Assembly (NCBI GenBank): GCA_028697145.1 | Contig: JAQVFR010000003.1 | Coordinates: forward strand, 3,988-67,987 | Length of the DNA: 64,000 nucleotides | Source: Actinomycetota bacterium | GTDB lineage: Bacteria > Actinomycetota > Geothermincolia > Geothermincolales > RBG-13-55-18 | Direction: 5' to 3' | Shown here: piece by piece, positions 1-64,000 of the stretch | Layout: each line of letters starts with the position of its first letter | How positions within the stretch are numbered: the stretch's first letter is position 1 | The notes under the pieces: model-generated | Databases searched by the model: none | What the model was told of the DNA's origin: nothing | Seen by the model: only the letters and a program-made list of their open reading frames with translations | Position numbers and translations under genes: made by a program

Positions 1-473
1 GAGGTGCGGGTACCGGGGGCATAGACACGCGCCAGGATAATGTAGGATAGCACGAGAAAGGTTATCCCGAAAAGCAGCGCCAGGGGCACGTTGAACCCCA
101 AGTCGAAGAGGTAGTAGCCGAGCAGGCCCCCCGCCGCTATACCAACGAAGAAGGCCAGCAGCGGTATGCCGTATAGGATATAGGCGGCGCGGATGGAAAC
201 GCTCGCCGGCAGGTCCACGACCACACGGTCGCCCTCCTTCGCCCCCGCGCGGTTATCCGCCTCCGCCAGCATGGTTTCCGAGTCCACCAGCACGCAACAG
301 GAGCCGCACCCCTCGCAGAAACGGCTGCGTCGCATAAGCACCTCGGCGACGCCACCGCGCACGGCCACCACCGTGCCCTCCTCGCTCCTCTTGCGGGTAG
401 AGGCGGGGTAATCGAAAAGCTCCGGCTTCTCCGCCGTATGCTCTACATCCCCGTTGCGGTCTTCGTCATCCAT
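1..473 (-). CDS. RseC/MucC-family protein (SoxR-reducing system RseC-like); partial, runs off the left edge of the window
   Basis: Minus-strand translation from the ATG at 473 (RBS GAGGAG upstream) reads MDDEDRNGDV...GTVVAVRGGVAEVLMRRSRFCEGCGSCCVLVD... followed by hydrophobic helices. The CxxC..CC motif after a GxVxxV beta-hairpin is typical of RseC. There is no stop codon before position 1. Confidence 0.5.
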   Translation of the reverse strand, partial: MDDEDRNGDVEHTAEKPELFDYPASTRKRSEEGTVVAVRGGVAEVLMRRSRFCEGCGSCCVLVDSETMLAEADNRAGAKEGDRVVVDLPASVSIRAAYILYGIPLLAFFVGIAAGGLLGYYLFDLGFNVPLALLFGITFLVLSYIILARVYAPGTRT

Positions 474-525
474 GTCCAGTATCTCCTCACAGATCTTATC
501 CCTACCGGCCCTCGCCTGCGCCCCG

Positions 526-3285
526 TCATTTGACGGAGCCGGCATACTTCTCGGGATCCTTATCGAACTCCTCCTCGCAGGCCTGGTTGCAGAAGTACAC
601 CGTCTTGCCCCGGTACTCGGAGGTGGCAGCGGCGTCTTTCTTCCTGATCGTCATCCCGCATACCGGGTCCGTAGCCTTGCCTATCATCTCAGGTCCCTCC
701 TCTCTTTTCACCTCTTCTCGGCGGGCAGCGCCCGCCCGGGCCTTTCCGCCACTCCGCTCCCCGAAACGCTTCAGGCGCAACGAGTTGCTTACCACCGATA
801 CCGAGCTGAAAGCCATTGCCGCGGCGGCGTAGATGGGGTTGAGCAGCATGCCCCATATGGGATAGAGCGCGCCGGCGGCGATGGGGATGCCTATGACGTT
901 GTAGATAAAGGCCCAGAAAAGGTTCTGCTTGATGGTGCGCAGCGTGGCTCGGGACAAATCGATGGCCGTCGCCACCCTGCGCAGGTCGTCGGAGATAAGG
1001 GTGATGTCAGACGTCTCCAGGGCCACGTCCGTCCCGGTACCGATGGCAATACCTATGTCCGCCTGGGCCAGCGCGGGCGCGTCATTGATGCCGTCCCCCA
1101 CCATGGCCACCACCCTGCCCCCGGACTGGATGCGGGCTACCTCCGCGGCCTTATCGGCGGGAAGCACCTCGGCCAGCACGCGGTCGACCCCCACCTGGCG
1201 GGCGACGGCCTCGGCGGTTGAACGGCGGTCGCCGCTGAGCATGACTACCTCCACTCCGAGCTTCTTCAGCTCGCGCACCGCCTCCGGCGCCATGGGCTTC
1301 AGGGTATCGGCCACCGCCACGAAGCCGAGAATTTCGCCTCCCGCCAGGGCGTAGATCACCGTCTTGCCCTCTCGCGCCAGTCCCTCGGCCTTATCCTCCA
1401 GGTCCCCCAGGTCTGCGCCGCTCTCCCGCATGAAGGCGGCGTTGCCCAGCCTCACCTCCCTGCCGTCCATCCCGGCCACGACTCCACGGCCTGGATAAGC
1501 CCGGAAATCACGGGCATCGCCGAGGGCCAGCCCCCTGCTACGCGCCTCCTCCACCAGGGTCTCCGCCAGGGGATGCTCGCTGCCGCGCTCCACCGCGGCG
1601 GCCAGGGCCAGGAGCTCGTCCTCTCCCCCGCCGTCCGCGGCGACTACGTCCGTCACCACCGGCCTGCCCCAGGTGAGGGTGCCGGTCTTGTCGAAGACAA
1701 CCACCTCCAGGCGGCCCGCCGTCTCCAGGACCTCGCCGCCCTTGATGAGGATACCCATCTCCGCCCCCCTGCCCGTGCCCACCATGATTGCCGTGGGGGT
1801 GGCCAGGCCCAGCGCGCACGGGCAGGCGATGACCAGTACCGCTACGAAGTTGATGAGGGCGAAGTTGAACGACGGCTCGGGTCCGGCCAGCAGCCACACC
1901 AGGAAGGTGACGGCGGCGATGGAGATGACCACCGGCACGAACACAGAGGCCACCTTGTCCACCAGGCGCTGGATGGGGGCTTTGCTCCCCTGCGCCTCCT
2001 CCACCAGCCTGACTATCTGGGCCAGAACGGTGTCTCCGCCGACCCGCGTCACCCGGAAGCGGAAAGAACCCGTTCCGTTCACCGTGGCCCCGGTTACCTC
2101 GTCACCCGGCCCTTTCTCCACCGGCAGCGGCTCGCCGCTGAGCATGGACTCGTCCACGGCGCTGCGGCCTTCCTCCACCATGCCATCCACGGGTATCTTC
2201 TCCCCCGGTCGCACGATGACTATATCCCCCACGCGCACCTCGTCGATGGCGATATCCACCTCCTCGCCCTCCCGCAGGACGCGCGCGGTCCGCGCCTGCA
2301 TGTCCATGAGGCGGCGGATGGCCTCAGAAGTGCGCCCCTTGGCGCTGGCCTCGAGGAAACGTCCCAGGAGGATGAGGGCGATGATAGTGGCCGAGGCGTC
2401 GTAATATACCGCCAGCTCCAACCCGGTCCCGCTGATGAAGGAGGGGAAGAAGGTGGCCACCACGCTGTAGAGGTACGCCGCGGTGGTGCCCACGGCGATG
2501 AGGGTGTTCATGTCCGAGGTGCCATGCCGCGCCGCCTTGAAGGCGGCGCGGTAGAAGGTCATGCCCGGCCAGAACTGCACCGGCGTGGCCAAGGCGAAGA
2601 GGACGATGAAGAGGGTGCGCTCGGGGATATCCCGCAGCAGGGGCAGGTGCATGCCACCCATGGAGAGGAACATGATCACCACCGCGGATACGGCGCTGTA
2701 GATGAGCTTGATCCTGAGCATCCTGGTCTCTCTTTCGCGCCGCCTGCGCTCGCGGTCGAGCGTCTCCTCGCCCTCGAGCGTGGCCACCAGACAGTAGCCG
2801 GCCGCGTCTACGGCGCGCGCCATCTTATCGAAGGAAACCAGCTCCGGATCGTAGGTCACCGTCGCCCGTTCCGTTGCCAGGTTGACGTCGGCTGCCGCCA
2901 CTCCCTCTACGCCCGAGAGGGCCTTCTCGACCCTCGCCACGCAGGAGGCGCAGGTCATCCCTTCCACGGCGTACGTCGCCTTCTCAAGGCCGGCCCTGTA
3001 TCCCAGGTCCTCGATGACGCCGGCGATGTCCTCCATGCCTGTCTCGCCCGCGCGGAACGAGACAGTGGCCTTCCCGGACGCCAGGTTAACGCTCGCGCTT
3101 TCCACCCCGGGCATCCCCCGCAGCGCCTTCTCAACCTTGGTGGCGCAGGTGGCGCAGGTCATGCCGCCTACGTTTATCACCCTTCTCGTGACGTCCTTGT
3201 CTTCTTCGCTCCCGATATCCGCCATCTCCATCAGCTCCCGTCCGCGAAGACCGCTAGTGCCCGTGACCTCCGCGGCAAGTTTCAA
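526..3285 (-). CDS. copA: Copper/heavy-metal translocating P-type ATPase with two N-terminal HMA domains and a C-terminal YHS/TRASH domain
   Basis: Two GMTCA(T/S)C metal-binding motifs, a CPC transmembrane motif ([10 protein letters not shown]), the DKTGTLT phosphorylation site and GDGINDAP. The C-terminus has PVCGM...C..C (YHS/TRASH-like). Start is either TTG at 3285 or an internal ATG near 3231. Confidence 0.92.
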
Positions 3286-3488
3286 CTATATTCTTCCCCT
3301 TCACCCGCGAATACGTCACCCGGAAACCGCATCCTGTCAATCCTTGCCGCCTCCTTCCTAAATTATGGAATCAGCGCAACGGAGTCACCATGAGCAAGCT
3401 CATCACATCCCGCCCGCGCTAAGACTCCCGCGGGGTTCCGGGCATGGTTTCACGGCAACCCCGCGGAGAGTTGGAGTAAAATGCCGGT

Positions 3489-4619
3489 ATGGGCGAAGAA
3501 AACCTCGAGGAGCAGCGGCGGTCCCTTGACCGCTCCAGGCTGCGGCGCGGCTTCATACTGGCGGTGTCCCTCTCCGCCGCTACCCTCGTGATCATCTCCC
3601 TGGTCACCCTGGATCGTGAGACCTTCAGCGCCCTCTCCAACCTCTCGCCCGGCTTCCTCGTCCTGGCCGCGGGCCTCTCCCTGGGCAGGTGGCTGTGGTC
3701 GATTGTGCGCATGCGCCTGCTGATTAGATGTGCCGGCAGGGACGTCCCCGTGCGCAACATAGTGAAGACGGTCTACGCCGGGTACTTCACCGGCCTCGTC
3801 ACCCCCCTGCGCGCGGGCGGTGTCACCGGGGAGATGTTCTTCCTATACGAATATGGGCTGGGCGCGGGCGAGGCTGTGGCCGTGGTCTCCTTCGGCGCCT
3901 GCATCTCCACGGCTCTGCTCCTGCTGCTCTTCCCCTTCGCCATCTGGATAGCCCGGAGCTTTATAGACCTGTCCATTACCATCCAGGGAGTCCTCTTCTC
4001 CGCTCTGGCCATAGGGCTTCTCTACCTGGCCCTGGTACTGTGGGCCATCCTGAGGCCCCATGCCACGGTGGAGAAGACCCTGATCGGATACTCACCCGCC
4101 TTTCTGCGCAGGCGTTCCTGGTACCGCCGCTTCCTCGCGCGCCTCTCCGCCGAGATACAGGCGTTCGCGGGATCCCTGCGGCAGCTGGCGAAGATAGGCG
4201 TGAGGAAACTGGCTTTAGTGGTCGTCCTGACCATGCTCTACTGGTTCACGGGTTTTATGGCCATCCCCGCGGCCGTCGTCGGCCTTGGTTACGGCTCGTA
4301 TTTCTGGCAGGCCGTGGTGGCGCAGCTGGTGGTGCACATCCTCATGCCCTTCGTGCCCACTCCCGGGGGCAGCGGCATCGGCGAAGTCGGCTTCCTCTAC
4401 GTCTACAAGAGCATCCTTCCCGACGTAGGCGTGGCGGGCCTGCTCACCCTCATCTGGCGTTTCATCGATTTCTATCTCGGTCTCCTGGTGGGAGGAGCGG
4501 CCTTCATCCTCATCATGCGGGACATCGGCCGCTCGCCCCGGCGAGAATCCGACGAAGCGGCAGGCGGGGTGGAGGGAGAAGCCGTTGAGATGCAGGCTCC
4601 GCCGCGCGGAAAGACATGA
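3489..4619 (+). CDS. Polytopic membrane protein, lysylphosphatidylglycerol-synthase transmembrane-region/flippase-like family (UPF0104)
   Basis: 376 aa with about eight hydrophobic helices and a PxxPGGxGxxE motif near the C-terminal helices (PFVPTPGGSGIGEVGF), as in the LPG_synthase_TM family. Family assignment is from memory. Confidence 0.45.
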   Translation: MGEENLEEQRRSLDRSRLRRGFILAVSLSAATLVIISLVTLDRETFSALSNLSPGFLVLAAGLSLGRWLWSIVRMRLLIRCAGRDVPVRNIVKTVYAGYFTGLVTPLRAGGVTGEMFFLYEYGLGAGEAVAVVSFGACISTALLLLLFPFAIWIARSFIDLSITIQGVLFSALAIGLLYLALVLWAILRPHATVEKTLIGYSPAFLRRRSWYRRFLARLSAEIQAFAGSLRQLAKIGVRKLALVVVLTMLYWFTGFMAIPAAVVGLGYGSYFWQAVVAQLVVHILMPFVPTPGGSGIGEVGFLYVYKSILPDVGVAGLLTLIWRFIDFYLGLLVGGAAFILIMRDIGRSPRRESDEAAGGVEGEAVEMQAPPRGKT

Positions 4620-4714
4620 GCGGATGCGCAGCACCTCCACTGATATAATCAAGACGTGTCCAGGCGCGGCGGTCACGCGGCCGCCGCGATACCATCGGGA
4701 TGAAAGGAGTTCGC

Positions 4715-5530
4715 ATGTTCGGACCGGGTGATCCCACGGCGATCATCGGCGAGAGGATAAATCCCACCGGACGCGCCAGGCTGGCCGAGGAGCTGCGCGA
4801 GGGGAAGTTGGACAAGGCGCTCTCCGACGCGGCCGCCCAGGCGCAGGCTGGAGCGGACTATATAGACGTCAACGTGGGCGCGCCCGGCGTGGACGAGACG
4901 GTTCTGCTGCCCCGCCTGGTTAAGGCGGTGGCGGAGGAAACGGGCCTGCCCGTGTGCGTCGACTCCGCCGATCCCGACGCCCTGGCCGCGGCCCTGGCCG
5001 TATACGGGGTGCCTGAAGCCATCGTCAACTCCGTCACCGCGGACGACGAGAGCATGGACGCCGTCCTGCCCCTGGTGGGCAAAGCGGGGTGTTACGTCAT
5101 CGCCATGACCAAGGACATGGGCGGTATACCCGCCACCGCGGAGGAGCGCCTGGCCCGGGCGGAGCGCATAGTCGAGCGCGCCTCGGCCCATAGCATCCCG
5201 CCCGGGCGCATCCTCGTGGACTGCCTTACCATCCCCGCCGCCACCGAAACCAACGCGGCCGCCGTGACCCTGCGCTCCATTTCCCTCATCCGCGAGATGC
5301 TGGGCTGCCCGGTGGTCCTGGGCGCCTCTAACATCAGCTTCGGCATGCCCGAGCGGGCGGTCATCAACTCCGCCTTCCTCTGCCTCGCCATAGAGGCGGG
5401 GATGTCGGCGGCCATCGTCAACCCACTGGAACCGGGCCTGGTCCTCTCCATGCGCGCCGCCGATTTCCTCCTGGGCAAGGACCGCATGGGGCGCGCTTAC
5501 CTGAAATACTACCGGGCCCACAAGGCGTGA
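4715..5530 (+). CDS. Pterin-binding methyltransferase (methyl-H4folate/H4MPT:corrinoid methyltransferase, AcsE/MtrH-like)
   Basis: IGERINPTG motif at the N-terminus and a DHPS-like TIM-barrel signature. The RBS GAAAGGAG sits 5 nt before the ATG at 4715 (the ORF-track start 4700 lies upstream in frame). A TATAAT box is at about 4645. Confidence 0.75.
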   Translation: MFGPGDPTAIIGERINPTGRARLAEELREGKLDKALSDAAAQAQAGADYIDVNVGAPGVDETVLLPRLVKAVAEETGLPVCVDSADPDALAAALAVYGVPEAIVNSVTADDESMDAVLPLVGKAGCYVIAMTKDMGGIPATAEERLARAERIVERASAHSIPPGRILVDCLTIPAATETNAAAVTLRSISLIREMLGCPVVLGASNISFGMPERAVINSAFLCLAIEAGMSAAIVNPLEPGLVLSMRAADFLLGKDRMGRAYLKYYRAHKA

Positions 5531-5543
5531 CAAGAGAGGCAGC

Positions 5544-7421
5544 ATGGAATACGACATAACCGTGCAGCCCGGCGGGACGCGGTTCACCTGTCCGAGCGAC
5601 GAGGACCTCCTCACCGCACTGCACGGAGCCGGTATAAACGTGGAGAGTGTTTGCGGGGGCATGGGCACCTGCGGCAAGTGCCGTGTCCGCATCCTGGAGG
5701 GAAAGGTGACGGACCCAACCCTCGAGGAGGAGGACCATCTCTCCGAAGAGCAGCTCGACGGGGGCGAGAGGCTGGCCTGCCAGGTCTTCCCGGAGAGCGA
5801 CCTGGTCATCGAGTTGCCCGATTCCTCCCTGGCAACGGGAGAGAGGCTCCAGCTCGCTTGCGAGCTGGAGGTCGGGGGATTCGATCCGGCCGTCCGCTTC
5901 CACGACCTCGAGGTGGAGATACCCGCCTCACCGGGCGACCACGGCTCCGACCTCCTGCGCCTGCGCGATGCCCTGGGGTCATCGCACCCGGGAGTACGGC
6001 TCGAGGGCGCTGACCTGGAGGGATTGCGCACGCTCCCTACCTTGCTGCGCGAGGAAGGAGGGAACGTACGGGCGGTGACCCGCGCCGGCAAGCTGCTCGG
6101 CCTTCTTCCGAGAGCGCGGAACCCCTTGGGGCTCGCGGTGGACCTGGGGAGCACCAAGGTCGCTCTCTTCCTCTGCGACCTCGCGGAAGGGCGCGTGCTC
6201 GCGAGTCATGGTTTCCTCAACCCCCAGATTCGGCACGGGGAGGACATCGTCACCCGCATACAGTACGCGATGGACAGGGATGCGGCCCGCCTGGGTCAGT
6301 TGGTGGTGGAGGCAATAAACGACAACCTGGACGTGATCAGCGCCGACGCTGGTCTCGGCCGTGAAGACATCTTCGAGATGGTGTTGGTGGGGAACACCGC
6401 CATGCACCACCTCTTCCTCGCGCTGCCGGTAACCCAGCTCGCCATGAGCCCCTACCTCCCGGCCACCGACCTTCCCCTGGAGGTCAAGGCCAGGGACCTG
6501 GGTCTGCAACTCAATCCCGCGGCCGTGGTCTACCTGCCGCCGCCCATCGCCGGCTACGTGGGTTCCGACCACCTGGCGGCGGTGGCCGCCGCGCGCCTTT
6601 GGGAACGTCCGGAACCTTGCCTGCTCCTGGACATCGGCACCAACACCGAGGTCGCCCTGCACGCCGGGGGACGCATGCGCACGTGCTCCTGTGCCTCCGG
6701 TCCCGCCTTCGAGGGTGGGGGCCTGAGCCAGGGGATGCGTGCCGGAGACGGGGCAATCGCCAGGGTATCCGTCGATCCCGCTGCGGGCGGGCTCCGGCTC
6801 TCGGTCATCGGGGACGCAACTGCGAAGGGGATCTGCGGTTCGGGCATCCTCTCGGCGCTCGCCGCCATGGTGGAGACGGGAGCCGTTGACACATCCGGCC
6901 GCATGCGGGAGGACGGTCCCGGTGTGGAACGCCGCGGCGAGGAACTCCTTTTTTACCTCGCCCCCCCGGACTCAGGCAATCCCGAAGGGGTTGCGATCAC
7001 CCAGAACGACGTCCGCGAGATACAGAAGGCGAAGGGCGCCATAAGGGCCGGCGTGGACGCCCTCCTTGCCGAGGCGGGCATAGGCCACGGGGACCTGAAG
7101 GAGGTCGTCCTCGCCGGTGCATTCGGCACCTTTATCGACCCTGCCGACGCCCTCGCCATAGCGCTGCTTCCGCCCGTCCCCACGGGCCTGGTCAACCAGG
7201 TGGGAAACGCCGCCGGAGCCGGTGCGCGTGGCATGCTCTTCTCCGCCGGCGCGCGCGCCGAGGCAGAGGAGGTCGCCCGACGCCTGGAATACCTGGAGCT
7301 TTCCGCCTACCCCGGGCTGAGCAAGCTCTTCGCGGCCGGCATGTACCTGTCGCAGGAGACGGTGCGCGGGGCCAAGGGCCGCTTCGGCCTCCAGGCTCCT
7401 CCGGCCTCAGGACCGGACTGA
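5544..7421 (+). CDS. RACo-like reductive activator of corrinoid proteins (N-terminal [2Fe-2S] ferredoxin plus ASKHA/DUF4445 ATPase domain)
   Basis: The N-terminus carries a plant-type ferredoxin motif C-x4-C-x2-C...C (CGGMGTCGKCRV...LACQ). The C-terminal 450 aa is an ASKHA-type fold (DLGSTKVALF..., IGTNTEV). The 625-aa length matches the RACo family. Confidence 0.8.
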   Translation: MEYDITVQPGGTRFTCPSDEDLLTALHGAGINVESVCGGMGTCGKCRVRILEGKVTDPTLEEEDHLSEEQLDGGERLACQVFPESDLVIELPDSSLATGERLQLACELEVGGFDPAVRFHDLEVEIPASPGDHGSDLLRLRDALGSSHPGVRLEGADLEGLRTLPTLLREEGGNVRAVTRAGKLLGLLPRARNPLGLAVDLGSTKVALFLCDLAEGRVLASHGFLNPQIRHGEDIVTRIQYAMDRDAARLGQLVVEAINDNLDVISADAGLGREDIFEMVLVGNTAMHHLFLALPVTQLAMSPYLPATDLPLEVKARDLGLQLNPAAVVYLPPPIAGYVGSDHLAAVAAARLWERPEPCLLLDIGTNTEVALHAGGRMRTCSCASGPAFEGGGLSQGMRAGDGAIARVSVDPAAGGLRLSVIGDATAKGICGSGILSALAAMVETGAVDTSGRMREDGPGVERRGEELLFYLAPPDSGNPEGVAITQNDVREIQKAKGAIRAGVDALLAEAGIGHGDLKEVVLAGAFGTFIDPADALAIALLPPVPTGLVNQVGNAAGAGARGMLFSAGARAEAEEVARRLEYLELSAYPGLSKLFAAGMYLSQETVRGAKGRFGLQAPPASGPD

Positions 7422-7429
7422 TCAGGGCT

Positions 7430-8662
7430 TCATTCGCCGACGATGGCTTCGCCTGCCACCAAGGCCAGGAAGTCGTTGGAGCCGTCCTCGATCATGCCCG
7501 CGCGGGCGTCGCGGAAGAGCTTCTCTATGGCCGATTCCTTGGAAAGCCCGAATCCTCCCATGAGCTGCACCGCCTCACTGGCCACCTCGAAGGCGGCCTG
7601 GGTGCAGAAGATCTTGGAGGCGATGGAGTACTGCGTGAAGGGCGGATTGGTGTTGAAGTTGAACTCCACGACCGCACGGGAGAATGCCCGGCAGGCCTCC
7701 ACCTGCTTGAACATATGGAAGAGCTTGTAGCGCACCAGCTGGTGCTCTATGAGCTTCTTCCCGCCCTGCACCCGCTGCTTGCAATAGGCCAGCGCCTCCT
7801 CGTAACAGGCGCGCGCCACGCCGGTGAAAAATGCCCCCATGCAGGCGTTGGCAGTGCTGACGGTGATGTCGAGGATGGCCTCGTAGCTCTCTTCGTCGAT
7901 GATCATGTACTCCTTGGGCACCCTCACGTTGTCGAAATAGATCTCGCCCTGGTTCAGAGCGCGCTGGCCCAGTTTGTCCCATGGTTTGCCACGGGTCACG
8001 CCGGGCAGGTCAAGCGGGATGACGCAGATGCCGCCGCCGGCCATGCCCATTTCCGGCTCGATGGTGAGATAGGCGCACGCGTGGGTGGCGATGGTGCCGT
8101 TGGAGACCCAGGCGGCCTTGGTGCCGTTGATGACGTAGTCGTCCCCGTCCAGGGTGGCGCGGCAGGCGGTCCTGGCGATCTCCGGGTCGGAGAACTGTTC
8201 GGTGAAAGGCCCAAGAGTATCGGAGCCGTGGTCGGGCTCGGTGATGGCCCAGCAGCCGATGATCTTGGCCTCCTCGTCCTCGCAGAAGGGTATGATGATG
8301 TTATCGATGAGGAACTCGGTGGGCACCATGCTGGCGATGAAGGCCGGGAAACAGGCCACGCCGAAGGCGATCATGAAATCGACGCTCCCCCAGGATATCT
8401 CCTCGAAGAGCATGTGTACCTCCAGGGGCGAAAAGCCTCCTCCGCCGTAGATCTCCGGCAGGAGTATCTTGTGCATGCCTATCTTGTAGCCCTTCCTGAG
8501 CACGTCCCAGTAGATGTCCTCCCTGGCGATGACGTCCTCGGGCGTCAACTTGTCCAGCTCCAGGCTGGCGGGGCGCAGCACCTCTGCAGCGAAGGTGTGC
8601 ACCATATCCCGGTTCATCCTCTGCACCTTGGTGAGGCCTAGGTTGAGGTCAACATAACCCAC
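7430..8662 (-). CDS. Acyl-CoA dehydrogenase family protein
   Basis: ACAD-like middle and C-terminal domains (GCWAITEPDHGSD, GGFG..E..IEKLFRDAR). The ORF extends to 8731; a GTG at 8662 preceded by AAGGGGGA is the preferred start but is uncertain. Confidence 0.75.
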   Translation of the reverse strand: MGYVDLNLGLTKVQRMNRDMVHTFAAEVLRPASLELDKLTPEDVIAREDIYWDVLRKGYKIGMHKILLPEIYGGGGFSPLEVHMLFEEISWGSVDFMIAFGVACFPAFIASMVPTEFLIDNIIIPFCEDEEAKIIGCWAITEPDHGSDTLGPFTEQFSDPEIARTACRATLDGDDYVINGTKAAWVSNGTIATHACAYLTIEPEMGMAGGGICVIPLDLPGVTRGKPWDKLGQRALNQGEIYFDNVRVPKEYMIIDEESYEAILDITVSTANACMGAFFTGVARACYEEALAYCKQRVQGGKKLIEHQLVRYKLFHMFKQVEACRAFSRAVVEFNFNTNPPFTQYSIASKIFCTQAAFEVASEAVQLMGGFGLSKESAIEKLFRDARAGMIEDGSNDFLALVAGEAIVGE

Positions 8663-8802
8663 GACGGTATCCCCCTTTTTTCGGTGCCAGGTCTCGGTTA
8701 ACGAGTTACCTGGCAATGATTCCCATACCATTCGGTTCTTTACGTACCCCGGAACAGCCCCTGTATACTTCCGGGATTAACAACGAACAAGACCTGACCC
8801 AC

Positions 8803-10416
8803 TTACGAGTAGTCCTCCAACTTAAACACGTTATCGGCGCCTTCTGAGAACTCGTCCTTGAGCACGCGGTCGAGATGCTTCTCCGAAGCGCTCTTGGGGA
8901 TCTCGTTCACCACTTGGATGTAAGAGGGCACCGAGTTCGGCTCCAGCCCGTCCTTCGCCGTCTGGAACACCGAGGCGGGATCTATGGCCTTGCCCTCGAA
9001 GGGCGCGACCGCAGCGACCAGGTCGCTCTCGCCCGGCGCCCCCGAGGCGGCGGGTATGCCGTAGACGCAGACCTCGGAGATGTCGGGGTGCTCGCCGATG
9101 ACCTTCTCCACGTAGGTGGGGATGATGAAGTCCCCCGCCCGCCTCAGGCCGCCGCCCTCCTTGCGGTAGTCGAAGTACAACCACCCCTCCTCGTCCTTGT
9201 GCACCATGTCGCCGGTGCGCAACCAGCCCCCGCGGGTCTTGTCCTGCGAGTCCTTCTCCCTGCCGTAGTACTCCACCTCGGGCTTGACGTTCACGGCCCG
9301 CATGAGCAGCTCGCCGGTGACCCCGGGCGACACCTCGTTGTCGTTCTCGTCCACGACGATGGCCTCCTGTATGCCCTCCAGGGGCTTGCCGAAAGAGCCG
9401 ATGGGCCCCACGCCGATGGGATTGTAGGCGAAGCCGCCCTCCACCGCCCCGTACCACTCCAGGATCTTAACCCCGAACCTCTTCTCGAAGGGCTCCCAGA
9501 TGGGCGCGGGAGTGCCGGCGCTGATGACCACCTCCACGGGATTGTCGGCATCGTCGGGCTTGGGAGGCTCGTTGTAGATGCCCGCCATCATCCCGCCCAG
9601 CAGGGAGAAAGTGGTGCATCCGTACTTGCGGCAGATGTCCCAGATGCGGCTCTTGGTAAAACGCTGGCTGATCACCCCCAGTATGCCCATGGACAGCGCG
9701 GGCAGCAGGCTGATGGCCAGGGCGTTGCCGTGGGTGAGGGACAGGCCGGTGTAGATGACCGTCTCCGGCGTGTACTTCCAGATGAGGGTGGGGGCCAGTT
9801 GCGCGAACATGGCGGTGCGGGTGGACTTGATCACCACCCCCTTGGGATTGCCCGTCACCCCCGAGGTATAAATGATGGCCATGGGCAGGTTGGGGTCGTC
9901 TATCCTCCCCTCCACCTCGAAGACGTCCGGCCCGGCCAGTATCTCGTTTATGGTGGGGTACTTTTTCGCGAGGTCGGGGTCGGCGTCCGGCTTGAGGTTG
10001 AGCCAGATCCTCTCGATCCCCGGTATGTTTTTAACCACGCTCTCCACCTCGGGAAGGAGGTCGGCGGTGGTGATGATCCCCTTCGCCTTGCAGTCCTGCA
10101 GCATATACCCGAGCTTCTCCCCCTTGGTGCGCGGGTCGATGGGCACCGCGATCATCCCCAGCAGCGTGGCGGCACCCGTGGTGAAGACGGACTCGGGGTG
10201 GTTGCGCATAAGGGTGGCCACCGCGTCGCCCTTGCGGAGGCCGAATTCTCTGTACGCCCTGGCCATCTTGAAGGTACTGGCGGCTATCTCCCTGTAAGTA
10301 AGGGGTTCATCCGGATAGAGGCCGCCGTTCTCGAAGATCAGCCCCACCTTGTCCGGGTTCTCCTCCAGCCTCATCTCGATCATGTTGGACATCAACGCCG
10401 GGTTCTTCTCTCCCAT
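8803..10416 (-). CDS. AMP-dependent synthetase/ligase (acyl-CoA synthetase)
   Basis: AMP-binding motif YTSGVTGNPKGV plus TGD...DGW. The ATG at 10416 has the RBS GAAAGG 9 nt upstream. The ORF-track start at 10425 is a GTG directly abutting that RBS, so the ATG is more likely. Confidence 0.85.
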   Translation of the reverse strand: MGEKNPALMSNMIEMRLEENPDKVGLIFENGGLYPDEPLTYREIAASTFKMARAYREFGLRKGDAVATLMRNHPESVFTTGAATLLGMIAVPIDPRTKGEKLGYMLQDCKAKGIITTADLLPEVESVVKNIPGIERIWLNLKPDADPDLAKKYPTINEILAGPDVFEVEGRIDDPNLPMAIIYTSGVTGNPKGVVIKSTRTAMFAQLAPTLIWKYTPETVIYTGLSLTHGNALAISLLPALSMGILGVISQRFTKSRIWDICRKYGCTTFSLLGGMMAGIYNEPPKPDDADNPVEVVISAGTPAPIWEPFEKRFGVKILEWYGAVEGGFAYNPIGVGPIGSFGKPLEGIQEAIVVDENDNEVSPGVTGELLMRAVNVKPEVEYYGREKDSQDKTRGGWLRTGDMVHKDEEGWLYFDYRKEGGGLRRAGDFIIPTYVEKVIGEHPDISEVCVYGIPAASGAPGESDLVAAVAPFEGKAIDPASVFQTAKDGLEPNSVPSYIQVVNEIPKSASEKHLDRVLKDEFSEGADNVFKLEDYS

Positions 10417-10454
10417 GCATATCACCCTTTCAATGCGTCATGCGGCTTCCGCCC

Positions 10455-11096
10455 TCATTCCACCGCGCCCATGAAGCGCCGCGTGAAGGAGGGGAACTCC
10501 TCTGCGAACTTCTCCGCCCATTCCTCCTTCGTCCAGTACTTGTGGCGGTCGAAGAAGGGGTTGCGGACCTGGCAGCTCACTGCCACGCCGATGCAGAAAT
10601 CTACGTCCTCGATGAACTCGCATGCCGGGGCGGCCGCCCCGATGGTCTGAAAGACACGGCAGTGCAGCCCCATGTAATGGGCCACGGCCGCAGCCGCGTT
10701 GGCGGCCATGTGCACGTCGTAGACGACGAAATGGCAGCAGGGGCCGTTGATGATCGACTCCACGTCCTCCGCCTTGTTCAGCTCCTCGCAGGTAGCGAAG
10801 CCGCAGGCGCCGCAGTCGTAGTTATAGACGGACTTGCGCCTGGCCCCCAGGAGCAGGGCGCGCGTGTCCTGCTGCGCCAGGTCCACGAAGGCGCGGCCGT
10901 CGCGATTGAAGAGGGGCGAGACCTCGGCCACTCCCTCGCAGTAGCCAGACAGGTCGTCGAACTCCTCGGGCCCGATGGCCGATATCCTGATCTTGGGATG
11001 ACCGAACTTGAGCGCGGTGTTCGCCGCCACCGCCATGAGTTCCAGCGCCCGGTCGATGCCGCTCGCGAGGAGATCGTCACCGTTGATGATAGCCAT
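10455..11096 (-). CDS. Cys-rich ferredoxin-like protein (DUF2148-like, C-x2-C-G-x3-C), paralogue 1
   Basis: 213 aa containing YDCGACGFATCEE, GPCCHFVVYD and an additional AAAPAC Cys. The ATG at 11096 follows a GGGGGGG RBS. It is tightly stacked after its paralogue (stop TAG at about 11112). Confidence 0.55.
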   Translation of the reverse strand: MAIINGDDLLASGIDRALELMAVAANTALKFGHPKIRISAIGPEEFDDLSGYCEGVAEVSPLFNRDGRAFVDLAQQDTRALLLGARRKSVYNYDCGACGFATCEELNKAEDVESIINGPCCHFVVYDVHMAANAAAAVAHYMGLHCRVFQTIGAAAPACEFIEDVDFCIGVAVSCQVRNPFFDRHKYWTKEEWAEKFAEEFPSFTRRFMGAVE

Positions 11097-11111
11097 ATCT
11101 CTCACCCCCCC

Positions 11112-11783
11112 CTAGCAGTAGATGGACCGGAAGGTCGGGAATAGCCGGTGTATGAGGCGGTTCTGCAGGGTCTCGTCGTTGTATTCCGCCCACTCTCTGG
11201 GCAGGTCTGCGAAGGGGCTCTTCTCCGTCACCGCGGCGAGGAAGCCCAGGGCGATGTCGCACTTGTAGGGCAGCAGCCCCATCCTCAGGGCGGCGGCCCC
11301 CACCGACATCTTGATGGCATGGTCGATACCCAGCTGGCGCGCCAGGGTCACGGCTCCGTTCAGGGCATAGGCCATGTTCATGGAGCGCAGCAGGCAGAAC
11401 GGGCCGCGGAAAGCGACCGACGGCGCGTCCGGCACCCTCTCGGCGTCACGCCACATGTCACAGAGCAGGTGCCCGCAGAGGTTGCAGTTGGAGTCCATGG
11501 GATCGTGGCTCGAGCGGCGGTCGGCCATGATCATGACCACGTCCGAGTCGCGCACCTGCACCGCGTCGGAGCGGAAAAATTCCCAGCGCGGGTTGTCGGC
11601 GGCCATCCTGTCGATGGCGATAGCCAAATCCTCTATCTCGTCCCTGGAATCCAGGACGTGGATGCTTATCTCGTCCACCCCGCCCACGCGGGGCGAGGTC
11701 GTCGCCGAGGCCAGGAGGAGCTTGCAGGCAAGCCTGACGCTTTCCTCCCTCCTTTCCTCGTACTCCCTCATCTTTCTTTCCAT
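11112..11783 (-). CDS. Cys-rich ferredoxin-like protein (DUF2148-like), paralogue 2
   Basis: Carries SNCNLCGHLLCDMW, the same C-x2-C-G-x3-C spacing as paralogue 1. The ATG at 11783 follows a GGGAGGGGG RBS. Confidence 0.5.
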   Translation of the reverse strand: MERKMREYEERREESVRLACKLLLASATTSPRVGGVDEISIHVLDSRDEIEDLAIAIDRMAADNPRWEFFRSDAVQVRDSDVVMIMADRRSSHDPMDSNCNLCGHLLCDMWRDAERVPDAPSVAFRGPFCLLRSMNMAYALNGAVTLARQLGIDHAIKMSVGAAALRMGLLPYKCDIALGFLAAVTEKSPFADLPREWAEYNDETLQNRLIHRLFPTFRSIYC

Positions 11784-11867
11784 GATGGGACCCCCTCCCT
11801 GCAAAGGAAACTCTTACGAAAACCTCCGGCATGCGCCTTTCCGCATCGCCGTCTCCCGGCAATAAGG

Positions 11868-12269
11868 CTACATGGGAAGGCCGTATTCCTCGCAGATAGC
11901 TGGGTAGGCCTCGTATGCCGGCTTGAGCAAGGGGAGCATGCCGAGGATCTTGGCCATGGGACCCTTGGCCTTGACCTTCCTCTTGGCCAGGGCCACGGGC
12001 AGCTTCAGGTTCTGCAGCCAGAAATTATGGCAGTCGTCGCCGGCCAGCCACATGATCACGTCGCCCTCGGCGTCGGTGGCTCCCACGGCCAGCCCCGGCT
12101 TGTCCGTGCCGTGCAGCAGCCAGATCTCTCCATCGGGGTCGTTGATGACGAACTGTACATTGATGTTCTCGTCGTTGAACTTCTGGCTGACGCTTTCGTT
12201 TTCGAGCAGTTTCGTGAAGAGCTTGCCAAGGACCTCGTACATGAACTCAGTGTCCTTGAATACCGGCAT
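11868..12269 (-). CDS. SCP2 sterol-carrier/lipid-transfer domain protein
   Basis: 133 aa beginning MPVFKDTEFMYEVLGKLF...WLLHGTDKPG...GDDCHNFWLQNLKLPVALAKRKVKAKGPMAKILGM, which fits the SCP2 fold consensus. The RBS AAAGGGG sits 9 nt upstream of the ATG at 12269. The ORF-track N-terminal extension is R/P-rich and judged non-coding. Confidence 0.7.
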   Translation of the reverse strand: MPVFKDTEFMYEVLGKLFTKLLENESVSQKFNDENINVQFVINDPDGEIWLLHGTDKPGLAVGATDAEGDVIMWLAGDDCHNFWLQNLKLPVALAKRKVKAKGPMAKILGMLPLLKPAYEAYPAICEEYGLPM

Positions 12270-12330
12270 AGCGCACACCCCTTTCACTCGCACCTTTTCC
12301 TCACACGCCCAGACTTGACAGCCATATAAC

Positions 12331-12355
12331 ATACCCAAGTATGATACCAAGGTAT
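12331..12355. promoter_or_regulatory. Operator-like double palindrome, site 1, between the divergent SCP2 operon and tetR
   Basis: Sequence ATACCCAAGTATGATACCAAGGTAT, made of two adjacent 12-mers of the ATACC-NN-GGTAT type. It is 22/25 identical to the site at 17427. A TTGACA hexamer lies at about 12314. Confidence 0.6.
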
Positions 12356-12537
12356 CTAATGCGGTGCCCCTCGTCAAGTGGAATAGTCTTGTATTTTCCG
12401 CGAACGGGGGGGCGGCGGACAAACGCCCGGGGAGCGTAGCGGGCGCGCGGCATCCGCGCAGGTTGTTCGCGCTCCCGGGGCGTGGTAGATTCTGTTGTAG
12501 CGACATGATCGCTTTGAATCGGGCAACGGGGGACAAC

Positions 12538-13146
12538 ATGGCGAAGAAGCGGACTGCGCCCAGGACGGAGAAAGGCATAAACACGCGGCAGGCGATTTTC
12601 GATACCGCCATCGCCCTGTTCGCGAAGCGGGGCTATGACAAGGTCACCATCGACGACATCTGCGACAAGGTCGGGGTCACCAAGGGCGCCTTCTACAACT
12701 ATTTCGAGTCCAAGGACCAGATCATCCTGGAGGAGTTCATGCGCATGGACGATCACTACGTCAAGGTCGCGCATGACATAGCGGACTTAAAGAGCAGCGC
12801 GGAGAAACTGCGCGTGTTCAACCGCGAAGCGGTCAAGCTCATGGCCGACCTCGGAGTCACCATGATGAAGGTGGTCTATCACTCCCAGATCGCTCCGAAC
12901 ATGCGCAGACCCTATCTCATGGACGGCAGGCGCTCCCTCTATAAGATCACGAACGAGCTTATAAAGGAGGGCCAGGAGAAGGGAGAGATCCGCGACGACA
13001 TCGCCAGCGAGGAGATGGCGGTCATGCTCATCAACTGCTTCCGCGGCCAGATCTATCACTGGTGCCTGGCAAACGGCTCCTTCGACCTGGTGGGCACCTG
13101 CGACACGCTTTTCGACCTCATAATGGATCGCCTCACGCCGCGCTAG
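12538..13146 (+). CDS. TetR/AcrR-family transcriptional regulator
   Basis: N-terminal helix-turn-helix AIFDTAIALFAKRGYDKVTIDDICDKVGVTKGAFYNYF. The first ATG after the divergent intergenic region is at 12538. Confidence 0.85.
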   Translation: MAKKRTAPRTEKGINTRQAIFDTAIALFAKRGYDKVTIDDICDKVGVTKGAFYNYFESKDQIILEEFMRMDDHYVKVAHDIADLKSSAEKLRVFNREAVKLMADLGVTMMKVVYHSQIAPNMRRPYLMDGRRSLYKITNELIKEGQEKGEIRDDIASEEMAVMLINCFRGQIYHWCLANGSFDLVGTCDTLFDLIMDRLTPR

Positions 13147-13308
13147 ACGCGTCGTCCGGCCTCGAGGCGGCTTATGCGGTGACCCCGCGATCGTCTCTGC
13201 AGCCCGCTTCGGCGCTCGATGCTCCATGCGGTTAAAGTGGCGGCTCTACCGTGTCGATTAATACCAGAGCAAGCGATAACTTATATTCTGGACAGGGGAG
13301 TCTGCAAC

Positions 13309-14358
13309 ATGAAGCGCTGTTCCGCATGCGGTGTTCCCAGAAAGATAACGTCCACCCACAGATGGCTGGATAACGGCACCATGGTGGAGACGAACAATCC
13401 CGATCACCGTATGATCTTCATAGAAAGCGACAACATAGGCGGCGTCTTCACGCGCATCGAGGAAATCCTCGGCCTCCCCATCGAGCACCTCGTCATCGAG
13501 AGCCAGCGCAGGATGACCTACGATTACGTCCGCAGCCTCATGCCGTCCATGGTGCTGAAGTTATTCCGCATGACCTCCATCAGGCCTCTGGCGAAAAGCG
13601 TGACCGAGCTGGGGAGACTCGTAGGCCTGGGAGACGTGGAACTTCTCTCTATGCGCATCAAGGGAGACGAGGGGGACTACGTGAAGCTGGGAGGGAGAAA
13701 CCTCTTCTACATACCTGCCTATTGCGGCATGGTGGTCGGCTCCATGGAGGCGCTGTCCGGACAGGAATGCAGCATCAGCTACGAGGAGACCTCGCCGGGT
13801 TACTACGAGGTGACCACGTCTGTCACGACCCACCCCGTGGAGCTGAAGGAGAGGTTCAAGCCACGGGAGTATTCGCGCAAAGAAGGGGACCTGCGCTTGC
13901 CGCGGTGCTCCCGCTGTGGGGGGCCGTCGGCGCTCGCGGGCTACGATTTCCTCTACGACGAGGGCATCATCCTGCACCGGGCGAACGCACGGCGCATGCT
14001 CTTCGACGGCCCCGCGGAGTTCGAGGCCATCTTCTCCGAGCTGGAGAAGGAGCTGGGCGAGGATATTCCGCAGGTGATAATCGAAGCTCAGAAGCTCTTC
14101 GTCAAGAGCGGATTCTACGACCTCGGCGAGATCATGGACACCGATGCCTTCAGGGAACACCTGGCGCTGCGCGGTCTTGGCAACCTGAGGGACATGGAGT
14201 ACGGAGAGGACCACCTGCGCCTGCGCATCGAGAACCCGTGCCTTCACCTGCTCCTCGCCGGCCTGGCCCAGGGAGTATTCGAGCTCGCGAGCGACCGCGA
14301 GGCCCGGGTTGCCTGGGAGCTGGCGGGAGACGGCGACCTGACCGTAGAGGCATCCTAG
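13309..14358 (+). CDS. Hypothetical protein with an internally duplicated CxxCG-headed domain (paralogue of 37380..38465)
   Basis: Begins MKRCSACGVPRK...; a second repeat starts at LPRCSRCGGP... Each repeat has a conserved ...ARRMLF.G...FEAI...LGE...VIIEAQ core. The RBS AGGGGAG sits 9 nt upstream. No confident family recall. Confidence 0.6.
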   Translation: MKRCSACGVPRKITSTHRWLDNGTMVETNNPDHRMIFIESDNIGGVFTRIEEILGLPIEHLVIESQRRMTYDYVRSLMPSMVLKLFRMTSIRPLAKSVTELGRLVGLGDVELLSMRIKGDEGDYVKLGGRNLFYIPAYCGMVVGSMEALSGQECSISYEETSPGYYEVTTSVTTHPVELKERFKPREYSRKEGDLRLPRCSRCGGPSALAGYDFLYDEGIILHRANARRMLFDGPAEFEAIFSELEKELGEDIPQVIIEAQKLFVKSGFYDLGEIMDTDAFREHLALRGLGNLRDMEYGEDHLRLRIENPCLHLLLAGLAQGVFELASDREARVAWELAGDGDLTVEAS

Positions 14359-14598
14359 GTACGCCGTCGACCTCCGCACTGCTTGGACCGTTGTCGGCGA
14401 CCGCATTCCGCCGATCCTTTTTACCGCGTCATTAGTATTCGACCGATGTGCCCGTGATCATGCGGACCATGCCCAGCATGGAGCAGGCGGCCAGGGCAAC
14501 AACGGCTTAAGCAGAATGTTCACCCGCGGGTTCTTCGCCTCGAGGCTTTCTACCAGGCCTATTCTCACAACCTCCCTCGAGACCGGGACCGCGAGGGC

Positions 14599-15597
14599 TC
14601 AGGGCATCTCCGTCCAGACCTTGCCGCCCTTGCGCCAGGTGATGGGCGGTAATTCCCTCTCCACCATGGTGTCCGCGTTCACGCGCGGGTAGCCCAGGAC
14701 GATGGCCGAAGCCACCTTGTAGGGCCACTTTATCCCCAGCTCCCTCTTGAGCCAGGGAAGGAAATTGATGCCGATGCTGAACGACAGCCAGCAGGTGACC
14801 AGCCCCAGGGAGTGGGCGGCCAGGACCATGTTGGTGCCGCAGATGCCAACGTCAATCCCCGGGTCGTTCATCCCCCGCTTGTCCATGAGGATCAGGATCA
14901 GGCACGGGGCCCCCAGGAAAACGTCTTTCGGCTTGAGGATGGCCGTGCCTCCCGATATGCCCCTCTGATCCATCAACCCGGGAGCCAACGCGCATAAGAG
15001 GCTGAGTATCCTCCTCGTCAGGGGATTGGTCTTGCCCGTCCAGTAGAAATTGGTGAGCAGCCTCCAGAAGGGGTCCATCTTCTCCGCGATATAGTCCATC
15101 TCCGCCCGGTCATTGATCACGATAAAGGCCCAGGGCTGGCAGTTGCCGTGGGAGGGGGCGAAGCGTCCGGCTTCGACCACGCGGCGCACAAGCACGTCCG
15201 GCACGGGGTCCTTGGAGTAGATGCGGTTGCTGCGGCGTTTGTAGATTACCTCCTCGACCGGCGTCAGCCCCTCGATACCCTCCACCTCCGGTATTTTCGG
15301 GTAACCGTCATCACCATGGTAGGACATGGTCCTGAAGATGCCTTCCTCCACGTTGTAGAAGCCCCGCATGCCGACTGCGCCCTTCTCACAGTGGGAGATA
15401 CAGGCGGAACAGGAAAAACATACCTTCCCATCGATCAGCCGCGCCTTCTTGTCCACGATCTCCAGGCAGCCCATGGCGCAGGCCTTGACGCAGTTCCCGC
15501 AGCCCGTACACTTCTCGGCGTCGATGATGATTTCCGAGAGCGACCACGCCTCCGGGTGAGCGGGCAAGTAAGCCTTCTTGAACTTTGCAGACGCCAT
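14599..15597 (-). CDS. Two-[4Fe-4S] ferredoxin domain fused to a nitroreductase-family domain
   Basis: CTGCGNCVKAC and CFSCSACISHC cluster motifs are followed by a nitroreductase-like fold (RRSNRIY..., HGNCQPW). The ATG at 15597 follows AAGGGGGA; an alternative ATG is at 15612. Confidence 0.75.
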   Translation of the reverse strand: MASAKFKKAYLPAHPEAWSLSEIIIDAEKCTGCGNCVKACAMGCLEIVDKKARLIDGKVCFSCSACISHCEKGAVGMRGFYNVEEGIFRTMSYHGDDGYPKIPEVEGIEGLTPVEEVIYKRRSNRIYSKDPVPDVLVRRVVEAGRFAPSHGNCQPWAFIVINDRAEMDYIAEKMDPFWRLLTNFYWTGKTNPLTRRILSLLCALAPGLMDQRGISGGTAILKPKDVFLGAPCLILILMDKRGMNDPGIDVGICGTNMVLAAHSLGLVTCWLSFSIGINFLPWLKRELGIKWPYKVASAIVLGYPRVNADTMVERELPPITWRKGGKVWTEMP

Positions 15598-15790
15598 CGT
15601 TTCCCCCTTCATCTCATACCTTTTACCATACGTACGCGTGCCAGGCCTGCACTCGCTGCACTCCGTTCAGGTGACTGGCACCGCCGCCTTCGGCGCTGTC
15701 GCTTCCGCGATGCATCCTGTCGAAACCTTTTTCATGCCTCGCGCCCCCCAGCCCGATAACTATGGGGTCGGTCGCCGCGAGTCCGCGAGC

Positions 15791-16077
15791 GGGACCGTTA
15801 CCCCAAGGTTCGGGCCAACCGAAGCCTTCCGTCTGCTGGACCGCCGCCAGCACGGCGGGCAAGGTGCTCGGAGGAGCTTGCGACGACGACCATCCTTGCC
15901 GCCGGGCTCCTGCGGAAGCGGGACCGTTGCCCCAAGGCTCGGGCCAACCGAAGCCTTCCGTCTGCTGGACCGCCGCCAGCACGGCGGGCAAGGTGCTCGG
16001 AGGAGCTTGCGACGACGACCATCCTTGCCGCCGGGCTCCTGCGGAAGCGGGACCGTTGCCCCAAGGCTCGGGCCAAA
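15791..16077. repeat. 129-bp tandem direct repeat, about 2.2 copies, intergenic
   Basis: The unit gggaccgtt(g/a)ccccaagg(c/t)tcgggccaaccgaagccttccgtctgctggaccgccgccagcacggcgggcaaggtgctcggaggagcttgcgacgacgaccatccttgccgccgggctcctgcggaagc starts at about 15791, 15920 and 16049. Copies are near-identical. All six frames give R/P/G-rich low-complexity translations. Confidence 0.85.
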
Positions 16078-16078
16078 A

Positions 16079-17338
16079 TCAACCCACGCGCTCCAATATA
16101 TGGATGCACATGGCCGCTTCGCCGGTGCCAATGAAGCCACCGCCGTTCTCTGACATGGCTATCCTCGCCCCCTCCACCTGGCGCTTGCCGGCCTCGCCCC
16201 GCAACTGCGTCACCAGCTCGACCAGTTGGGCGATACCAGAGGCCCCGATGGGATGTCCACGGCATTCCAGCCCTCCCGAGGTGTTGACGGGGAGCTTGCC
16301 CCCCAGCTTGGTGGCACCGGACTCCGCGAAGGGGCCGCCCTCTCCCTCTCCGCAGAAACCCAGTTCCTCGCACTGCAACAGCTCGCCGAAGGCGGTGGCG
16401 TCGTGCACCTCGGCCATGTCGATGTCCTCGGGGCCCACGCCGGCCACCTCGTATGCCTTCCTGCTCAGGCGTTCCCCGATGAGGTCCATGTCGCCTCCCT
16501 CGGGGATGGCGCCTCCGGTGAGCACCGATGCAAGGATCTTCACCGGACGCGCGCCGGTGAAACGCTTCAAGGCCTTCCCCGAGCAGAGTATCGCCGCCGT
16601 GGCCCCGTCCCCCATGGGCGCGCACATGGCGCGGGTGAGGGGGTAAGCCACCGGCCGGTCATTGAGGACCTCCTCGAGGGTCATATCCATCTGGTACTGG
16701 GCCAGGGGGTTCAGGGATGAATGGTAATGGTTCTTGGCGGCGATTATCGCCAGTTGCCGCTGCGTGGTGCCGTATTTCTCCATGTGCATCCGCGCCGCCG
16801 CGGCATAGAGGTCCATGAAGGGAGAGCGGGCGCCCTCGCCCCCTCCCTTCTTGCCCCCTCCCGTCGCCTCGGCCTCGGCCGCCTTCTTCTTCTCGTCCTC
16901 CATGAAAGCGGCAAGCACGACACGGATGAACTCCACGTCCGCGTTGGACATGAACATCTCGAACATGGCCTGCTTGTTGTCCGGGTTGAACATCTTCTCC
17001 ACCCCGATGGCCAGCGCCACGTCGTAAGCGCCCGCCCTGATGCCGAGGTAGGCGCCGTTCACGGCGCTGGTCGCCCCGGCGCAGGCGTTCTCTACGTTCA
17101 TGGTCGGGATGCCCTCGATGCCAAGCGGGACCAGCGCCACCTGGCCGCGTATGGAATGCTGGCCGGTGACTATCCCCCAGAAGGAATTGGAGAACCACGC
17201 CGCCTCAATATCCTTCTTCTGGACCGGGCAGTCCGCCAGCAGGTTGTCGATGACCTCCGCGGTCATCTGCTTGATGCTCTTCTCCGGGTACTTGCCGAAG
17301 CGGAACATCCCCACGCCGATGATATAGACGTCCTCCAT
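16079..17338 (-). CDS. SCP-x/nonspecific lipid-transfer-protein-type thiolase (thiolase-like superfamily)
   Basis: Begins MEDVYIIGVGMFRFGKY...; has NVENACAGATSA with an active-site Cys, and a C-terminal GGLECRGHPIGASG. The RBS AGGAGG sits 6 nt upstream of the ATG at 17338. Confidence 0.8.
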   Translation of the reverse strand: MEDVYIIGVGMFRFGKYPEKSIKQMTAEVIDNLLADCPVQKKDIEAAWFSNSFWGIVTGQHSIRGQVALVPLGIEGIPTMNVENACAGATSAVNGAYLGIRAGAYDVALAIGVEKMFNPDNKQAMFEMFMSNADVEFIRVVLAAFMEDEKKKAAEAEATGGGKKGGGEGARSPFMDLYAAAARMHMEKYGTTQRQLAIIAAKNHYHSSLNPLAQYQMDMTLEEVLNDRPVAYPLTRAMCAPMGDGATAAILCSGKALKRFTGARPVKILASVLTGGAIPEGGDMDLIGERLSRKAYEVAGVGPEDIDMAEVHDATAFGELLQCEELGFCGEGEGGPFAESGATKLGGKLPVNTSGGLECRGHPIGASGIAQLVELVTQLRGEAGKRQVEGARIAMSENGGGFIGTGEAAMCIHILERVG

Positions 17339-17426
17339 CCCTGCCTCCTTTGTTAAGACTTCGACGTCGCACAGACAGAACAGGCGCCTCAGCAGCACTA
17401 TGCGATCGCCAACCGCAGACAGTTTA

Positions 17427-17451
17427 CATACCCTGGTATGATACCATGGTA
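17427..17451. promoter_or_regulatory. Operator-like double palindrome, site 2, about 90 bp upstream of the thiolase start
   Basis: Sequence ATACCCTGGTATGATACCATGGTAT; its second 12-mer is a perfect palindrome. TTTACA is immediately upstream. Confidence 0.6.
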
Positions 17452-17474
17452 TTTTAATCCCCCGGCAGCGTCAA

Positions 17475-18539
17475 TTACGGCTGCCAGCCTTCCTCGGAGG
17501 CCTCTAGCAGGCGCAGCAAGGCCTCCTGGCTCGTGGTGGGATACATCTGACAATACTTGGCATCTCGCATAAGGCGTTCCATGCCATAGTCGCGCATGTA
17601 ACCGTAGCCACCGTGAATCTGTACACCGTCGATGGCCGACTTGCACGCGCTCTCCGTGCAGCGCAGCCAGGCCACCACGGCTGGCGCGATCCCGCCGTCC
17701 TCGCAGGCCCTCTTGACCAGGGTTCTCCCCTGCTCCACCGCCGCGAGCATCTCGGCCAGGAATATGCGCATCTGCTGGTGCTCTACGATCATCTTCCCCG
17801 CCTGATACCTCTCGCTCGCGTAGGCATAGGCCTTGTGCAGCGCGCTGCGCGAAATCCCGTTGGCTATGGACGCCAGGCCCAGCAGCATCACCCTTTCCAC
17901 CGCCCCTGCCATGTCCCCCCCGGAGATGATGTTGGAAGGCTCGGCGCCGTCGAGACGGACCGACCCGGCCCGGGCAGCCCTCAGCCCCATCTGATACGCC
18001 TCGGGTGTCGTCTCCACGCCGCGAGTGTCGCCGCGCACCGTGAGGGCTTGCGTCCCCCCCGAGCCAGCCGGGATCAGGGTGATGAAGGAGCATTCCTGGA
18101 CGTTGAAGGCGAAGGGCACCCGTCCCTGCACCCTCCCCCCCGAGAACGAAACATCGCCGGGGAAGGCGAGACATGCGGGATAATCGTCGGGGCTCACGCC
18201 GGTGATCAGCGCCTCGGGCTCGCCCATGGCCGACGGCAGCAGGGCGGTATTATGCGCCAGCAGGGAGGCGGCGACTCCCGCCTCCTCCACCGCTATCTCC
18301 TCCAGGGCGACACAGAAGGCGTATTCGTCCAGGCCCCCTCCCCCGCATTCCTCGGGGATGAGGGCCGCCAGCATTCCAATGTCACCCGCTTTGGCGATGA
18401 CCTCCCTGACCCGCCCCCGGGTCGGCTCCAGGTCGAGTTGCTCCGCCTGCTGCGAGAGTTCTTTTTGCGCGAAGGCCGCTGCGGTCTCTCGCAGTATCCT
18501 GTACTCCTGGTCCTCGTGAAATTCCGGCAGCCTGATCAT
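17475..18539 (-). CDS. Acyl-CoA dehydrogenase family protein, short form (354 aa), candidate beta-type subunit
   Basis: Has the ACAD C-terminal helical domain (IHGGYGYMRDYGMERLMRDAK). Its ATG overlaps the upstream TAG (TAGATG), indicating translational coupling to 18540..20015. Confidence 0.7.
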   Translation of the reverse strand: MIRLPEFHEDQEYRILRETAAAFAQKELSQQAEQLDLEPTRGRVREVIAKAGDIGMLAALIPEECGGGGLDEYAFCVALEEIAVEEAGVAASLLAHNTALLPSAMGEPEALITGVSPDDYPACLAFPGDVSFSGGRVQGRVPFAFNVQECSFITLIPAGSGGTQALTVRGDTRGVETTPEAYQMGLRAARAGSVRLDGAEPSNIISGGDMAGAVERVMLLGLASIANGISRSALHKAYAYASERYQAGKMIVEHQQMRIFLAEMLAAVEQGRTLVKRACEDGGIAPAVVAWLRCTESACKSAIDGVQIHGGYGYMRDYGMERLMRDAKYCQMYPTTSQEALLRLLEASEEGWQP

Positions 18540-20015
18540 CTATCTCACCCCTTTCTTGAAGGGACCGGGGATCTCCACCTGCAGCGACTGAGCTATCTCG
18601 GTGTTGTAGACCACCAGACGGTTCAGCTGGTTGGTGCCCTCGTAGATCTGGGTCAGCTTGGCGTCACGGTAGGCCTTCTCGACCCAGGGCCTCTGCGGTG
18701 AATCGTCCGCCCCCATGACCTCCAGCGCCCGCGAAGTCAGAGCCATGGCGTTGTCCGCGCACGTGAACTTGGCCAGGGACGCCTTGGCCAGCATGTCCGT
18801 AACGTCCTCGTCCTTTATGAAGTAGCGGAAGAGCGCGTTGACGAGAGCCTTGCCGTAATAGGAGTTGAGGAAAGCCGAGTAGGGCTTCGATGTGCGTATT
18901 GTCCGCGGAATGAGGAAGGTCGAGAGGAAGATGGGATGGGTGAAGGCGCCGCGGAAGACGGCGTCGCCGCCAAAGCTGTGATTCAGGAAGAGTCCGCGGT
19001 TCTCCTGTATGCTCCCCAGCATATCCGCCAGGGTCATCCTTATGCGGTCCTCGTCTATGGGACGCTTGCCGTTGCGTTTCTCCCTGGTCCAGGCCAGGAA
19101 ATGCTCGAAGGCGCCGCGCGCGATTCCGGTGGCGATGGCCCCCACCGGCCCCCGGGAGGCGGCCATGATGATGAGGATGCCGTTGGCCATGCCGTCCCCC
19201 TCGTAACCGAGCACGTGCGAGTCCGGCACGAAGACGTCCTCGAAGAGCAGTTCGGCCGCGTGGCAGGCCCTTTGCCCCATCTTGAGCTCCACCCTCGGCG
19301 TGGAAAATCCCTCCATATCCCTCTCCACCAGGAAGGTGGTCCAGGTCTGCAGGGGCCGGCTGCGGTCCGTGGCCGCGGTGACCGTGAAATACTTTGCCTC
19401 GCTGCCGCCGGAGATGAAGCACTTTCGGCCGTTGAGGAGGTAGCCTCCCTTGACCTTTTTCGCCTCCATGCCGATCTTGCCCACCTCGAGGAACTCAGGC
19501 TCCTCCACGTCCGTCCCTGCCGACGGCTCGGTGATGCCGTAGGCCATGACCACCGGGTTGCCCTTCTTTTCCTCCTCCACTATCTCATGCAGGACGGTGT
19601 CCCAGTGGGCCATGGCGCCCGAGGCGATGACCGGCGCCACTCCGAGGGAGTGCGCCGCGAGCGCAAGCCCGATGCCGCCGCATGCCGAGCTCAGTTCCTC
19701 GACCGCAAGGGCCATGCCGGTGATCATGTACTTCTCGGCCAAACCCCCCAGCACCTTGGGGATGGCAAGCGAGAAGATGTTGTATCTGCAGGCCTCCCTC
19801 ATCGTTTCCCAGTCGAAGTAATCCGGTTCCCGCTCCATGCGCTGGTCAAGCTGAAGAGCCCGTGGCAGCGCCACCTCCCGTTTGTACTCTGCGCAGCCCT
19901 CGACGATCCCGAGTATCTCGTCGATCCCCTTGCGGTCATGTTCGCGCAAGGCCGCCAGCGCCGGGAAATCGAGGAGAACCTTCTTCCCTCTCTCGCTCAC
20001 CCCTTTAGCGGTCAT
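18540..20015 (-). CDS. Acyl-CoA dehydrogenase family protein (491 aa)
   Basis: Carries AYGITEPSAGTD and a C-terminal YEGTNQLNRLVV ACAD signature. Confidence 0.8.
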   Translation of the reverse strand: MTAKGVSERGKKVLLDFPALAALREHDRKGIDEILGIVEGCAEYKREVALPRALQLDQRMEREPDYFDWETMREACRYNIFSLAIPKVLGGLAEKYMITGMALAVEELSSACGGIGLALAAHSLGVAPVIASGAMAHWDTVLHEIVEEEKKGNPVVMAYGITEPSAGTDVEEPEFLEVGKIGMEAKKVKGGYLLNGRKCFISGGSEAKYFTVTAATDRSRPLQTWTTFLVERDMEGFSTPRVELKMGQRACHAAELLFEDVFVPDSHVLGYEGDGMANGILIIMAASRGPVGAIATGIARGAFEHFLAWTREKRNGKRPIDEDRIRMTLADMLGSIQENRGLFLNHSFGGDAVFRGAFTHPIFLSTFLIPRTIRTSKPYSAFLNSYYGKALVNALFRYFIKDEDVTDMLAKASLAKFTCADNAMALTSRALEVMGADDSPQRPWVEKAYRDAKLTQIYEGTNQLNRLVVYNTEIAQSLQVEIPGPFKKGVR

Positions 20016-20299
20016 ACCTTCCCCCCTTCTCGCATCTCCACGACAGGCACAGCGCTGCGGGTACCCTGCGGATAAGCCAAGACGGCCGTCAAATCATTCC
20101 GGAACGACCTGATGTTTCCGTCACCAGGCGATCGCCGATTCCAAGGGGCTTTCCGCACCCGCACCTGAGACGAAGAAACAGCCTGATCGCACAGGATCAG
20201 GTATCGGGCTTGCGACCAGCCATATGCATGCAGCCAAGACAAAGGTATTGTAAACCATTAATCACTACTGAACAAAGCCATTCGGCTTGTATAGGAATA

Positions 20300-20325
20300 G
20301 AGGCAGGCCCGGTTTGGCCTGCCTC
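20300..20325 (-). terminator. Stem-loop downstream of the enolase-fusion gene (intrinsic-terminator-like)
   Basis: Perfect 10-bp stem gaggcaggcc/ggcctgcctc with a 6-nt loop. On the minus strand it is followed by a U-containing tract (UAUUCCUAUA). Confidence 0.4.
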
Positions 20326-20341
20326 GTACTGGAAGTCTTCC

Positions 20342-22834
20342 TTACTTGTTGAACGCGCCCTCCCCCACCTCGCCGGTGAAGATGGGCTCGTAGAATCGCC
20401 TGCGCGCTTCGGGGTAGTTCTCGAAACTCAGGCCGATGCGCTCGTTGAGGTCCATTCCGAGGTTGCGGTACACCAGCCACGGCGGCAATCCGTCCCTCAG
20501 GGCAACCGCCTTGATGAGAAGCTGCCCCAGGGTGAGGGTGACGTCCCCGCCGACCATGCGCTTGAAGGACGCTTCCTCCTCGTAGGCGTCCCACTCCGCC
20601 TCCGAGTACGCCGGGAGGATGCCCTTGTCCCTGGCCTTCTCTATGTCCATGGCCATGATCATGCGCTCGATCTCGAACGCGTTGCCGACGGCGCCCAGCG
20701 GCATTCCCACCAGACCCAGCTTCTCGACTATCTCGTTGACGACGGGGATACCCTCCTCGGGGCCCATGAGTATGGTCTCGTTCTCTCCGCGGGACAATCC
20801 CCCGGGGATGGGAGAGACTATCTCCATGCCGTTGGAGAGGCGCATGGAGGACATGAGCCCGTACTTGCCCGCCCCCAGGGTTGAGGGGAAGGCGGTGACG
20901 GAGCTGATGGTAACGTCCGGACCCACGCCGGAGGTGACGGCCGCCCCGCTGCGCCAGTCCTCGGCGGATTTCTGCATGTAGTAATAAAGGCCGGCGCGGT
21001 TGGAGAGGAACACGCCGCCCAGCTTGGCCAGGACGACCCTGCCCCGCGGCCGGTAGGAGGCAGCCAGCGTGGCCGTGACCTCTAGGGGGTCGGGCAGGGT
21101 ATCGGGCTGGGTGGAGCGGTGGGAGATGACGGTGTTGAAGCCGGCGGAGTGGAACACCTCCATGTACATCCAGGCCTGGGAAAAGGTGCCAACCTGGTTC
21201 AGCTTCACCAGGCCCGCGTTACACACGCCCTGCTTGAGGGCATCGTATGCAATGGTAGGGTTCGTCACCAGGCTGTCGTCGCCGATGATGACCATCTTGT
21301 CACCGAGCTCTTCCGTCAACCTCTGCCAGAACCTCCACTGGCTCTCGGGCGCCGCGAAGGGGTCCTCGGAGGCGAGCTGGTGCCCCCACTGGTAGAAGAG
21401 CTCTATGTAGCGGTCGCACAACTCATCCCCGCTCATCTTGCGCCCCTGCCAGGTATAGAGGTGCGTCTCGGGGTCGAACATGGTGTCCGAGTCCGCGGCG
21501 TTGTCTATGCCCAGGAACACGTTCTCGCCGTAGAGGTATCCGTGCTTCGCGCCCGCCTTGCCCACGGCCTCCATGAGCAGCTTGATGGCCGCCTCGTCCC
21601 CGCCGCCGTAGCCGTTGAAGGAGCATCCCCCCTCGTTCTCGCGGCCTCCCCCGGATACTCCCTCCCGGGAAAGTATCTCCGCCACGATCTGGTTCTGGAG
21701 GGCCGGCAGCACCCGCAGGGTACCGAAGAAACCCCGGCTGGCGACGTCGTCCGTCTCCTGCGGGAAGAGGATGATCCACTTCTCCTGGGCCACCAGGTCG
21801 GGAGAGGTGTTGCCCTTGTTGCCCTCGGCGTCCACGTACTCGGTGTGCTTGCCCGCCTGGATGGCATTGTGCGCCCCCTCGGGCAGGTAGACCGCTACGC
21901 CCTTGAAGCGGGGATCGTCTCCCCCGTATTCCGCCCAGTTACGCACCTCGCCGATGAGCCGCTCGTAATTGCTCTTCGCGCGGCTGTCGATCTCCTCGCG
22001 GCCGGCGTCCACTCTCATGGTGCCGGCGGCAGCCTGGGCGGCCAGCTCAGCCTCTATCTTCCTCTTCTCGCGGTAGCGGTACATGGCGTTGTTGTCCTGA
22101 TGCCTCCCCAGGAAAGCGATGGTGCCCAGGGCGAGGATGCGTGGGGTTATGTAAGCCATGACCTCATTTATCGGCGTTTCCGGCCAAGCTACGCGCCAGG
22201 CGATGGAGAACCCGAAGAGGGCAAGGCCGGAGAGGCCGGCGATGTAGGCCACCCAGAGGTCGAAGCGCGAGCCGGCGGCGGCCACGTTGAGGGCCGGGGT
22301 GCCGTTGAGGCGGTAGTTCAGGCCCTCCTTGATGATGGCCGGGTACTTGCCGGCGGGCCCGAGGAGGAACATCTTGGCCAGTTCGGTCCAGAAGCCGCCG
22401 CTGCCGGTCCTGAACTTGACCGAGCCGTCCTCCTGCCTCTCCACCAGCCTCGCCCCGATGGTCTCCTGTAGGCTGCGCTCGAGGTTGTACGTCTTCGCCG
22501 CCTCCAGGACATGCAGGGTGTGGTGTCCGCCGAGCATGAAGTACGCGAAGAGGATGCCGAGCGCTATGGATACGCTGAACTCGATGGCGAAGCCTCCTAT
22601 GGAGCCGGACATGGTCTCGGCTATGCTTGGGTAGAACAGGGAGACCAGGACCTGCACGTGCAGGGCCACGGCGAAATAGCCCCATTTCACGAACTCGGAG
22701 GTGGACCAGGCGCCCAGGAATATGCCCTCTCTCCAGCTCCTTGGCATGATCGCCGACATTATCCTGTCGAAGCGTGGGTTGTACGCAGCGCCAGTGCGCT
22801 GCGCCAAGGGTTTTCTTCCTGACTTGCTCACCAC
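20342..22834 (-). CDS. Membrane-anchored enolase-superfamily fusion: four N-terminal TM helices, a complete enolase domain and a 230-aa C-terminal domain of unknown function
   Basis: Residues 1-260 contain four hydrophobic helices. Residues 270-600 carry enolase motifs GREEIDSRAKSNYE (enolase N-terminus), GYGGGDE, IDNAADSDTMFD, LASEDPFA, IIGDDSLVTNP, KLNQVGTFSQ and ISHRSTQPDT. A GTG start at 22834 sits 11 nt after GAGGAGG. The reading frame is continuous. Confidence 0.8.
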   Translation of the reverse strand: MVSKSGRKPLAQRTGAAYNPRFDRIMSAIMPRSWREGIFLGAWSTSEFVKWGYFAVALHVQVLVSLFYPSIAETMSGSIGGFAIEFSVSIALGILFAYFMLGGHHTLHVLEAAKTYNLERSLQETIGARLVERQEDGSVKFRTGSGGFWTELAKMFLLGPAGKYPAIIKEGLNYRLNGTPALNVAAAGSRFDLWVAYIAGLSGLALFGFSIAWRVAWPETPINEVMAYITPRILALGTIAFLGRHQDNNAMYRYREKRKIEAELAAQAAAGTMRVDAGREEIDSRAKSNYERLIGEVRNWAEYGGDDPRFKGVAVYLPEGAHNAIQAGKHTEYVDAEGNKGNTSPDLVAQEKWIILFPQETDDVASRGFFGTLRVLPALQNQIVAEILSREGVSGGGRENEGGCSFNGYGGGDEAAIKLLMEAVGKAGAKHGYLYGENVFLGIDNAADSDTMFDPETHLYTWQGRKMSGDELCDRYIELFYQWGHQLASEDPFAAPESQWRFWQRLTEELGDKMVIIGDDSLVTNPTIAYDALKQGVCNAGLVKLNQVGTFSQAWMYMEVFHSAGFNTVISHRSTQPDTLPDPLEVTATLAASYRPRGRVVLAKLGGVFLSNRAGLYYYMQKSAEDWRSGAAVTSGVGPDVTISSVTAFPSTLGAGKYGLMSSMRLSNGMEIVSPIPGGLSRGENETILMGPEEGIPVVNEIVEKLGLVGMPLGAVGNAFEIERMIMAMDIEKARDKGILPAYSEAEWDAYEEEASFKRMVGGDVTLTLGQLLIKAVALRDGLPPWLVYRNLGMDLNERIGLSFENYPEARRRFYEPIFTGEVGEGAFNK

Positions 22835-23096
22835 TTTTTCGCCAACCTCCTCGTTCCGGGACCCGGCTCACCCGGGTCTCATTGCGTTGCGACCGGCATA
22901 CCAATCATCAAACCGGCCCTTTCCTTACACGGACGCCCTTTCCGCAGAAGCGCTGGGCTTTTCGGTGTTTCCTTCAACGGGATGATATTTTACCATCCCC
23001 TGCGCTCAAACTCACGATATACAATTGAGTGGTCTCTCCTCTTTTTCCTTCTCGGACCTGCCTACAAAAGAATTACAGCAACGATCGCGGCGGGGC

Positions 23097-25733
23097 CTAC
23101 AGCCTTATGCGCAGATCGGAGACGGGATAGCTCATGCAGGGATGGATGTATCCGAAATGCTCGTCCGCCCAGCGCCTGAGAACGCGCGCGGGCGCGAAGA
23201 ACTCGCCCGCCACCAGGCGGGTGCGGCAATAAGTGCACTCCCCTGAACGGCAGACGGCCTCGACGACCAGGCCCGCCCGCTCCATGGAGTTCATGAGGGG
23301 CTCGCCGGCCCTGGCCTTGAAGGTCATGCCCGAACGCTCCTCTACCACCTCGAACTCCGTCTCGGGCGCGACTCCAGGCCAGCCTTTCTCCATGGTCACA
23401 TCGTCCGGGGGGCCGTAGGCCTCTTTTTTCACGCGCGTTCCCGGCACCGACAACGCCGCCAGCGCGCCCTCGCAGAACGGGTACATCTCGGGCGGCCCGC
23501 AAATATAGAAGGTCCTGCCCTCCACGTTGCCCAGTGCGCTCGATATCATGTCCGCGTCGATGAATCCGCACAGTCCGCCCCAGTCGCTGTCCGGCTCGGA
23601 GATGATGAAGTCCACGTCGATGTTGTCGTTCTCCGATCCCAGTTGAGCCAGCTCCTTGCGGAAGATGATGTCCCCCGCCTCGCGGGACCCGTAGAGAAGG
23701 TGGATGCGCAGGGGACTCCCCTTCTCCACGACCTCGCGCATGATGGACATGAACGGGGTGATGCCGCTGCCGCCCGCGAGGAACACCAGGTCGGAGCCGT
23801 CCACGAGCGGTTCGTGGTAGAAGCTGCCCGCGGGCCCCGTGGACTCCAGCACGTCCCCTGCCCCCACCTCGTCCAGCAGGCAGGAGGAGACGAAACCCCC
23901 CGCCTTGCGCCTGACCGTGATGTCGTAATACGGCTTTCCGGGAGCGGAAGAGATGCTGTACGGCCGCGAGGTCTTCACTCCGCCCGCCTCGACGAAGAGG
24001 TTGACGTACTGCCCCGCGCGGAACGCGGGAAGAGTCCCCTCCACCGGCACCAGGCGCAGGGTCCTGGCGCTTTCCGTCTCCTCCAGGACCTCAGACACCC
24101 GGAGCGAGAGGCGGTGCGGGTGCAGGCCGGCCATGGACTTGTCGACCGCGTGGGCATCCATTTCTATCTCCGGCGCCTCGGCCGCCTGGTTCTCACAGAA
24201 GGTCTTGAGGCCGTCGATGGCGGCCGCCTCCATGCCTCCCTTCTCCATGTCCTCGAGGACGTCCTCCGCCGCCGTAACGCCGGAATTGATGCAGGGCTGA
24301 AAGCCCCCGCCCGTGCGCACCCAGGCGCCGGCGAGGTAGAGCCCCCGCACCGGGCCGCGGTTGGGGAGGCGCATCATCGTCCCCTCCGCCGGCGAGTTCT
24401 CATACCCGTAGACCGCCCCGTAGGCGTTACCCGTGTAGCGCATGTGGGTGAGGGGGGTTGCGACCTCCACCTCCTCGATATGCTCCTTGAGCCCGGGCGC
24501 CACCTTGTCCGCGAGGTCGATGAGCCTGCCGGCCAGGGTGTTCTTGGCCTCAACGTACCGCTCGGGGGAGAGGTCGAGCCACACGTCGCCGTAACCCATG
24601 GTGGTAAGGGATACGGCGCACGTACCCGGGGGAGAGAAGTCCGGGTCCACGATGTTATAGGGGGCTATGGCGCATCCCGTTGGCTCGAAGACGGCGCTGC
24701 GCCTGGCCACCTCGTAATGGTTCTCGAAATCGTAGTCCATGTTGAACATGGTCTCGTGGTTCTCCAGACCCAGTTCCGACACGGGGCAGTCCAGGCCGAG
24801 GAAGACGGAGAAGAGGGAGTTGCCGATAGTCCCCCAGCCCAGGCGCTTGAGGTACCAGGAAGGGATGTTCTCGCGCCCCACGAGGTCGATGCAGGTGGCG
24901 ATGGGGCTGGCGTTGCTCACTACGTAAGACGTGGATATCTCCGCGCCGTCCTCCGCGACCACGCCCCGCACCTCATTGCCCTCCAGCACTATGCGTGAGG
25001 CCCCGTTGTTGAGCCACACATCCCCGCCGTTCTCCATGATGGATTCCACGAAGGCCTGGGAGAGGGCCTGGCTCTTGCCCTTTATGTGCACCGGGCCGTA
25101 CTTGAGGTAGATGGCGTTGGCGATGGCGAAGAGGAGGAATGAGAGCTTGGAGGGCGGGAGGCCGTAATAGCCCCAGAGCTGCGCGATCACCGACCTTGCC
25201 TTTTCGTCCTTGACCTCCGCGTTCAGCACGTCCGCAAGGTTGGCGCCGGCATAGGTCATGAGGTTGGTGAAGGCCGAAGGGTCCTTGGCCATGGCGTCGG
25301 GGGTGAAATTTTCGACTTCCTCCATGATGGCGAACATGAGGGAGGTGAACTTCCTGATCCCCTCCTTCTCGACGGGGAAATGTTCGCACAGCACCTCGTC
25401 GTAGCCCGCGTGGTCGGCCGGCATCACGAGGTCGAGGTCCGGGTAGAGGCTGCGGTAGAAGTCCGGGATGTCCAGAAACTCCACCTTCTGTGCCACACCG
25501 CACTTCTCCAGCGTGCGGTACAGGGGCCCTCGCCGGTCGGCGTGGCCGAGTCCGGAGAGCTCGTGCAGGGAGATCTCGAACTCGAAGCGCCCGCGGCGAA
25601 AGGTGGAGGCGTATCCTCCCGGTACGCAATGTTTCTCCAGGAGCAGGACCTTCTTGCCGGCCACCGCCAGGTTCGCCGCCGCGGAGAGCCCGCCGAGCCC
25701 CGCCCCTACGACCACGGCATCGTAATCTCTCAT
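23097..25733 (-). CDS. Three-domain flavoprotein: CrtI/phytoene-desaturase-family FAD oxidoreductase, FNR-like FAD/NAD(P)-binding reductase and plant-type [2Fe-2S] ferredoxin
   Basis: N-terminal Rossmann motif DYDAVVVGAGLGG, then PGGYASTF..GRFEFEIS and a C-terminal LYLAGAWVRTGGG (CrtI family). The middle region has RPYSISS and LAGGSGITP (FNR-like). The C-terminus has CRSGECTYCRTRLVAGE...C. The ATG at 25733 follows GGAGAGGGAGG. Confidence 0.8.
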   Translation of the reverse strand: MRDYDAVVVGAGLGGLSAAANLAVAGKKVLLLEKHCVPGGYASTFRRGRFEFEISLHELSGLGHADRRGPLYRTLEKCGVAQKVEFLDIPDFYRSLYPDLDLVMPADHAGYDEVLCEHFPVEKEGIRKFTSLMFAIMEEVENFTPDAMAKDPSAFTNLMTYAGANLADVLNAEVKDEKARSVIAQLWGYYGLPPSKLSFLLFAIANAIYLKYGPVHIKGKSQALSQAFVESIMENGGDVWLNNGASRIVLEGNEVRGVVAEDGAEISTSYVVSNASPIATCIDLVGRENIPSWYLKRLGWGTIGNSLFSVFLGLDCPVSELGLENHETMFNMDYDFENHYEVARRSAVFEPTGCAIAPYNIVDPDFSPPGTCAVSLTTMGYGDVWLDLSPERYVEAKNTLAGRLIDLADKVAPGLKEHIEEVEVATPLTHMRYTGNAYGAVYGYENSPAEGTMMRLPNRGPVRGLYLAGAWVRTGGGFQPCINSGVTAAEDVLEDMEKGGMEAAAIDGLKTFCENQAAEAPEIEMDAHAVDKSMAGLHPHRLSLRVSEVLEETESARTLRLVPVEGTLPAFRAGQYVNLFVEAGGVKTSRPYSISSAPGKPYYDITVRRKAGGFVSSCLLDEVGAGDVLESTGPAGSFYHEPLVDGSDLVFLAGGSGITPFMSIMREVVEKGSPLRIHLLYGSREAGDIIFRKELAQLGSENDNIDVDFIISEPDSDWGGLCGFIDADMISSALGNVEGRTFYICGPPEMYPFCEGALAALSVPGTRVKKEAYGPPDDVTMEKGWPGVAPETEFEVVEERSGMTFKARAGEPLMNSMERAGLVVEAVCRSGECTYCRTRLVAGEFFAPARVLRRWADEHFGYIHPCMSYPVSDLRIRL

Positions 25734-26086
25734 GTCGCAACCTCCCTCTCCGTCACCCGATCCGCTGCCAGTAACAAGTCTAGATTGAGTATTACCCCCA
25801 AGTTTGACGGCGTAAACTCGCGCGCGCCCGGAAAATGACGGGGTGTGGGGGCCCGTCCCCTCATAAGGGTAGAATGGGCAACGAGCAGCGCTTGCGATGT
25901 GCAAAGGGGCTGGAATGTATGGACATCACAGTTAGACAAGAGGGAAGCGCGCATATCGCGTTGATAAGAAGCCGAAAGTATTGATCGCCGATGTGGACGA
26001 CGCATTGGACCCCGCGAACGGCTAAGAAGACCACGGGGCTAGACGGATCGCGGGTGCCTCATCCCGGGAAATACGGACCGGTGCGC

Positions 26087-26896
26087 TCAATCCTTGCCGA
26101 TGTCTTTCTTCTGGCTCTCGGGGGGGGCGGCCGCCAGCAGGCCGCCGGCGAGGTAGAGGCTCTCTATGAGCAGGACCTGGTTGCGGTCCTCCACGCGCAG
26201 GGTGTCGCGCAGGTTGCCGGAATTGAGGCCGATGTTAATGGCGTCCTTGGTCATGCGCAGCGCCAGGGGAGATTTCTCCGCCATCCTCCGGGCCATTTCC
26301 ATGGCCTTTTCCATCAGCTCCTCTCGGGGATAAACGTGGTTGGCGAGGCCGATGCGGTGGGCTTCCTCTATCTCGATGACCCGGCCCGTCAACAGCATCT
26401 CCGCCGCCATGCCCCATCCCACTATGCGCCATAGGAAGTAGCTGGAACCCATGTCCGCGCCACCCGTTCCGATATTGATATAGGAAGCGCAATACTTCGC
26501 CGCCGGGGAGGCCAGGCGCACGTCCGCGGCCATGGCGAAACTCAGGCCCGCGCCCATCGCCGCGCCGTTCACCGCCGCGATGATGGGCTGGGGGCAGGAA
26601 CGCATCATCTCGATGATATCCGAGAACAGCTTCTGGCCGCTCTGGATGGTCTCTCCGTTGATGACGTCCCCGGTCATGCTGGCCGCTTCCTTCAGGTCGA
26701 GCCCGGAGCAGAATCCCCGGTCCCCGGAGCCGGTCATGACGACCACCCTGCACTCGTACATGCTGAGCATCTCCTTCCAGAAGGAATTGAGCTCCGTGAG
26801 CATCACCGCATTTATCGCGTTGAGACGGTCGGGGCGGTTCAGGGTGAGCACGCCTATGCCGTCATCGAGTTCGAATCTGAGCGTCTCGTACTGCAT
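26087..26896 (-). CDS. Enoyl-CoA hydratase/isomerase (crotonase family)
   Basis: Crotonase fold motifs ...RFCSGLDLKE... and AAVNGAAMGAGLSFAMAADVRLA. Confidence 0.85.
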   Translation of the reverse strand: MQYETLRFELDDGIGVLTLNRPDRLNAINAVMLTELNSFWKEMLSMYECRVVVMTGSGDRGFCSGLDLKEAASMTGDVINGETIQSGQKLFSDIIEMMRSCPQPIIAAVNGAAMGAGLSFAMAADVRLASPAAKYCASYINIGTGGADMGSSYFLWRIVGWGMAAEMLLTGRVIEIEEAHRIGLANHVYPREELMEKAMEMARRMAEKSPLALRMTKDAINIGLNSGNLRDTLRVEDRNQVLLIESLYLAGGLLAAAPPESQKKDIGKD

Positions 26897-26951
26897 GTGA
26901 ACGACCTCCCTCTGCTGCGGATGGAAACGGGGAGCGCGAGGCTCCCAACCC

Positions 26952-27575
26952 TTATGGACCGATATCGATATCGCCGCTTACCTTGGCGATAGTGATCTTA
27001 ACCTGGTTCTCGTAGAGCTCTACGACGACCGTGACGACCGTCCCCTCCTGTTCCTGCAGCATCCACGTCGTCGCCTCCGCGGCGGACGCCATGGGCGCGC
27101 CGATCTTCGACTCGTACCAGGAAACCACCTTGGCGATGGCGTCAGTGGTGGTGAACTCGGCTCCCGCGACCGCCAGCTGCTGGTCTCCGGAGGTAGTGGT
27201 GCCGCTCACCCCGCTGCCCTCTATATACTTCGCACCCGGATATACTGGAGCGCCCAGCGCATCCTCACTTGGCGCCTGCTCCTGCACCTCGATGGTGGAC
27301 TGCTCTCCTCCCTCTTCCTCGAGGGTCACCTTGCCGCTCTCCCCCTCCTCCTGCGGTTCCTCGACGGTTATCTTCCGCCCGCCTTCGTCCGTCAACTCGG
27401 TCGATTCCCCGCCACTCTCCTTTTCGGTGGAGACCTCACCGCCGTTTTCGCTCGTGCCGTCTTCGGCCCGTTCGGCTGTGGCTCCGTCCTTATCGCCGCC
27501 ACACCCCGTCAGCAGGACAATGGATGCCGTGCAGGCGAGCATGAGCACCAGGGTAAGGCACAGGATCTTCTTCAA
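26952..27575 (-). CDS. Acidic low-complexity lipoprotein
   Basis: Signal peptide with the lipobox LLTGC; E/G/T-rich linker; conserved C-terminal 100 aa. Confidence 0.6.
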   Translation of the reverse strand: MKKILCLTLVLMLACTASIVLLTGCGGDKDGATAERAEDGTSENGGEVSTEKESGGESTELTDEGGRKITVEEPQEEGESGKVTLEEEGGEQSTIEVQEQAPSEDALGAPVYPGAKYIEGSGVSGTTTSGDQQLAVAGAEFTTTDAIAKVVSWYESKIGAPMASAAEATTWMLQEQEGTVVTVVVELYENQVKITIAKVSGDIDIGP

Positions 27576-27708
27576 CTTCCGCTCCTTTCAGCCGTCCCTC
27601 CACGCGCACCCCAGACGAAAGGCCTGCGGTATACGGTATTTAGAGTATAAACCATGCCCCGGGGTTCAAACCATTTGAAGGGGCGCTCCGGGTCCGGGGT
27701 ATGTCGAA

Positions 27709-28359
27709 TCAGCGGCCGGAGGCGTCGGCCTGGTTGGAGTAGCCGCGGCTCTCCCAGTATCCCTCGTACTCCCCCACGATGACCTCGATGGCGGTCACCC
27801 ACTTTATCCACTTGTAGCCCAGACGGTCCGGCACCACCAGGCGCAGCGGGAAACCCTGCTCTTGCGGGAGCATCTCTCCATTGGATCCGTAAGCGAGCAA
27901 TGGATCGGTCTCCTCTATGTCCGCGAGGGTAAGGGAAGTGGTATATCCACCGTGAGACGAAAAGACCACGTTGTCCGCCCCAGCGAGCACGCCCGCCCTC
28001 TCCAGGAGCGGCGCGAGCCTGATGCCCTTCCACAGGGCGGTCTCCGTCCATCCCTCCACGCACGGCAGGTCCACCAGCCTTTCCTCGGCCTGCATGGACG
28101 TGATGTCCTCGAAGCCGAGTGAGAGAGGGTTCTCCACCATTCCGCTAACGGTCAGGGCGAAAGCCTCGGGGTCGATGACCGGGTCGGTCTCGGCTGTGCG
28201 CACGCGCATGTCATCGTTGGGTGTTACCTCAGCGGTGCCGCCGTCGGGAAGTCCGATCTCTTCCCTTGATCCAACTCCCCGCAGCAGAATGAACGCCGTC
28301 GCGGAAACGAGGAGCGCGACGACCAGGATAGGTATGCCGTATCTCTTCATCCATTCCAT
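27709..28359 (-). CDS. MsrP/YedY-like molybdopterin-dependent oxidoreductase domain protein (sulfite-oxidase fold)
   Basis: LPCVEGWTETALWKGIRLAPLLERAG and GFPLRLVVPDRLGYKWIKWV match the MsrP HCVTGWS...WTGVPL pattern (from memory). An N-terminal hydrophobic anchor is present. The ATG at 28359 has a weak RBS; a GTG at 28431 is an alternative. Confidence 0.6.
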   Translation of the reverse strand: MEWMKRYGIPILVVALLVSATAFILLRGVGSREEIGLPDGGTAEVTPNDDMRVRTAETDPVIDPEAFALTVSGMVENPLSLGFEDITSMQAEERLVDLPCVEGWTETALWKGIRLAPLLERAGVLAGADNVVFSSHGGYTTSLTLADIEETDPLLAYGSNGEMLPQEQGFPLRLVVPDRLGYKWIKWVTAIEVIVGEYEGYWESRGYSNQADASGR

Positions 28360-28508
28360 GGCTCGATCATATACGGGTTTGGCGAGCGCCTGGATGACGG
28401 TGCTCAATGCGATCGATGCTGTTTCCGGCACGTCGCCGCGTCGGGTTCTACATGCTATGCATGAAAATAGGGAGGGGGGCGAGCCCCCCTCCCTCTCCTG
28501 CGGTGGGA

Positions 28509-30608
28509 TTACCGCGTACGCGCCATCCTCAGCAGCCCATAGGAAGCGATGAAAGCGCCTGTCAGGATCAATAACCCTATCATCAGCAGCAGGTAGCTGA
28601 CCTCGAAGCCGGTTACCGGCAAGGTCTGCCCGCTTTCGATCTGGGCGGGAGGAACGACCACCTCCCCTGCCACCTGCACGTTGTTGAAGAAATCGACTAC
28701 CTTCTCCTCCCCGGCGGAGAGGCTGAAGGAAACCGAGACGGGCGCGGTCGCCACGTATCCATCGCCCACGATCTCCTCGACGGTGTAGTCGCCCGCCTTG
28801 AGACCCGTGAAGGCGTAGGAACCGTCGGCCCCGCTCACTGTGGTGGCGATGATATCGCCCTCGGCGTCGCGCAGGTTGATAGCAACGCCGGCCAGGCCGG
28901 CCTCACCCTCGTCGAACGCGCCGTTGGCGTTGAGGTCGAGCCACTTGGTGCCGAGCACCGAGGCGTATTGGGCATTAAGGAAATCGACACGCTTCTCCTC
29001 GCCCGCTCCCAGCATCACTCCGATCTGTGCGGCGCTGGTGGCGTAGTAGCCTTCCGGCACCTCCTCCATCACCATGTACTGGCCATCCAGCAGGGCCTCG
29101 AAGACGAAGTAACCATTGGCGTCGGTCACTCTCTCCTCGGAGACACCCATGCCCTCGAGGACTATGGTCACGCCCGCGAGCGCGGACTCTCCGTCCTGGC
29201 GGATACCGTCCGCATTGGCATCCAGCCACTTGTACCCGTAGATGCTGGAGAGCCTCTTGTTCATGAAGACGTAGTGCTCAGCGTCACCGTCCTCGAGCAC
29301 GATGTCATGCTCGGTCCCGGTGACGGACACCCAGCCTTCGGGCACTACCTCATAGAGGTGGTATTCACCGGGTGTGATCCATCCGAAGTCGAACAAGCCG
29401 TTCTCGTCGCTGAAGGCTTCGGCGTAGAAACCCTCGCCTTCGAGCACGAACTTGACTCCCGCGACAGGCTCCTGGGTGATGAAGTCGATCTTCTCGCCGG
29501 TTATGCGGCCTCTAGGATCGGTGACCACGATCTCCACGTCCACGTCATCCTCGAGGTCTCCGATCTTGGCCTTGTTGTTGAGGATATAGACCCCGGCTTC
29601 CTCGGCGGTCAGGTCCTTCTCGATGACGATGGTGAACGGGGCCTCCGCCAGGTCCAGCATCCAGGGACCGGTCAGGGAGCCTGCGTCCGCGCCGTTGATG
29701 GTGGTCGAGGTTATCTCGTAACTCAGTCCCGTTGCGGGATCTATTGTCTCTATATCCTCCAGCATCACCTCGGTGGAACCTCCACCAGCGGGCTTCGCGA
29801 AGTCCTGGCGATAATGGAATTTCCAGTCCTGCATGCCCGGCTTCGGGGGGTCGGGCTTGTTGCTGATGGTGATCTCGATGAGGTTGCTCATGGAGGTCAC
29901 GCTGGCCAACGGCACAGGCAGGGTGAATGTACCAGAGTAGGAATAGACGTGGGGTCCACCCGTGGGTATGGCGTTATCCCCCATGGGAACCGTAGTGGTT
30001 ATGTTGGAGGTCGCCGCGAGCCAGGCAGGTCCGCCCGCCTTGTACCAGACAGTGTCGGAGACCGCGATCACGTCAGCGGCCCATTCGCCCGTGTTCTGCA
30101 CGAAGATATTACCCTCGATGTTATATGAGTTCGAGAGCTCGGCATCCACCTCTATGGTGAAGTTGACCTGCTTGGTCTCTCCCGCCTTCATCTCTATGTA
30201 GGACTCGGAAGCCGTCTTCTCCAGGCTTATCTCGGGCCCGGAGGCGGTGACCAGGTCAACGTCCTTGGATATATCAAGGCTGGTGACCTCCCAGGGGTCC
30301 TGCTGGACCATTACCATGGCCTCCGACTGCTCCTGGGCCGCCTTTTCTTCGACTATGGCCTGCTCTTCGACGGCCGCTTTCTCCTCAAGGGCTGTAGCCT
30401 CTTCCTCGGCGATGGTCTCTTCGTCGGCGATTGCCTCCTCTTCCGCCTCAGCCCCCTCTGCGATGACTACCGCCTCCGATGTCGAAGCCTTCTTCTCTCG
30501 GGAGGCTCCCGCATCGGAAGCGGAGGCAGGAACGAAGGGGAAAGCCAGCAGCAGCGCAATGGCCACTACCAGCATCATGCTGAGTAGCGTTCTTATTCTT
30601 TCGTTCAT
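28509..30608 (-). CDS. LPXTG-anchored cell-surface protein with Cna-B/SdrD-B-type repeat domains
   Basis: Signal peptide; repeated D.N.NG..D.GE.GLAGV.I modules; C-terminal LPVTG followed by a hydrophobic segment and an RMARTR tail. Confidence 0.8.
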   Translation of the reverse strand: MNERIRTLLSMMLVVAIALLLAFPFVPASASDAGASREKKASTSEAVVIAEGAEAEEEAIADEETIAEEEATALEEKAAVEEQAIVEEKAAQEQSEAMVMVQQDPWEVTSLDISKDVDLVTASGPEISLEKTASESYIEMKAGETKQVNFTIEVDAELSNSYNIEGNIFVQNTGEWAADVIAVSDTVWYKAGGPAWLAATSNITTTVPMGDNAIPTGGPHVYSYSGTFTLPVPLASVTSMSNLIEITISNKPDPPKPGMQDWKFHYRQDFAKPAGGGSTEVMLEDIETIDPATGLSYEITSTTINGADAGSLTGPWMLDLAEAPFTIVIEKDLTAEEAGVYILNNKAKIGDLEDDVDVEIVVTDPRGRITGEKIDFITQEPVAGVKFVLEGEGFYAEAFSDENGLFDFGWITPGEYHLYEVVPEGWVSVTGTEHDIVLEDGDAEHYVFMNKRLSSIYGYKWLDANADGIRQDGESALAGVTIVLEGMGVSEERVTDANGYFVFEALLDGQYMVMEEVPEGYYATSAAQIGVMLGAGEEKRVDFLNAQYASVLGTKWLDLNANGAFDEGEAGLAGVAINLRDAEGDIIATTVSGADGSYAFTGLKAGDYTVEEIVGDGYVATAPVSVSFSLSAGEEKVVDFFNNVQVAGEVVVPPAQIESGQTLPVTGFEVSYLLLMIGLLILTGAFIASYGLLRMARTR

Positions 30609-30653
30609 TTTAATCCCTCCTTTTCTCTTTCCAGTTGGTGAATCCGGTCAATT

Positions 30654-30687
30654 AAAAAACGGCCTCTTTGTTTCGAAAAGAGGCCGG
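30654..30687 (-). terminator. Rho-independent terminator (minus strand)
   Basis: 9-bp stem cggcctctt/aagaggccg followed on the minus strand by TTTTTT. Confidence 0.6.
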
Positions 30688-30927
30688 TTTCACTATTAGC
30701 TCAGAACGTTATTAGTGACCATCTCATAAAACGTTCGTCATCGCTTCCTCTTAGACTGATCTAAACCTAGTGCTTTCATCTATCTAGTAAGTCCATCCTT
30801 AAGATAAAGCACGGACTCGTGCCCTTCTATGATTCAGATCAGGCAACTTTGATCATGAGAACGGCAGTTGGACAGCGGCAGTCTCGAGGCGTATCCGGGG
30901 CGGCGCGAACCTTCTGCTCCGTAATGC

Positions 30928-31170
30928 TCAGCCACCTCGGGTACGCTTTTCATGCCTCTTCGTCCTTGTCCAGACGATCAGCACGATCGATATAAAGAGA
31001 AGTACGGATGCGGCCAGCCAGCCGATAATGCCCGCCGTGAGTAAGGCATCGAGGTTGGCGGAACTGCCTACTATCGTGCAGACCAGGGCCAGAACGAGCG
31101 CGAGAAGCGCCATGATCAACATGATCCTTGCGACGGTTTTCATCCCTGCTCCCCCGTCCTTATCCGGCAA
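30928..31170 (-). CDS. Small hypothetical membrane protein
   Basis: 80-aa ORF with two hydrophobic helices and a basic C-terminus. It lies in a relatively AT-rich stretch between the two surface-protein genes. Confidence 0.3.
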   Translation of the reverse strand: MPDKDGGAGMKTVARIMLIMALLALVLALVCTIVGSSANLDALLTAGIIGWLAASVLLFISIVLIVWTRTKRHEKRTRGG

Positions 31171-31560
31171 CCGAGGTAAAAAGACGATCGGGGCAGACCG
31201 GTCAGATCATAACTTCCGCGGCTCAAAGCCCCCACCCTCTCATCACCTCGCTTAATAGGCACCAAGTGTTTTTGTCCCTTTACGGTGCTGATTGATACCT
31301 GCTGTTGATTTTAGCAGAGAGCCCGGTGGGGAATGCCATTAAGGCCGTGGCCTGCATCTATCCGCGTTCTTCAAAAAGATGTTTCGCCTCGTCATGTATG
31401 GGGAAACACGATATAACGATATATATACGGTCCTGTATAGACAAAGGAAAAATATGTTATAATACGGTTGCTTGCACAATAGTTATATATCAAGGGATGC
31501 TGGGATCCGCGTTCTCGACATGGTCACCTGGGGACGCGGGGAGCTAAATGGTGAAACCGG

Positions 31561-31590
31561 CCCGATCGCAAGAGTGGTCGGGTTTTTTTA
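31561..31590 (+). terminator. Stem-loop plus T-tract, plus strand (terminator/attenuator of a possible leader or sRNA)
   Basis: cccgatcg-caagag-tggtcggg followed by TTTTTTTA. Upstream are TATAAT at about 31456 and a TTGCAC hexamer nearby. Confidence 0.4.
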
Positions 31591-31871
31591 TACACCGGTA
31601 CGGCTGACAAAAAGGGAGAGAGGGATAGGGCCAAGAGAGAACGGCTGAGACCGGAGAATGGGCAGTTTTCCCGGTTGCGGCCAGAGTTCATCCGGCGTAG
31701 ATGCACGGGGCAATGCTGCTGAAACGGCACGATCTCGACTATCTCATCGATGGCCTGAGCCTCACCTTTTTTATCCGTGCCTGGCGGGAGGGTGTCTTTC
31801 CCGCGTAATAGCGGGAATGACGCTGTTCACGCTGAGTAACCGACTGCATGAAAAGAAAGGGAGGTGAGATC

Positions 31872-34289
31872 TTGGAAGGCCTCAAAAAATGGATCGCGCT
31901 CCTCGCCACCGTAACTATGTTGCTGCTTGCTCTGATGTCTGGACTCATCTCGGCAGCGCCGTCGAAGGAATGGAAAGAAGACAAGGAGGAGCAATCGGAT
32001 ATAGTCGAGGATAAGACCGATGAAGAGGGTCTTGGAGGCGAGGACACGGTCGCTGGCCCAAGCGAGGAAAAGAACACCGTAGATGCAGGTGAGGCACCGG
32101 AAGCCCCCGACTCCGGCAAAGATGTGGCGGACACTGGGGCTGGAGGAAGCGAGGAATTGCCTCCCGCTGCACTCCTGGCCGCATGCGAACCCACGATGTC
32201 GACGATGGCGTCGGTGACACCGACACTGGTCGATCCCTGGGCATCGGGTGATGCGAAGCCCGAGTGCGTATTGGCTGCCACGATACTCGGGGTAAGCCCC
32301 GCCGATGAAGCCTATAAGGTTGATGCTGCCGCCCCCAACGGCACGTACACGAGTAACGGCAACACCATCACCATCTCCAACAGCACCGGCAAGGTGTTCG
32401 ACTGGGCGTCCGTGTACCCCGTGCAGTGCGTGATCGTGAAGGCGGGAACCGCCGCATACCTGTTCTACTACCCTGGTGGAGCTTACGGCGATACCGGCCT
32501 CTATGCACCGTACAACAAAGATATAAGTCACGTCACTTTCTGCTTCAACGTGCCTGTCCTGGGTTCCATCTGCGGCACCAAGTGGGAGGATCATAAGGAA
32601 GGCGCACCCGTCGACGGTGTGACCATCATCCTCCTCGACGCTACCGGCAATGAAGTAGCAAGGACCGTAACCGCGAATGGAGGCAAGTACTGCTTCAACG
32701 ATATCCCGCTGGGCGAATATACGGTGAGGGAACTCCTGGACCCCGGGTGGTATGCGAAGAGCCCTGCCAGTGGAGAGTGGACGGTCATCCTGAGCGAAAG
32801 CGGAAGCGGTATAGTAACCGCGGGAATCCTGTGCTGTCCGCCTCCCCCGCCTCCGCCGCCCTGCGTGACTGATGTGGACTTCATCAATGCCCGATACGGT
32901 TCCATCACCGGCCTCAAGTTCGAGGACATGAACGCGGACGCAGACAAGGATGCCGAGGATACGCCCTGGGCTGGGATCACCATCCAGCTCAAGCAGGGCG
33001 CTACGGTGGTCGCCACCACCGTGACCGATGCGAACGGCAGGTTCACCTTCTCGAGCGTCATGCCGGGGACCTACGACGTGGTCGAGGTCCTGGGAGCCGG
33101 TATCTACACCAGCACCTCGCTGATCATCTCCGGCGTGGAGGTTGCCTCCGGGCAAGCGGTGGTCCTGGACGAGACGCCCTTCCTCAACTACGAGGAGGGC
33201 TCCATCTCGGGCTACAAGTACCGTGACCTCGACGCCGACGGCGAGCTGGACCCCGGCGAGCCCGGATTCGCGGGCGTGACCATCAAGCTCTACGATGCGG
33301 ACGATGACCTGATCGACACCACGGTGACCGACGCAAACGGCAAGTTCGTCTTCATCGGCGTCGTGCCGGGGACCTACTCCATAGCAGAGGTGCTGGGCGC
33401 GGGGGTCCTCTCCAAGAGACTCACCACCATCACCGGCGTGGTGGTGGTATCGGGCGAGGAGACGGTGCTCGAGCAGAAGTACTTCCTCAACTACGAGGAG
33501 GGCTCCATCACCGGCCTCAAGTTCGAGGACATGAACGCGGACGGGGATAAGGACGCAGGGGATGCGCCCTGGGCCGGGATCACCATCCAGCTCAAGCAGG
33601 GCGCTACGGTTGTCGCCACCACCGTGACCGACGCGAACGGCAGGTTCCTCTTCACCGGCGTCGAGCCGGGGACCTACGACGTGGTCGAGGTCCTGGGTGC
33701 CGGTATCTACACCAGCACCTCGCTGATCATCTCCGGCGTGGAGGTTGCCTCCGGGCAGGCGGTGGTCCTGGACGAGACCCCCTTTCTCAACTACGAGGAG
33801 GGATCCATCTCGGGCTACAAGTACCGTGACCTCGACGCGGACGGCGAGCTCGACGAAGCAGATACACCGTGGGACGGGAACTCTACTCCCATCGCAGTCG
33901 AGCTGTGGTCGGGCGGTTCGAAGATCGAAGAAACCATAATAAACAACGAGCATGGTTTCTATCTCTTCGCCGATCTTGAACCCGGCGAGTACACGGTCAA
34001 AGAAGCCGAGCCCTTCCCGGAGGGCGTTGAAACGGCGATGGACGATACCTCGTTCACAGTCGTCATCGAGTCCGGCGAGCACCTCGTTGTCGCCCCGGAG
34101 CAGTACTTCCTCAACTACATCCTGGAAGTCGCTCCTGTAATCATCGAGCCTGAGGTTGCGCCCCAGGTCCCAGGCCAGTTGCCCATGACGGGCTGGAACC
34201 TGCTGCCATGGGTCCTTGCCGCCGGGTTGCTCGCGCTCCTCGGATTGATAACCCTGATGCTCGGAGTGATACAGCTCCGCAGGAACTGA
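31872..34289 (+). CDS. LPXTG-anchored cell-surface protein with Cna-B/SdrD-B-type repeats and a poly-proline linker
   Basis: RBS AGGGAGGTGA then TTG at 31872 (an alternative ATG is at 31848). Signal peptide; CCPPPPPPPPC linker; four repeats of NYEEGSI(T/S)G.K(F/Y).D..AD...D...W.GITI.L; C-terminal LPMTG plus TM helix plus RRN. Confidence 0.8.
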   Translation: MEGLKKWIALLATVTMLLLALMSGLISAAPSKEWKEDKEEQSDIVEDKTDEEGLGGEDTVAGPSEEKNTVDAGEAPEAPDSGKDVADTGAGGSEELPPAALLAACEPTMSTMASVTPTLVDPWASGDAKPECVLAATILGVSPADEAYKVDAAAPNGTYTSNGNTITISNSTGKVFDWASVYPVQCVIVKAGTAAYLFYYPGGAYGDTGLYAPYNKDISHVTFCFNVPVLGSICGTKWEDHKEGAPVDGVTIILLDATGNEVARTVTANGGKYCFNDIPLGEYTVRELLDPGWYAKSPASGEWTVILSESGSGIVTAGILCCPPPPPPPPCVTDVDFINARYGSITGLKFEDMNADADKDAEDTPWAGITIQLKQGATVVATTVTDANGRFTFSSVMPGTYDVVEVLGAGIYTSTSLIISGVEVASGQAVVLDETPFLNYEEGSISGYKYRDLDADGELDPGEPGFAGVTIKLYDADDDLIDTTVTDANGKFVFIGVVPGTYSIAEVLGAGVLSKRLTTITGVVVVSGEETVLEQKYFLNYEEGSITGLKFEDMNADGDKDAGDAPWAGITIQLKQGATVVATTVTDANGRFLFTGVEPGTYDVVEVLGAGIYTSTSLIISGVEVASGQAVVLDETPFLNYEEGSISGYKYRDLDADGELDEADTPWDGNSTPIAVELWSGGSKIEETIINNEHGFYLFADLEPGEYTVKEAEPFPEGVETAMDDTSFTVVIESGEHLVVAPEQYFLNYILEVAPVIIEPEVAPQVPGQLPMTGWNLLPWVLAAGLLALLGLITLMLGVIQLRRN

Positions 34290-34305
34290 CGTTCACGACC
34301 ACAGG

Positions 34306-34337
34306 AAAGGGCCCCCGGCCGGGGGCCCTTTCTCATT
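34306..34337. terminator. Bidirectional intrinsic terminator between convergent genes
   Basis: Perfect 20-nt palindrome gggcccccggccgggggccc flanked by aaa on one side and tttctcatt on the other. Confidence 0.6.
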
Positions 34338-34382
34338 GCCGATTACATCTCAAGGCAGGTCGAGCAGGAGCAGGCCACCCTT

Positions 34383-35675
34383 TCAGCTTATCTCGCGGAT
34401 GCGCTCGTACAGCTCGTTGCGGTGAAACTGGTCGAAGTCGTAATAGCCGCGCACGACGTCGAGCCTTGAGAGTTGCGCTCCACCCTCCCATAGCTGAAGC
34501 GTCTTCGCGTCCCTCCAGTATTTCTCCACGTAGTAATCGGTCACGTAACCATACGAGCCCATGAGCTCCATGGCGCGGTTGGTGACGTTGATCGCCGCGT
34601 CGCAGCAAAAGACCTTGGCGGCCGATGCCCTGGAGAGCATGTGCACGGATGCGCCGTCACCATACACCTCGGGGCGGTCATATAAATAAGCGGCGTTGAC
34701 GTAATTGTCCCTTCCCGCCTGTATGCCCATGGCGATATCGGCAAGCATGGTGGCGCAGACGGTATGCTGCCGGATGGGCTTTCCCGCCGCTATCCTGTCG
34801 GTGGTAAAGGCAAGGACCTCGTCCAGGGTCCCCTGGGCCATACCGATGGCCAGCCCCGCGGAGACGATGCGCGCGAAGGCCTGGTTGTCCCACAGCAACT
34901 CCGCGTCCCAGCCCGGCCCGGCGGCCCGCCATCCCTCCGGCACGCGCACTCCCTTGAGCTCGAAACCGCCCTGTCTGCTGCCCCTGAGCCCTTCCTTGTC
35001 CTCGAACCCCAGGAACGTAAACCCTTGCGTCGGGACCTCCACGTAGACCAGGGCGATCCCTTCGTCGCCCAGGCTCTGATCCGTGCTCGCGACCACGCAA
35101 TATGCGCCCGCAAGGCCCGCGTTGACCGACCATACCTTGGTGCCGTCCATTACCCACTGCCCGTCGCGCAAGGCGGCGGCACAGGTTATCCCGCTACCCA
35201 TGAGGTCGGCGTTCTCGATATCGCTGCCCCCTTGTGGCTCGGTGGCTGCGAAGCACCCCAGGCATAGTTCATCCTCCTGTACGAAGCGGGGTGCAAAATG
35301 CTCCAGCACCTCACGGTTGTCAGTCTTTATCGCCGGTCGCATGGCCAGAATGCCGCCCATCAGGGAGGTAAAGAGGGCGGCATCTCCCCTTCCCATCTCC
35401 TCCGCCAGCAAGGCCGTGGTCAAGGCCGAGGACAGGCCCATGCCGCCATATTCCTCCGGCAGGAACCCTCCCTGCAGCCCCAGGGGCAACATCTTCTTCA
35501 GCGTTTCCTCCACCAGCCCGTAATCCGAGCGTGTGCTCTCGTCGAGCTCCCTACGCACCGGCATGATCTGCTCGTCCACGAAATCCCGCGTCGAGCTCAG
35601 AAGGAGCTTGTCCGAGGGACTTAGAAGTTCCTGGACGAACCTGTTCTCCTTGCGTTCAATGGATACCTGTGCCAT
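34383..35675 (-). CDS. Acyl-CoA dehydrogenase family protein (tandem paralogue A)
   Basis: ACAD-like throughout (CFAATEPQGGSD, YGYVTDYYVEKYWRDAK). About 45% identical by eye to 35749..37044. Confidence 0.75.
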   Translation of the reverse strand: MAQVSIERKENRFVQELLSPSDKLLLSSTRDFVDEQIMPVRRELDESTRSDYGLVEETLKKMLPLGLQGGFLPEEYGGMGLSSALTTALLAEEMGRGDAALFTSLMGGILAMRPAIKTDNREVLEHFAPRFVQEDELCLGCFAATEPQGGSDIENADLMGSGITCAAALRDGQWVMDGTKVWSVNAGLAGAYCVVASTDQSLGDEGIALVYVEVPTQGFTFLGFEDKEGLRGSRQGGFELKGVRVPEGWRAAGPGWDAELLWDNQAFARIVSAGLAIGMAQGTLDEVLAFTTDRIAAGKPIRQHTVCATMLADIAMGIQAGRDNYVNAAYLYDRPEVYGDGASVHMLSRASAAKVFCCDAAINVTNRAMELMGSYGYVTDYYVEKYWRDAKTLQLWEGGAQLSRLDVVRGYYDFDQFHRNELYERIREIS

Positions 35676-35748
35676 GTCCTCTATCCTCCTTGCCGGCTCA
35701 GCCGGCGGACGACCTTTTCTGCTTCACGCGCTCCGCCTCCCTCTGTCT

Positions 35749-37044
35749 TCATTTCCTTCGCATCTCCTGCATCTTTTCATAGAGATCATTCTCGTAGAAC
35801 TGGTTGTAGTCATAGTAGCCGCGGGTGACGTCCATCTTCCCCAGCTGTACTCCCCCCTCCCACAGCTGGACGATCTTGTTGTCGCGCCAGTACTTCTCTA
35901 CGTTATAGTCGGTGGCGTAACCGTAATTGCCCATGAGCTCCATGGCCTGGTTGGTAGCCTTCACCGCCATATCGCAACAATAGACCTTGGCGACCGTGGA
36001 CCTCGACAGCATGTACTTCGAATGCCTCGGCCCGTAGGTCTCCGGGTGGTCGTACATGTAGGCGGCGTTGACATATGAGTCCCGTCCCACCTGGATGCCT
36101 ATGGCGATGTCCGCGAGGATGTTCGCGGCCACGGTGTGCTGGCGTATGGGCTTTCCCGCAACCTTGCGGTCGCGCGTGAAGGCCAGTGCCTCGTCGAAGG
36201 CGCCCTGGGCGATGCCCGCCGCCCACGCCGCACTAAAGAGGCGGGCAAAGACCAGGTTGTCGTGCAGCAGCTCCGCGTCTTTTCCGGGTCCCGCGGCGCG
36301 GTACTCCAGGGGTACGCGCACGTCCTCGAAATAGAAGTCACCCTCGTGGCTGCCGCGGAAACCGGCCTTGTCCTCGAACCTGCCAAAGCTGTATCCCTCT
36401 ATAGGGACAGGCACGTAGATGAGGGCGATACCGTCGTCGCCCAGGGACGGGTCTGTGTTGCACACCACGCAATATACATCGGACTCCCCCGAGTTCGTCG
36501 GCCATACCTTGGCGCCGTTGATCACCCATTCGTCACCGTCCAGCACGGCGCGGGTGTGTATGCCCTTTCCCTTCATGTCAAGGTTCTCTATGTTGCAGCC
36601 GCCCGAGGGCTCGGTCATGGCGAAGCAGGCGACGTAAGGCTCACTTCCCAGGAAGCGAGGCGCAAAATCTTCCAGCAGGGTCTTGTTCTCTGCGAACACC
36701 GCCGGGCGGAAAGCCCAGGTGCCGCCTCCGATGGGCGCAATACAGGCGGGCTCGCTCCTGCCGAACTCGTCGAGGATGACGCAGTAGGTTAGCGCCGAGG
36801 TGAGGTTCCAGCCCCCGTATTCCGGCGGAAGGAACGCGCTCTGAAAGCCAAGGTCGACAAGCTTTCTCTGCACCTCCTTCACCAGTTTCCAATCGCCGCG
36901 TGTGCTGGCCTCCATCTCCTTTCGTATGGGCATGATCTCGCGTTCGACGAAGTCCCGGATCAGGTTCACCAGGAACCTGTCCCCGGGGCTTACCAGCTCG
37001 TGCATGAACCTGTTCTCCCTGTTCTCGATGGAAACCTCTTCCAT
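35749..37044 (-). CDS. Acyl-CoA dehydrogenase family protein (tandem paralogue B)
   Basis: Begins MEEVSIENRENRF...; has CFAMTEPSGGCN and YGYATDYNVEKYWRDNK. The RBS AAGGGGGAAGGGAG precedes the ATG at 37044. The ORF-track upstream extension is not used. Confidence 0.75.
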   Translation of the reverse strand: MEEVSIENRENRFMHELVSPGDRFLVNLIRDFVEREIMPIRKEMEASTRGDWKLVKEVQRKLVDLGFQSAFLPPEYGGWNLTSALTYCVILDEFGRSEPACIAPIGGGTWAFRPAVFAENKTLLEDFAPRFLGSEPYVACFAMTEPSGGCNIENLDMKGKGIHTRAVLDGDEWVINGAKVWPTNSGESDVYCVVCNTDPSLGDDGIALIYVPVPIEGYSFGRFEDKAGFRGSHEGDFYFEDVRVPLEYRAAGPGKDAELLHDNLVFARLFSAAWAAGIAQGAFDEALAFTRDRKVAGKPIRQHTVAANILADIAIGIQVGRDSYVNAAYMYDHPETYGPRHSKYMLSRSTVAKVYCCDMAVKATNQAMELMGNYGYATDYNVEKYWRDNKIVQLWEGGVQLGKMDVTRGYYDYNQFYENDLYEKMQEMRRK

Positions 37045-37149
37045 ACTCCCTTCCCCCTTTTCGCATGAGCGATAAACAGAACCCCTCCTGTTCCGTGAGA
37101 AGCCTTTTTCGACCGGACCGCCGATGAGACCTGACATGCCGCGAGGCCG

Positions 37150-37356
37150 TTATTCACGCCCCTCGCGCCTGTCGCGTTCGCGTTTGTATGGTACCCCTTT
37201 GCCCTTCCTGCCCTGCTTGACCTTGGTAGGAGGAGGCATCGCTTTGCGGATGCGTTTGAAAGCCTCTAGCCAGGAATCCCCTCTCTTCTCTACCCCCATG
37301 GCGACCTCCAGCCGCTGTCTCTCGATTGTCCGGTTTGCGCCCTGTTGATTCGTCAT
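37150..37356 (-). CDS. Small basic hypothetical protein (68 aa)
   Basis: MTNQQGANRTIERQRLEVAMGVEKRGDSWLEAFKRIRKAMPPPTKVKQGRKGKGVPYKRERDRREGRE. The RBS GGGAGGA is adjacent to the ATG. It sits between the CxxCG paralogue and the ACAD pair. Confidence 0.4.
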   Translation of the reverse strand: MTNQQGANRTIERQRLEVAMGVEKRGDSWLEAFKRIRKAMPPPTKVKQGRKGKGVPYKRERDRREGRE

Positions 37357-37379
37357 TCCTCCCGCACGTGGCGAGCGCG

Positions 37380-38465
37380 CTATTCCCCGCCCGGGGCGAG
37401 GATGTAGGAAACCGACGAAGGACCGGTCAGCGACCAGTCCACCCTTGCCCTCTTCCCCTCCATCGCCTCGTAGAAGGCGGCCAGCCTTCCGGCCATGAAG
37501 TACTCGCTGTAAGGGTTCTCCACCCACACCCTGAGGGCGCCGCCCGCGGTGTATTCCACGTCGGTCGCCAGGCCCTGCCCATAGAGCGGAAGCAGGGAGA
37601 GCATCTCCTGCAGCAGGTCGCTCCTGGCCTCCTCCGAAGTGCTGGTCAGACCAAGGTCGTCCAGCATCTTCAGGGTATAGTCCCTCTCCGCGTCTACGAT
37701 GATGGGGATGACCTCGTCTCCGAGTTCCCGTATGAGCTCCCTCGCCACCAGGGAGAGCAGGAATCCCTCCCAGTTGAGCATGCGTATCCCCCTGCGCTTG
37801 TCGATGATAAGGCCTTCGTCCTCCCGCCATTCCATGTGCCTGATGTCCAGGGGAACGCCGCAGCGGGGGCAGCGGTGGTGGCGGTAGTCGCCGTCTTTCA
37901 CCGGTGGGAACTCGACCTCCAAGCGCTCCGACAACTCCGGCTTATACTCTGTCACCTCGACCCTGAGGAGGTACTCCCCGTCTTCCTTCTTCCAGAACGA
38001 GCGCAACGGCTTTCCCTCCAGGGCCTCGAAAGCGCCGACCACGACCGCCGCCATGAGGTCCAGATCCCAGGGATTGCGCATGCGTGCCACCCCGTATTTC
38101 CCGCTGCGGTATTCGACGGTGCGAGAGCTCGCCGTGCCCGTCATCCACGCCATGTTATTAAAGAAGCGCACGGCGCCGTACTTGAAGGGAGGTATGCGCA
38201 GGGTAAGGCGTATGGTCTGCGACTGCAGGAGTGCCGCGATGACGATGCGCACCGAATTACGCTCCGCCTCGTAGAATATGCGGTTAACGGGAAAGCCCAA
38301 CCCCTCAGAGATACGGCGCCTCAGCTCGGGCAGGAGATCGGCCTCGTAGAATACCTGCCTTATGCGTGAATCCCCCCTGCTGACGATGGTGCCGTTGGAC
38401 TCCCAACGGTTCATGCGACTCACCATCTTGGGAACACCGCATACGCTGCAGCGGCTGTAATGCAT
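37380..38465 (-). CDS. Hypothetical protein with an internally duplicated CxxCG-headed domain (paralogue of 13309..14358)
   Basis: Begins MHYSRCSVCGVPK...; second repeat starts HHRCPRCGVPLD... It shares the ...RRGIRMLNWEG...L..EL....IP.IVDAE... core with the first paralogue. The RBS AGGGGGT precedes the ATG at 38465. Confidence 0.6.
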   Translation of the reverse strand: MHYSRCSVCGVPKMVSRMNRWESNGTIVSRGDSRIRQVFYEADLLPELRRRISEGLGFPVNRIFYEAERNSVRIVIAALLQSQTIRLTLRIPPFKYGAVRFFNNMAWMTGTASSRTVEYRSGKYGVARMRNPWDLDLMAAVVVGAFEALEGKPLRSFWKKEDGEYLLRVEVTEYKPELSERLEVEFPPVKDGDYRHHRCPRCGVPLDIRHMEWREDEGLIIDKRRGIRMLNWEGFLLSLVARELIRELGDEVIPIIVDAERDYTLKMLDDLGLTSTSEEARSDLLQEMLSLLPLYGQGLATDVEYTAGGALRVWVENPYSEYFMAGRLAAFYEAMEGKRARVDWSLTGPSSVSYILAPGGE

Positions 38466-38613
38466 GCCTACCCCCTGCAAAAAAGCTAAAGAAGCCGCCC
38501 CTATTCTAAACCAGAGGATTCTTTCATCTCAACCGCATGCTTGTTAAGTTATGGGCCGCACGACCGTTAAGGCGCCATGATCGCTAGGGGTATGACAGAT
38601 CCTGCCATTGCAT

Positions 38614-38641
38614 CTAGAAAAGCCCGCTGCCCCAAGCGGGC
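38614..38641 (-). terminator. Rho-independent terminator after the acyl-CoA ligase gene (minus strand)
   Basis: Stem gcccgct/agcgggc with loop gcccca, followed on the minus strand by TTTTCT. Confidence 0.5.
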
Positions 38642-38725
38642 CAACACGCGTCATCGGCCAGTTCCACTTGCTGCCGGTCGCCCATGCTCGCATACGCGCC
38701 GTCTGGCGAGTATTCTTAGGAGTAT

Positions 38726-40306
38726 TTATGTCTTGGATTTGCCCTCAAACTCCCGCCGCAACTCCCGCTTGAGAACCTTACCGCTAGCCGTCATTGGCAG
38801 CGCCGGCCGGACATAAACCTTCTTGGGGACTTTGTACCCGGCCATGTTCTTTTTGCAGAAAGCGATGATCTCTTCCGGGGTTACCTCCACATCCGGTTTG
38901 GGGACGACGATCGCCGTCACAAGCTCCATCCAGTAAGGATCGGGAACCCCGATGACCGCCGCCATGGCCAGCTTCGGGTGCTGGAGTAGCGTTCCTTCTA
39001 CTTCCTGGGAGGAGACGTTTTCTCCGCCCGTCTTTATCATGTCCTTTTTCCGGTCGACAAAATAGAACCAGCCGTCTTCGTCCATATAGCCTAGATCCCC
39101 GGTATGCAGCCAGCCGTTGGCTAATGCTGCCGCTGTAAGATCTTGTTTCTTCCAGTAACCCTTCATCACTGCTGCAGACCGGATAACCAATTCTCCCACC
39201 TGTCCAACCGGTACCTCACGATCATTGACGTCGAAAACCCTTACCGCCACGCCCGTATCGGGGATACCGATAGCGTTCCGTTTCTGATCGAATGCTTCCG
39301 GGCTGGAAGTCGTTCCCACAGGGCTGCTCTCCGTCTGTCCCCAGTAATTCCGCCACTGGGTGTCCGGATTGATCCCCTTCCAGCGCTCTATGACCACATT
39401 CGGGATGACGGCACCAAAGGAAACGAATTTCTTCAATGAAGACAGATCGTACTCGTCGAACCCCGGGATAGAGGGAATGGCGGCATAGAGGGTGGGCGGA
39501 TACACCCAGTAGGTTATCTTTTCATCCTGCGTCACCTTCAGGGTTTGTAATGGATCCGGGGCATAGGTGATTACCGCCCGTGCTCCGGTGGCCAGCACTC
39601 CCAAGAGGACGGTGTTGCCAGCGACATGAAACATCGGGATGTCGATGATAAAGGCGTCATCGCGTGTGAAGTTGGCATCCGGAATGAGGTGAAGGAGCGA
39701 CATGTAGTAATTGAGATGAGTGGTCATGACGCCCTTGGGAAAACTCTCCGTTCCGGTAGTATAGATAAGGGTCGCCACGTCGTCGGAATCGATGATGACC
39801 TCCGGCTCCGTTGCCGGATACGCGCCGTTGAAAAAATCGCCGACATCTATCCAGCCATCCGGCTTTGGCTTCTTGCCGAAATTGAGCCAGCCGAAATGCT
39901 CGATGCCCTTTAGCCCATCTTTCACCGAGAGCACGTTTTCCGTGAGCATATCCTCCACGAAAAAGGCCTTGGGCTCGGCATCGCCGATGATATAACTTAT
40001 TTCCTCGCCCTTGAGCATGAAATTCAGCGGAACCGTGATCGCCCCGAGCTTGGCCAAGCCGAAACAGCAATAGAGATAATCCATACAGTTGTGGGTCATA
40101 AAGGCAACCCGGTCTCCACGCTTGATCCCCAGTTCGGCAAAGGCGTTGGCCGCCATGCAGCTCTTCTCGTTAAGCACCCTGAAGCTGATGCGCTCTTCTC
40201 CATAGATGAATACGGTTCTTTCCCGGAAACGCGCCGCCGACCGGCTGACCAGATCGCCTATGACCGCTCGTCTCAAAAGGTTCTCGTGCAACTCATCCAA
40301 AACCAT
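38726..40306 (-). CDS. AMP-dependent synthetase/ligase (acyl-CoA synthetase), second copy
   Basis: YTTGTESFPKGVMTTH, TGDLGYMDEDGWFYFVDRKKDMIKTGGENV and a C-terminal lid domain. The RBS GGAGGGAGG precedes the ATG at 40306. Confidence 0.85.
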   Translation of the reverse strand: MVLDELHENLLRRAVIGDLVSRSAARFRERTVFIYGEERISFRVLNEKSCMAANAFAELGIKRGDRVAFMTHNCMDYLYCCFGLAKLGAITVPLNFMLKGEEISYIIGDAEPKAFFVEDMLTENVLSVKDGLKGIEHFGWLNFGKKPKPDGWIDVGDFFNGAYPATEPEVIIDSDDVATLIYTTGTESFPKGVMTTHLNYYMSLLHLIPDANFTRDDAFIIDIPMFHVAGNTVLLGVLATGARAVITYAPDPLQTLKVTQDEKITYWVYPPTLYAAIPSIPGFDEYDLSSLKKFVSFGAVIPNVVIERWKGINPDTQWRNYWGQTESSPVGTTSSPEAFDQKRNAIGIPDTGVAVRVFDVNDREVPVGQVGELVIRSAAVMKGYWKKQDLTAAALANGWLHTGDLGYMDEDGWFYFVDRKKDMIKTGGENVSSQEVEGTLLQHPKLAMAAVIGVPDPYWMELVTAIVVPKPDVEVTPEEIIAFCKKNMAGYKVPKKVYVRPALPMTASGKVLKRELRREFEGKSKT

Positions 40307-40434
40307 GGCTTCCTCCCTCCAAATATGATTTGTTCCAGACCCTCTTGAAGCCATATGTGCTCCCCCCTCCATATTTCCTCTCTTTCCCAAAGCGGCCTGA
40401 CCTCGGCTTCCCCCCCTGGCCGCCGAAGTGGCGA

Positions 40435-41883
40435 CTAGCCAGTGATTCCGCATAGCCGTCTGGCCGATTCGATGGCCTCCTGCCGGTACGGGGCTTGCTT
40501 AGAGAACTCAAAAAGCTCCATCTTGCAGGCCTGCCCGGATCCCCCGCCGTGCGTAGCGGAGTGCAGTATGGAGCCAAGTCCCCATGAGATATTCTCGATG
40601 AGTCTGACCATGCGAATCCTGTGTTCCGCGGGGACATCGTCCACGCCCTTGAGGAAACGCTCCAGGAAAGGCGCGATCTCGGGGTTGTTCATCTCCTTCT
40701 CGCTCGGGCAGCAGGAAAGGATACCCCCGGTTATGTCCTCGGCCAGCCTGATGAGATCGAAGACGGCGCGCGATGCGTAGTACTTGGCATTATTGGCGAG
40801 CACGGGATCGGATACGTAGCCGCCTCCGGGAAGTTCGTAGCCGCGCATGGCGGCAGCGATCCCGCAGGAATACACGGTTTCAGTGATAGCGATCATGTCC
40901 GCCAGCTTGTCCCGGACGTGGGCGGAATCCTCCAGGCCATTGTAGCGCGCCACGAGTTGAGTCGCGGCCACCAGCACGTCGGCCCATCCCGCCTTGCAGC
41001 CACCCGTGGTGGGACGGTGTGATGAGCCGAAGAGGCCGACCAGTTCCTCGAGGTAATCCACCTCCCCGCAGAGGAATACCCGCTCCCAGGGAACGAAAAC
41101 GTCGTCGAACACAACAACGCATTCGTGCACCCCGTAACGGCTGTTGCCCAGGTCTATATCCGCCCCTTTTTGCCGGCGCTCGTCCTGTGAATGGCGCACC
41201 GATATATGAATCAGCCCCGGCGCGGTGGTGGGTACCGCACAGGCCACAGCGTAATCCTCGGAGCCCCGACGGTGGGTCGTGCAGGGCAACACCAGCTTCT
41301 CGTGCGAGATGGCGGCTCCGGTCTGGTGTAGCTTCGCTCCCCTAAGCACTATACCATCGCCGTTCTTTTTCACCACGCGCAAATACATGTCCGGGTCGGA
41401 TTGATCGCATGCCTTGATCTTACGGCCTCCCTTGGGGTCGGTGATGGCGGGGCAGGCCAAAAGGTCATTCTCCTGCATGTACCTTATCCAGTCGGACACA
41501 TTGCGATGATAGGAGGTGCCATTGTCCGCATCCACCTTCGCGGCGATATACAGCAGGGGCGCGTAGGCGTTCTGGATACAGCGGAAGGAGCACATACCAA
41601 GTTGGCGGTTGCAGTAGCGGGTCACGTTTACTTTGGCCACCAGCTCATCTGCGTTCTGTGGGACGTGTTGGAATATAGGCACCGGCTCCCCGCTAAGATG
41701 GGAGGTTGTGATGACCTTGTCCCTGTATGCGGGTTCGCATGCCAGATCGTAGGTGAAGGCTACCGCCTCGGCGGCGGCCTGCACCGACGGGTGGTCCATG
41801 GCGCTATCGACCTTCCCGCCATCGATGTAGAGCGGCAGTTTCATGTCTCTGACGCTCTGCAGGTACTCTTTCCCCGTTCTCAT
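40435..41883 (-). CDS. 4-hydroxybutyryl-CoA dehydratase/vinylacetyl-CoA delta-isomerase family protein (AbfD-like, FAD/[4Fe-4S])
   Basis: Recalled alignment to Clostridium AbfD covers TDPKGGRKIKACDQSDPDMYLRVVKKNGDGIVLRGAKLHQTG, GADIDLGN...VVFDDVFVPWERVFLCGE and HRPTTGGCKAGWADV. The Cys of CSFRC and the H-x6-C motif are conserved, consistent with the cluster ligands. The ATG at 41883 has GAAGGGAG 8 nt upstream; an alternative start is at 41889. Confidence 0.8.
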   Translation of the reverse strand: MRTGKEYLQSVRDMKLPLYIDGGKVDSAMDHPSVQAAAEAVAFTYDLACEPAYRDKVITTSHLSGEPVPIFQHVPQNADELVAKVNVTRYCNRQLGMCSFRCIQNAYAPLLYIAAKVDADNGTSYHRNVSDWIRYMQENDLLACPAITDPKGGRKIKACDQSDPDMYLRVVKKNGDGIVLRGAKLHQTGAAISHEKLVLPCTTHRRGSEDYAVACAVPTTAPGLIHISVRHSQDERRQKGADIDLGNSRYGVHECVVVFDDVFVPWERVFLCGEVDYLEELVGLFGSSHRPTTGGCKAGWADVLVAATQLVARYNGLEDSAHVRDKLADMIAITETVYSCGIAAAMRGYELPGGGYVSDPVLANNAKYYASRAVFDLIRLAEDITGGILSCCPSEKEMNNPEIAPFLERFLKGVDDVPAEHRIRMVRLIENISWGLGSILHSATHGGGSGQACKMELFEFSKQAPYRQEAIESARRLCGITG

Positions 41884-41931
41884 CGTCATTTGCTCCCTTC
41901 GAATCGATGTTCCTTACCGCTAGCCCCGTCC

Positions 41932-42516
41932 TCACTGCCCCCCCGGCCGTTTTGCGCAAGCCCTGGTAATGAACTCCAGAAAGAGACTCGCGACCTCGTC
42001 TGTTGTCAACGGCCCACTCTTTCTGTACCAAACGGGAAGCCAGTTGCACATGCTCGAGATAATGCGCGCGGTCATGGGCACGTCTATCTCCTCGAATGTG
42101 CCTTCCTCGACCGCCTGCTCGAGGGCAGCCCGCAGTATCCCCTCGTATTCCCGGCTCAATGAGCGGATGCGCGCCCTCTGCCGCGCCGGAAGCTCCTTCT
42201 CCTCCGCGAAAAAGACGCTGGCGAAGTCGCCGTACTCCGAGAACAGGGAGAGGTGCATGCAAAAGAGCTCTGCCAACTTCTCCCTTGCCGTCATCGTGGA
42301 GTTGTCGACCTCGCGTGCCTGGTTGAGTAGCTTGCTGACCGCCTGGTCGCAGATGCTGTAGAGGAGATCATTCTTCGCCTCTATGTAATGGTAGAGCGTG
42401 GGCTTGGAGATTCCCAGTTCGGAGGCGATATCCTCCAGTGTAGTGGAACTGTACCCCTTCCTGCTGAAGAGCGCTGCGGACGTATTTAGGATCTCCCACC
42501 AGCTGGTCTTGGCCAC
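41932..42516 (-). CDS. TetR/AcrR-family transcriptional regulator
   Basis: Helix-turn-helix ALFSRKGYSSTTLEDIASELGISKPTLYHYIEAK. GTG start follows the RBS AAAGGA. Confidence 0.85.
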   Translation of the reverse strand: MAKTSWWEILNTSAALFSRKGYSSTTLEDIASELGISKPTLYHYIEAKNDLLYSICDQAVSKLLNQAREVDNSTMTAREKLAELFCMHLSLFSEYGDFASVFFAEEKELPARQRARIRSLSREYEGILRAALEQAVEEGTFEEIDVPMTARIISSMCNWLPVWYRKSGPLTTDEVASLFLEFITRACAKRPGGQ

Positions 42517-42794
42517 GTCTTGATCCTTTCGTCGACCACATGGGAAACTGATAGCCTTCAGTATAGCACATATCTACTGGCTAGTATATCCTTCATCATT
42601 ATTTAGTTAAAGCAACCATTTGCATTATATACTCTATTTGCAGGGATATTACTATTTTATATAATGGTGTTAATTACCTTATCTACCCTTCAGTATTTAT
42701 AGACGCGCCTTTTCTTCACTGTTTCCAGATAAGCTTCTCTGGCCTGATCCGCAATGAGGTCGGTGATACTCCGAGATTTCATTCATCCTCCAGG

Positions 42795-42958
42795 TTCGCC
42801 GCCTTTACCGGGCTTGTTCCTTCGACTTATGCCTCTGGAGAAAAGATATGCCATGGTTGGATTACCAGGCAGTGCAACAAGTGTCTGGGGTGAGCCTTCA
42901 TCGAGGCGGTGACCCCCGCCGTCTGGATATCACCGTGAAGCATGTTCCTATTACGAGC
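42795..42958 (+). pseudogene. IS110-family transposase C-terminal fragment (frameshifted remnant)
   Basis: Translations read RFAAFTGLVPSTYASGEKI(C)HGWITRQCNKCLG in one frame and then AFIEAVTPAVW in another. This matches the conserved IS110/IS1111 C-terminal block (GLVPS.YSSG....GRITK.GN..LR..L.EAA.) with one frameshift. It lies next to a sharply AT-rich stretch at 42540..42720. Confidence 0.5.
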
Positions 42959-43243
42959 GCATCAAGAGGCGGAAGGGAGCCAGGGACACCAAAGAGCGAC
43001 GGTGAGTAAATTGTCCGAGATAGCACGGTGTGTGGACGGAGGAGTATCCCAATTAGGCGCAATAGAAAGTAAGGGATCGGCCCTCTTAAATTTCTGGGTT
43101 TATTGACCTATGGAGGCGATCCGCAGGCTAGGTGGTCATATGGAAAGCCTACAACCACACTTTAGCCACAATTTCAGCCACAGTGACGATTCGGTGGTCA
43201 GTCTCCCCCATTCCCCTCAGGATAAAACCGCTGGTAAACATGG

Positions 43244-43328
43244 TGGTGCCCGGGGCGGGAGTCGAACCCGCACGAGTTTCCCCGAGGGATTTTAAGTCCC
43301 TTGTGTCTACCGGTTCCACCACCCGGGC
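43244..43328 (-). tRNA. tRNA-Leu (anticodon UAA), type II with long variable arm
   Basis: Minus-strand sequence GCCCGGGTGGTGGAACCGGTAGACACAAGGGACTTAAAATCCCTCGGGGAAACTCGTGCGGGTTCGACTCCCGCCCCGGGCACCA. It has a 7-bp acceptor stem, anticodon loop CUUAAAA, a GGTTCGA T-loop and an encoded CCA. Confidence 0.85.
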
Positions 43329-43488
43329 ACGCCGCTTATAACCTGTGCATGAGGCCTCCCCGCGAAGGCAACCCCATGCTAGCACCGCCTATTTTCAGCG
43401 TCAATCAAAGCTCCCACGCGTGATCGTATCGGTTCGGGGCAGCAGCACGTTACGATGTTCGAGGGGATCAGCGGCGAGGACAGGCGGC

Positions 43489-43884
43489 TCAACCCGCGGA
43501 ACGGTTTGCGCACGTGGTGTTGAGGGCGGAACGGATTACCTTCACTAGCTCGGCGGGCTGGAAAGGCTTGGTGAGATACGATGCTGCCCCCAACCTGAGG
43601 GCTTTTTCGCGTTCCTGGCGCCGGTTGCAGGCGGTGAGGACGACCACGGGTATATCCCGTGTCTCCTCGTCCGACTTGAGCATGCGCAGGACATCGAAGC
43701 CATTCAGTTCGGGCATCATGATGTCCAGGATGATGAGGTCCGGCTTTCCCGCGGTCACACTATCCCTTGTGCTCTCATTCGAGCCAAGGCCGGTGATCCT
43801 GTAACCTTCTACCTCGAGGATTATCTGGAGCAGGCGATGAACGGCGGGCTCGTCGTCGATGACCATGATCTTCTTCTCGCTCAT
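43489..43884 (-). CDS. Single-domain response regulator (CheY-like receiver)
   Basis: IMVIDDEP...DLIILDIMMPELNGFDVLRMLK...PVVVLTA...K. The ATG at 43884 follows the RBS GGGAGAGGG. Confidence 0.8.
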   Translation of the reverse strand: MSEKKIMVIDDEPAVHRLLQIILEVEGYRITGLGSNESTRDSVTAGKPDLIILDIMMPELNGFDVLRMLKSDEETRDIPVVVLTACNRRQEREKALRLGAASYLTKPFQPAELVKVIRSALNTTCANRSAG

Positions 43885-44057
43885 TGCCCTCTCCCGGCCT
43901 CGTATCATGAAGAAAGAGATTCCCATAACGATAAGGAGCGCTTTCGCGCCCCACATAAGTCTATACTTTTCGCGCCGCCAGCGCTACCACTTTTTACCTG
44001 AGATTTTATCTCATATTCTCCCACTTGGAGCCTCGGCCTTGCGCATGTGAGCCATCC

Positions 44058-45014
44058 TCACGCGCCGCACCCACGTGCCGCGGTGATGGCCAGGCCATCA
44101 AGGATATCCTTCTCGCTGACAAGCAGGCGCTCCCATCCCAGCTCGCGCAGGAACACGACCAGCACCGCGGTCCCACCCACGATGACATCGGCCCGGCCGG
44201 GCTCCAGCCGCATGAATTCCTTCCTCTCGGCCAAGGGGAGCGCCTGGAGAAACCGATATATCTCGGTGATCTCCTCTCGACTCAACCAGGAATGGTGGAT
44301 TGCATCCCCATCGTATTCCTCCAGCCCCTGCCTGATCCCGGAGATGGTGGTGACCGTTCCCGCCAGCCCCACCATGAGCCGCGGAGAAAAGCCGGCGATG
44401 CGCATGACGTGGGGGCAGAGCACGGAACCGATATATTCCTCCATCTCCCGCACCTCCTGCGCGCGTGGCGGGTCTCCGACCAGGAACCTCTCGCTCATGC
44501 GCACGCAGCCGACGTCCAGGCTGAGTTCCTCCACGATAGCTCCGTCCCGTCCCAGGATTATCTCCGTCGAGCCGCCTCCGATATCCACCACCAGAACGGT
44601 ATCGCGGCGGGGACACAATTCCCCCAGGTCGTAGGTGGATCCCAGGAAGGAGAGCTGCGCCTCCTCCCGGCCTGAGAGCACGCGCGGCCTGGTACCCATG
44701 ATCCGCTCCACCAGGCCCAGGAACTCCCCGGCGTTGGACGCGTCCCTGGCGGCGCTGGTCGCCGCCACCTCGCAGGCCATCACGTCTTCCCCGCGCATCA
44801 GTTCGCGGTAGTCGCGCAGGACCTCCGCCGTGCGCTGCATGGCCATCGCATCAAGGCTCCCCGTTTCGTCCACGCCCTGTCCAAGGCGGGTTATCTTCAT
44901 GATGCGGTGCATGGTCCGTATTTCGGGCGAAGCGGCCGCACCCGAGACCTCGGCCACGAGCAGGCGGACCGAGTTGGTGCCGATATCCACGCCCGCCACG
45001 CGTATCGCCCTCAT
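44058..45014 (-). CDS. ppx: Ppx/GppA-family phosphatase (exopolyphosphatase/pppGpp phosphohydrolase)
   Basis: VAGVDIGTNSVRLLVAE and DIGGGSTE, an ASKHA fold. ATGA overlap with the upstream DUF501 gene. Confidence 0.8.
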   Translation of the reverse strand: MRAIRVAGVDIGTNSVRLLVAEVSGAAASPEIRTMHRIMKITRLGQGVDETGSLDAMAMQRTAEVLRDYRELMRGEDVMACEVAATSAARDASNAGEFLGLVERIMGTRPRVLSGREEAQLSFLGSTYDLGELCPRRDTVLVVDIGGGSTEIILGRDGAIVEELSLDVGCVRMSERFLVGDPPRAQEVREMEEYIGSVLCPHVMRIAGFSPRLMVGLAGTVTTISGIRQGLEEYDGDAIHHSWLSREEITEIYRFLQALPLAERKEFMRLEPGRADVIVGGTAVLVVFLRELGWERLLVSEKDILDGLAITAARGCGA

Positions 45015-45562
45015 CGCCTCCCCTCTTCCCTCAGGAAGGGGCCGCAATTCCCTTCGCACTCCCGCTCCTGCGCCCCGCTCAGCTCCTCCGCCACTTCCGC
45101 CCCCACCGGGTTATCTCCTCCCGCGAGGAAATGGGCCAGGTGAGCGTGGAGGCATTTCAATCCCCCGGCCACCGTCCCACCGATGCCCTCCCGGCCGGAG
45201 AAATACTCTCTCGCCTTTTCCCCCGCCCCCAGTCTATCCGCCCATTTCTCCCTCTCCACGGCATAGTCGCGCTCCGCCTGCCGCAGCGCTTCAGCGAATC
45301 CCGGCACCTCCTCCGCCTTGCGCCGCAGAAGCCCTCGCAACTCCCCGCTCTCCAGGCCGGAGACGCGGCGCTGCAGCAAGGGGCATGTGAGCCAGAACAG
45401 CGTGGGGAAAGGCGTCCCGTCGGGAAGCAGTGGAGGGTTGGCGATCACCTCGACCACGCCGTGAGGGCAGCGGGCGGCCACCCTCACCTCACCGCGCACT
45501 GGCCGGCCGAGCTGTCTCCCCAGCGTCTTCAAGTCTTCCGTCCCCGGGGATTCGTATTCCAT
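45011..45562 (-). CDS. DUF501-domain protein (actinobacterial partner of ppx)
   Basis: Conserved syntenic position before ppx as in Actinomycetota; has CPHGVVEV... and C..H.H motifs. Start is uncertain (ATG at 45562 or GTG at 45607). Confidence 0.5.
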   Translation of the reverse strand: MEYESPGTEDLKTLGRQLGRPVRGEVRVAARCPHGVVEVIANPPLLPDGTPFPTLFWLTCPLLQRRVSGLESGELRGLLRRKAEEVPGFAEALRQAERDYAVEREKWADRLGAGEKAREYFSGREGIGGTVAGGLKCLHAHLAHFLAGGDNPVGAEVAEELSGAQERECEGNCGPFLREEGRR

Positions 45563-45705
45563 GGATAACTCGATCGCAGATAATCCCGGGCCTTCAAGGC
45601 ACCGCACGTTTCCCCGGGGCAGCCCGGGCCGGGCTTGGCTTGCGGCTCACTTCTTCCCTTTCATGACCTCACGGCGCCGCGTATGCCGAAGCGCCCACCG
45701 GACGA

Positions 45706-46140
45706 TTATTTCTTGTGCGCGATGAATATCTTTATCGTCGCCAGCACCAGTTCCTCGTCCCGCTGGTTCTTGATCTTCTGCTGGATGGTGACCACCCCGC
45801 CGAGTTCGCCCTTGTCCTTCTTCTCCACCGTCTCCGCCTCGACGCGGATGGTATCCCCGATCCTGGTAGGGCCGACGAAGCGCACCTTGTCCATGCCGTA
45901 AAAAGCGACGATGGCCATCTCGGTCACGGGCATGAGGCCCGAGGCGGCGGACATGACCAGCAGGCCGTGGGCGATCCTCTCGCCGAAGGGGGTCTTGGAA
46001 GCCCATTCCTTGTCGATGTGCAGCGGGTACCAGTCTCCGCTGAACATCGCGAAGTTCACAATGTCCGCCTCGGTGATGGTGCGGCCACGGCTCACGAACA
46101 CCTCCCCTTCCTTGAAATCCTCGAAGTACTGCATGTTCAA
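45706..46140 (-). CDS. MaoC-like (R)-specific enoyl-CoA hydratase (hot-dog fold)
   Basis: FAMFSGDWYPLHIDKEWASKTPFGERIAHGLL, a hot-dog dehydratase signature. Confidence 0.8.
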   Translation of the reverse strand: MNMQYFEDFKEGEVFVSRGRTITEADIVNFAMFSGDWYPLHIDKEWASKTPFGERIAHGLLVMSAASGLMPVTEMAIVAFYGMDKVRFVGPTRIGDTIRVEAETVEKKDKGELGGVVTIQQKIKNQRDEELVLATIKIFIAHKK

Positions 46141-46426
46141 CCATCCTCCTTGCCTGCTACATGAACGCCGAACCTGTCAGCATGATTATATATCAACTAA
46201 GGTCGGGGTTTCGCTCGGCCTCCGGTTTCCCGGCTTGCTCGCGGAGCTTTGCGGGGAAAACCGCGGCGGTGCTTGAACCTTGCCGGCCCCCGCGGCCTCG
46301 ACCCGTTGCGAACCCGGATACGCGAGCACGCCAGAGCTTGAAATCCTCGCTGGTTGAGGTTATCTTATTATTGTTCCCGGAATGTTAAGTTGCGGTTAAT
46401 AATCCGTCCGGCGAAAGGAGCAGGGA

Positions 46427-47581
46427 ATGGGATCAAGTCCTTATTTCACCGAGGAACACGATATGCTCAGGCAAAGCATACGGGAGTTCGTGGAGAAGGA
46501 GCTGGCGCCCCACGCCGAGGAGTGGGAAGAGGAGGAGATGTTCCCCAACTGGGTCTTCAAACGCATGGGCGAACTCGGCTTCCTCGGGCTGCGTTACCCC
46601 GAGGAGTACGGGGGAGGCGGCGGGGATTACTTCACCGAGATCGTGCTCATGGAGGAAATAACCCGCTGTGGGTCGGGCAGCCTGGGCATGGCCGTAGGTG
46701 TGCAGGTGGGAATGGCCACCCCTCCCATCCTCAAGTTCGGCAACGAGGAGCAGAAGCAGAAATACCTGGTTCCGGCAATAGCCGGCGACAAGATCGCCTG
46801 CCTGGGCATCACCGAGCCGGGCGCCGGGTCCGACGTAGCCAGCCTGACCACCTACGCAGAGAAGGTCGACGGTGGCTGGAAGGTCAACGGCAATAAGATA
46901 TTCATCACCAACGGCTGGCGCGCCGATTTCATGACCCTGGTGGCGCGCACCGAGAAGGTCAAGGGCTACAAGGGGATCAGCCTGTTCCTGGTGGACTGCG
47001 ACACCCCCGGTTTCGTGAAGTCCCGCAAGCTGGACAAGGTGGGGTGCCGCGCCTCTGACACGGCGGAGATCTTCTTCGAGGACATGTTCATCCCCGACGG
47101 TTCCATGCTGGGCGAGGAGGGCAAGGGCTTCTACCACATAATGTGGGAGCTGCAGGGCGAGAGGCTTATCGCGGCCGCCCTGTCCGTAGCCGGCTCGAAG
47201 CTGGTCCTGCAAGAGGCCATTCAGTACACAAAGGAGAGGGAGCAGTTCGGCAAGCCCATCTGTAAGAACCAGGCAATCGCCCACCGCATCGCCGACCTGG
47301 CGACCAAGCTCGAGGCCTGCGAGGCGTTCCTCTATTCCTGTGCGTGGAAAGTCAACCAGGGAGAATTCCCGGCGGGTGAGATATCCATGGTCAAGCTCAT
47401 CAGTTCCCTGGTGGCCTGCGAGGTGGCCGACGAGGCCATGCAGTTCATGGGCGGCTACGGCTACATGATGGAGTACCCGGTGCAGAGGTCGTGGAGGGAC
47501 TCGCGCCTGGGGCGCATCGGCGGCGGTACCGACGAGATCATGCGGGAGATCATCGCCACCACCATGGGCCTGTACGCCTGA
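46427..47581 (+). CDS. Acyl-CoA dehydrogenase (classical short/medium-chain type)
   Basis: Begins MGSSPYFTEEHDMLRQSIREFVEKELAP...; has YGGGGGDYF, GITEPGAGSDVAS and a C-terminal MQFMGGYGYMMEYPVQRSWRDSRL. The RBS AAAGGAG is present. Confidence 0.9.
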   Translation: MGSSPYFTEEHDMLRQSIREFVEKELAPHAEEWEEEEMFPNWVFKRMGELGFLGLRYPEEYGGGGGDYFTEIVLMEEITRCGSGSLGMAVGVQVGMATPPILKFGNEEQKQKYLVPAIAGDKIACLGITEPGAGSDVASLTTYAEKVDGGWKVNGNKIFITNGWRADFMTLVARTEKVKGYKGISLFLVDCDTPGFVKSRKLDKVGCRASDTAEIFFEDMFIPDGSMLGEEGKGFYHIMWELQGERLIAAALSVAGSKLVLQEAIQYTKEREQFGKPICKNQAIAHRIADLATKLEACEAFLYSCAWKVNQGEFPAGEISMVKLISSLVACEVADEAMQFMGGYGYMMEYPVQRSWRDSRLGRIGGGTDEIMREIIATTMGLYA

Positions 47582-47837
47582 TAGCGCCCGCAACGGCGGC
47601 GCCGCAGGTGTGGCTGCATACCGCGGGAGGATACCGGCCACAAACATGGGTCAGCTCAAAAGGGAGGAAACCGGCCGCGCCGCATGGGCGACGCAAGGTT
47701 CAGCGGATTTGCACGCGATGAAAAGGGGCGCGGATCGCCGCGCCCCTTCCGTTGCGTGAGAATATACCCTTGTTCGCCCAGTGGGGTCCCGGTCGGCCTT
47801 CGGCCCGGGGCGTGATGACGAGAGAAAAGGGCCCCCG

Positions 47838-48263
47838 TCAGGGAAGATAGACGGTCGCCTCTCCCCCCTTGAGCACCTCGCTGCCGTCGTCTTTCTCGGC
47901 CCATACATCCAGGACAACAAGGTTGCCCTCCAGCTTCTCCCGCACCTTTCCCTTGAAGATCACCGTCTGTTCGGGTATAACCATGCCCCGGAACTGGCAG
48001 GACAGCTTCTTGAGATAGCCGGGATCGCCGATCCAGTCCACGACCGTCTTCCCCAGCAGGGCCATATTGAAGAGCCCGTGGGCGATGACGTCGGGGAGCA
48101 TGGCCACTTCCTTGGCGAAAAATGGATTGGTATGGATAGGGTTGAAGTCGCCGCTGGCCCCTGCGTATATGATGGCGTCCATGCGGTCGAACTTGTGGGT
48201 GAAGGCCGGGACTTCCTGGCCCACCTGGATATCGTCGTACTTGAGGCTCGTGAGTTCCGTCAT
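47838..48263 (-). CDS. MaoC-like dehydratase (hot-dog fold), C-type subunit of a tandem pair
   Basis: 142 aa beginning MTELTSLKYDDIQVGQEV...ASGDFNPIHTNPFFAKEV...AHGLF. The ATG at 48263 follows GGGGAGG. The ORF-track N-terminal extension is R-rich noise. Confidence 0.75.
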   Translation of the reverse strand: MTELTSLKYDDIQVGQEVPAFTHKFDRMDAIIYAGASGDFNPIHTNPFFAKEVAMLPDVIAHGLFNMALLGKTVVDWIGDPGYLKKLSCQFRGMVIPEQTVIFKGKVREKLEGNLVVLDVWAEKDDGSEVLKGGEATVYLP

Positions 48264-48268
48264 GGCGA

Positions 48269-48706
48269 TCAACCTCCCCGGATGATGAAGGTGGCCCGGG
48301 AACGGCACACCAGCTCGTCTCGCTGGTTTTTTGCCTCCCCCTCGTAGACCACGAAGTCCAGGTTGCCCTTCTCGTAGATGTCCGCTATCTTCCCGGTCTC
48401 CACGATGATGTCGTTCGGCTTCACCACCGTGAACCACTCGAACTCCTGGGCGCCGTGCACCAGCATGGCCAAGTTGAGCTTGACCTCCGGGTCCAGGAGG
48501 ACCATCCCCGCGCCGCGCAAGGCGTAGACGGCGGCGAAGTTGGGCATGCCGATTATATCCCCGTACTTCGTGCCCCTGGAGAATTCCTCGTCGTGATAGA
48601 TGGGTCGCTCGTCCTTGGCGGCCGAGGCGTACTCCCTCATCTTCTCTCGACCGATCTCGTACTTGAGCGGTCCGTAAGCCTTCCCGATCCACTTGTGGTC
48701 GACCAT
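48269..48706 (-). CDS. Hot-dog fold protein (MaoC N-terminal-like), second subunit of the tandem pair
   Basis: 145 aa beginning MVDHKWIGKAYGPLKYEIGREKMREYA... The RBS AAGGAGTGAGG precedes the ATG at 48706. The stop lies 5 nt before the next gene's start. Confidence 0.65.
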   Translation of the reverse strand: MVDHKWIGKAYGPLKYEIGREKMREYASAAKDERPIYHDEEFSRGTKYGDIIGMPNFAAVYALRGAGMVLLDPEVKLNLAMLVHGAQEFEWFTVVKPNDIIVETGKIADIYEKGNLDFVVYEGEAKNQRDELVCRSRATFIIRGG

Positions 48707-48914
48707 GGCCTCACTCCTTTCCGCATTTACCCCTCCCCATGCAAAGCAAGAAGATTCTATCACCGCCCGCTGCGCCCGGACAACAATGAAAAGGCCCCGT
48801 GGGGGCCTTTTCCAGCCTATTTGATGGTCCTTTCGTTTCTCTATTTTGTATCCGTATGGGAGGGCGGGGGTTTTTGCCTGTATTCGACAGGGCGTTCCCG
48901 CCTCCTCTGGTCTC

Positions 48915-49406
48915 TTAGCTCCCGCCGCGGTCCTGGTTCTGCGCGCCGTCACCATCGCAGGTGCTGTCGCAGGAACCGTCACAGAGCCTGTCCCGGGTGC
49001 GGTCGCAGTCACCGGCGCATTCGCCGCCCTGCACCGCGCCTCGCGCCTGCGGTCCCGCCGCGGCACCTTCCTCCGGGGTCTCGTCGCTCCATCCCTTGCG
49101 GCTCTGGGTGGAATCGCCGTCACATTCTCCGTCACAGTCGCGCTCGCGCAAACGCTCCTGAACGCAGTCGCCTTCGCACGCGCCGTTCTCGGCACCGACA
49201 CAGTTCTCCGCGCGGATATTGCTTTCCTCGCCGGCGTTGCGGCACCCGAAGGAGAAGGCGTCGCCGGCCACGCGGGTGATCCCTTCACCCTCCGCGCATC
49301 TGCCGGCTCCCCCGTCCGACACCCCTGCCGCTACGGCAATTCCAGCCGAGACGAGCAGCGCCAGCGCCACTGCGGCCACCGCGATGATCGTTCCTCTCTT
49401 CTTCAA
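48915..49406 (-). CDS. Secreted Cys-rich, Asp/Glu-rich protein of unknown function
   Basis: RBS AAAGGAGGTGA then TTG at 49406. Signal peptide MKKRGTIIAVAAVALALLVSAGIAVAAG. At least 16 Cys in repeated C-x(1-3)-G-x-C and CDG-x-CD patterns. It is divergent from the ECF sigma gene. Confidence 0.5.
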   Translation of the reverse strand: MKKRGTIIAVAAVALALLVSAGIAVAAGVSDGGAGRCAEGEGITRVAGDAFSFGCRNAGEESNIRAENCVGAENGACEGDCVQERLRERDCDGECDGDSTQSRKGWSDETPEEGAAAGPQARGAVQGGECAGDCDRTRDRLCDGSCDSTCDGDGAQNQDRGGS

Positions 49407-49583
49407 ATCCAGCTCACCTCCTTTGCCAGAATCGTTCTTACCCTTTAATACGAACCGGGCTATCGTCATGTACGCGTTATTTTTCGCCGACGCACCGGTA
49501 CAATAAGTAATCGTCATGGCTATCAGAGCGTTCATGTGAGACCCTTACTTCGTATATACAGGTAAAAGCGAAAGGCGGAGTTT

Positions 49584-50126
49584 TTGGCGCCCCTGGAGGA
49601 ACTGGCACTGCGCAGTGCCGCAGGCGATGAGAGTGCCTTTGCGGAATTATACGGGACCCTCCTCGACCCGGTGTTCAGGTACCTGTACTGGAACATTGGC
49701 TCCAGGGAGGATGCCGAGGACCTGGCCGAGGAAGTCTTTCTCAAGTGCCTGGTCAATATCAGCAGATATGACCCGAGGCGAGGCCCCTTCAAGGCCTGGG
49801 CCTTTCGCATTGCCCACAACCTGCTGGTGGACCACCAGAGGCGTCAGGGCAGGAGGGGCAGGGAAGAACTGAGGGAGGACCTGCAAGACGGGACGGCCTC
49901 GGCGCCGGATAGCCTGGAGGAGCAGGAGAGGGCAAGGATCGTGAGGGAGACCCTGGAGGAATTGCCCTCCAACCAGAGGCAGGTTATAGCGATGAAATAT
50001 TTCGCGGAGATGAGCAACGCGGAGGTGGCCAGGGCCATAGGCCGCAGCGAAGGAGCGGTGAACGCCCTGCAGCACCGCGCACTGCGCCGTCTAGGCAGAA
50101 TACTCGAGGAACGAGGTTGGAGATGA
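49584..50126 (+). CDS. ECF-subfamily RNA polymerase sigma-70 factor
   Basis: Region 2 LAEEVFLKCL...AWAFRIAHNLLVDHQR and region 4 QRQVIAMKYFAEMSNAEVARAIGRSEGAVNALQHRALRRL. TTG start follows GGCGGAG. Confidence 0.8.
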   Translation: MAPLEELALRSAAGDESAFAELYGTLLDPVFRYLYWNIGSREDAEDLAEEVFLKCLVNISRYDPRRGPFKAWAFRIAHNLLVDHQRRQGRRGREELREDLQDGTASAPDSLEEQERARIVRETLEELPSNQRQVIAMKYFAEMSNAEVARAIGRSEGAVNALQHRALRRLGRILEERGWR

Positions 50127-51121
50127 TGGCCGGCAGGAGAAGCAACGGCAAAGACGACCTGGAAACGGCGGCAGCCGCCTTCCTGGCTGAGGTGGAGATC
50201 CCCCCCGCCCCGCAGCGTTTGCGGGAGTACGGCCTCCAGCGCGTGCTGGTGAGGGCGAGGGCCAAGGAGGGCGGGAAAGCGCCCGCCACCGCCAGGCGCG
50301 CTTACCGCAATCCCGCTCTCTTGCGCCACACGCTGGTCGTTGTCGTGGCCGTACTCCTGGTGATGACGTTATCCACTACGGGAGCGTATGCGTTCTCCCT
50401 GGACGCCCAGCCCGACTCCCCCCTGTACGGGACCAAGATCTTCTTCGAGCGAGCGCGCGTTATTCTCAACCTGTCCAGCGCGGGTGACATGCGCCTGGAG
50501 ATGGATTTCTCGGAGCGCCGCATGGAGGAACTGCGCAGGATGGCCGCGTCCGGCAAGGCCGGAGGGGCGGAGCGCTGGCTGCGCGAGTACGGCCGTAACA
50601 TCGAAGTCGCCGGATCCCTCGCAGGGGCCGTGTCCGGGGAGGATGCCGAGCGCCTCTCCCTGCAGTTCCAGGAGATGCTGGAACGGCAGGCCCTGATGAT
50701 GCAGGAAATACGAAGGGGGCAGCCATCAGGGCTGGAAGAGCCGATCGAGGGCGCCTTCCGTATCTGCGACCAGGAAAGGGCGCGCATGCGCCAGCGCTGC
50801 GGGCAGCAGGGCGCCGGGGCGCCGGCGCAGGAAGGTGGCCAGGGCGATGGTGACTGCCCTCGCACGGAGGATTCGTCACCTCAGGAGGGGGCAAGCTCCG
50901 CCACCTTCATCGAGCCCTCGGGCAGCGGCAGCGCACCGGGGGAGTCCAGCCCCCTTTGCGGCGAAGGAACCCTTTCAGGTGATGCCCTTGAGGCCGGCGA
51001 TGAGCCTGTGGAAGCGGCCCCGGATGCCTCCCAGCCGAGGATCGATGCCCCGGAAAGCGAGCAGGCCAGCAGGGATATGGAATACCGGGGAGACGGCCCG
51101 GGCAAGGGACATATGCCTTGA
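50123..51121 (+). CDS. Putative anti-sigma factor, single-pass membrane protein
   Basis: ATGA overlap with the sigma-factor stop. One TM helix (LLRHTLVVVVAVLLVMTL). The extracytoplasmic domain has coiled-coil character and an acidic Pro/Gly/Ser-rich tail. Confidence 0.55.
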   Translation: MMAGRRSNGKDDLETAAAAFLAEVEIPPAPQRLREYGLQRVLVRARAKEGGKAPATARRAYRNPALLRHTLVVVVAVLLVMTLSTTGAYAFSLDAQPDSPLYGTKIFFERARVILNLSSAGDMRLEMDFSERRMEELRRMAASGKAGGAERWLREYGRNIEVAGSLAGAVSGEDAERLSLQFQEMLERQALMMQEIRRGQPSGLEEPIEGAFRICDQERARMRQRCGQQGAGAPAQEGGQGDGDCPRTEDSSPQEGASSATFIEPSGSGSAPGESSPLCGEGTLSGDALEAGDEPVEAAPDASQPRIDAPESEQASRDMEYRGDGPGKGHMP

Positions 51122-51129
51122 CCGCGGGC

Positions 51130-51627
51130 TCAGGGGGGAGGTTGGTCGCCGGAAGAGGTAGTATCCGTCTCCTCTTCATGGTAATCAAGGACGATGATGG
51201 GTATCTCCCCGGGCTTGACGAAGCCCATGCCGCGCGCCTCCGACTCCACGAAGGTATCGGTCATGTCCCATGCCTTGCGCTCCTCCAGGACCGCGGTGCG
51301 GGCTTTCTCCTCCGCCAGTTGGGACTCGGCCCGCGATAGATTACGGCGGCTCTCGATCACGCGCGTCACCGGAGCGAAAAGAACGTAGACGATCAGGCCC
51401 GCCGCCAACAGGGTCAGTATGACCGCCGCTGTCCTGCGCCTTCTCCTCACACCAGCCGGCGCCTCGCGCCGCCTGGGGGCGGCATGATCCGAGCCTTCCT
51501 TTCCAGCTTCCCTTACCCTGCTCCCCTGCACGAGGCGCAATTCGCGGGCTTCATCTCTCTGGCGGCGCGGCGCGGCCCGTGAAGCGCGAGTTGTCCTGTG
51601 GCCCATGGGTTGCGATACCCTGCTCAT
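51130..51627 (-). CDS. Septum formation initiator family protein (FtsB/DivIC-like)
   Basis: Basic N-terminus, one TM helix (AAVILTLLAAGLIVYVLF), a coiled-coil (AESQLAEEKARTAVLEERKAW) and a conserved ARGMGFVKPGEIPIIV block. Confidence 0.65.
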   Translation of the reverse strand: MSRVSQPMGHRTTRASRAAPRRQRDEARELRLVQGSRVREAGKEGSDHAAPRRREAPAGVRRRRRTAAVILTLLAAGLIVYVLFAPVTRVIESRRNLSRAESQLAEEKARTAVLEERKAWDMTDTFVESEARGMGFVKPGEIPIIVLDYHEEETDTTSSGDQPPP

Positions 51628-51831
51628 TTTTTTACTCTTCTTTTTTTTGCCAACAACTCTTGCATACTACAACAATAGTATAATATTCCACCATTAACTT
51701 ACAAGCGCATCCGGTTTAACGGACTTCTCAACGATGGGCGGGATCTATTCCTGCTCCGTATGCATGGCGCGTGGCACGGCGCAAGCCACGGAAAAAGCGG
51801 GGGCATGCTGGTCAGAGTCGTGCCGTCAAGG

Positions 51832-53475
51832 CTATCGCGGCGGGCCGGAATCGGTCCATTTCAGCCTCTCCCGCAGCTCGTCGAACCTCTTCCTCTTCGC
51901 GGGATCGATGCGCTCATAGGCGAAATCCGCCTCCTCGGTATAGAAGCCGGTGTCGGCGGCGGCGTGCGGGTCGAAGGCGGAGGATATCCTTCTCTGCCAG
52001 CGGTTGTAGTTTCCCGCCAGCGGGCTCAGGGCCTTTCGTACCGGCGCGATGAAAGCCGACAGGGGGGTCATGCACAACTCGATGGCATTGAGGGTGGCGG
52101 AGAACTCGATGGGATTGAGGGCGTCCAGGGCTCCCTTGTTGTCCACCGAATAGGCGTATAGGACCTCGCAGTGGGCCCAGGTGTTGTTCTCGTAGGGGAC
52201 GAAATAAGGGTTGTTGCCCCCGTCCTCCATGATGCACTCCCTCTCCATGAACTCCTGCTTGGCCTCTGCGATGGCATCCACCCACTTCATCTGGGTATCC
52301 AGGGCCTCGTTGCCGTCCAGGCAGGTCCCGAAGATGCCGCCGGGCCGGAAGGCCAGGGGGATGATGCTCACGCGCAGCAGGTTGAGTCCCATGAAAGAGG
52401 CCATGGGCCCCATCTTGTTCAGGTCCAGCATGAAGCCGTCGTATTCCAGGACGATGCGCTTGAGCACCTGCTCCTGGAAGGCTATCTCCCCCGCCGAGCT
52501 TCCGGCCAGGACGAGGGTCAGGGGGTAGGCGAGGGTGTCCGCGAGTATGGGCCTGATGGCCTTGGTGTCCAGGAGAGAGAAGCCGGTGTGGGGCATGACC
52601 AGTGCGGTATAAGCCACCGGGGCTATCCTGACGCAGCCGTATCCGATCTCGGATTCCCCGATCTTGTAGAGCGCGTCCGCGAACTCCCGGGGTCCGGGAA
52701 AGAACATCATGTAGAAACGCATGTGCTCCGGCACCTCCACGCGGGAGTCCAGCACCAGGCCCTCGCTCTTCAGCCGGGCCGGTCCCGGCCAGTTGTAGAG
52801 CTTGAGGGCGCACTTGGTGAAGACCCCCAGGCCCGAGAGCGCCCCCAGGGCCCCCCGCATGATGCCCCGCAGGGAGGGTCCGGGGCCGTCGCCACAGTAC
52901 CATCCCAGGCCGGACCCGGGGGTGCCCAACCTCAGCACCTCTCCGTCGGGCAGGACCCACTCCACGCCCACGACATTGCGCGCACTGTAGGCCATGTAGA
53001 TGCAGTCGTGCCCCACCCCGCTCATGGAGGTGGCGCTGGCCAGGGGCGAGCAGGAGGGACCGGCACCGATGATGTGGGTGTTGAGCCCCAGTTTCATGGT
53101 CTCGGCCTGGAGTTGGGCGCCGCTGACGTAGGGCTCGACCACGGCGATCATGTTGCGCTCGTCGATGTCCAGGATGCGGTCCATGCGGCGCATATCCAGC
53201 TGCACCACGTCCTCGGTGGTGGGCCCGGACGCCGCGCCCCAGCCGGTTGAGAGCGCCTTGAACTTGAGGCCGTGACGGTTGCATGTGCGCACGACCTCCT
53301 GCACCTCCTCGGTGCTGGACGGCAGGACAGCCGCTACGGGCCGGGTGATCCACAGCGCGGGGTCGTCGTTGAGGAAAGGCTGCCAGGTGTAACCCTCCAG
53401 CACCGCGGGCTCGCGCGATACGTTATCCGGACCTACCGCGGCCTCGAGTTCCCTATATGCCTCATCCGAGATCAT
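51832..53475 (-). CDS. FAD-linked oxidase, VAO/PCMH-type FAD-binding family (tandem paralogue 1)
   Basis: Begins MISDEAYRELEAAVGPDNVS..; has a PCMH-type FAD-binding domain (VVRTCNRHGLKFKALSTGWG..) and a C-terminal substrate domain. The RBS GGAGGTGG precedes the ATG at 53475. Confidence 0.7.
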   Translation of the reverse strand: MISDEAYRELEAAVGPDNVSREPAVLEGYTWQPFLNDDPALWITRPVAAVLPSSTEEVQEVVRTCNRHGLKFKALSTGWGAASGPTTEDVVQLDMRRMDRILDIDERNMIAVVEPYVSGAQLQAETMKLGLNTHIIGAGPSCSPLASATSMSGVGHDCIYMAYSARNVVGVEWVLPDGEVLRLGTPGSGLGWYCGDGPGPSLRGIMRGALGALSGLGVFTKCALKLYNWPGPARLKSEGLVLDSRVEVPEHMRFYMMFFPGPREFADALYKIGESEIGYGCVRIAPVAYTALVMPHTGFSLLDTKAIRPILADTLAYPLTLVLAGSSAGEIAFQEQVLKRIVLEYDGFMLDLNKMGPMASFMGLNLLRVSIIPLAFRPGGIFGTCLDGNEALDTQMKWVDAIAEAKQEFMERECIMEDGGNNPYFVPYENNTWAHCEVLYAYSVDNKGALDALNPIEFSATLNAIELCMTPLSAFIAPVRKALSPLAGNYNRWQRRISSAFDPHAAADTGFYTEEADFAYERIDPAKRKRFDELRERLKWTDSGPPR

Positions 53476-53818
53476 GCAGCCACCTCCATGTCCTGGCACG
53501 GACCGTTTACGCAGTCGTTGTCGCTTGTGTCCGACACGCTGTCATCTTCCCTGGACAAATCATAAGGCAAAGTACGTTTGAAATAAAGTGGCGCGTTCTC
53601 CTGGTCTAGCAGGGGTAAAAGCCCAGCAGGGCCCTCGCGGAACATTACCGACCGCCGCGTCAGCTATCGCTGTCGCAGGCGAAGTCCACCTGCGGCGTCA
53701 TGGTGCGCCCGCTGCCCTTGATGACGATCATGTCGATCTTGTGGAAGGAAAGCAGGTCGGGCAGCCAAGCGGTGCCTTCCCCTGCTGAACCAGGCCGGCT
53801 GCCCGCGGCAGCGGTACC

Positions 53819-55462
53819 TTATACCGGGTCTTCTTCGGACCCCTTGTGTTTCCTCACCAGCTCCTCAAGCTGCTTCACCTTTGACGGTTCGATGCGCGAT
53901 ATGTCGAACTCCGCCTCACCGCAGTAGAGGGTGGAGTCGGCGGCCCTGCCCGGGTCCAGCCGCTCGGATACCTTTTTCTGCCAGGTATTGAACCAGCCGG
54001 CCAGGGGGCCTATTATCCCGCGCACCCTGGGATCGGACGAGAACATAGGCTCCATGCACTGCTCCAGGGCAGCGATGGTGAAGTCCATGAAGATGGGCTC
54101 CAGGGTGGCCCGGTGCTCGTCTTTGCGCGGATCGAACTGGTAGACCACCTCGCAGTGGGCCCACATGTTGTCCTCGTACGGGACGTAATACGGATTGTCG
54201 GCCAGGTCGTCGATTATCCCCTGCCTGGCGATCCATCCCTTCTTGATCTCCATGCACTCTTCCCTCCAGTTCTCCTGGGTTTCGATAGCGTCGTTGCGGC
54301 AGAGGGCGGTGTTGAAGGAGCCGCCGATGCGGAAGACCAGCGCCGGCAGGGTGGCGCGCACGAATCCCATGAGGGCCATGGACACGAAGGGCCGGATAAC
54401 GCTCATGTCCAGCGCCAAGCCTCCGTGGTCCGCGACGATGGCCTGGAGGGCGGCGCTCTGGAAACCGACCTCCCCTTCCGAATCGCCCGCGAGGACGAAG
54501 AGCATCACGTATTCGAGGGTTTGCCCCAACACTTTCCGCAGAGAGGTGGCTTTGGTCAGCTTGCCGAAGAGGTGGGGTGCAATGACGTTCAGGTAGGCGG
54601 CGGTGGCCGTGCGCATGGCGTTGTATCCTATCTCCGACTCCCCTATCCTGAGCATCGCTTCCAGGAATCTCGCGCGGTCGGGAAGAGCGCACATGAAGAA
54701 ACCCATGTTCTCCGGTATCTCCGATTCGGCGTCCAGGAGCGTCCCCCGCGTCTTCACCACCGGCGGTCCCGTCCACTTGTAGAGCTTGAGGCAGCATGCG
54801 GTGAAGATGCCGATGCCGCCCAGGGCGCCGGCGGAGCCGCGCATGATGCCGCGCAGGGAGGGGCCCGGGCCGTCGCCGCAGAACCAATCCAGGCCGGAAC
54901 CGGGGCTTCCCACCCTGAGCACCTCGCCGTCGGGCAGCACCCACTCCGCGCCCATGACGTTGCGGGGGCTGTAGCTCATGTACACGCTGTCGTGCCCGAC
55001 TCCCCACCCCGAGGTGGCGCTGGCCAATGGGGAGCAGTTGGGGCCGGAGCCGTGGATGTGCAGGTTAAGTCCCAGTTTCATCGTCTCTGCCTGGATCTGG
55101 GCCGCGATGGCATACGGCTCCACCACCGCGTACATGTTCTTCTCGTCGATCTCCAGGATGCGGTTCATCCTACGCAGGTCTACCTGCACCACGTTGTCGT
55201 AGGTAGGCCCGCACCATACCCCCCAGCCGGTGGAGAAGGCCTTGAACTTGAGGCCGTGGCGGTTGCAGGCGCGCACCACCTCCTGCACCTCCTCGGTGCA
55301 GGAGGGCAGGACCACGGCAACCGGTCGCTTGACCCAGCGCTCCACCGGATGGTCGTTGTTGGTTGGCTGCCAGGCGTAGCCATCCAGAACGCCGGGCTCC
55401 CGGGATACGTTATCGGGACCGACCGCTTCCTCGAGTTGCGAATACGCCTCGTCCGAGATCAT
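53819..55462 (-). CDS. FAD-linked oxidase, VAO/PCMH-type family (tandem paralogue 2)
   Basis: Begins MISDEAYSQLEEAVGPDNVS..; collinear with paralogue 1 at about 60% identity by eye. The RBS GGAATGGAGG precedes the ATG at 55462. Confidence 0.7.
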   Translation of the reverse strand: MISDEAYSQLEEAVGPDNVSREPGVLDGYAWQPTNNDHPVERWVKRPVAVVLPSCTEEVQEVVRACNRHGLKFKAFSTGWGVWCGPTYDNVVQVDLRRMNRILEIDEKNMYAVVEPYAIAAQIQAETMKLGLNLHIHGSGPNCSPLASATSGWGVGHDSVYMSYSPRNVMGAEWVLPDGEVLRVGSPGSGLDWFCGDGPGPSLRGIMRGSAGALGGIGIFTACCLKLYKWTGPPVVKTRGTLLDAESEIPENMGFFMCALPDRARFLEAMLRIGESEIGYNAMRTATAAYLNVIAPHLFGKLTKATSLRKVLGQTLEYVMLFVLAGDSEGEVGFQSAALQAIVADHGGLALDMSVIRPFVSMALMGFVRATLPALVFRIGGSFNTALCRNDAIETQENWREECMEIKKGWIARQGIIDDLADNPYYVPYEDNMWAHCEVVYQFDPRKDEHRATLEPIFMDFTIAALEQCMEPMFSSDPRVRGIIGPLAGWFNTWQKKVSERLDPGRAADSTLYCGEAEFDISRIEPSKVKQLEELVRKHKGSEEDPV

Positions 55463-55654
55463 GCTGCAGCCTCCATTCCCCACACCAGCACGAGTATGAC
55501 GCTTCGTCATTTTTTGTTCGAGTAAATAATACAATCAGGCTTGCGCTAAATCAAAACCGGATGTGTCGGCTTACGGCGCATAACCTGCGTTGGCTCAGGG
55601 TTCTCGCGAGATCCTGATCCGGGTGCCCGGCCTGATAACCGGGTCAATCCCGCG

Positions 55655-57088
55655 TCAGACGGTGACGCAGTGGATGGTATTGGTGGTGGGGATGCCCTCC
55701 CCGTCGCCCTCCTTGACCCCTGCGGTCACGACTATCGTATCTCCCGCGCCCAGCAATCCCTCGCGGGAAGCGATATCCCTGGCGGTGGCGAACATCTCCT
55801 CGATGCTCCCCCTCACCTGGACCAGCCGGGGATATACGCCCCAGAAGAGCGTCAACCGTCGTGCCGTCGCCAGAGACGGAGTGGACGCAAGGATCGGCTG
55901 GCGAGGGCGGAAGCGGCTCATCTGGCGCGCCGTGAACCCCGATTCCGTCGGCGCCACGATCGCCGTAGCGCGGGTCTGGCGGGCAAGGCCGCAGGCGGAG
56001 AAGCACACCGCCTCCACCATGCCGCTGCTGATCCAGCGCCTGCGCTCGTCCAGCCAGCGATCGTAGGGAAGCACCGTCTCCGCCTTGAGGACGACCCTCC
56101 GCATGGTGTTCACGGTATCCACCGGGAAACTCCCCACCGCCGTCTCCCCAGAGAGCATCACGGCGTCGGTGGCGTCGAACACGGCGTTGGCCACGTCGGA
56201 GACCTCCGCCCGCGTGGGCGTCGGACTGTCGATCATGCTCTGCAGCATCTGGGTGGCGGTGATCACCGGCTTGCCCAGGCTTGCCGCTACCTCGATTATT
56301 TTCTGCTGCAGCAGCGGTATCTCCTCCAGGGCCATCTCCACGCCCAGGTCTCCCCTGGCGATCATCACCCCGTCTGCTTCCTCGACCACGGCCTCGAGGG
56401 CTTCCACCGCCTCCCTCTTCTCGATCTTGGCGATGACGGGGGCATCGAAGTCCAACCTCCTCATTTCCTCGCGCAATGTGGTGACGTCGCCGGGCGACCT
56501 CACGAAGGAGAGCGCCACCCAGTCAACCCCCAGCTCCCGCCCCAGTTCGAGGTCGGAGAGGTCCTTTGCGGTCAGGGGCGGTACGTCGAGGTACACTCCC
56601 GGCAGGTTGATCCCCTTGCGAGAACTCAACCACCCTCCCGCTATCACCCGGCAGTGCACCTCGTTCGCGGAGACGGCTATGACCTCGAGCCGCAGGTTGC
56701 CATCGTCGAGAAGCACGGCGTCCCCGGGGTGCAGCGCCGCCTCGAGGTGGTCTGCGTAGCCGACGCTGACGCGGTTGGCGTCGCCCACGACCTCCGCCGC
56801 CGTCAGCACAAAGCCCTGCCCGTCCTCGAGGCGGACGCCGCCGTCGTCGATCTCGCCGATCCTTATCTTGGGGCCCATGAGATCGAGGATGACACCCACC
56901 TCCCTGCCCGCGCGCCGCGAGGCTTCGCGTACGGCCTTGACTCCCTCGCGCATGTCGTCACGGTTCGAATGGGAGGCGTTGATGCGGACCACGTCCATGC
57001 CCGCCGCTATCATGCCCTGCAGCGTACCGACGTCCCTGCATGCCGGGCCGAGGGTCGCTACGATCTTGGTCTTGCGCGCCGTGTCCAT
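55655..57088 (-). CDS. pyk: Pyruvate kinase
   Basis: KIVATLGPA, MDVVRINASHS, VILDLMGPKIR, IAKIEKREAVE, MIARGDLGVE and MLSGETAVG. The ATG at 57088 follows GGGAGGGGA. Confidence 0.9.
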   Translation of the reverse strand: MDTARKTKIVATLGPACRDVGTLQGMIAAGMDVVRINASHSNRDDMREGVKAVREASRRAGREVGVILDLMGPKIRIGEIDDGGVRLEDGQGFVLTAAEVVGDANRVSVGYADHLEAALHPGDAVLLDDGNLRLEVIAVSANEVHCRVIAGGWLSSRKGINLPGVYLDVPPLTAKDLSDLELGRELGVDWVALSFVRSPGDVTTLREEMRRLDFDAPVIAKIEKREAVEALEAVVEEADGVMIARGDLGVEMALEEIPLLQQKIIEVAASLGKPVITATQMLQSMIDSPTPTRAEVSDVANAVFDATDAVMLSGETAVGSFPVDTVNTMRRVVLKAETVLPYDRWLDERRRWISSGMVEAVCFSACGLARQTRATAIVAPTESGFTARQMSRFRPRQPILASTPSLATARRLTLFWGVYPRLVQVRGSIEEMFATARDIASREGLLGAGDTIVVTAGVKEGDGEGIPTTNTIHCVTV

Positions 57089-57089
57089 C

Positions 57090-58157
57090 TCAGTCCCCTC
57101 CCGCGCCCATGCGCCGTATGCCCCCGCGGCCCACGAATAATATCTCGTTGGCTGCCTCGTTCCAGGCCAGCGGCGTCCTCGCCTCCAGGCCGGTGTAGCG
57201 ATATATGACCCGCTCCCCGTGATCCAGGTATTCCAGGCCCCTCTCTCCCACGTACGCAAGCCTCTCGTCCGTGCGCGAGGGATAGAAGTCGTAATAGGAG
57301 ATCTCGTATCCCAGCCCGTCGGTAGACGCCACCCTTTTTATCTTGTCGGGTGGTTCGACCCTCGACCAGGTCCCCTTCACCCTGTCCTGTCCCTTCACGA
57401 ACGTGGGCCCCACGTAAAGCACCGTGTCCTCCCGGAGCCACCATATGAAATATACCTCTCCCTCACAGTCGGCGTAATGCTCCCATCCCCGCCTGCCCGG
57501 GACAGCCGTCTGCAGCAGATGGCGGTAGCTCTCCTCCTCGCCGATGACGGCGGTCCCGCGGCGGGAGATGATCCCGAGCCCCGAGGTGTCCCATGCCGCC
57601 AGGTCCTGGGCCTCCGCCAGAAACGTCTTGTCCTCTCCTTCCGCTCCCATCAGCCAGAAGGCGGGAGCGTCTCCGGACGCGGCCGCCGGTGACACCGTCC
57701 ATAATATGTACCTGCCGTCGGGCGAGGGTATGGGATCGCTGTCCTTCTCCGGGCTCTCCGTGAGGTTTCTTGTCTCCGTTCCATCCATATCCAGGAGGTG
57801 GATATCATCGGCGTCCTCGAAGGCGACGCGAGAGGTGTCGCCGAGCCAGGCGAGTCTTCGTCCGCTTATCTCCCGCTCGAAGACGGCGCCGGCGTCCCCG
57901 TCAAGCCCGACGACCCTCAGTACGGCGCCCTCGCTGCCTTCCGTCCCCCCGATAAAAGCGAGAAAGCGCCCGTCGGCGCTCGCCTGCATGCAGAGCACCT
58001 CTGCTTCCTCCACGGGGACGACCAGCTCTCCTTCGCCGGCGATCTCCTTCACCTTCGTCTTGGGGACCACGATCATGCCGCTCAGGATGTCGAGCATGAA
58101 ATAGCTGATCCCCACCAGCAGGATGCAGGAGGCGACCATGACGATGACGATGACCAT
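57090..58157 (-). CDS. Membrane-anchored beta-propeller protein with PD40/TolB-like repeats
   Basis: N-terminal TM helix followed by repeats of the SPDGRYI...S type. Confidence 0.5.
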   Translation of the reverse strand: MVIVIVMVASCILLVGISYFMLDILSGMIVVPKTKVKEIAGEGELVVPVEEAEVLCMQASADGRFLAFIGGTEGSEGAVLRVVGLDGDAGAVFEREISGRRLAWLGDTSRVAFEDADDIHLLDMDGTETRNLTESPEKDSDPIPSPDGRYILWTVSPAAASGDAPAFWLMGAEGEDKTFLAEAQDLAAWDTSGLGIISRRGTAVIGEEESYRHLLQTAVPGRRGWEHYADCEGEVYFIWWLREDTVLYVGPTFVKGQDRVKGTWSRVEPPDKIKRVASTDGLGYEISYYDFYPSRTDERLAYVGERGLEYLDHGERVIYRYTGLEARTPLAWNEAANEILFVGRGGIRRMGAGGD

Positions 58158-58285
58158 GTAGCGCTTGGAGATCGGCCCTCTCCTCGTCTCTACCAGCTAG
58201 TCCCCGGTGGACTCACGTCCCCATGTAGCCATTATAGTCTCGCGCGAGGCGAGCTGGCGGCGGGCCGGCAAGCCCGGCACTTCCA

Positions 58286-60487
58286 TCAACTCCCGGTATA
58301 GCCTTCGGCGAAATACCATTCCTCGGAGGGGGAGATGGTGCCCTGCGAGCAGCTGCCCCCGTCACGGTTCCTGTAGACGAAATACATGGCGCGCTCGGCT
58401 ACCAATGGCTTATCCGACTCGACCAGGGTGGAGAACTCCGCTTCCTCCAGGCCCTGTAGATCGTCCACGTGCACGGTGTAGCGGGCATGGGGTTCGATCA
58501 CCGCCCTCTTCGTGACCTCCTCCCCGTCATCACGCATGAAGGTCAGGGTGACCGCGGCCTGGTCCGGTCCCGGGTTCTGCAGCAGTATATAGGTATCGAA
58601 GTACGCCGCGGTGTATCCCTCCGCGAAATACCAGCGCCGCGAGGTCTGGGATACGCCCAGGGCATCGTGGCCTCCCCCCCTGCCCTCGTAGATAAAATAC
58701 ATGGCCCTTTCCGCGACTATGGGTGTATCCGACTGCACGCGCAGCGAGAACTCCGTCTGTTCCAGGCCCGGCAGGTCGTCCACGTGCACGGTGCCGCGGC
58801 TGCGTCCCGGCACCACGATGTCGATTTTCCGGGTGGTGGCGTCGGGGAGCATGAATTCGAGCGTCACCTCCGCCTCTTTTTCGTCGGGGTTGGCCAGCAG
58901 GACCCAGGTATCGAAATCGCCGGCGGTGTATCCCTCGGCGAAGTACCATGTCAATCCGGTAGCCGACGCCCCCTCCGCCACCGTCCCTCCCCTCGCGCCC
59001 TTGTACCCGAAATAGACGGCCCGCTCCGCCACCACCGGGAGGTCGCTCTCCATCTTCACGCAGAACTCGCCGCAGTCGAGCCCGGGCTCCAGGTTCATCC
59101 AGATGGTCGTGCGGGAATGGGGAGCCAGGGTGTAGTAAAGCTCGTCGACTTCGCCCGCGTTGCCCATGAAGGAGACCGTGAGACGGGCCTCCCGGTCGTC
59201 GGGGTTCTGCACCAGGTAGAAGGTATCGAAATCGCCGCCGGTGTATCCCTCCGCGAAATGCCATTCCGTCCGGGGCTGGTTCGATCCCATACAGGCGTGC
59301 CCGCCCTTGCGGCCGCTTCCGAGGAAATCGAAGTACATGGCGCGTTCCGCGACGACCGGCCGATCCGACCGGACCTTGACGGAGACGTCCGAGTTCTGGA
59401 TGCGGTCGTTCACGCAGATGGTGTGGCGGGACCGCGGGCCCACCTCGCATTCCTCCTGCATCGTCCCTCCCCCGGGGAACATGTAGGTCACCGTGCACAG
59501 CACGGTCTCCTCGCCCGGGTTCTGTATGAGCAGGTACTCGTCGAAGTTCTGTGAGTTCAGGAAGAAGAAATGCGTCTGCAGGCCCACCACGGAGGCGAAG
59601 AGGGTCCCCTTCACCGTCCTGCTGCCGTCGCTGCCGTCCACGCGGATCCGGTTGACGCGGCCCGAGGTCCAGCGCGAGACCACCTCGAAGCCGTAGAGGG
59701 TCCCCACGGCTGTGTCAGCATGGGAGTTAAGCTTGGCCTGCAGCTCTTCCCAGGACATGGTCACCTTCCAGTCGTGGTCCTCGTCGCTGGCGCAGGCGTC
59801 GTCGTAAACGGGGCTCAGGTAAGGCAGGTTACTACCCCCCCACGCCTCTTCCATGCTAGCCGTATAGCCGCCGCAGCAGGAGCTGTAGGCGGCGACGATA
59901 GGCTCTCCGCCGTAGGTAATGATCTCCCCCGCGGTGGCGTTCACCGCTGCCACCGTGTTCGGCCTGGTCTTCGGGTCGATGGTCTCTACGAAGGCCTGGC
60001 AGCAGCTCCCGTACGGACAGATATCGTAACCGTCTTTGGTGTGCTTGTCGCGGTCTTTACAGGAGAGGACATAGGTCCTGGCCGCCACCATGGTCACCCT
60101 GAGGCCCTGCGTCGGCCAGCTGTCTGGCTCCTCCTGCAAGCGGTACAGATACTCCCGCAGCGTATATTTCCTTATCACGTTATCTCGGCAGAGGACCCTG
60201 ATGGGCATGTCGTCGCTCACGCGCGAGAAATCAACGCCGGTATAGTAGGCGCGGATGATGTCGTGGTATTCCTCTCCGCGCATGGCCCGGTAGTATACTC
60301 CCGCCATGCACAGCCCCACGCCGTGGCCCCGGCCGTGGCCGATGAAGGTCACGCTGCCCCCGCCGGCCGACGCCCCCTCGTCGCTGGGGAACGGAGCGCC
60401 CAGGAGGGCCGTAACGAGCACCGCCACGACCATGAAAGCCGCCAGCGCCTTCCGGCCTCTTCCTTCCCGTCTTGTCTCTTCGGGCAT
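58286..60487 (-). CDS. Secreted or membrane-anchored SpoIID/LytB-domain protein with four C-terminal WYFAEGYT-type repeats of about 110 aa
   Basis: RBS AGAGGAGGG then ATG at 60487. Signal or anchor helix, then a SpoIID/LytB-like region (..GHGRGHGVGLCMAG.., YSSCCGGYT). Four repeats follow, each containing W(Y/H)FAEGYT, FDT(Y/F/W).L..NP and P(V/I/L)VAERAMYF. Confidence 0.65.
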   Translation of the reverse strand: MPEETRREGRGRKALAAFMVVAVLVTALLGAPFPSDEGASAGGGSVTFIGHGRGHGVGLCMAGVYYRAMRGEEYHDIIRAYYTGVDFSRVSDDMPIRVLCRDNVIRKYTLREYLYRLQEEPDSWPTQGLRVTMVAARTYVLSCKDRDKHTKDGYDICPYGSCCQAFVETIDPKTRPNTVAAVNATAGEIITYGGEPIVAAYSSCCGGYTASMEEAWGGSNLPYLSPVYDDACASDEDHDWKVTMSWEELQAKLNSHADTAVGTLYGFEVVSRWTSGRVNRIRVDGSDGSRTVKGTLFASVVGLQTHFFFLNSQNFDEYLLIQNPGEETVLCTVTYMFPGGGTMQEECEVGPRSRHTICVNDRIQNSDVSVKVRSDRPVVAERAMYFDFLGSGRKGGHACMGSNQPRTEWHFAEGYTGGDFDTFYLVQNPDDREARLTVSFMGNAGEVDELYYTLAPHSRTTIWMNLEPGLDCGEFCVKMESDLPVVAERAVYFGYKGARGGTVAEGASATGLTWYFAEGYTAGDFDTWVLLANPDEKEAEVTLEFMLPDATTRKIDIVVPGRSRGTVHVDDLPGLEQTEFSLRVQSDTPIVAERAMYFIYEGRGGGHDALGVSQTSRRWYFAEGYTAAYFDTYILLQNPGPDQAAVTLTFMRDDGEEVTKRAVIEPHARYTVHVDDLQGLEEAEFSTLVESDKPLVAERAMYFVYRNRDGGSCSQGTISPSEEWYFAEGYTGS

Positions 60488-60504
60488 ATCCCTCCTCTTT
60501 GTTG

Positions 60505-60552
60505 CCTTATATATTAACAATAGACTCCGTTAATTAACAATAATATTGTTTA
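60505..60552 (-). promoter_or_regulatory. Sigma70-like promoter with an overlapping palindrome upstream of the SpoIID/LytB-domain gene
   Basis: Minus strand reads TTGTTA, a 17-bp spacer, then TAATAT about 35 nt before the RBS. The perfect palindrome AACAATAATATTGTT (two TTAACAATA direct copies) overlaps the -35 hexamer. Confidence 0.4.
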
Positions 60553-60734
60553 ATCACACGCCACCTTCTCATGGGCTCCTGGTTAGAGATATCGGCAGAT
60601 ATTCCTTCTCCCGAAAGCGTGCTTTGGGATGAAAACCGTCCCGCGGGAAAGTCCCGGCGACGTAACGCGGCTTCGCGCATGCGGAGCCGGCATGCTGAAG
60701 TCACGGAGATAATCGAGACGCAGCGCGCCGGGTG

Positions 60735-60998
60735 TCAGGCCGTCTCCGCCGGTTTGGATTGGACCAGGTTTTCCGCTACGCCCAGGAGGGCCTCCCCGAA
60801 CCTTCTCGTCAACAGCCCTGCCTCCTCGAGGGATTTCACGGCCTCGCACACCATGTCATGGGGCCTGCATAAAAGGGAGGCCAGCCTTCCCTCGCTCACC
60901 AGGAGGAACGGATTGGCCTTGAAGAAGCCGATCACTTCGGCCTTTACCGAACCGCCCGCCGCCGGATCGATTACGTCCGGATTGCCATAATCTTCCAT
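60735..60998 (-). CDS. Small hypothetical protein (87 aa)
   Basis: The ORF has non-random composition (MEDYGNPDVIDPAAGGSVKAEVIGFFKANPFLLVSEGRLASLL...). No family recognised. Confidence 0.3.
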   Translation of the reverse strand: MEDYGNPDVIDPAAGGSVKAEVIGFFKANPFLLVSEGRLASLLCRPHDMVCEAVKSLEEAGLLTRRFGEALLGVAENLVQSKPAETA

Positions 60999-61234
60999 AG
61001 ATACTCTACCGCTATCATTTGACGCGCGGAATCCATGCTGGGAGGGATCCCTTCAAACCAGAAAAACCTCAAGCCCTGTGAGATATGCCTGCCCCCGGCG
61101 CAGGCCCGCGCAAGGAGCTTGTGTTGCCGTAAGAAATATATCATAAAGGGATGGCGCTTGAAAGCGCGGCGGGACATCTACAGCGAGGCATTTTCGGCGG
61201 TGCGGTTGCGAGCCCGCATGCGCCGGAAACGAGG

Positions 61235-61903
61235 TCAGAACATCCCCTCCTTGATAGCCTTGATGATCACCTGCGCGCGGTCCTCCACGCCCAGTTTGCG
61301 GAATATGTTGCGCAGGTGGGTCTTGACGGTGCTGAGGGTTATGCCCAGCTCCCCCGCCACCGCCTTGTTGCTGTAGCCCTTGGCCACGAGCCGCAGCACA
61401 TCCGCCTCGCGGTCGGTCAGCGAGAGAAGTGGGTCTTCTCCGTTATTTACCGTGGTCAGGAGGCCTCCCTGTGATCGCAGCACCGCGACCAGTTCCCGGG
61501 TGATGGAGGAGGCGACCAGGGGAACTCCTTCGGAGGCGCTGTTGATCGCCTTCAAGAGCTGCTCTCTTCCGCAATCCTTGAGTATGTAACCTATGGCCCC
61601 GGCGCGAATGGCCTCCGCGGCTATCTCCAGGTCGTCGTATACGGTGAGGATGATGGCCTGTATTTCCGCGGTCTCGGGGTCGCTCTTGAGCTTGCGCACC
61701 ACCTCTATGCCGCTTATGTCCGGCAACTTGATGTCAACCAGCATGACCTGCGGCCTTTCGCGGCGTGCCAGGTCCAGGGCTTCCGCGCCGTTCTCGGCCT
61801 CTCCCACGAGGCGTATCCCGCTCTCCCCCTCGAGAACGCGGCTGACCCCCATGCGCACTATCTCATGGTCGTCCACTATCGCCAGGCGTATCGTCTTCTT
61901 CAC
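61235..61903 (-). CDS. NarL/LuxR-family response regulator
   Basis: Receiver domain (IRLAIVDDHEIVR...VMLVDIKLPDISG) plus a C-terminal LuxR helix-turn-helix (LTDREADVLRLVAKGYSNKAVAGELGITLSTVKTHLRNIFRKLGV). GTG start follows AGGAAGG. Confidence 0.85.
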   Translation of the reverse strand: MKKTIRLAIVDDHEIVRMGVSRVLEGESGIRLVGEAENGAEALDLARRERPQVMLVDIKLPDISGIEVVRKLKSDPETAEIQAIILTVYDDLEIAAEAIRAGAIGYILKDCGREQLLKAINSASEGVPLVASSITRELVAVLRSQGGLLTTVNNGEDPLLSLTDREADVLRLVAKGYSNKAVAGELGITLSTVKTHLRNIFRKLGVEDRAQVIIKAIKEGMF

Positions 61904-61914
61904 CCCAGACCTTC

Positions 61915-63954
61915 CTACTTTTTTTGGGGCACGGGAAAGGAGAAGCTGACCTTGGTGCCGTCTCCGGGGCGCGTATCTATCACCAGGTCGCCCTGCATGA
62001 GCTCCGCCCTCTCCCTCATGCCCTTGATGCCGAGGCACTCCCCCGTCACGATCTTTTCCCGTACCTCCCTCTCGATGAAACCGGCCCCATCGTCCTCTAT
62101 CGCCATCTCCACCCAGCCGTCGCCCCCCTTCAACATGAACTTCACGCTGGCGGCACCCGCGTGGCGGGCGATGTTCGACAGCGCCTCCTGGGCCACGCGA
62201 AAGATAGTGACCTCCGTGAGCGAATCCAGTCTCTCCAGGCTCCCCCGGGTAATGAACTCCACCGCCAGCCCATTCTCGGCGGCGAACCGCTCCAGGTATG
62301 TGGACAGGGACTTCTCCAGTCCCAGCACGTCCAGCGCGGATGGGCGCAGGTCCCCTATGACCTGCCGCAAGTCCCTCAGGCCCTCGCGGGCCTTCTCTTT
62401 CAGCCCCTCGAGGGAATCGGTCAGGACGGGGAAGTAGGCCAGTTGCGCCTCGAGCATCTCGAGCCTGAAGATGAAGTCCAGGAAATAAGGCGCAAGCCCG
62501 TCGTGGAGTTCGCGCGAGATGCGTATACGCTCCTCCTCCTGGGCCTTTGAGGTGTCCTGGATCAGCTCCTGCAGGCGCGCGCTCTTGTCCAGCAACTCCT
62601 GCATGAGCTTGGAGTTGAGGAGCGAAACCGCCACCTGAGTGGAGAGGGCGACCATGAAATCGAGCTCATCCATGGTGAAGGGGGCCTGGTCCAGCCTTCC
62701 CCCCAGCCAGAGCAGCCCAGTCCTTTCCCCGTGCACTTCCAGGGGTATCAGTATCGCCCCGCCCTCCTCGTCGCGCCAGTGCATCTCCCTTACCACCCCG
62801 CCGCCCTCGTAGGTGCGCAGGGAGCCCAGGCGCAGGAACTCCAGCTCGCATAAACCCCGGTTGACCCGGTTTCCCACCAGCCAGTAGGTTGAGAACCTGT
62901 TGCTCTCGCAATAGGTGGTGTAGGAGTCATCCCACTCCAGCACGTGCACCCCCTCCTCCACGCAATCGCGGAAGTGGTAGGCGATATGGTCGCGGCAGGC
63001 CGAATAACCCACCATCCTGTAGCCGCCGTCCTCGACCATCATCAGGGCGCAGGATCCCAGGTTCATCGACTTCCTTACCTCTTCGACGACGCTCGCAGCC
63101 AGCTCATCGAGGTTGCTCACCGTGCGTATCGAATGGGCCAGCTCCTGCAGCAGCCTCCCCTCCTCGAACTCGCGGCCGTATATGTAGCGCCCGGTAAGCC
63201 TCCTTGCCAACCTCAGCTCCGCGTGGTAGCCGACCATGAAGGGGAGGCCGGTCAGAACGAACATCAAGTAGGCTATCCAGCCGAAACCGAGGTCCAGCCC
63301 GTAGGCATAAAAGGCGCAGAGCAGTGTGAACACGGCCAGGTTAACCGCCATGACCACGGCATGCGTCAGCATGTTCCTGGTCACCGAGCGTATATCGATG
63401 AACAGGCCGTAACGCAGTATCCCGTAGGCCAGCATGCACACGAAGATCAGGCTGGACTGCGGGGTGGTGATATAGTGGCTGATCTCGAAGTTCTGGATGA
63501 CGTTCGCCACCATCATCGGCACGGGGGCCATGGCCAGGATGAACAGGCCTTTGCGGGCGACCTTGCTCGAGTTGCGGCTGCGCTCGTACAGGAAGATCGC
63601 CATCGAGGCGCTGATGATGGCAAAGCCCAGGGCGGTGAGAAACCAGAAGAACGGCGTCCGCACCACGTTCACTCCCTGGCCCACGTCCACGAGGAAGTAA
63701 GAAGAGTATATGGCCCCCGTGGTGAAAAGGAGCAGCAATCCCAGCAGCCAGGGGGCATAGAGGACCGCGACAGTGGCTGTCGCCTTCTTTCTGTCCAGCA
63801 TGAAACCCCTGGCGCGCGGAAAATGCAGGGCGAGCAGAAGATAGGTGGGCATGAGCAGCATCTCCCCTATCCCCTGGACGCGGGTCCAGAAGATCTTGCC
63901 CCCGAGGTCGCTCGCCGTCATGGTCATGGCCTCGCCCAGCGCCCACACCGCCAT
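61915..63954 (-). CDS. Sensor histidine kinase with an N-terminal multi-helix membrane domain, a GAF-like domain and a HisKA_3 plus HATPase_c core
   Basis: About seven hydrophobic helices, then a GAF-like region, then an H-box (RISRELHDGLAPYF) and an ATPase with G-boxes (IEDDGAGF, GLGIKGMRERAE). Its stop lies 11 nt before the response-regulator start. Confidence 0.8.
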   Translation of the reverse strand: MAVWALGEAMTMTASDLGGKIFWTRVQGIGEMLLMPTYLLLALHFPRARGFMLDRKKATATVAVLYAPWLLGLLLLFTTGAIYSSYFLVDVGQGVNVVRTPFFWFLTALGFAIISASMAIFLYERSRNSSKVARKGLFILAMAPVPMMVANVIQNFEISHYITTPQSSLIFVCMLAYGILRYGLFIDIRSVTRNMLTHAVVMAVNLAVFTLLCAFYAYGLDLGFGWIAYLMFVLTGLPFMVGYHAELRLARRLTGRYIYGREFEEGRLLQELAHSIRTVSNLDELAASVVEEVRKSMNLGSCALMMVEDGGYRMVGYSACRDHIAYHFRDCVEEGVHVLEWDDSYTTYCESNRFSTYWLVGNRVNRGLCELEFLRLGSLRTYEGGGVVREMHWRDEEGGAILIPLEVHGERTGLLWLGGRLDQAPFTMDELDFMVALSTQVAVSLLNSKLMQELLDKSARLQELIQDTSKAQEEERIRISRELHDGLAPYFLDFIFRLEMLEAQLAYFPVLTDSLEGLKEKAREGLRDLRQVIGDLRPSALDVLGLEKSLSTYLERFAAENGLAVEFITRGSLERLDSLTEVTIFRVAQEALSNIARHAGAASVKFMLKGGDGWVEMAIEDDGAGFIEREVREKIVTGECLGIKGMRERAELMQGDLVIDTRPGDGTKVSFSFPVPQKK

Positions 63955-64000
63955 GAATACGGAGATGAGGAAAACGATGTTATTTACCGTCTGACGCCGG

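Follow-up and report, generated by a model that had tools for sequence, protein, structure and literature searches.

An MT-II/RACo gene pair, probably the back end of an O-demethylase-type methyltransferase system, in a Candidatus Solincola-like actinomycetote

Cobamide-dependent methyl transfer of the O-demethylase type follows a four-part scheme that has been shown biochemically and that consists of a methyltransferase I (MT-I) of the URO-D fold, a corrinoid protein (CP), a pterin-binding methyltransferase II (MT-II) and a RACo activase (PMC8630106). The methyl donors of URO-D-fold MT-Is are methoxy-aromatics, haloalkanes or unknown (PMC13222342). The bacterial and archaeal systems of this type that we compared are Odm/Vdm (Acetobacterium dehalogenans), the Dhaf O-demethylase (Desulfitobacterium hafniense), MtoABCD (Methermicoccus shengliensis) and CdmBCA.

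Similar parts occur in two other settings. In the Wood-Ljungdahl pathway, AcsE/MeTr transfers the methyl group between H4folate and the protein-bound cobamide of CoFeSP, and the C. hydrogenoformans RACo (3ZYY / 4C1N) activates CoFeSP. In the split methionine synthase (MetH) of Phaeobacter and Ruegeria, a pterin protein stands beside MtgC/MtbC, a homocysteine protein, a RamA-like protein and DUF1638. A three-gene form with a ferredoxin+DUF4445 reactivator and DUF1638 has genetic proof in Phaeobacter inhibens (PMC5764234), and Ruegeria MtgD is a bidirectional pterin methyltransferase shared by methionine synthesis and betaine demethylation (PMC12478193).

Here we describe a pterin-binding methyltransferase (MT) and a RACo that are encoded as a pair, both intact, in the window, i.e. 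the whole 64-kb stretch of DNA analysed. The host is a Candidatus Solincola-like member of the Actinomycetota, class Geothermincolia; a previous sequence-only reading had proposed an actinobacterial anaerobe, and the relatives, which are Candidatus Solincola, bear this out. As in the O-demethylase systems, a pterin-binding MT-II is combined with an activase carrying an N-terminal [2Fe-2S] domain; unlike them, the window has neither MT-I nor CP in its 64 kb. The features discussed are the following.

3489 to 4619, forward strand: LPG_synthase_TM / flippase-like membrane protein (Pfam PF03706, E 3e-27; TIGR00374 match)
4544 to 4740, forward strand: junction segment, standing where relative L114 has its 3.95-kb front-end cassette (blastn comparison with L114)
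4641 to 4649, forward strand: TGATATAAT, extended -10-like element, putative promoter of MT and RACo (9-mer shared with pair-only loci)
4715 to 5530, forward strand: MT, predicted methyl-H4folate:corrinoid methyltransferase of the MT-II type, pterin-binding TIM barrel, 271 aa (Pfam PF00809)
5544 to 7421, forward strand: RACo-type ATP-dependent reductive activator of corrinoid proteins, 625 aa (Pfam, 3ZYY alignment)

The methyltransferase and its activase

The MT gene starts with an ATG at 4715, 5' of which lies AAAGGAG (4703-4709), and its product covers the full Pterin_bind model PF00809 (E 4e-32, residues 17-241 on model positions 1-244). Among solved homologues the best match is the MT-II of the D. 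hafniense O-demethylase (4O0Q, 143 bits), nearly equalled by C. hydrogenoformans MeTr/AcsE (2YCI, 134 bits) and followed by T. maritima MetH (113 bits). Residues Asp83 (CVDS), Asn105 (VNSV) and Asp169 (VDC) align with the pterin-site motifs of 4O0Q and 2YCI, and Asn206 (GASNISFGMP) aligns with the SN(I/V)SFG motif of both. From work on the Moorella MeTr, we take the Asp/Asn/Asp set to be the pterin site and the Asn of SN(I/V)SFG to be catalytic. MT is predicted to share with AcsE/MeTr the fold, the pterin-binding residues and the chemistry of methyl transfer between H4folate and protein-bound cobamide; it differs in failing the AcsE model NF040758 (115 bits, curated cut-off 370), so that it is not a canonical AcsE, and in having no CoFeSP/ACS genes next to it, here or in relatives.

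In NCBI, MT (MDD3717396.1) is misnamed dihydropteroate synthase. This name fails, with 25.2 bits on TIGR01496 against a cut-off of 162.6 and top PDB matches that are all methyltransferases, and the call of a pterin-binding methyltransferase made from the letters alone was right. With NCBIfam PRK07535 the protein scores 256.5 bits, 2.5 bits below the cut-off of 259, compared with 269-286 bits for MT-IIs validated by context and 240-260 bits for clade relatives; its NCBIfam profile is the same as that of context-validated MT-IIs (P0078, L010). The pterin module of short MetH proteins is 42-45% identical to MT (204 bits by tblastn at 45%), by which MT is as close to this module as to solved MT-II/AcsE proteins, and sequence alone therefore leaves the partner of MT unfixed.

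RACo (MDD3717397.1) starts 13 nt past the MT stop codon behind an SD-like ribosome-binding site, GAGAGG. It carries Fer2 (PF00111, E 2.6e-14) followed by RACo_linker, Raco_middle and RACo_C_ter, the models of the linker, middle and C-terminal ASKHA domains (PF17650, PF17651 and PF14574) each scoring above cut-off. Residues 2-596 align with C. hydrogenoformans RACo 3ZYY (E 1.7e-103, 350 bits), with the same domain order and identical CGGxGTCGKC and ASKHA motifs. The [2Fe-2S] cysteines Cys37, Cys43, Cys46 and Cys79 follow the CGGxGTCGKC...LACQ pattern of 3ZYY, and the ASKHA motifs, for binding of phosphate and adenosine, are DLGST (199), DIGTN (363) and GNAAGAGA (554). Compared with its own orthologues, the protein has a 9-residue C-terminal extension. 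A canonical AcsV is rejected, since RACo scores 385 bits on the AcsV model with its cut-off of 800, and the gene, different from that of C. hydrogenoformans, lies outside an acs cluster.

Full-length matches to solved structures settle the predicted fold of both proteins. The earlier identification of a RACo holds over its whole length, ASKHA domain included, and these domain calls also uphold the conclusion drawn from it, namely that the pair indicates a cobamide-dependent methyl-transfer system.

Relatives and missing partners

The absence of a corrinoid protein and of an MT-I from the neighbourhood, already remarked in the sequence-only reading, extends to the whole window. When every large ORF was scanned with Pfam, neither a B12-binding, URO-D, MttB or MtaB family nor a CdhD, AcsC or ACS family turned up, and six-frame tblastn with CP, URO-D, DUF1638 and CobW queries from the clade and with short MetH proteins returned nothing below E 0.007 except MT. 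Rfam gave no cobalamin riboswitch in the 64 kb and no other RNA element near the pair.

The same locus is more complete in some relatives. The closest distinct one, L114 (MT 90%, N-terminal half of RACo 83% identical to those of the window), carries a 3.95-kb cassette between the same upstream gene and MT, encoding in this order a corrinoid protein, a URO-D methyltransferase I, a 49-aa ORF, DUF1638, CobW and a 121-aa protein, and its locus reads LPGs-CP-URO-D-DUF1638-CobW-121aa-MT-RACo. Full clusters also occur in L015 and L112, the outgroup L009 (MT 57%, RACo 47%) encodes the same set of parts, MT lying immediately 5' of RACo, and in the Chloroflexota L010 and L011 CP, URO-D, RACo and MT are found together. 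The other relatives have MT and RACo only, or RACo only (L008, L111), which makes a graded series at one locus from full cluster through pair to RACo alone. In L003, L004, L008, L012-L015, L111, L113 and L114, whichever form is present (full cluster, pair or lone RACo) directly follows an LPG_synthase_TM gene; by its position only, this conserved neighbour marks the locus as syntenic. A metagenome scan with RACo gave mostly distant matches and zero new close loci.

The L114 corrinoid protein, which in the clade is 208 aa long, has 4JGI, the CP of the D. hafniense O-demethylase, as its closest PDB match, and for the URO-D protein this is CdmB, a URO-D-fold MT-I, with 77 bits over the C-terminal half only; matches of the clade MT-I to MtaA/CmuA models are below threshold. 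The clade operon differs from the classical four components in adding DUF1638, CobW and a conserved protein of 121-126 aa. Of these four components (CP and URO-D-fold MT-I with MT-II and AE), the window encodes only the last two, whereas all four stand together at the syntenic loci of L114, L015 and L112 and in the outgroups L009, L010 and L011, and the window therefore holds a part of such a system and not the whole. Given these full operons at the same locus, MT and RACo are very probably the back end (MT-II and activase) of an O-demethylase-type methyltransferase system, modular and cobamide-dependent, whose front end is absent here. Among the C1 options first listed for the pair, the URO-D/O-demethylase-like one thus stands on the operons of the relatives, and MttB/MtaB systems and a canonical AcsE do not.

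A different partner would be expected if the pair were part of a split cobalamin-dependent methionine synthase, with B12- and homocysteine-binding proteins encoded separately and RACo, being RamA-like, replacing the AdoMet reactivation domain. The Phaeobacter and Ruegeria proteins set a precedent for this, in that they include a stand-alone pterin protein and a ferredoxin-ASKHA reactivator; DUF1638 belongs to the full clusters of the clade, MT resembles the short-MetH module as described above, and its homologues are named 5-methyltetrahydrofolate--homocysteine methyltransferase by JGI. Against it, no homocysteine-methyltransferase domain was found in the 64 kb, where the N-terminal module of three short MetH queries had no match, and PF02574 (homocysteine S-methyltransferase) is likewise missing from the full clusters L009, L015, L112 and L114, in which the second methyltransferase is of the URO-D type. 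Furthermore, the operon has GntR/UTRA regulators at L015 and L009, which suggests that it is inducible and catabolic, and the presence of the cassette in some close relatives and its absence from others are more in keeping with an accessory role in catabolism than with an essential one in biosynthesis. Altogether, we consider a split methionine synthase improbable.

The graded series, together with a slightly higher median dN/dS of MT in pair-only (0.20) than in full-cluster genomes (0.15), might also be read as decay, the pair being a non-functional remnant on its way to loss after deletion of the front end. Yet each of the seven pair-only genomes examined has both ORFs unbroken. Catalytic and cofactor motifs are preserved, and the pair has ribosome-binding sites and a promoter-like element that is conserved. 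RACo dN/dS hardly differs between the two groups (0.32 pair-only, 0.33 full-cluster), and all these values lie well below 1 at dS 0.5-1.0. Purifying selection persists on both genes (dN/dS about 0.2 for MT, 0.3 for RACo), and a dying remnant is highly improbable.

The upstream junction

Homology to L114 in blastn stops at window position 4543 (L114 1582) and restarts at 4741 (L114 5535). No relics of the cassette were detected by tblastn and blastn, either in the segment 4544..4740 or in the intergenic regions of pair-only loci. Within this segment lies TGATATAAT, a 9-mer with a single occurrence in the 64 kb. It recurs 49-161 nt 5' of the MT start in L003, L012, L013 and L113 and 57 nt 5' of RACo at the RACo-only locus L111, whereas the loci with full clusters (L114, L015 and L112) lack it. 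It was not called by a consensus promoter scan because it has no -35 match; judged from its sequence and placement, it would act as the promoter of the pair. A GC-rich 5' leader hairpin (4650-4720) is no more stable than the folds of shuffled sequence (z -1.2).

The cassette genes have diverged at the same pace as MT and RACo, and the whole cluster was therefore linked in the common ancestor. In a neighbour-joining tree of MT and RACo, full-cluster genomes are nested within pair-only clades, with 100% support both for the window with L114 and for L004 with L014 and L015. A history of simple independent deletions conflicts with the TGATATAAT junction common to pair-only genomes, which implies allele exchange or retained polymorphism.

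Possible clients of the pair

By analogy with the respective families, RACo would accept an electron into its [2Fe-2S] domain, and ATP hydrolysis in its ASKHA domain would drive the reduction of the CP cobalt from inactive Co(II) to Co(I), while MT would shuttle the methyl group between protein-bound cobamide and N5 of tetrahydrofolate. The substrate-specific front end missing at this locus comprises CP, the URO-D MT-I, DUF1638, CobW and the 121-aa protein. The pair presumably has a transcript of its own, is maintained by selection, and most likely serves at least one corrinoid protein encoded elsewhere, candidates being the CP of a further MT-I/CP module and the Wood-Ljungdahl CoFeSP. It is somewhat more likely than not that this genome encodes such a partner, a client that we infer only from selection. 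A search with the clade CP found it on full-cluster contigs only and not on long pair-only contigs (489535, 243048 and 156151 bp); only very similar CPs would rank in this search, which has no bearing on paralogous ones.

An activase or MT-II encoded apart from its system is not unusual. A. dehalogenans has 26 methyltransferase systems but four activases, a single activase acting on several corrinoid proteins (PMC13222342).

The pair could also be a module of the Wood-Ljungdahl methyl branch itself, with MT as the AcsE that passes the methyl group of CH3-H4folate to CoFeSP, RACo as the CoFeSP activator, and acsCD and CODH/ACS elsewhere. Indeed, both branches of the pathway, including acsE, have been reported for Candidatus Solincola genomes (PMC12917137). 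Every relative retains RACo at this locus, even where both cassette and MT are gone (L008, L111), as fits an always-present client, e.g. CoFeSP; the full-length match to 3ZYY, a CoFeSP-serving RACo, and the near parity of 2YCI with 4O0Q point the same way. However, both proteins fall far short of the AcsE and AcsV cut-offs given above, and MT orthologues of 78-90% identity sit inside URO-D/CP operons, where MT is the MT-II. No CdhD, AcsC or ACS family occurs in the flanks of relatives, nor was any acs/cdh gene found in the window or, up to 10 kb away, in the relatives examined, and RACo-only relatives would need a different AcsE anyway. We thus regard this reading as possible, if unlikely, and retain the back end of an O-demethylase-type system as the preferred one.

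A further idea would join the two. MT-II and RACo may form a fixed, independently transcribed back end in Solincola-like Actinomycetota, at which front-end cassettes are gained, lost or exchanged at one junction and which persists by also serving the CoFeSP of the Wood-Ljungdahl pathway. We offer this as a conjecture that is doubtful at present. If true, one activase, and perhaps one pterin methyltransferase, would link the scavenging of methyl groups with acetyl-CoA synthesis.

In summary, the locus is a cut-down yet conserved version of a known kind of operon; the system is ordinary, and the pattern of loss modestly interesting. Our analysis corrects the database name of MT, on record as a dihydropteroate synthase. 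Where metabolism is reconstructed from metagenome-assembled genomes, it means that RACo or a pterin methyltransferase alone is no proof of methylotrophy or demethylation, for which front-end genes are required. It also places a cobamide-dependent methyl-transfer module in uncultured Geothermincolia, hitherto discussed mainly for the Wood-Ljungdahl pathway. A complete URO-D/corrinoid methyltransferase operon, whose methyl donor may be a methoxylated aromatic or another compound, is present in some members of the lineage, and close relatives of these members have lost its substrate-specific half.

Identity and surroundings of the pair

The pair lies among co-oriented genes of the + strand (the gene map of the window is GC3-based, with domains from Pfam scans):

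3489-4619, +, flippase-like LPG_synthase_TM membrane protein
4715-5530, +, Pterin_bind protein of 271 aa (methyltransferase, MT)
5544-7421, +, activase (RACo) of 625 aa with complete architecture (Fer2, RACo_linker, Raco_middle, RACo_C_ter)
7430-8731, -, acyl-CoA dehydrogenase, convergent with RACo, 8 nt beyond its end

Position 4715, chosen in the sequence-only reading, is the better MT start because AAAGGAG lies 5 nt upstream. Only 13 nt separate the MT stop from the RACo start, which is preceded by GAGAGG, and MT and RACo therefore form an operon. The C-terminus of the window's RACo (7388-7421) reads ...GRFGLQAPPASGPD, whereas most orthologues finish ...RFKL; the stop codon is shifted, so that the protein gains 9 residues and its gene comes within 8 nt of the convergent neighbour.

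The closest solved homologues of MT are all methyl-H4folate:corrinoid methyltransferases: the Desulfitobacterium hafniense O-demethylase pterin-side methyltransferase (MT-II) 4O0Q (143 bits), Carboxydothermus MeTr/AcsE 2YCI (134 bits), the Thermotoga MetH pterin module (113 bits) and Moorella MeTr (99 bits). All four pterin-site residues (Asp83, Asn105, Asp169 and Asn206) are kept. The NCBI record, MDD3717396.1, carries the name dihydropteroate synthase, an identity we reject, as MT scores 25 bits on the corresponding model, whose cut-off is 162.6. MT also stays below the cut-off of the curated AcsE model (NF040758, 115 bits versus 370) and is at the threshold of the broad model PRK07535 (256.5 versus 259 bits); context-validated MT-IIs from other loci match this model profile. 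RACo residues 2-596 align with Carboxydothermus RACo 3ZYY (E 1.7e-103), and the [2Fe-2S] cysteines 37, 43, 46 and 79 as well as the ASKHA nucleotide-binding motifs are retained. Thus neither a dihydropteroate synthase nor a missing RACo fold, the two findings that the sequence-only reading had named against itself, was observed.

Among the ~55 large ORFs of the 64 kb, Pfam detected no B12-binding, URO-D, MttB, MtaB, homocysteine-methyltransferase, CdhD/AcsC or ACS domain. Six-frame tblastn of the window with corrinoid proteins (CPs), URO-D-fold methyltransferases I (MT-I), DUF1638, CobW and three short MetH proteins from related loci gave, besides MT itself, no match better than E 0.007, and that match is a chance similarity within the gene of a molybdopterin oxidoreductase. 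The Rfam scan of the window was negative for cobalamin riboswitches. The surroundings comprise a copper P-type ATPase, CoA ligases, hydratases, a thiolase, many acyl-CoA dehydrogenases, TetR regulators and cell-envelope proteins, and no C1 metabolism genes. The observation of a pair without an adjacent CP is hence correct.

Other features of the window are:

7430-12611, -, cluster of acyl-CoA dehydrogenase, AMP-forming CoA ligase, two tandem DUF2148 ferredoxin-domain proteins and a small SCP2-like protein
12364-13146, TetR regulator, divergent from this cluster
20342-22834, -, 830-aa protein of unusual architecture; partial Enolase_C match only (residues 389-576; Pfam)
23097-25904, -, 935-aa fusion, also unusual: amine-oxidase-like flavoprotein, FNR-like FAD/NAD module, C-terminal 2Fe-2S ferredoxin
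28509-30608, -, large SdrD_B/SpaA/CarboxypepD_reg repeat surface protein, riboswitch-led
30673-30757, -, c-di-GMP-II riboswitch
31486-31569, +, c-di-GMP-II riboswitch
31848-34289, +, second such surface protein, riboswitch-led
40435-41889, -, HpaB_N/HpaB family protein, 484 aa

The 7430-12611 cluster is conserved beside the related loci L003, L111 and L113, independent of the state of the methyltransferase operon. Both riboswitches (61 and 48 bits) exceed the gathering score and face away from each other in a divergent intergenic region of low GC, an arrangement that suggests two adhesin-like proteins under c-di-GMP control. In anaerobes, the HpaB family also takes in 4-hydroxybutyryl-CoA dehydratase; with numerous acyl-CoA dehydrogenase, hydratase and MaoC genes around this one, the window looks rich in acyl-CoA/beta-oxidation functions.

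Locus states among relatives

We compared relatives with a RACo identity of 55% or more, the syntenic locus being defined by the copper ATPase, RseC and LPG_synthase_TM genes, and found three states.

States of the locus (L-numbers denote loci in other genomes)
Pair only (the window's state): L003, L004/L005, L012, L013, L014, L113
Full cluster, L114: LPG_synthase_TM, CP, URO-D, 49-aa ORF, DUF1638, CobW, 121-aa protein, MT, RACo
Full cluster, L015: as L114, plus GntR/UTRA regulator and second CP
Full cluster, L112: L114-type operon, other genomic neighbourhood
Full cluster (putative), three further contigs: MT, RACo and CP searches appear to share contigs
RACo only: L111 and Candidatus Solincola sp. 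L008

The closest distinct relative of the window is L114 (MT 90%, RACo N-terminal half 83% identical). In their nucleotide alignment homology ends at window position 4543 and restarts at 4741, an interval of 197 bp in the window versus 3,952 bp in L114; in the window no relics of the cassette are detectable. For the CP of L114 the nearest protein is 4JGI, the corrinoid protein of the D. hafniense O-demethylase, and for the L114 URO-D protein it is CdmB, a URO-D-fold MT-I. The nearest outgroup, L009 (MT 57%, RACo 47%), has the parts of the full clusters (GntR, two CPs, CobW, a 126-aa protein, DUF1638 and URO-D genes) with RACo directly after MT, and Chloroflexota loci hold CP, URO-D, RACo and MT together.

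The 121-126-aa protein (motif VPGHIKA; L114 5095-5460, L112 8777-9151, L009 5693-6073, L015 ~9590-9970) has no Pfam or NCBIfam match; it is an accessory part, so far uncharacterised, of the corrinoid methyltransferase operons. It always adjoins CobW, in the CobW/MT interval of L114, L112 and L015 and the CobW/DUF1638 interval of L009.

The full-cluster CP is 61-70% identical to Thermacetogenium phaeum, Syntrophomonadaceae and Moorella-type Bacillota proteins (P0247-P0258, P0264, P0268), and less so (47-49%) to that of L009, the outgroup of actinobacterial context. These sequence identities hint that the cassette was once exchanged between these Actinomycetota and acetogenic or syntrophic Bacillota.

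Direction of change and selection

Among L114, L015 and L112, identities are 65-81% for cassette genes, 79-83% for MT and 60-61% for RACo; to L009 they fall to 36-49%, 58-60% and 45-46%, respectively. As cassette divergence parallels that of MT and RACo, we infer that the whole operon was linked in the common ancestor and that the pair-only state is derived. A neighbour-joining tree of MT and RACo groups the window with L114, these two with L003, and L004 with L014 and L015 (support 100% each); full-cluster genomes therefore fall among pair-only ones, and the state must have changed more than once. The extended -10-like element TGATATAAT (window 4641-4649, +), putative promoter of the pair, occurs once in the 64-kb window. 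At the locus of the window, of pair-only L003, L012, L013 and L113, and of RACo-only L111, it lies upstream of the first gene; it is missing from the full loci. This distribution suggests a common cassette-free allele, which may have spread through recombination.

At dS 0.5-1.0, median dN/dS was 0.20 in pair-pair versus 0.15 in full-full comparisons for MT, and 0.32 versus 0.33 for RACo. Purifying selection on both genes persists without the cassette. That the pair, stripped of its front end, is a decaying relic is accordingly unlikely: its ORFs and motifs are intact and dN/dS is low.

Function and host lineage

In the O-demethylase-type scheme, the general form of which has been shown biochemically, MT-I puts a methyl group on the CP, MT-II hands it to a pterin, and the activase uses ATP to bring Co(II) to Co(I) (PMC8630106). 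The pair is very probably the MT-II and activase half of such a cobamide methyltransferase system. Less likely, it is part of a split methionine synthase (PMC5764234): no homocysteine-binding protein stands alongside any cluster, and the cassette behaves like an accessory, regulated catabolic module.

Identical proteins occur in Actinomycetota MAGs. The nearest named relatives are from Candidatus Solincola daggyaiensis for MT (81%) and Ca. Solincola tengchongensis/sp. for RACo (54-55%), a genus placed in class Candidatus Geothermincolia; our literature search found no paper connecting this class with corrinoid proteins. RACo is kept in every state, MT in most, and the Wood-Ljungdahl pathway is reported as encoded in the Solincola/Geothermincolia lineage (PMC12917137). 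Hence the client of the O-demethylase-type pair could plausibly be an MT-I/CP module elsewhere in this genome, or CoFeSP. The family and general function proposed from the sequence stand, yet the claim that the partner must be encoded elsewhere was an overreach.

Activases encoded separately from, and common to, several systems are documented (PMC13222342), and the system is of a known kind. What is of local interest, to MAG annotation and to the C1 metabolism of Geothermincolia, is that close Solincola-like relatives differ at one junction in whether they carry a front-end cassette, with the back end conserved.

Follow-up and report, generated by a model that had tools for sequence, protein, structure and literature searches.

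The window analysed here is a 64,000-nucleotide stretch of contig JAQVFR010000003.1 from an uncultured, probably anaerobic actinobacterium, and its acyl-CoA dehydrogenase (ACAD) genes and their neighbours are arranged as follows.

5544-7421, RACo
7430..8731, minus strand, complete ACAD of 433 aa with all three Pfam domains and TEPDHGSD, IEDG and GGFG motifs
8803..10416, minus strand, AMP-forming acyl-CoA ligase (AMP-binding and AMP-binding_C)
10455..11096, minus strand, second DUF2148 ferredoxin-domain protein (PF09918, E = 7.2e-18)
11112..11783, minus strand, DUF2148 ferredoxin-domain protein (PF09918, E = 7.8e-15)
11868..12242, minus strand, small, marginally SCP2-like protein (PF02036, E = 5e-4, 20.8 bits with the cutoff at 21.3)
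12538..13146, plus strand, TetR-family regulator (TetR_N and TetR_C_24)
13309..14358, plus strand, 349-aa protein with two RCSxCG half-repeats
14599..15597, minus strand, fusion of a 2x[4Fe-4S] ferredoxin domain with a nitroreductase-fold flavoprotein (Pfam Fer4 families and Nitroreductase)
16079..17338, minus strand, thiolase of the SCP2-thiolase / BbsB / archaeal type ("Thiolase_C_1")
17475..18539, minus strand, short ACAD subunit of 354 aa, the putative non-catalytic, FAD-ADP-binding beta subunit
18540..20015, minus strand, long ACAD subunit of 491 aa (Pfam N, M and C domains), the putative catalytic alpha subunit
26087..26896, minus strand, crotonase-family enoyl-CoA hydratase (ECH_1, E = 3e-51)
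34383-35675 and 35749-37044, minus strand, tandem paralogous ACADs, both complete
38726-40453, second AMP-forming ligase
40435..41889, minus strand, homologue of AbfD-type 4-hydroxybutyryl-CoA dehydratase / vinylacetyl-CoA isomerase
41932-42516, second TetR gene
47838-48263, minus strand, HadB-like hot-dog protein (MaoC_dehydratas)
48269-48706, minus strand, HadA/UPF0336-like hot-dog protein (FAS1_DH_region / MFE-2 hydratase N)

The initial annotation is partly confirmed in its observations and partly supported in its interpretation. It had correctly placed the long/short ACAD pair, the tandem ACAD paralogues, the hot-dog pair, two ligases, the crotonase and two TetR genes, and the oxygen-sensitive context that it described is real: RACo, the ferredoxin-nitroreductase, ferredoxin-like proteins and the AbfD-like gene are all present, the latter matching 1u8v with 377 bits and keeping all four cluster ligands (C99/C103/H292/C299). 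A Pfam and tblastn sweep, however, yielded six ACAD genes (at 7430, 17475, 18540, 34383, 35749 and 46427) rather than the reported seven, a number reached only if the AbfD/HpaB-fold gene is counted. Nor do the genes make up one toolkit operon; they fall into four or more units, with surface-protein genes carrying c-di-GMP riboswitches and housekeeping genes in between. The tandem ACADs, which are 57% identical and had been noted as a paralogue pair, showed no complementarity upon motif comparison, and each is a complete enzyme in which TEP, (W)EG and G(S/N)YGY are all kept. The ACAD at 46427 is canonical, with PimC and PimD HMM scores of 124 and 91 bits.

In the long/short pair, the short gene starts directly 3′ of the stop codon of the long gene (...GTGAGA TAG ATG ATC...), as verified at the TAGATG junction. 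The long subunit retains the flavin-side GITEPSAGTD motif and the catalytic Glu in QIYEGTNQ, at the YEG position that it occupies in MCAD and Bcd, and its GGYGY motif is degenerate (EVMGADDSP). It also carries an N-terminal extension and an insert of about 53 aa, modelled as helices (residues 361-399; pLDDT of the model 90.9), for which fold comparison with the PDB gave no match in any solved ACAD; the solved structures closest to it in fold are canonical ACADs, with a TM-score of 0.85-0.90 under normalisation to the target but only 0.67-0.71 when the query is used instead. The short subunit has no Acyl-CoA_dh_M Pfam match and no TEPxxGSD, and carries YPT in place of YEG, with Pro334 substituting for the catalytic Glu, while SERYQAGK and VQIHGGYGY are retained; in its AF2 model (pLDDT 87) the beta domain is still present, in shortened form. 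Both subunits gave confident ACAD-fold models. The motif losses of the two subunits clearly complement each other, leaving one catalytic Glu between them, which is the heteromer-type signature that had been suspected, and the flavin-side FAD motifs are indeed absent from the short ACAD.

This pattern is conserved. In alignments of 22 diverse members of each subunit family, R244, Y245, Q246, V306, Q307, H309, G310-Y314 and P334 are invariant in the short family; in the long family TEPxAGTD is invariant and YEG nearly so, GGYGY is lost in 22 of 22 sequences, and the insert is conserved. The complementarity also holds across seven paired loci, where identity falls as low as 33% for the short and 42% for the long subunit; the short one diverges faster than the long one at every distance, and in six of the seven loci the junction reads TAGATG, ATGA, GTGA, TGAATG or TGAGATG. 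The long-then-short gene order recurs in related loci L001-3, L007-14, L093, L096 and L097. Two relatives speak against the heteromer: in L094 the short gene is broken, and in L095 no short gene adjoins the long one. Short-family scores fall sharply, from 161 to 131 bits, where ordinary 380-aa ACADs begin. More distant relatives of the pair occur in Thermoleophilia/Solirubrobacterales, where one locus adjoins narGHJI, which means that the pair family in itself is no "anaerobic variant", contrary to what had been proposed.

In canonical ACADs, as in the MCAD structure, an Arg and Q-x-H-G-G-Y-G-Y elements of one subunit bind the ADP moiety of the FAD that sits in its neighbour. Every chain of these enzymes is complete, whereas each chain of the pair has only half of the FAD-binding and catalytic equipment. 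The long subunit would provide the catalytic glutamate of YEG and, with TEPSAGTD and CFISGG, the isoalloxazine pocket, and the short subunit would contribute the conserved Arg and the Q-x-H-G-G-Y-G-Y elements, but neither pocket nor glutamate; its R/QxxGGxGY elements we take, by analogy with MCAD, to be the contacts to the FAD of its neighbour. Since both chains have lost their share of the reciprocal site, a heterodimer would hold one FAD and one active site, and the complementary losses imply that the two subunits probably function only in combination. Judging from sequence, our preferred reading, in which we have moderate confidence, is that the two translationally coupled genes most probably specify the subunits of a single, obligately heteromeric FAD-dependent ACAD, and that this enzyme acts in a TetR-controlled module of the beta-oxidation type.

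The conserved core of the closely related loci consists of the TetR gene, ligase, crotonase, ACAD pair, thiolase and 4Fe-4S/nitroreductase fusion, with all components other than the pair recurring in L013, L007 and L096. In L096 and L013 the thiolase follows the pair, and in L007 it is close by (74-86% identity). The fusion gene is found downstream of the pair or thiolase in L001/2, L013, L007/8 and L096 (58-68% identity), although the more distant pair subclades among the loci compared lack it; a PDB search returned no specific relative of this gene's product. The TetR gene at 12538..13146, divergent from the SCP2-like/DUF2148/ligase/ACAD unit, is conserved in L013 (79%) and L007 (59%), the ligase at 8803..10416 in L007 (75%) and L013 (66%), and the crotonase in L013, L007 and L011. 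In this lineage the pair travels with a BbsB/SCP2-type thiolase and its companions, and the module may serve a bulky or 2-branched carboxylic acid, with the Fe-S flavoprotein, on the basis of synteny, as a candidate electron partner. The 47 called window proteins include no 3-hydroxyacyl-CoA dehydrogenase, ETF subunit or DUF35 protein, and because the first of these is also absent from the loci closest to the window, the beta-oxidation set is incomplete.

The heteromer might instead run reductively, as an enoyl-CoA reductase fed with low-potential electrons by the Fer4-nitroreductase, in a fermentative electron sink or in chain elongation. AcrC, CarC and Bcd with Etf provide precedents for this direction in other anaerobes, and AcrC (acryloyl-CoA reductase), CarC and the Bcd of the Bcd-Etf complex are among the best NCBIfam and PDB neighbours of the pair; the lack of an ETF gene in the window, the conserved Fe-S flavoprotein adjoining the pair, the acetogen-type genes next door (RACo and a pterin-binding methyltransferase) and the nearby AbfD homologue are also consistent with it. 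We nevertheless regard this as unlikely: the acyl-CoA ligases and the FadR-like TetR control have a catabolic look, every score stays well short of its family cutoff, Solirubrobacterales that respire nitrate also have relatives, and direction is not a property readable from sequence.

Preference for a catabolic module leaves its substrate to be considered, and the initial annotation had favoured anaerobic actinobacterial degradation of sterol, bile-acid or isoprenoid side chains, with the pair, hot-dog proteins and thiolase standing for ChsE, ChsH1/H2 and Ltp2. Steroid catabolism is the best-known setting of heteromeric ACADs, represented by ChsE1-ChsE2, ChsE4-ChsE5 and IpdE1-IpdE2 of M. tuberculosis and by the Pseudomonas Scd pairs. 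These alpha2beta2 enzymes are characterised by neighbouring genes, a single catalytic Glu per heterodimer and one FAD at the dimer interface (PMC8399759); the window pair resembles them in its adjacent, co-transcribed genes and in having the catalytic Glu in one subunit only, and its motif pattern implies the same FAD stoichiometry. Yet it lies outside their sequence families: the solved members 4x28 and 6wy8/9 fall outside the top 50-60 matches of both subunits (6wy8_A, 36.8 bits, compared with 121.9 for the best canonical ACAD), and with the IpdE2 HMM the short subunit scores lower than does another, ordinary ACAD from the window (52.6 and 63.5 bits). For both subunits the top sequence and fold similarity is to canonical ACADs, namely the homotetrameric enzymes of anaerobes Bcd (5ol2_C), 7p98 (cyclohex-1-ene-1-carboxyl-CoA dehydrogenase), AcrC and CarC, as well as MCAD, and the N-terminal extension and helical insert of the long subunit are not shared with the steroid enzymes. 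Heteromeric ACADs also serve dicarboxylates, as in PimCD, the pimeloyl-CoA dehydrogenase of R. palustris, a two-gene large/small enzyme of non-steroid substrates that is probably a heterotetramer; the pair is alike in design, although PimC and PimD HMMs give at most 15.5 bits on it and its subunits measure 491/354 rather than 395/378 aa. The pair is a new lineage of a known heteromeric ACAD design, with no tie specific to steroid breakdown.

The thiolase is indeed of the SCP2 type, but not Ltp2-like: it scores 208.6 bits with SCP2-thiolase 6hsj, 195.4 with BbsB (7pxp_C) and 195 with 6esq, and only 78 with Ltp2 (6ok1). The nucleophilic Cys (NVENACAG) and GHP are present, as in BbsB and type 1 SCP2-thiolases, and its HDAT motif resembles HDAF of BbsB and differs from YDHF or YDCY of the aldolases. 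Unlike SCP2-thiolases, it lacks the Cys of HDCF, and unlike benzoylsuccinyl-CoA thiolase BbsAB, it has no detectable DUF35/BbsA partner (BbsB model, 212.6 bits; cutoff 750); a Lys/Gly-rich insert of about 58 aa is a further difference. The missing HDCF Cys, and the fact that BbsB, the closest motif relative, works with a DUF35 partner, also count against our preferred reading. The hot-dog pair, located 28 kb from the ACAD pair amid housekeeping genes, matches HadB and UPF0336 (HadA/C/D) proteins (4rlj_B, 5zy8_B, 4rv2 and 8pwz_A), not ChsH1/ChsH2, and a domain search found no DUF35 in it. It therefore recalls HadAB/HadBC, the mycobacterial (3R)-hydroxyacyl-ACP dehydratases, but falls short of the HadB equivalog cutoff (NF010246, 74.5 bits; cutoff 203), and mycolic acid synthesis is not known from this organism. 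The ligase at 8803..10416 (steroid-22-oyl-CoA synthetase, 160 of 900 bits) and the crotonase (EchA19, 162 of 400) are below every NCBIfam cutoff, the steroid-named models scoring well short of theirs (also CasI 160/900 and CasG 271/750), and no KstD-type, C25-dehydrogenase-type or ring-cleavage gene was found in the window or, as steroid genes at large, around the pair. Even with an upstream CrtISO/CrtI-family fusion enzyme, the marginal SCP2-like gene annotated as a carrier, and clear SCP2 genes close to the pair in L009, L011 and L097, such a sterol, bile-acid or isoprenoid pathway seems very improbable.

It is just as doubtful that the locus is an ordinary island for the beta-oxidation of fatty or amino acids in which the short ACAD is a decaying, roleless paralogue of a normal homotetrameric long enzyme, as similarity of both subunits to ordinary short-/medium-chain ACADs, faster evolution of the short one and the solitary long gene of L095 might suggest, for the short family comprises about 90 clusters of uniform length with invariant FAD-ADP motifs, translational coupling persists down to 33% identity, and loss of GGYGY from every long-family member would deprive a long-subunit homomer of part of its own FAD site.

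The 349-aa protein at 13309..14358 gave no match in Pfam, NCBIfam and PDB searches. It has a paralogue at 37380-38480, 29% identical, and its family is small, comprising 409 representative clusters.

Because the G+C content of the window lies between 57 and 66%, raw ORF lists are crowded with shadow ORFs; genes were selected by codon-position G+C, and 47 were annotated with Pfam and NCBIfam. Contig JAXDBL010000004.1 (MAG GCA_034678765.1) and a second MAG are 99.98% identical to the window, and several metagenome assemblies carry identical copies of its proteins. All genes named in the initial annotation were recovered at or close to the coordinates assigned to them. The acyl-CoA dehydrogenase (ACAD) genes are indeed present, but Pfam and tblastn searches with every ACAD as query recovered six rather than seven, the seventh ACAD-fold gene belonging to the AbfD/HpaB family, and the SCP2 carrier at 11868-12242 is a marginal assignment (20.8 bits against a cutoff of 21.3). 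The genes had been presented as a single side-chain degradation toolkit; instead, they are split over several units:

7430-12242, minus strand: SCP2-like gene, two DUF2148 genes, ligase, ACAD
12538-14358, plus strand: TetR and a protein of unknown family
14599-20015, minus strand: ACAD pair, thiolase, Fer4-nitroreductase, with further genes upstream to 28431
34383-42516, minus strand: TetR, AbfD-like gene, ligase, uncharacterised paralogue, two ACADs
45706-48706: MaoC, ACAD, hot-dog pair

The last unit sits among housekeeping genes (ppx, DUF501, a sigma factor and an ftsB-like gene). The window yielded no 3-hydroxyacyl-CoA dehydrogenase, no ETF and no DUF35 protein, and promoter and terminator scans of positions 7000-26999 stayed at chance level (5 against 3.8 expected, and 12 against 10.7, respectively). 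A tRNA gene is located at 43247-43328 (minus strand), inside a 972-bp gap separating TetR from a response-regulator gene.

The two genes of the ACAD pair are adjacent, and the stop codon of the long-subunit gene (18540-20015, 491 aa) abuts the start codon of the short-subunit gene (17475-18539, 354 aa) as TAG ATG. In an alignment of the six window ACADs, the long subunit retains GITEPSAGTD, CFISGG and QIYEGTNQ, displays EVMGADDSP where the others read (Q/E)xMGGYGY, and carries about 53 additional residues. The short subunit has a middle domain about 30 residues shorter and QMYPTTSQ at the catalytic position, with SERYQAGK and VQIHGGYGY retained; TEPxxGSD is absent, which answers the question, raised in the initial annotation, of whether it has lost FAD-binding residues. 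The catalytic glutamate is confined to the long subunit, and the motif losses are complementary, in that the long subunit keeps TEP and loses GGYGY, and the short one vice versa. Identity between the two subunits is only 22.5%, and the pair is therefore not a recent duplication.

Seven paired loci share these motifs, even where identity falls to 33% for the short and 42% for the long subunit, and the pattern is no quirk of the window's genome. In six of the seven loci, gene order is the same and stop and start codons overlap or abut, and the short subunit consistently diverges faster (47, 49, 39, 37, 35 and 33% identity vs 69, 64, 49, 50, 50 and 42% for the long subunit). Among 22 diverse sequences of the short family, residues R244, Y245, Q246, V306, Q307, H309, G310-Y314 and P334 are invariant; in the long family (n = 22), TEPxAGTD is invariant and YEG nearly so, the GGYGY element is gone in all, and the insert is retained. 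The conserved, translationally coupled long/short pair with complementary active-site degeneration is a solid finding.

Members of the short family are 340-366 aa long and fall into about 90 clusters; every one of them derives from uncultured Actinomycetota, ‘Candidatus Geothermincolia’ and ‘Ca. Solincola’ among these, and scores beyond the family fall steeply to ordinary ACADs. The long family is larger: starting from a distant member, P0237, a search recovered 761 proteins (E <= 1e-40), and the named proteins among them come mostly from Solirubrobacterales and Thermoleophilia MAGs. One locus of this type adjoins narGHJI, and the family is therefore not limited to strict anaerobes. A contig scan with the short-subunit alignment, which relied on generic ACAD peptide patterns, gave at least two true family loci (L013 and L014) and 78 ordinary ACADs among the matches listed.

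AF2 models, made of single chains, are confident for both subunits (pLDDT 87.0 for the short and 90.9 for the long). The beta domain is still present in the short subunit, with eight strands, and the insert of the long subunit forms four short helices at 361-399, in addition to a helical N-terminal extension. In MCAD, each FAD has its flavin in one chain and its ADP moiety bound by an Arg and the QxxGGxG(Y/F) helix of the other; with FAD binding across chains of this type, there would therefore be only one functional site per long-short dimer. Judging from its motifs, the pair most likely works only as a heteromer, each dimer being predicted to hold a single FAD. The definition of the heteromeric ACAD class was taken from a review in which the same one-site-per-dimer logic is described for the steroid alpha2beta2 ACADs (PMC8399759).

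Family affinity was judged from HMM, PDB and Foldseek score comparisons, in place of an explicit tree. In PDB sequence searches, the long subunit best matches Bcd from the Bcd-Etf complex (144 bits), followed by cyclohex-1-ene-1-carboxyl-CoA dehydrogenase and MCAD, and the short subunit best matches 4n5f (122 bits); the sole solved steroid-type subunit among the PDB sequence matches listed is 6wy8_A, at 36.8 bits. For both models, the best 50 Foldseek matches listed from the PDB are canonical ACADs exclusively, and about 30% of the long model has no structural match (TM 0.67-0.71 normalised to query). The NCBIfam model for IpdE2 gives 52.6 bits on the short subunit vs 63.5 on the ordinary ACAD 46427, and those for PimC and PimD give 124 and 91 bits on the same ordinary ACAD and at most 15.5 on the pair. 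By these comparisons, the pair has its architecture in common with ChsE, IpdE and PimCD, but no family-level affinity to them; the proposed closeness to ChsE/IpdE-type steroid ACADs is not borne out by PDB phmmer, Foldseek and HMM scores, all nearer to canonical ACADs. Nor is a steroid-catabolic gene setting seen in the 64 kb of genome covered: a steroid-specific model cutoff is reached by none of the 47 proteins called in the window, and the steroid-named NCBIfam models that match window proteins (CasI, CasG and EchA19) all remain below cutoff.

The thiolase (16079-17338, minus strand), initially described as SCP-x type and likened to Ltp2, scores 208.6 bits with SCP2-thiolase type 1, 195 with both BbsB and an archaeal thiolase, and 78 with Ltp2 (6ok1). 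Aligned to 6hsj, it retains the nucleophilic Cys (NVENACAG) and the GHP histidine, and is therefore a thiolase, and not an Ltp2/Sal-type aldolase. The latter enzymes are devoid of the nucleophilic Cys, carry a YDHF or YDCY motif and have a DUF35 partner (PMC12329534), whereas the window protein has the Cys and reads HDAT at the HDCF motif position, and no DUF35 gene was found in the window. The HDCF cysteine acts as the proton donor in SCP2-thiolases (PMC12329534); the window thiolase shares Cys and GHP with SCP2-thiolase type 1, but is missing this cysteine. Its HDAT resembles the HDAF of BbsB, while archaeal 6esq and zebrafish 6hsj have HDCF. The hot-dog proteins (141 and 145 aa, with a single hot-dog domain each) had been likened to ChsH1-ChsH2, but their nearest matches are HadB (4rlj_B, 5zy8_B) and UPF0336 HadA/C/D (8pwz_A, 4rv2_A, 5zy8_A), the NCBIfam HadB match being below cutoff; DUF35 is absent from the pair, and ChsH1/ChsH2 are not among its matches. 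Overall, the reading of the cluster as one for steroid or isoprenoid degradation is conceivable but has no specific support.

The view of the organism as an apparent anaerobe is supported by several features. The AbfD-like protein gives 377 bits to C. aminobutyricum AbfD and, in alignment to 1u8v, retains C99, C103, H292 and C299 (1u8v numbering), the four [4Fe-4S] ligands of AbfD; RACo and a pterin-binding methyltransferase are found at 4700-7421, and Fe-S proteins are common in the window.

In the window's subclade, recurrent neighbours of the pair are TetR, acyl-CoA ligase, crotonase, thiolase and Fer4-nitroreductase (14599-15597, minus strand), the last combining a ferredoxin domain with a nitroreductase-fold flavoprotein. 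Identity among subclade relatives is 74-86% for the thiolase, above either ACAD subunit, and 58-68% for Fer4-nitroreductase; in the close relative L096, the long, short, thiolase and Fer4-nitroreductase genes are spaced by 1-13 bp. In other subclades, the pair is accompanied by SDRs, by SCP2 or by an esterase, or has a PF06314 gene (acetoacetate-decarboxylase, ADC family) immediately upstream of it. Only the window's species or its closest relatives have DUF2148, the SCP2-like gene, the enolase-core protein and a Mo-oxidoreductase. The PF06314 gene lies immediately upstream of the long ACAD gene in four distant, Solirubrobacterales/Thermoleophilia-type contigs (L093, L094, L095 and L097); downstream of the pair, L097 carries two SDR genes, a TetR gene and an SCP2 gene.

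The pair would belong to an acyl-CoA module under TetR control that includes a BbsB/SCP2-like thiolase and an Fe-S flavoprotein. To judge by the heteromeric design and the kind of thiolase, the substrate may be a bulky or 2-branched acyl-CoA; the weak best-match likeness to cyclohexane(ene)carboxyl-CoA dehydrogenases offers no more than a lead to its possible nature. A broader scenario, which we consider rather unlikely, is that a one-FAD heterodimeric ACAD arose convergently from Bcd/MCAD-like ancestors in deep-branching Actinomycetota, and that in the anaerobic subclade it exchanges electrons with the 2x[4Fe-4S]/nitroreductase-fold flavoprotein instead of ETF. If true, acyl-CoAs would be oxidised, or enoyl-CoAs reduced, by a route that does not depend on ETF.

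The heteromeric design, in which an ACAD dimer has a single active site, has so far been viewed largely as a hallmark of steroid catabolism, the PimCD-type dicarboxylate enzymes being a likely second case. A distinct lineage, with its 90 or so clusters of short subunits from anaerobic Actinomycetota and several hundred relatives of the long subunit from Thermoleophilia/Solirubrobacterales, would show that this design has arisen repeatedly and cannot by itself be taken as a sign of steroid use. Its members carry generic ACAD annotations only, and annotation pipelines, like claims of ‘steroid degradation potential’ made from genomes, should allow for such a lineage. The Fe-S flavoprotein neighbour is a testable lead on ACAD re-oxidation in anaerobic actinobacteria.

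The tandem ACADs at 34383 and 35749 were ruled out as a second heteromer, all motifs being kept in both. The canonical ACAD at 46427-47581 (plus strand, 384 aa) has, in the alignment, IGGGT in place of the MCAD-type IYEGT and a Glu in ELQGER, which suggests that its catalytic base may occupy the IVD/LCAD-type position. The tandem DUF2148 ferredoxin-domain genes (10455-11783, minus strand) share their unit with a complete ACAD, a ligase and the SCP2-like gene; an ACAD of L096 is flanked by a flavodoxin gene instead. Nothing usable was found in the literature searched on DUF2148 and on Geothermincolia metabolism.

The spacer between the thiolase and Fer4-nitroreductase genes contains a 129-bp tandem repeat (15788-16076). 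The window has 2.2 copies of it and contigs L001 and L002, which otherwise match the window at 99.98% identity, have 1.2; the discrepancy reflects copy-number variation or else a difference in assembly. The same two genes are 13 bp apart in L096.

Two paralogues of about 350 aa (13309-14358, plus strand, and 37380-38480, minus strand), 29% identical, each contain two RCSxCG half-repeats and have no Pfam, NCBIfam or PDB match. Their family numbers 409 representative clusters among 1.84 billion, and each copy adjoins a TetR, acyl-CoA ligase and ACAD module. They were rejected as DUF35-like thiolase partners: the zf-ChsH2 match has E = 0.6 only, there is one CxxC per repeat and not a C4 ribbon, and no PDB relative was found.

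Directly upstream of the ACAD pair, the gene at 20342-22834 (minus strand) codes for a protein of 805-830 aa in which only an enolase-barrel core is recognizable (approximately enolase residues 190-385, 92-102 bits), its large N- and C-terminal regions being without annotation; L014 has this gene, and L013 lacks it. Both of these loci keep the unusual gene at 23097-25904 (minus strand), in which a CrtISO/CrtI-family FAD enzyme (155 bits to carotenoid isomerase) is fused to a PaaE/FNR-like FAD-NAD-[2Fe-2S] reductase, and which could encode a self-sufficient desaturase or saturase.

Finally, two c-di-GMP-II riboswitch aptamers (30673-30757, minus strand, and 31486-31569, plus strand; 61.3 bits, and 47.9 bits for the GAG variant) are located within a 1.2-kb divergent spacer of lower GC, each of them upstream of a large gene for a surface protein with SdrD_B/SpaA repeats (28509-30608, minus strand, and 31848-34289, plus strand).

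Follow-up and report, generated by a model that had tools for sequence, protein, structure and literature searches.

Two derived DUF2148 proteins with a predicted iron-sulfur site, paired in a conserved acyl-CoA gene cassette of anaerobic bacteria

In the 64,000-nucleotide stretch of an Actinomycetota genome analysed in this study (the window), two adjacent genes, here called DufB and DufA, lie within a conserved cassette of genes for acyl-CoA metabolism. We propose that their products form an A/B heterodimeric [4Fe-4S] oxidoreductase, DufAB, which is probably flavin-dependent and would carry out a redox step on a CoA thioester, likely the reduction of a C=C bond. We give this reading a probability of about 40%. 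The genes, their paralogy, the invariant Cys residues, the fold and the conservation of the operon are shown below, while cluster binding, the heterodimer, the flavin, the direction of the electron flow, the reaction and the substrate are inferred.

Results

A preliminary description of this DNA had pointed to two adjacent genes for proteins of 213 and 223 aa, and both minus-strand open reading frames were found at positions 10455-11783, together with the Cys motifs that it had named (DCGACGFATC and NCNLCGHLLC). The two genes are in one reading frame and are separated by a gap of 15 nt with a GGGGGGTGAG ribosome-binding site. In Pfam, both proteins matched DUF2148 (PF09918) with scores well above the cut-off of 25 bits (64.8 bits for DufA and 55.1 bits for DufB), as the preliminary description had expected. 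Judged from their sequences, DufA and DufB are distant paralogues, with 23% identity in BLASTP (E=3e-10) and E=2e-17 in the profile-profile comparison; the tandem paralogy first suggested is real though distant.

DUF2148 is a small family, with ~580 clusters among 1.84 billion representatives, and we found no assigned function, solved structure or paper for any of its members. The full-text literature searches for DUF2148, PF09918, COG4739 and IPR019224 returned no paper, and those on combinations of nitroreductase, Fe-S, SCP2, acyl-CoA dehydrogenase (ACAD) and anaerobes returned nothing relevant. The PDB sequence search with DufA and DufB also gave nothing relevant, NCBIfam had no model for DufA, DufB, the SCP2-like protein of the cassette or a 379-aa neighbour, and no characterised homologue or solved structure was found for the pair. 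The cassette is not mentioned in a proteogenomics paper on Desulfobacteraceae (PMC11887813). A sister A-like subfamily (P0216 / P0360) was observed on a single contig, which ends at the gene.

The alignment of 45 orthologues of each protein revealed four invariant Cys residues, which are C95, C98, C103 and C121 in DufA and C100, C103, C108 and C130 in DufB. The same motif, C-x2-C-x4-C-x16-21-C with a G-P-x-C end, was kept in 100% of 77 canonical DUF2148 cluster representatives, and at the sequence level the motif of DufA and DufB is not a product of chance. Since four invariant Cys fit one [4Fe-4S] cluster, one such cluster is predicted in each subunit, and DufA and DufB would thus be Fe-S proteins. 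The Pfam 'FeS' model (PF04060) gave 19.5 bits for DufA, below its cut-off of 23, and no match for DufB, while two canonical relatives (P0222 and P0334) passed it with 24.8 and 25.6 bits. The PF04060 motif is the [4Fe-4S] site of the corrinoid Fe-S protein (CFeSP) and of RnfB. The C-x2-C-G-x3-C...C spacing is common to DUF2148, RnfB and the N-terminus of the CFeSP large subunit, but in the latter two the motif forms an independent N-terminal domain, whereas in DufA and DufB it is a loop inserted in another fold. No Fer4 family of Pfam matched DufA or DufB at E<=0.01, and the spacing differs from CxxCxxCxxxCP; a neighbouring 337-aa protein matched 12 Fer4 families in the same search.

The preliminary description had likened both proteins to ferredoxin-domain proteins, and this part did not hold. 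According to the structure models, the fold of DufA and DufB is the alpha/beta fold of the nitroreductase / flavin-reductase superfamily and not that of a ferredoxin, and Foldseek agreed with this, with TM-scores of only 0.4-0.55. The nitroreductase families PF00881 and PF14512 of Pfam did not match either protein. The comparison with the nitroreductase domain encoded in the window itself (hhalign) aligned just the expected helix-loop-strand and was not significant (E=0.11). Because of the unmatched PF00881, this E-value and the low TM-scores, flavin binding is an extrapolation from a distant fold match. The classical FMN-phosphate motif of nitroreductases, R-x-S-x-R, was not recognisable, and invariant Arg/Lys residues were found near the C-termini (R184 and R206 in DufA; K188, R209, R213 and R219 in DufB). 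Taken as a whole, DufA and DufB look like subunits of a catalytic type of oxidoreductase with an inserted cluster loop and not like small electron carriers.

The FMN-dependent nitroreductase / flavin-reductase superfamily normally forms obligate dimers with active sites at the subunit interface. DufA and DufB differ from its members (NfsA/NfsB, iodotyrosine deiodinase, BluB, the FbiB C-domain and the CLA-ER enone reductase) in the missing PF00881 match and R-x-S-x-R motif, in the additional Cys loop of ~30 residues with its presumed [4Fe-4S] cluster, and in the use of two different subunits. The AlbA/AlbB cyclodipeptide oxidase has no Fe-S cluster, depends on oxygen, forms filaments and acts on peptides, and shows no sequence kinship to DufA and DufB.

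The canonical DUF2148 proteins (PF09918 / COG4739, 'uncharacterized protein containing a ferredoxin domain') share with DufA and DufB the four invariant Cys and the motifs around R-D, D-x-R and K...F-D-R. They have ~175-190 aa and are encoded by single genes, for example beside thioredoxin, TM1506 or NadA on archaeal contigs, whereas DufA and DufB form an invariable pair that is tied to an acyl-CoA operon. In addition, DufA and DufB have each gained a conserved C-terminal tail of ~30 aa and lost part of the canonical motifs (A-R-T-A-P-K, D-N-R and K...F-D-R). The motif subsets that they keep are complementary: DufB retains T-x-P-[K/R]-x-x-G, D154 and K188, and DufA retains R65, R147 and F-D-R184. 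In terms of sequence, the two families are derived subfamilies of DUF2148.

The C-terminal tails are invariant in sequence, yet they were left unplaced in the monomer models (pLDDT 30-58), a combination typical of regions that dock onto a partner. Moreover, DufA and DufB are neighbours wherever the contig extends far enough. This strict adjacency, the complementary motifs and the invariant tails suggest that DufA and DufB form an A/B heterodimer. In a natural fusion protein, P0274, DUF2148 is linked to a module of the GltD/DPD type (Fer4_20 + Pyr_redox_2) with NAD(P)H, FAD and two [4Fe-4S] clusters. This layout puts DUF2148 where a chain of Fe-S clusters delivers its electrons.

The neighbours of the pair were those previously described, with genes for an SCP2-like protein and an acyl-CoA ligase on its two sides and the ACAD gene following (Table 1). 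Wherever there is room for it, the SCP2-like gene directly precedes DufB, and its orthologue in another locus (L003) scored 30.7 bits with PF02036. The ligase gene is directly downstream of DufA in all loci, and the closest solved relative of its product is FATP2 / very-long-chain acyl-CoA synthetase (E=2e-41). The ACAD gene always comes after the ligase gene, and the closest PDB relatives of its product are short- and medium-chain ACADs. The real start of ACAD is probably near 8662-8665, because the open reading frame has 433 codons' worth of protein (433 aa) and the orthologues have 406-411 aa. The cassette genes are likely co-transcribed, since they lie on the same strand with gaps of 15-84 nt, have no terminator-like site between them and keep the same order elsewhere. 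No RNA element of Rfam was found in 7000-18000.

Table 1. Positions of the cassette genes and associated features in the window
Feature	Position	Strand	Description
SCPx-type ('lipid-transfer') thiolase	16079..17398	-	PF22691 + PF00108; unlinked here
TetR-family regulator	12538..13146	+	divergent; 202 aa from MAKKR; PF00440 + TetR C-terminal domains
Candidate TetR operator	12343..12356		perfect 14-bp palindrome GATACCAAGGTATC in the SCP2/TetR divergent promoter region
SCP2-like protein	11868..12269	-	first cassette gene; 133 aa; PF02036 20.5 bits, just below the 21.3 cut-off
DufB	11112..11783	-	223 aa; ATG start MERKM; DUF2148 paralogue; nitroreductase-like fold (models) + inserted Cys loop
DufA	10455..11096	-	213 aa; ATG start MAIING (read from sequence); DUF2148 paralogue; nitroreductase-like fold (models) + inserted Cys loop
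AMP-forming acyl-CoA ligase	8803..10425	-	PF00501 + PF13193; likely start ATG at 10416
Acyl-CoA dehydrogenase (ACAD)	7430..8731	-	all three ACAD Pfam domains

The palindrome GATACCAAGGTATC lies ~75 nt upstream of the SCP2 start, and ~0.09 chance matches to it are expected in the window. Equivalent sites of the form [GC]ATAC[CT]NNGGTAT[CG] were found upstream of SCP2 in L001, L006, L007 and L009-L013. Two further operator-like palindromes (17427-17440 and 17440-17453) stand just upstream of the gene for the SCPx-type thiolase, and these sites suggest that the thiolase probably belongs to the same regulon as the cassette. A functional link to the adjacent genes for RACo and a pterin-binding protein was considered and rejected; the association is confined to the Actinomycetota lineage, and the genes are convergently oriented.

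The cassette was found in at least 338 genomes of Actinomycetota, Desulfobacterota, Chloroflexota, Spirochaetota and Acidobacteriota, and its hosts are restricted to anaerobes, with Desulfosarcina widdelii PP31 and Thermotomaculum hydrothermale among the cultured ones. The order SCP2-DufB-DufA-Lig-ACAD was invariant in all of the ~80 loci with enough flanking sequence, so that the conserved-neighbourhood check came out in favour of the arrangement first described. Beyond the cassette, the flanking genes are unrelated between genomes. A TetR gene is beside the cassette in L001-L004 and L086-L088, and the pair does lie in an acyl-CoA operon flanked by TetR, an arrangement that is very strongly conserved across loci.

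Genes for an SCPx-type thiolase and one or more SDRs usually follow ACAD, and in most other phyla the thiolase gene comes directly after it. The operons of Actinomycetota have neither thiolase nor SDR and consist of the core SCP2-DufB-DufA-Lig-ACAD; in the window, the thiolase gene is unlinked and the operon has no SDR. None of the ~80 cassettes across the phyla encodes a hydratase of the crotonase or MaoC type. The beta-oxidation set of the cassettes inspected is therefore incomplete, with ligase, ACAD, thiolase and SDR present and the hydratase absent. Nor does the cassette have a gene for an electron donor. The subfamily typing of ligase, ACAD, SDR and thiolase with NCBIfam and the PDB gave only a generic indication of the substrate, the thiolase being of the SCPx/BbsB type and the ligase nearest to the FATP2 / very-long-chain synthetases.

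Discussion

The preliminary description had suggested that the pair forms a dedicated electron-transfer or substrate-activating module, and such a role is plausible. In the mechanism that we propose, DufA and DufB would be two diverged subunits of one enzyme, each with the alpha/beta fold of the nitroreductase type, and the four Cys of the inserted loop would bind one [4Fe-4S] cluster in each subunit. The clusters may carry single electrons between an external partner, such as a ferredoxin or the flavin of ACAD, and an active site at the interface, which would probably hold a flavin. There, the CoA thioester produced by the neighbouring ligase would undergo a two-electron redox reaction, most likely the reduction of an activated C=C bond of the enoyl, dienoyl or enone type. 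In anaerobes, the whole TetR-controlled module may serve to handle a carboxylic acid of hydrophobic and probably bulky or branched structure.

The same working logic is known from FadH and dihydropyrimidine dehydrogenase (DPD), in which the electrons pass from NAD(P)H through FAD, [4Fe-4S] and FMN to a C=C bond. FadH also acts on a CoA ester in beta-oxidation, and the P0274 fusion mimics the layout of FadH/DPD. This is a functional analogy only, as the FMN domain of FadH and DPD is a TIM barrel and not a nitroreductase fold, and the DufAB operon lacks the NAD(P)H/FAD module. Against a C=C reductase, it must also be said that a plain beta-oxidation cycle offers no evident use for such an enzyme and that what the cassette lacks is a hydration step.

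A different role for the clusters would be that DufAB replaces ETF as an electron relay for ACAD and does not touch the substrate. It would accept the electrons of the ACAD FADH2, or deliver them if ACAD runs as an enoyl-CoA reductase, and its [4Fe-4S] clusters may pass the ACAD electrons to ferredoxin or a membrane acceptor. The irreducible conserved core of the cassette, in which the pair stands with ligase and ACAD, would suit such a relay; no ETF gene was found in or beside any cassette examined, and four-Cys ligation of a cluster is characteristic of electron transfer. EtfAB is likewise a two-subunit redox protein that is genetically coupled to ACAD in anaerobes (Bcd-Etf, CarCDE), but its fold is unrelated to that of DufAB, it holds FAD and has no cluster except in the ferredoxin domain of CarE, and no ETF family of Pfam matched DufA or DufB. 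On the other hand, DufA and DufB have many invariant polar residues beyond the Cys loop, more than a relay would need, and the canonical DUF2148 genes are single and have no ACAD gene nearby. To our knowledge, proteins of the nitroreductase fold are catalysts with small-molecule pockets and not protein-to-protein shuttles. Elsewhere, specialised ACADs usually rely on the housekeeping ETF, and electron transfer from acyl-CoA (about -10 mV) to ferredoxin is energetically very unfavourable. We therefore regard the relay as possible but unlikely.

The absence of a hydratase from the ~80 cassettes, in which DufA and DufB are always present beside ligase, ACAD, SDR and thiolase, raises the question of whether DufAB itself supplies the missing step as an Fe-S (+ flavin) hydratase/dehydratase or isomerase. 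It would then convert the product of ACAD, 2-enoyl-CoA or a variant of it, into the hydroxyacyl-CoA for the SDR in a redox-neutral, possibly radical reaction, for which 4-hydroxybutyryl-CoA dehydratase, with [4Fe-4S] and FAD, is an analogue. The compact operon of T. hydrothermale, with its overlapping genes, has no crotonase or MaoC gene either. However, all four cluster ligands of DufAB are Cys, so an Fe site left open as in aconitase or AbfD is not expected, and we know of no hydratase with a nitroreductase-type fold. Generic hydratases are also encoded elsewhere, in the window by an ECH gene (26087-26896) and a MaoC pair (47838-49288), and in L088 by an ECH gene near the cassette. For these reasons, we consider the hydratase function improbable.

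The interface pocket might instead bind a corrinoid or another non-flavin cofactor and catalyse a reductive elimination and not a hydride transfer; corrinoids are known from reductive dehalogenases, QueG and CblC, whose cores have the nitroreductase fold. The fold-match scores to FMN enzymes were ~2x as high, and the RACo gene is convergent, belongs with the gene for the pterin-binding methyltransferase and does not accompany the cassette in other phyla, which makes this cofactor very improbable. It is just as hard to believe that the Cys residues form a zinc or structural site in a non-redox scaffold or substrate-binding accessory for ligase and ACAD: four-Cys sites can bind Zn, but the Cys spacing and the G after the second Cys match the PF04060 model, and redox chemistry is indicated both by the fusion with an Fe-S/FAD module of the GltD type and by the occurrence in anaerobes only.

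Conclusions

The present analysis places DUF2148 on the nitroreductase fold with an inserted, predicted [4Fe-4S] site, and this placement corrects the database label 'ferredoxin-like' for the family. It also describes a derived A/B pair that is welded into an acyl-CoA module of 5 to 8 genes, a module which has spread over at least five phyla of anaerobes. The two cultured hosts, the TetR repressor, whose candidate operator could help to reveal the inducer, and the defined partner enzymes make this a testable system. Going further, we raise the idea, to which we attach little confidence, that DufAB represents a previously unrecognised class of Fe-S (flavo)enzymes on the nitroreductase fold, which would carry out a non-canonical acyl-CoA step in a hydratase-independent variant of beta-oxidation. 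The candidate steps would be a hydration, radical or redox-assisted, that takes the place of enoyl-CoA hydratase, or a dehydrogenation/reduction coupled with ACAD. If this is true, a hydratase-independent beta-oxidation of bulky or branched lipids would be widespread in anaerobes. The cassette offers a route to the substrate and possibly to a new type of reaction in the anaerobic degradation of lipids and organic acids.

Gene Organization and Regulation

DufA and DufB, as we named the two adjacent DUF2148 genes, belong to a run of five tightly spaced minus-strand genes from the SCP2-like gene to the acyl-CoA dehydrogenase (ACAD) gene, with gaps of about 84, 15, 38 and 70 nt and no terminator-like site found between them. 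DufB and DufA lie in one reading frame; between them are a stop codon and 15 nt, which include the ribosome-binding site GGGGGGTGAG. The coordinates, protein lengths and Cys motifs quoted for this pair in the preliminary description were all correct.

Features of the DufAB cassette and its surroundings
Feature	Position	Strand	Remark
Pterin-binding (methyltransferase-type) gene, then RACo	4700-7421	+	RACo, reductive activator of corrinoid enzymes; pair convergent with ACAD
ACAD	7430-8731	-	
AMP-forming acyl-CoA ligase	8803-10425	-	
DufA	10455-11096	-	213 aa
DufB	11112-11783	-	223 aa
SCP2-like gene	11868-12269	-	133 aa
Palindrome GATACCAAGGTATC	12343-12356		Between SCP2 and TetR genes
TetR gene	12538-13146		Divergent from the SCP2-to-ACAD run
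CxxC protein gene	13219-14358	+	379 aa; directly downstream of TetR
Fer4-nitroreductase gene	14599-15612	-	337 aa
129-bp tandem repeat	15788-16076		2.2 copies, 98% identity; between thiolase and Fer4-nitroreductase genes
SCPx-type thiolase	16079-17398		Unlinked to the cassette
Overlapping operator-like palindromes CATACCCTGGTATG, GATACCATGGTATT	17427-17453 (starts 17427, 17440)		Directly upstream of thiolase
Two abutting ACAD-like genes	17475-20015	-	354 and 491 aa; directly upstream of thiolase
Two large repeat-protein genes	28509-34289	opposite strands	SdrD/SpaA/CarboxypepD_reg repeats
HpaB-family gene	40435-41889	-	4-Hydroxybutyryl-CoA dehydratase-type
MaoC/hot-dog hydratase-like ORF pair	47838-49288	-	Overlapping as listed

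The palindrome GATACCAAGGTATC is perfect, and about 0.09 matches of its type are expected by chance. Sites of the form [GC]ATAC[CT]NNGGTAT[CG] were found at the equivalent position in eight related loci and also ahead of ACAD or thiolase in some loci. To regard GATACCAAGGTATC as the candidate for the TetR operator that had been proposed is a reasonable inference. Because the two palindromes preceding the thiolase gene are similar to the SCP2 upstream site, this unlinked thiolase may share the TetR regulon of the cassette. The 379-aa protein carries two CxxC pairs (CSACG, CSRCGG) and had no match in Pfam or NCBIfam; its gene adjoins TetR, sometimes in duplicate, in three related loci (L006, L007 and L009). 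In its arrangement, the ACAD-like pair, whose 354-aa product lacks the middle domain, is similar to the heteromeric alpha2-beta2 ACADs with which actinobacteria degrade steroid side chains. The window is rich in acyl-CoA metabolism, including the MaoC pair, the HpaB-family gene and several more ACADs and ligases. The GC content dips to 0.54 at 30-32 kb (about 0.63 elsewhere), flanked by the repeat-protein genes, which encode probable surface proteins.

Distribution of the Cassette

With one genome scanned for each species, at least 338 loci were found to encode a DufA relative. Gene order was followed by tblastn with the proteins of the window in 80 retrieved loci and five others, and every locus with sufficient flanking sequence kept the order SCP2-DufB-DufA-ligase-ACAD. 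In phyla other than Actinomycetota, genes for an SCPx-type thiolase and one or two SDRs nearly always come next after ACAD. Desulfosarcina widdelii PP31 has one classical SDR and one of the 3-beta-HSD/epimerase-type extended kind; some genomes carry the two as a fusion. The cassette of Thermotomaculum hydrothermale is compact, with overlaps among its eight genes, which run from TetR through to SDR. The genes flanking the cassette are completely different from genome to genome, and therefore the cassette is a self-contained module. By label, its hosts are Actinomycetota, Desulfobacterota (Desulfobacterales, Syntrophales/Smithella and Desulfomonilia), Chloroflexota/Dehalococcoidia, Spirochaetota/Leptospirales and Acidobacteriota. 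One protein in an Actinomycetota MAG has 100% identity with DufB, and the window is accordingly from an anaerobic, Geothermincolia-type actinobacterium. None of the cassettes examined contains an enoyl-CoA hydratase gene or an ETF gene. The position of RACo is kept in seven related Actinomycetota loci and not in other phyla.

Family, Cysteine Motif and Fold

The Pfam family DUF2148 (PF09918) was matched by DufA at 64.8 bits and by DufB at 55.1 bits (cut-off 25). The Cys motif of DufA matched PF04060 ('FeS') below the threshold, while canonical single-gene DUF2148 members pass that cut-off. The paralogy of DufA and DufB claimed earlier is real but old (23% identity, BLASTP E=3e-10; profile-profile E=2e-17), and the orthologues of each number in the hundreds. 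Among 1.84 billion cluster representatives, an exhaustive HMM search (E<=1e-3) gave only 582 DUF2148 clusters, most of about 175-190 aa. The A (DufA) and B (DufB) families both differ from canonical members in ending with a conserved tail of about 30 residues, and they hold complementary parts of the canonical motif set: B retains the N-terminal T-x-P-[K/R]-x-x-G element, D154 and K188, and A retains R65, R147 and F-D-R184. Judged by HMM and motif, DufA and DufB are DUF2148 members forming two derived subfamilies.

Four Cys are invariant in 45-sequence alignments of A (C95, C98, C103, C121) and B (C100, C103, C108, C130), and all 77 canonical cluster representatives compared have the equivalent four. 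In the corrinoid iron-sulfur protein and RnfB, a [4Fe-4S] cluster is ligated by this C-x2-C-x4-C-x16-C pattern, and we therefore infer one such cluster in each subunit.

A PDB sequence search with DufA and DufB found no relative. The AlphaFold2 model of DufA was confident (pLDDT 88, pTM 0.81) and that of DufB reasonable (pLDDT 79, pTM 0.76); the C-terminal tails, invariant in sequence, were poorly placed in the monomer models (pLDDT 30-58). Foldseek led to the nitroreductase superfamily with modest TM-scores (0.4-0.55). According to these models, DufA and DufB have the nitroreductase fold, into which a Cys loop is inserted after the second strand and before the long central helix. They resemble enzymes of the superfamily in fold and, on the reading proposed below, in mode of action, but fail its sequence tests, as HMMs and profile comparison detected no kinship, and FMN binding is putative. 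Of the earlier term "DUF2148-type ferredoxin-domain", the first half stands by Pfam; the second does not, and the database phrase 'ferredoxin-like' is misleading, since no ferredoxin fold was among the listed matches and no Fer4 HMM matched. The pair is neither a ferredoxin nor an ETF. The 337-aa protein, a 2x[4Fe-4S] ferredoxin domain fused to a classical nitroreductase domain with RRSNR, adds another Fe-S-fed nitroreductase-type enzyme to this neighbourhood and is kept near the cassette in the related Actinomycetota loci L001, L009 and L011 (37% in L064).

Proposed Function of DufAB

Proteins of the nitroreductase fold normally occur as obligate dimers whose active sites lie at the interface. 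This dimeric fold, the strict co-occurrence, the complementary motif retention and conserved tails needing a partner suggest that DufA and DufB, each with a putative [4Fe-4S] cluster, would form an A/B heterodimer. A flavin would be held at the interface, and the clusters would feed or drain this site with single electrons at a time. The site would act on the CoA thioester made by the ligase.

Among the best 150 family matches, the sole long fusion is the library protein P0274 (747 aa), in which DUF2148 is naturally linked to a Fer4_20 + Pyr_redox_2 module, the NAD(P)H/FAD/2x[4Fe-4S] electron-input unit known from dihydropyrimidine dehydrogenase and the small subunit of glutamate synthase. This GltD-type fusion puts DUF2148 where an Fe-S chain delivers its electrons, the usual place of a terminal reductase. 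Activated C=C bonds are reduced by nitroreductase-fold enzymes such as CLA-ER and FbiB, and FadH and dihydropyrimidine dehydrogenase use the [4Fe-4S]-to-FMN logic proposed here, although their fold differs. On these grounds, we tentatively propose that DufAB acts as a reductase, or as a reversible dehydrogenase, on an activated double bond of the CoA ester, with a probability of roughly 0.4.

It is doubtful that DufAB is instead an ETF-like relay for ACAD. The minimal conserved core and the cassettes without ETF fit such a relay, but the nitroreductase-type fold and the many invariant non-Cys residues fit it poorly, and canonical members occur without ACAD nearby; their single-copy genes lie in unrelated contexts, adjoining thioredoxin, TM1506 and NadA in archaeal contigs. 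An Fe-S/flavin hydratase filling the hydration step absent from every cassette is genomically attractive, with 4-hydroxybutyryl-CoA dehydratase as a precedent, but it is quite unlikely, as the cluster ligands are all four Cys and generic hydratases are encoded elsewhere in these genomes. Corrinoid binding by DufAB and a structural Zn site at its Cys are both highly improbable.

The SCP2-like protein, the ligase (nearest to FATP2/very-long-chain synthetases) and the SCPx/BbsB-type thiolase suggest, none of them specifically, that the substrate is a hydrophobic acid that is long, bulky or alpha-branched. No characterised homologue or structure was found, and no publication in the openly accessible literature. 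The DufAB pair is clean and widely distributed, and it has cultured hosts and a clear experimental path.
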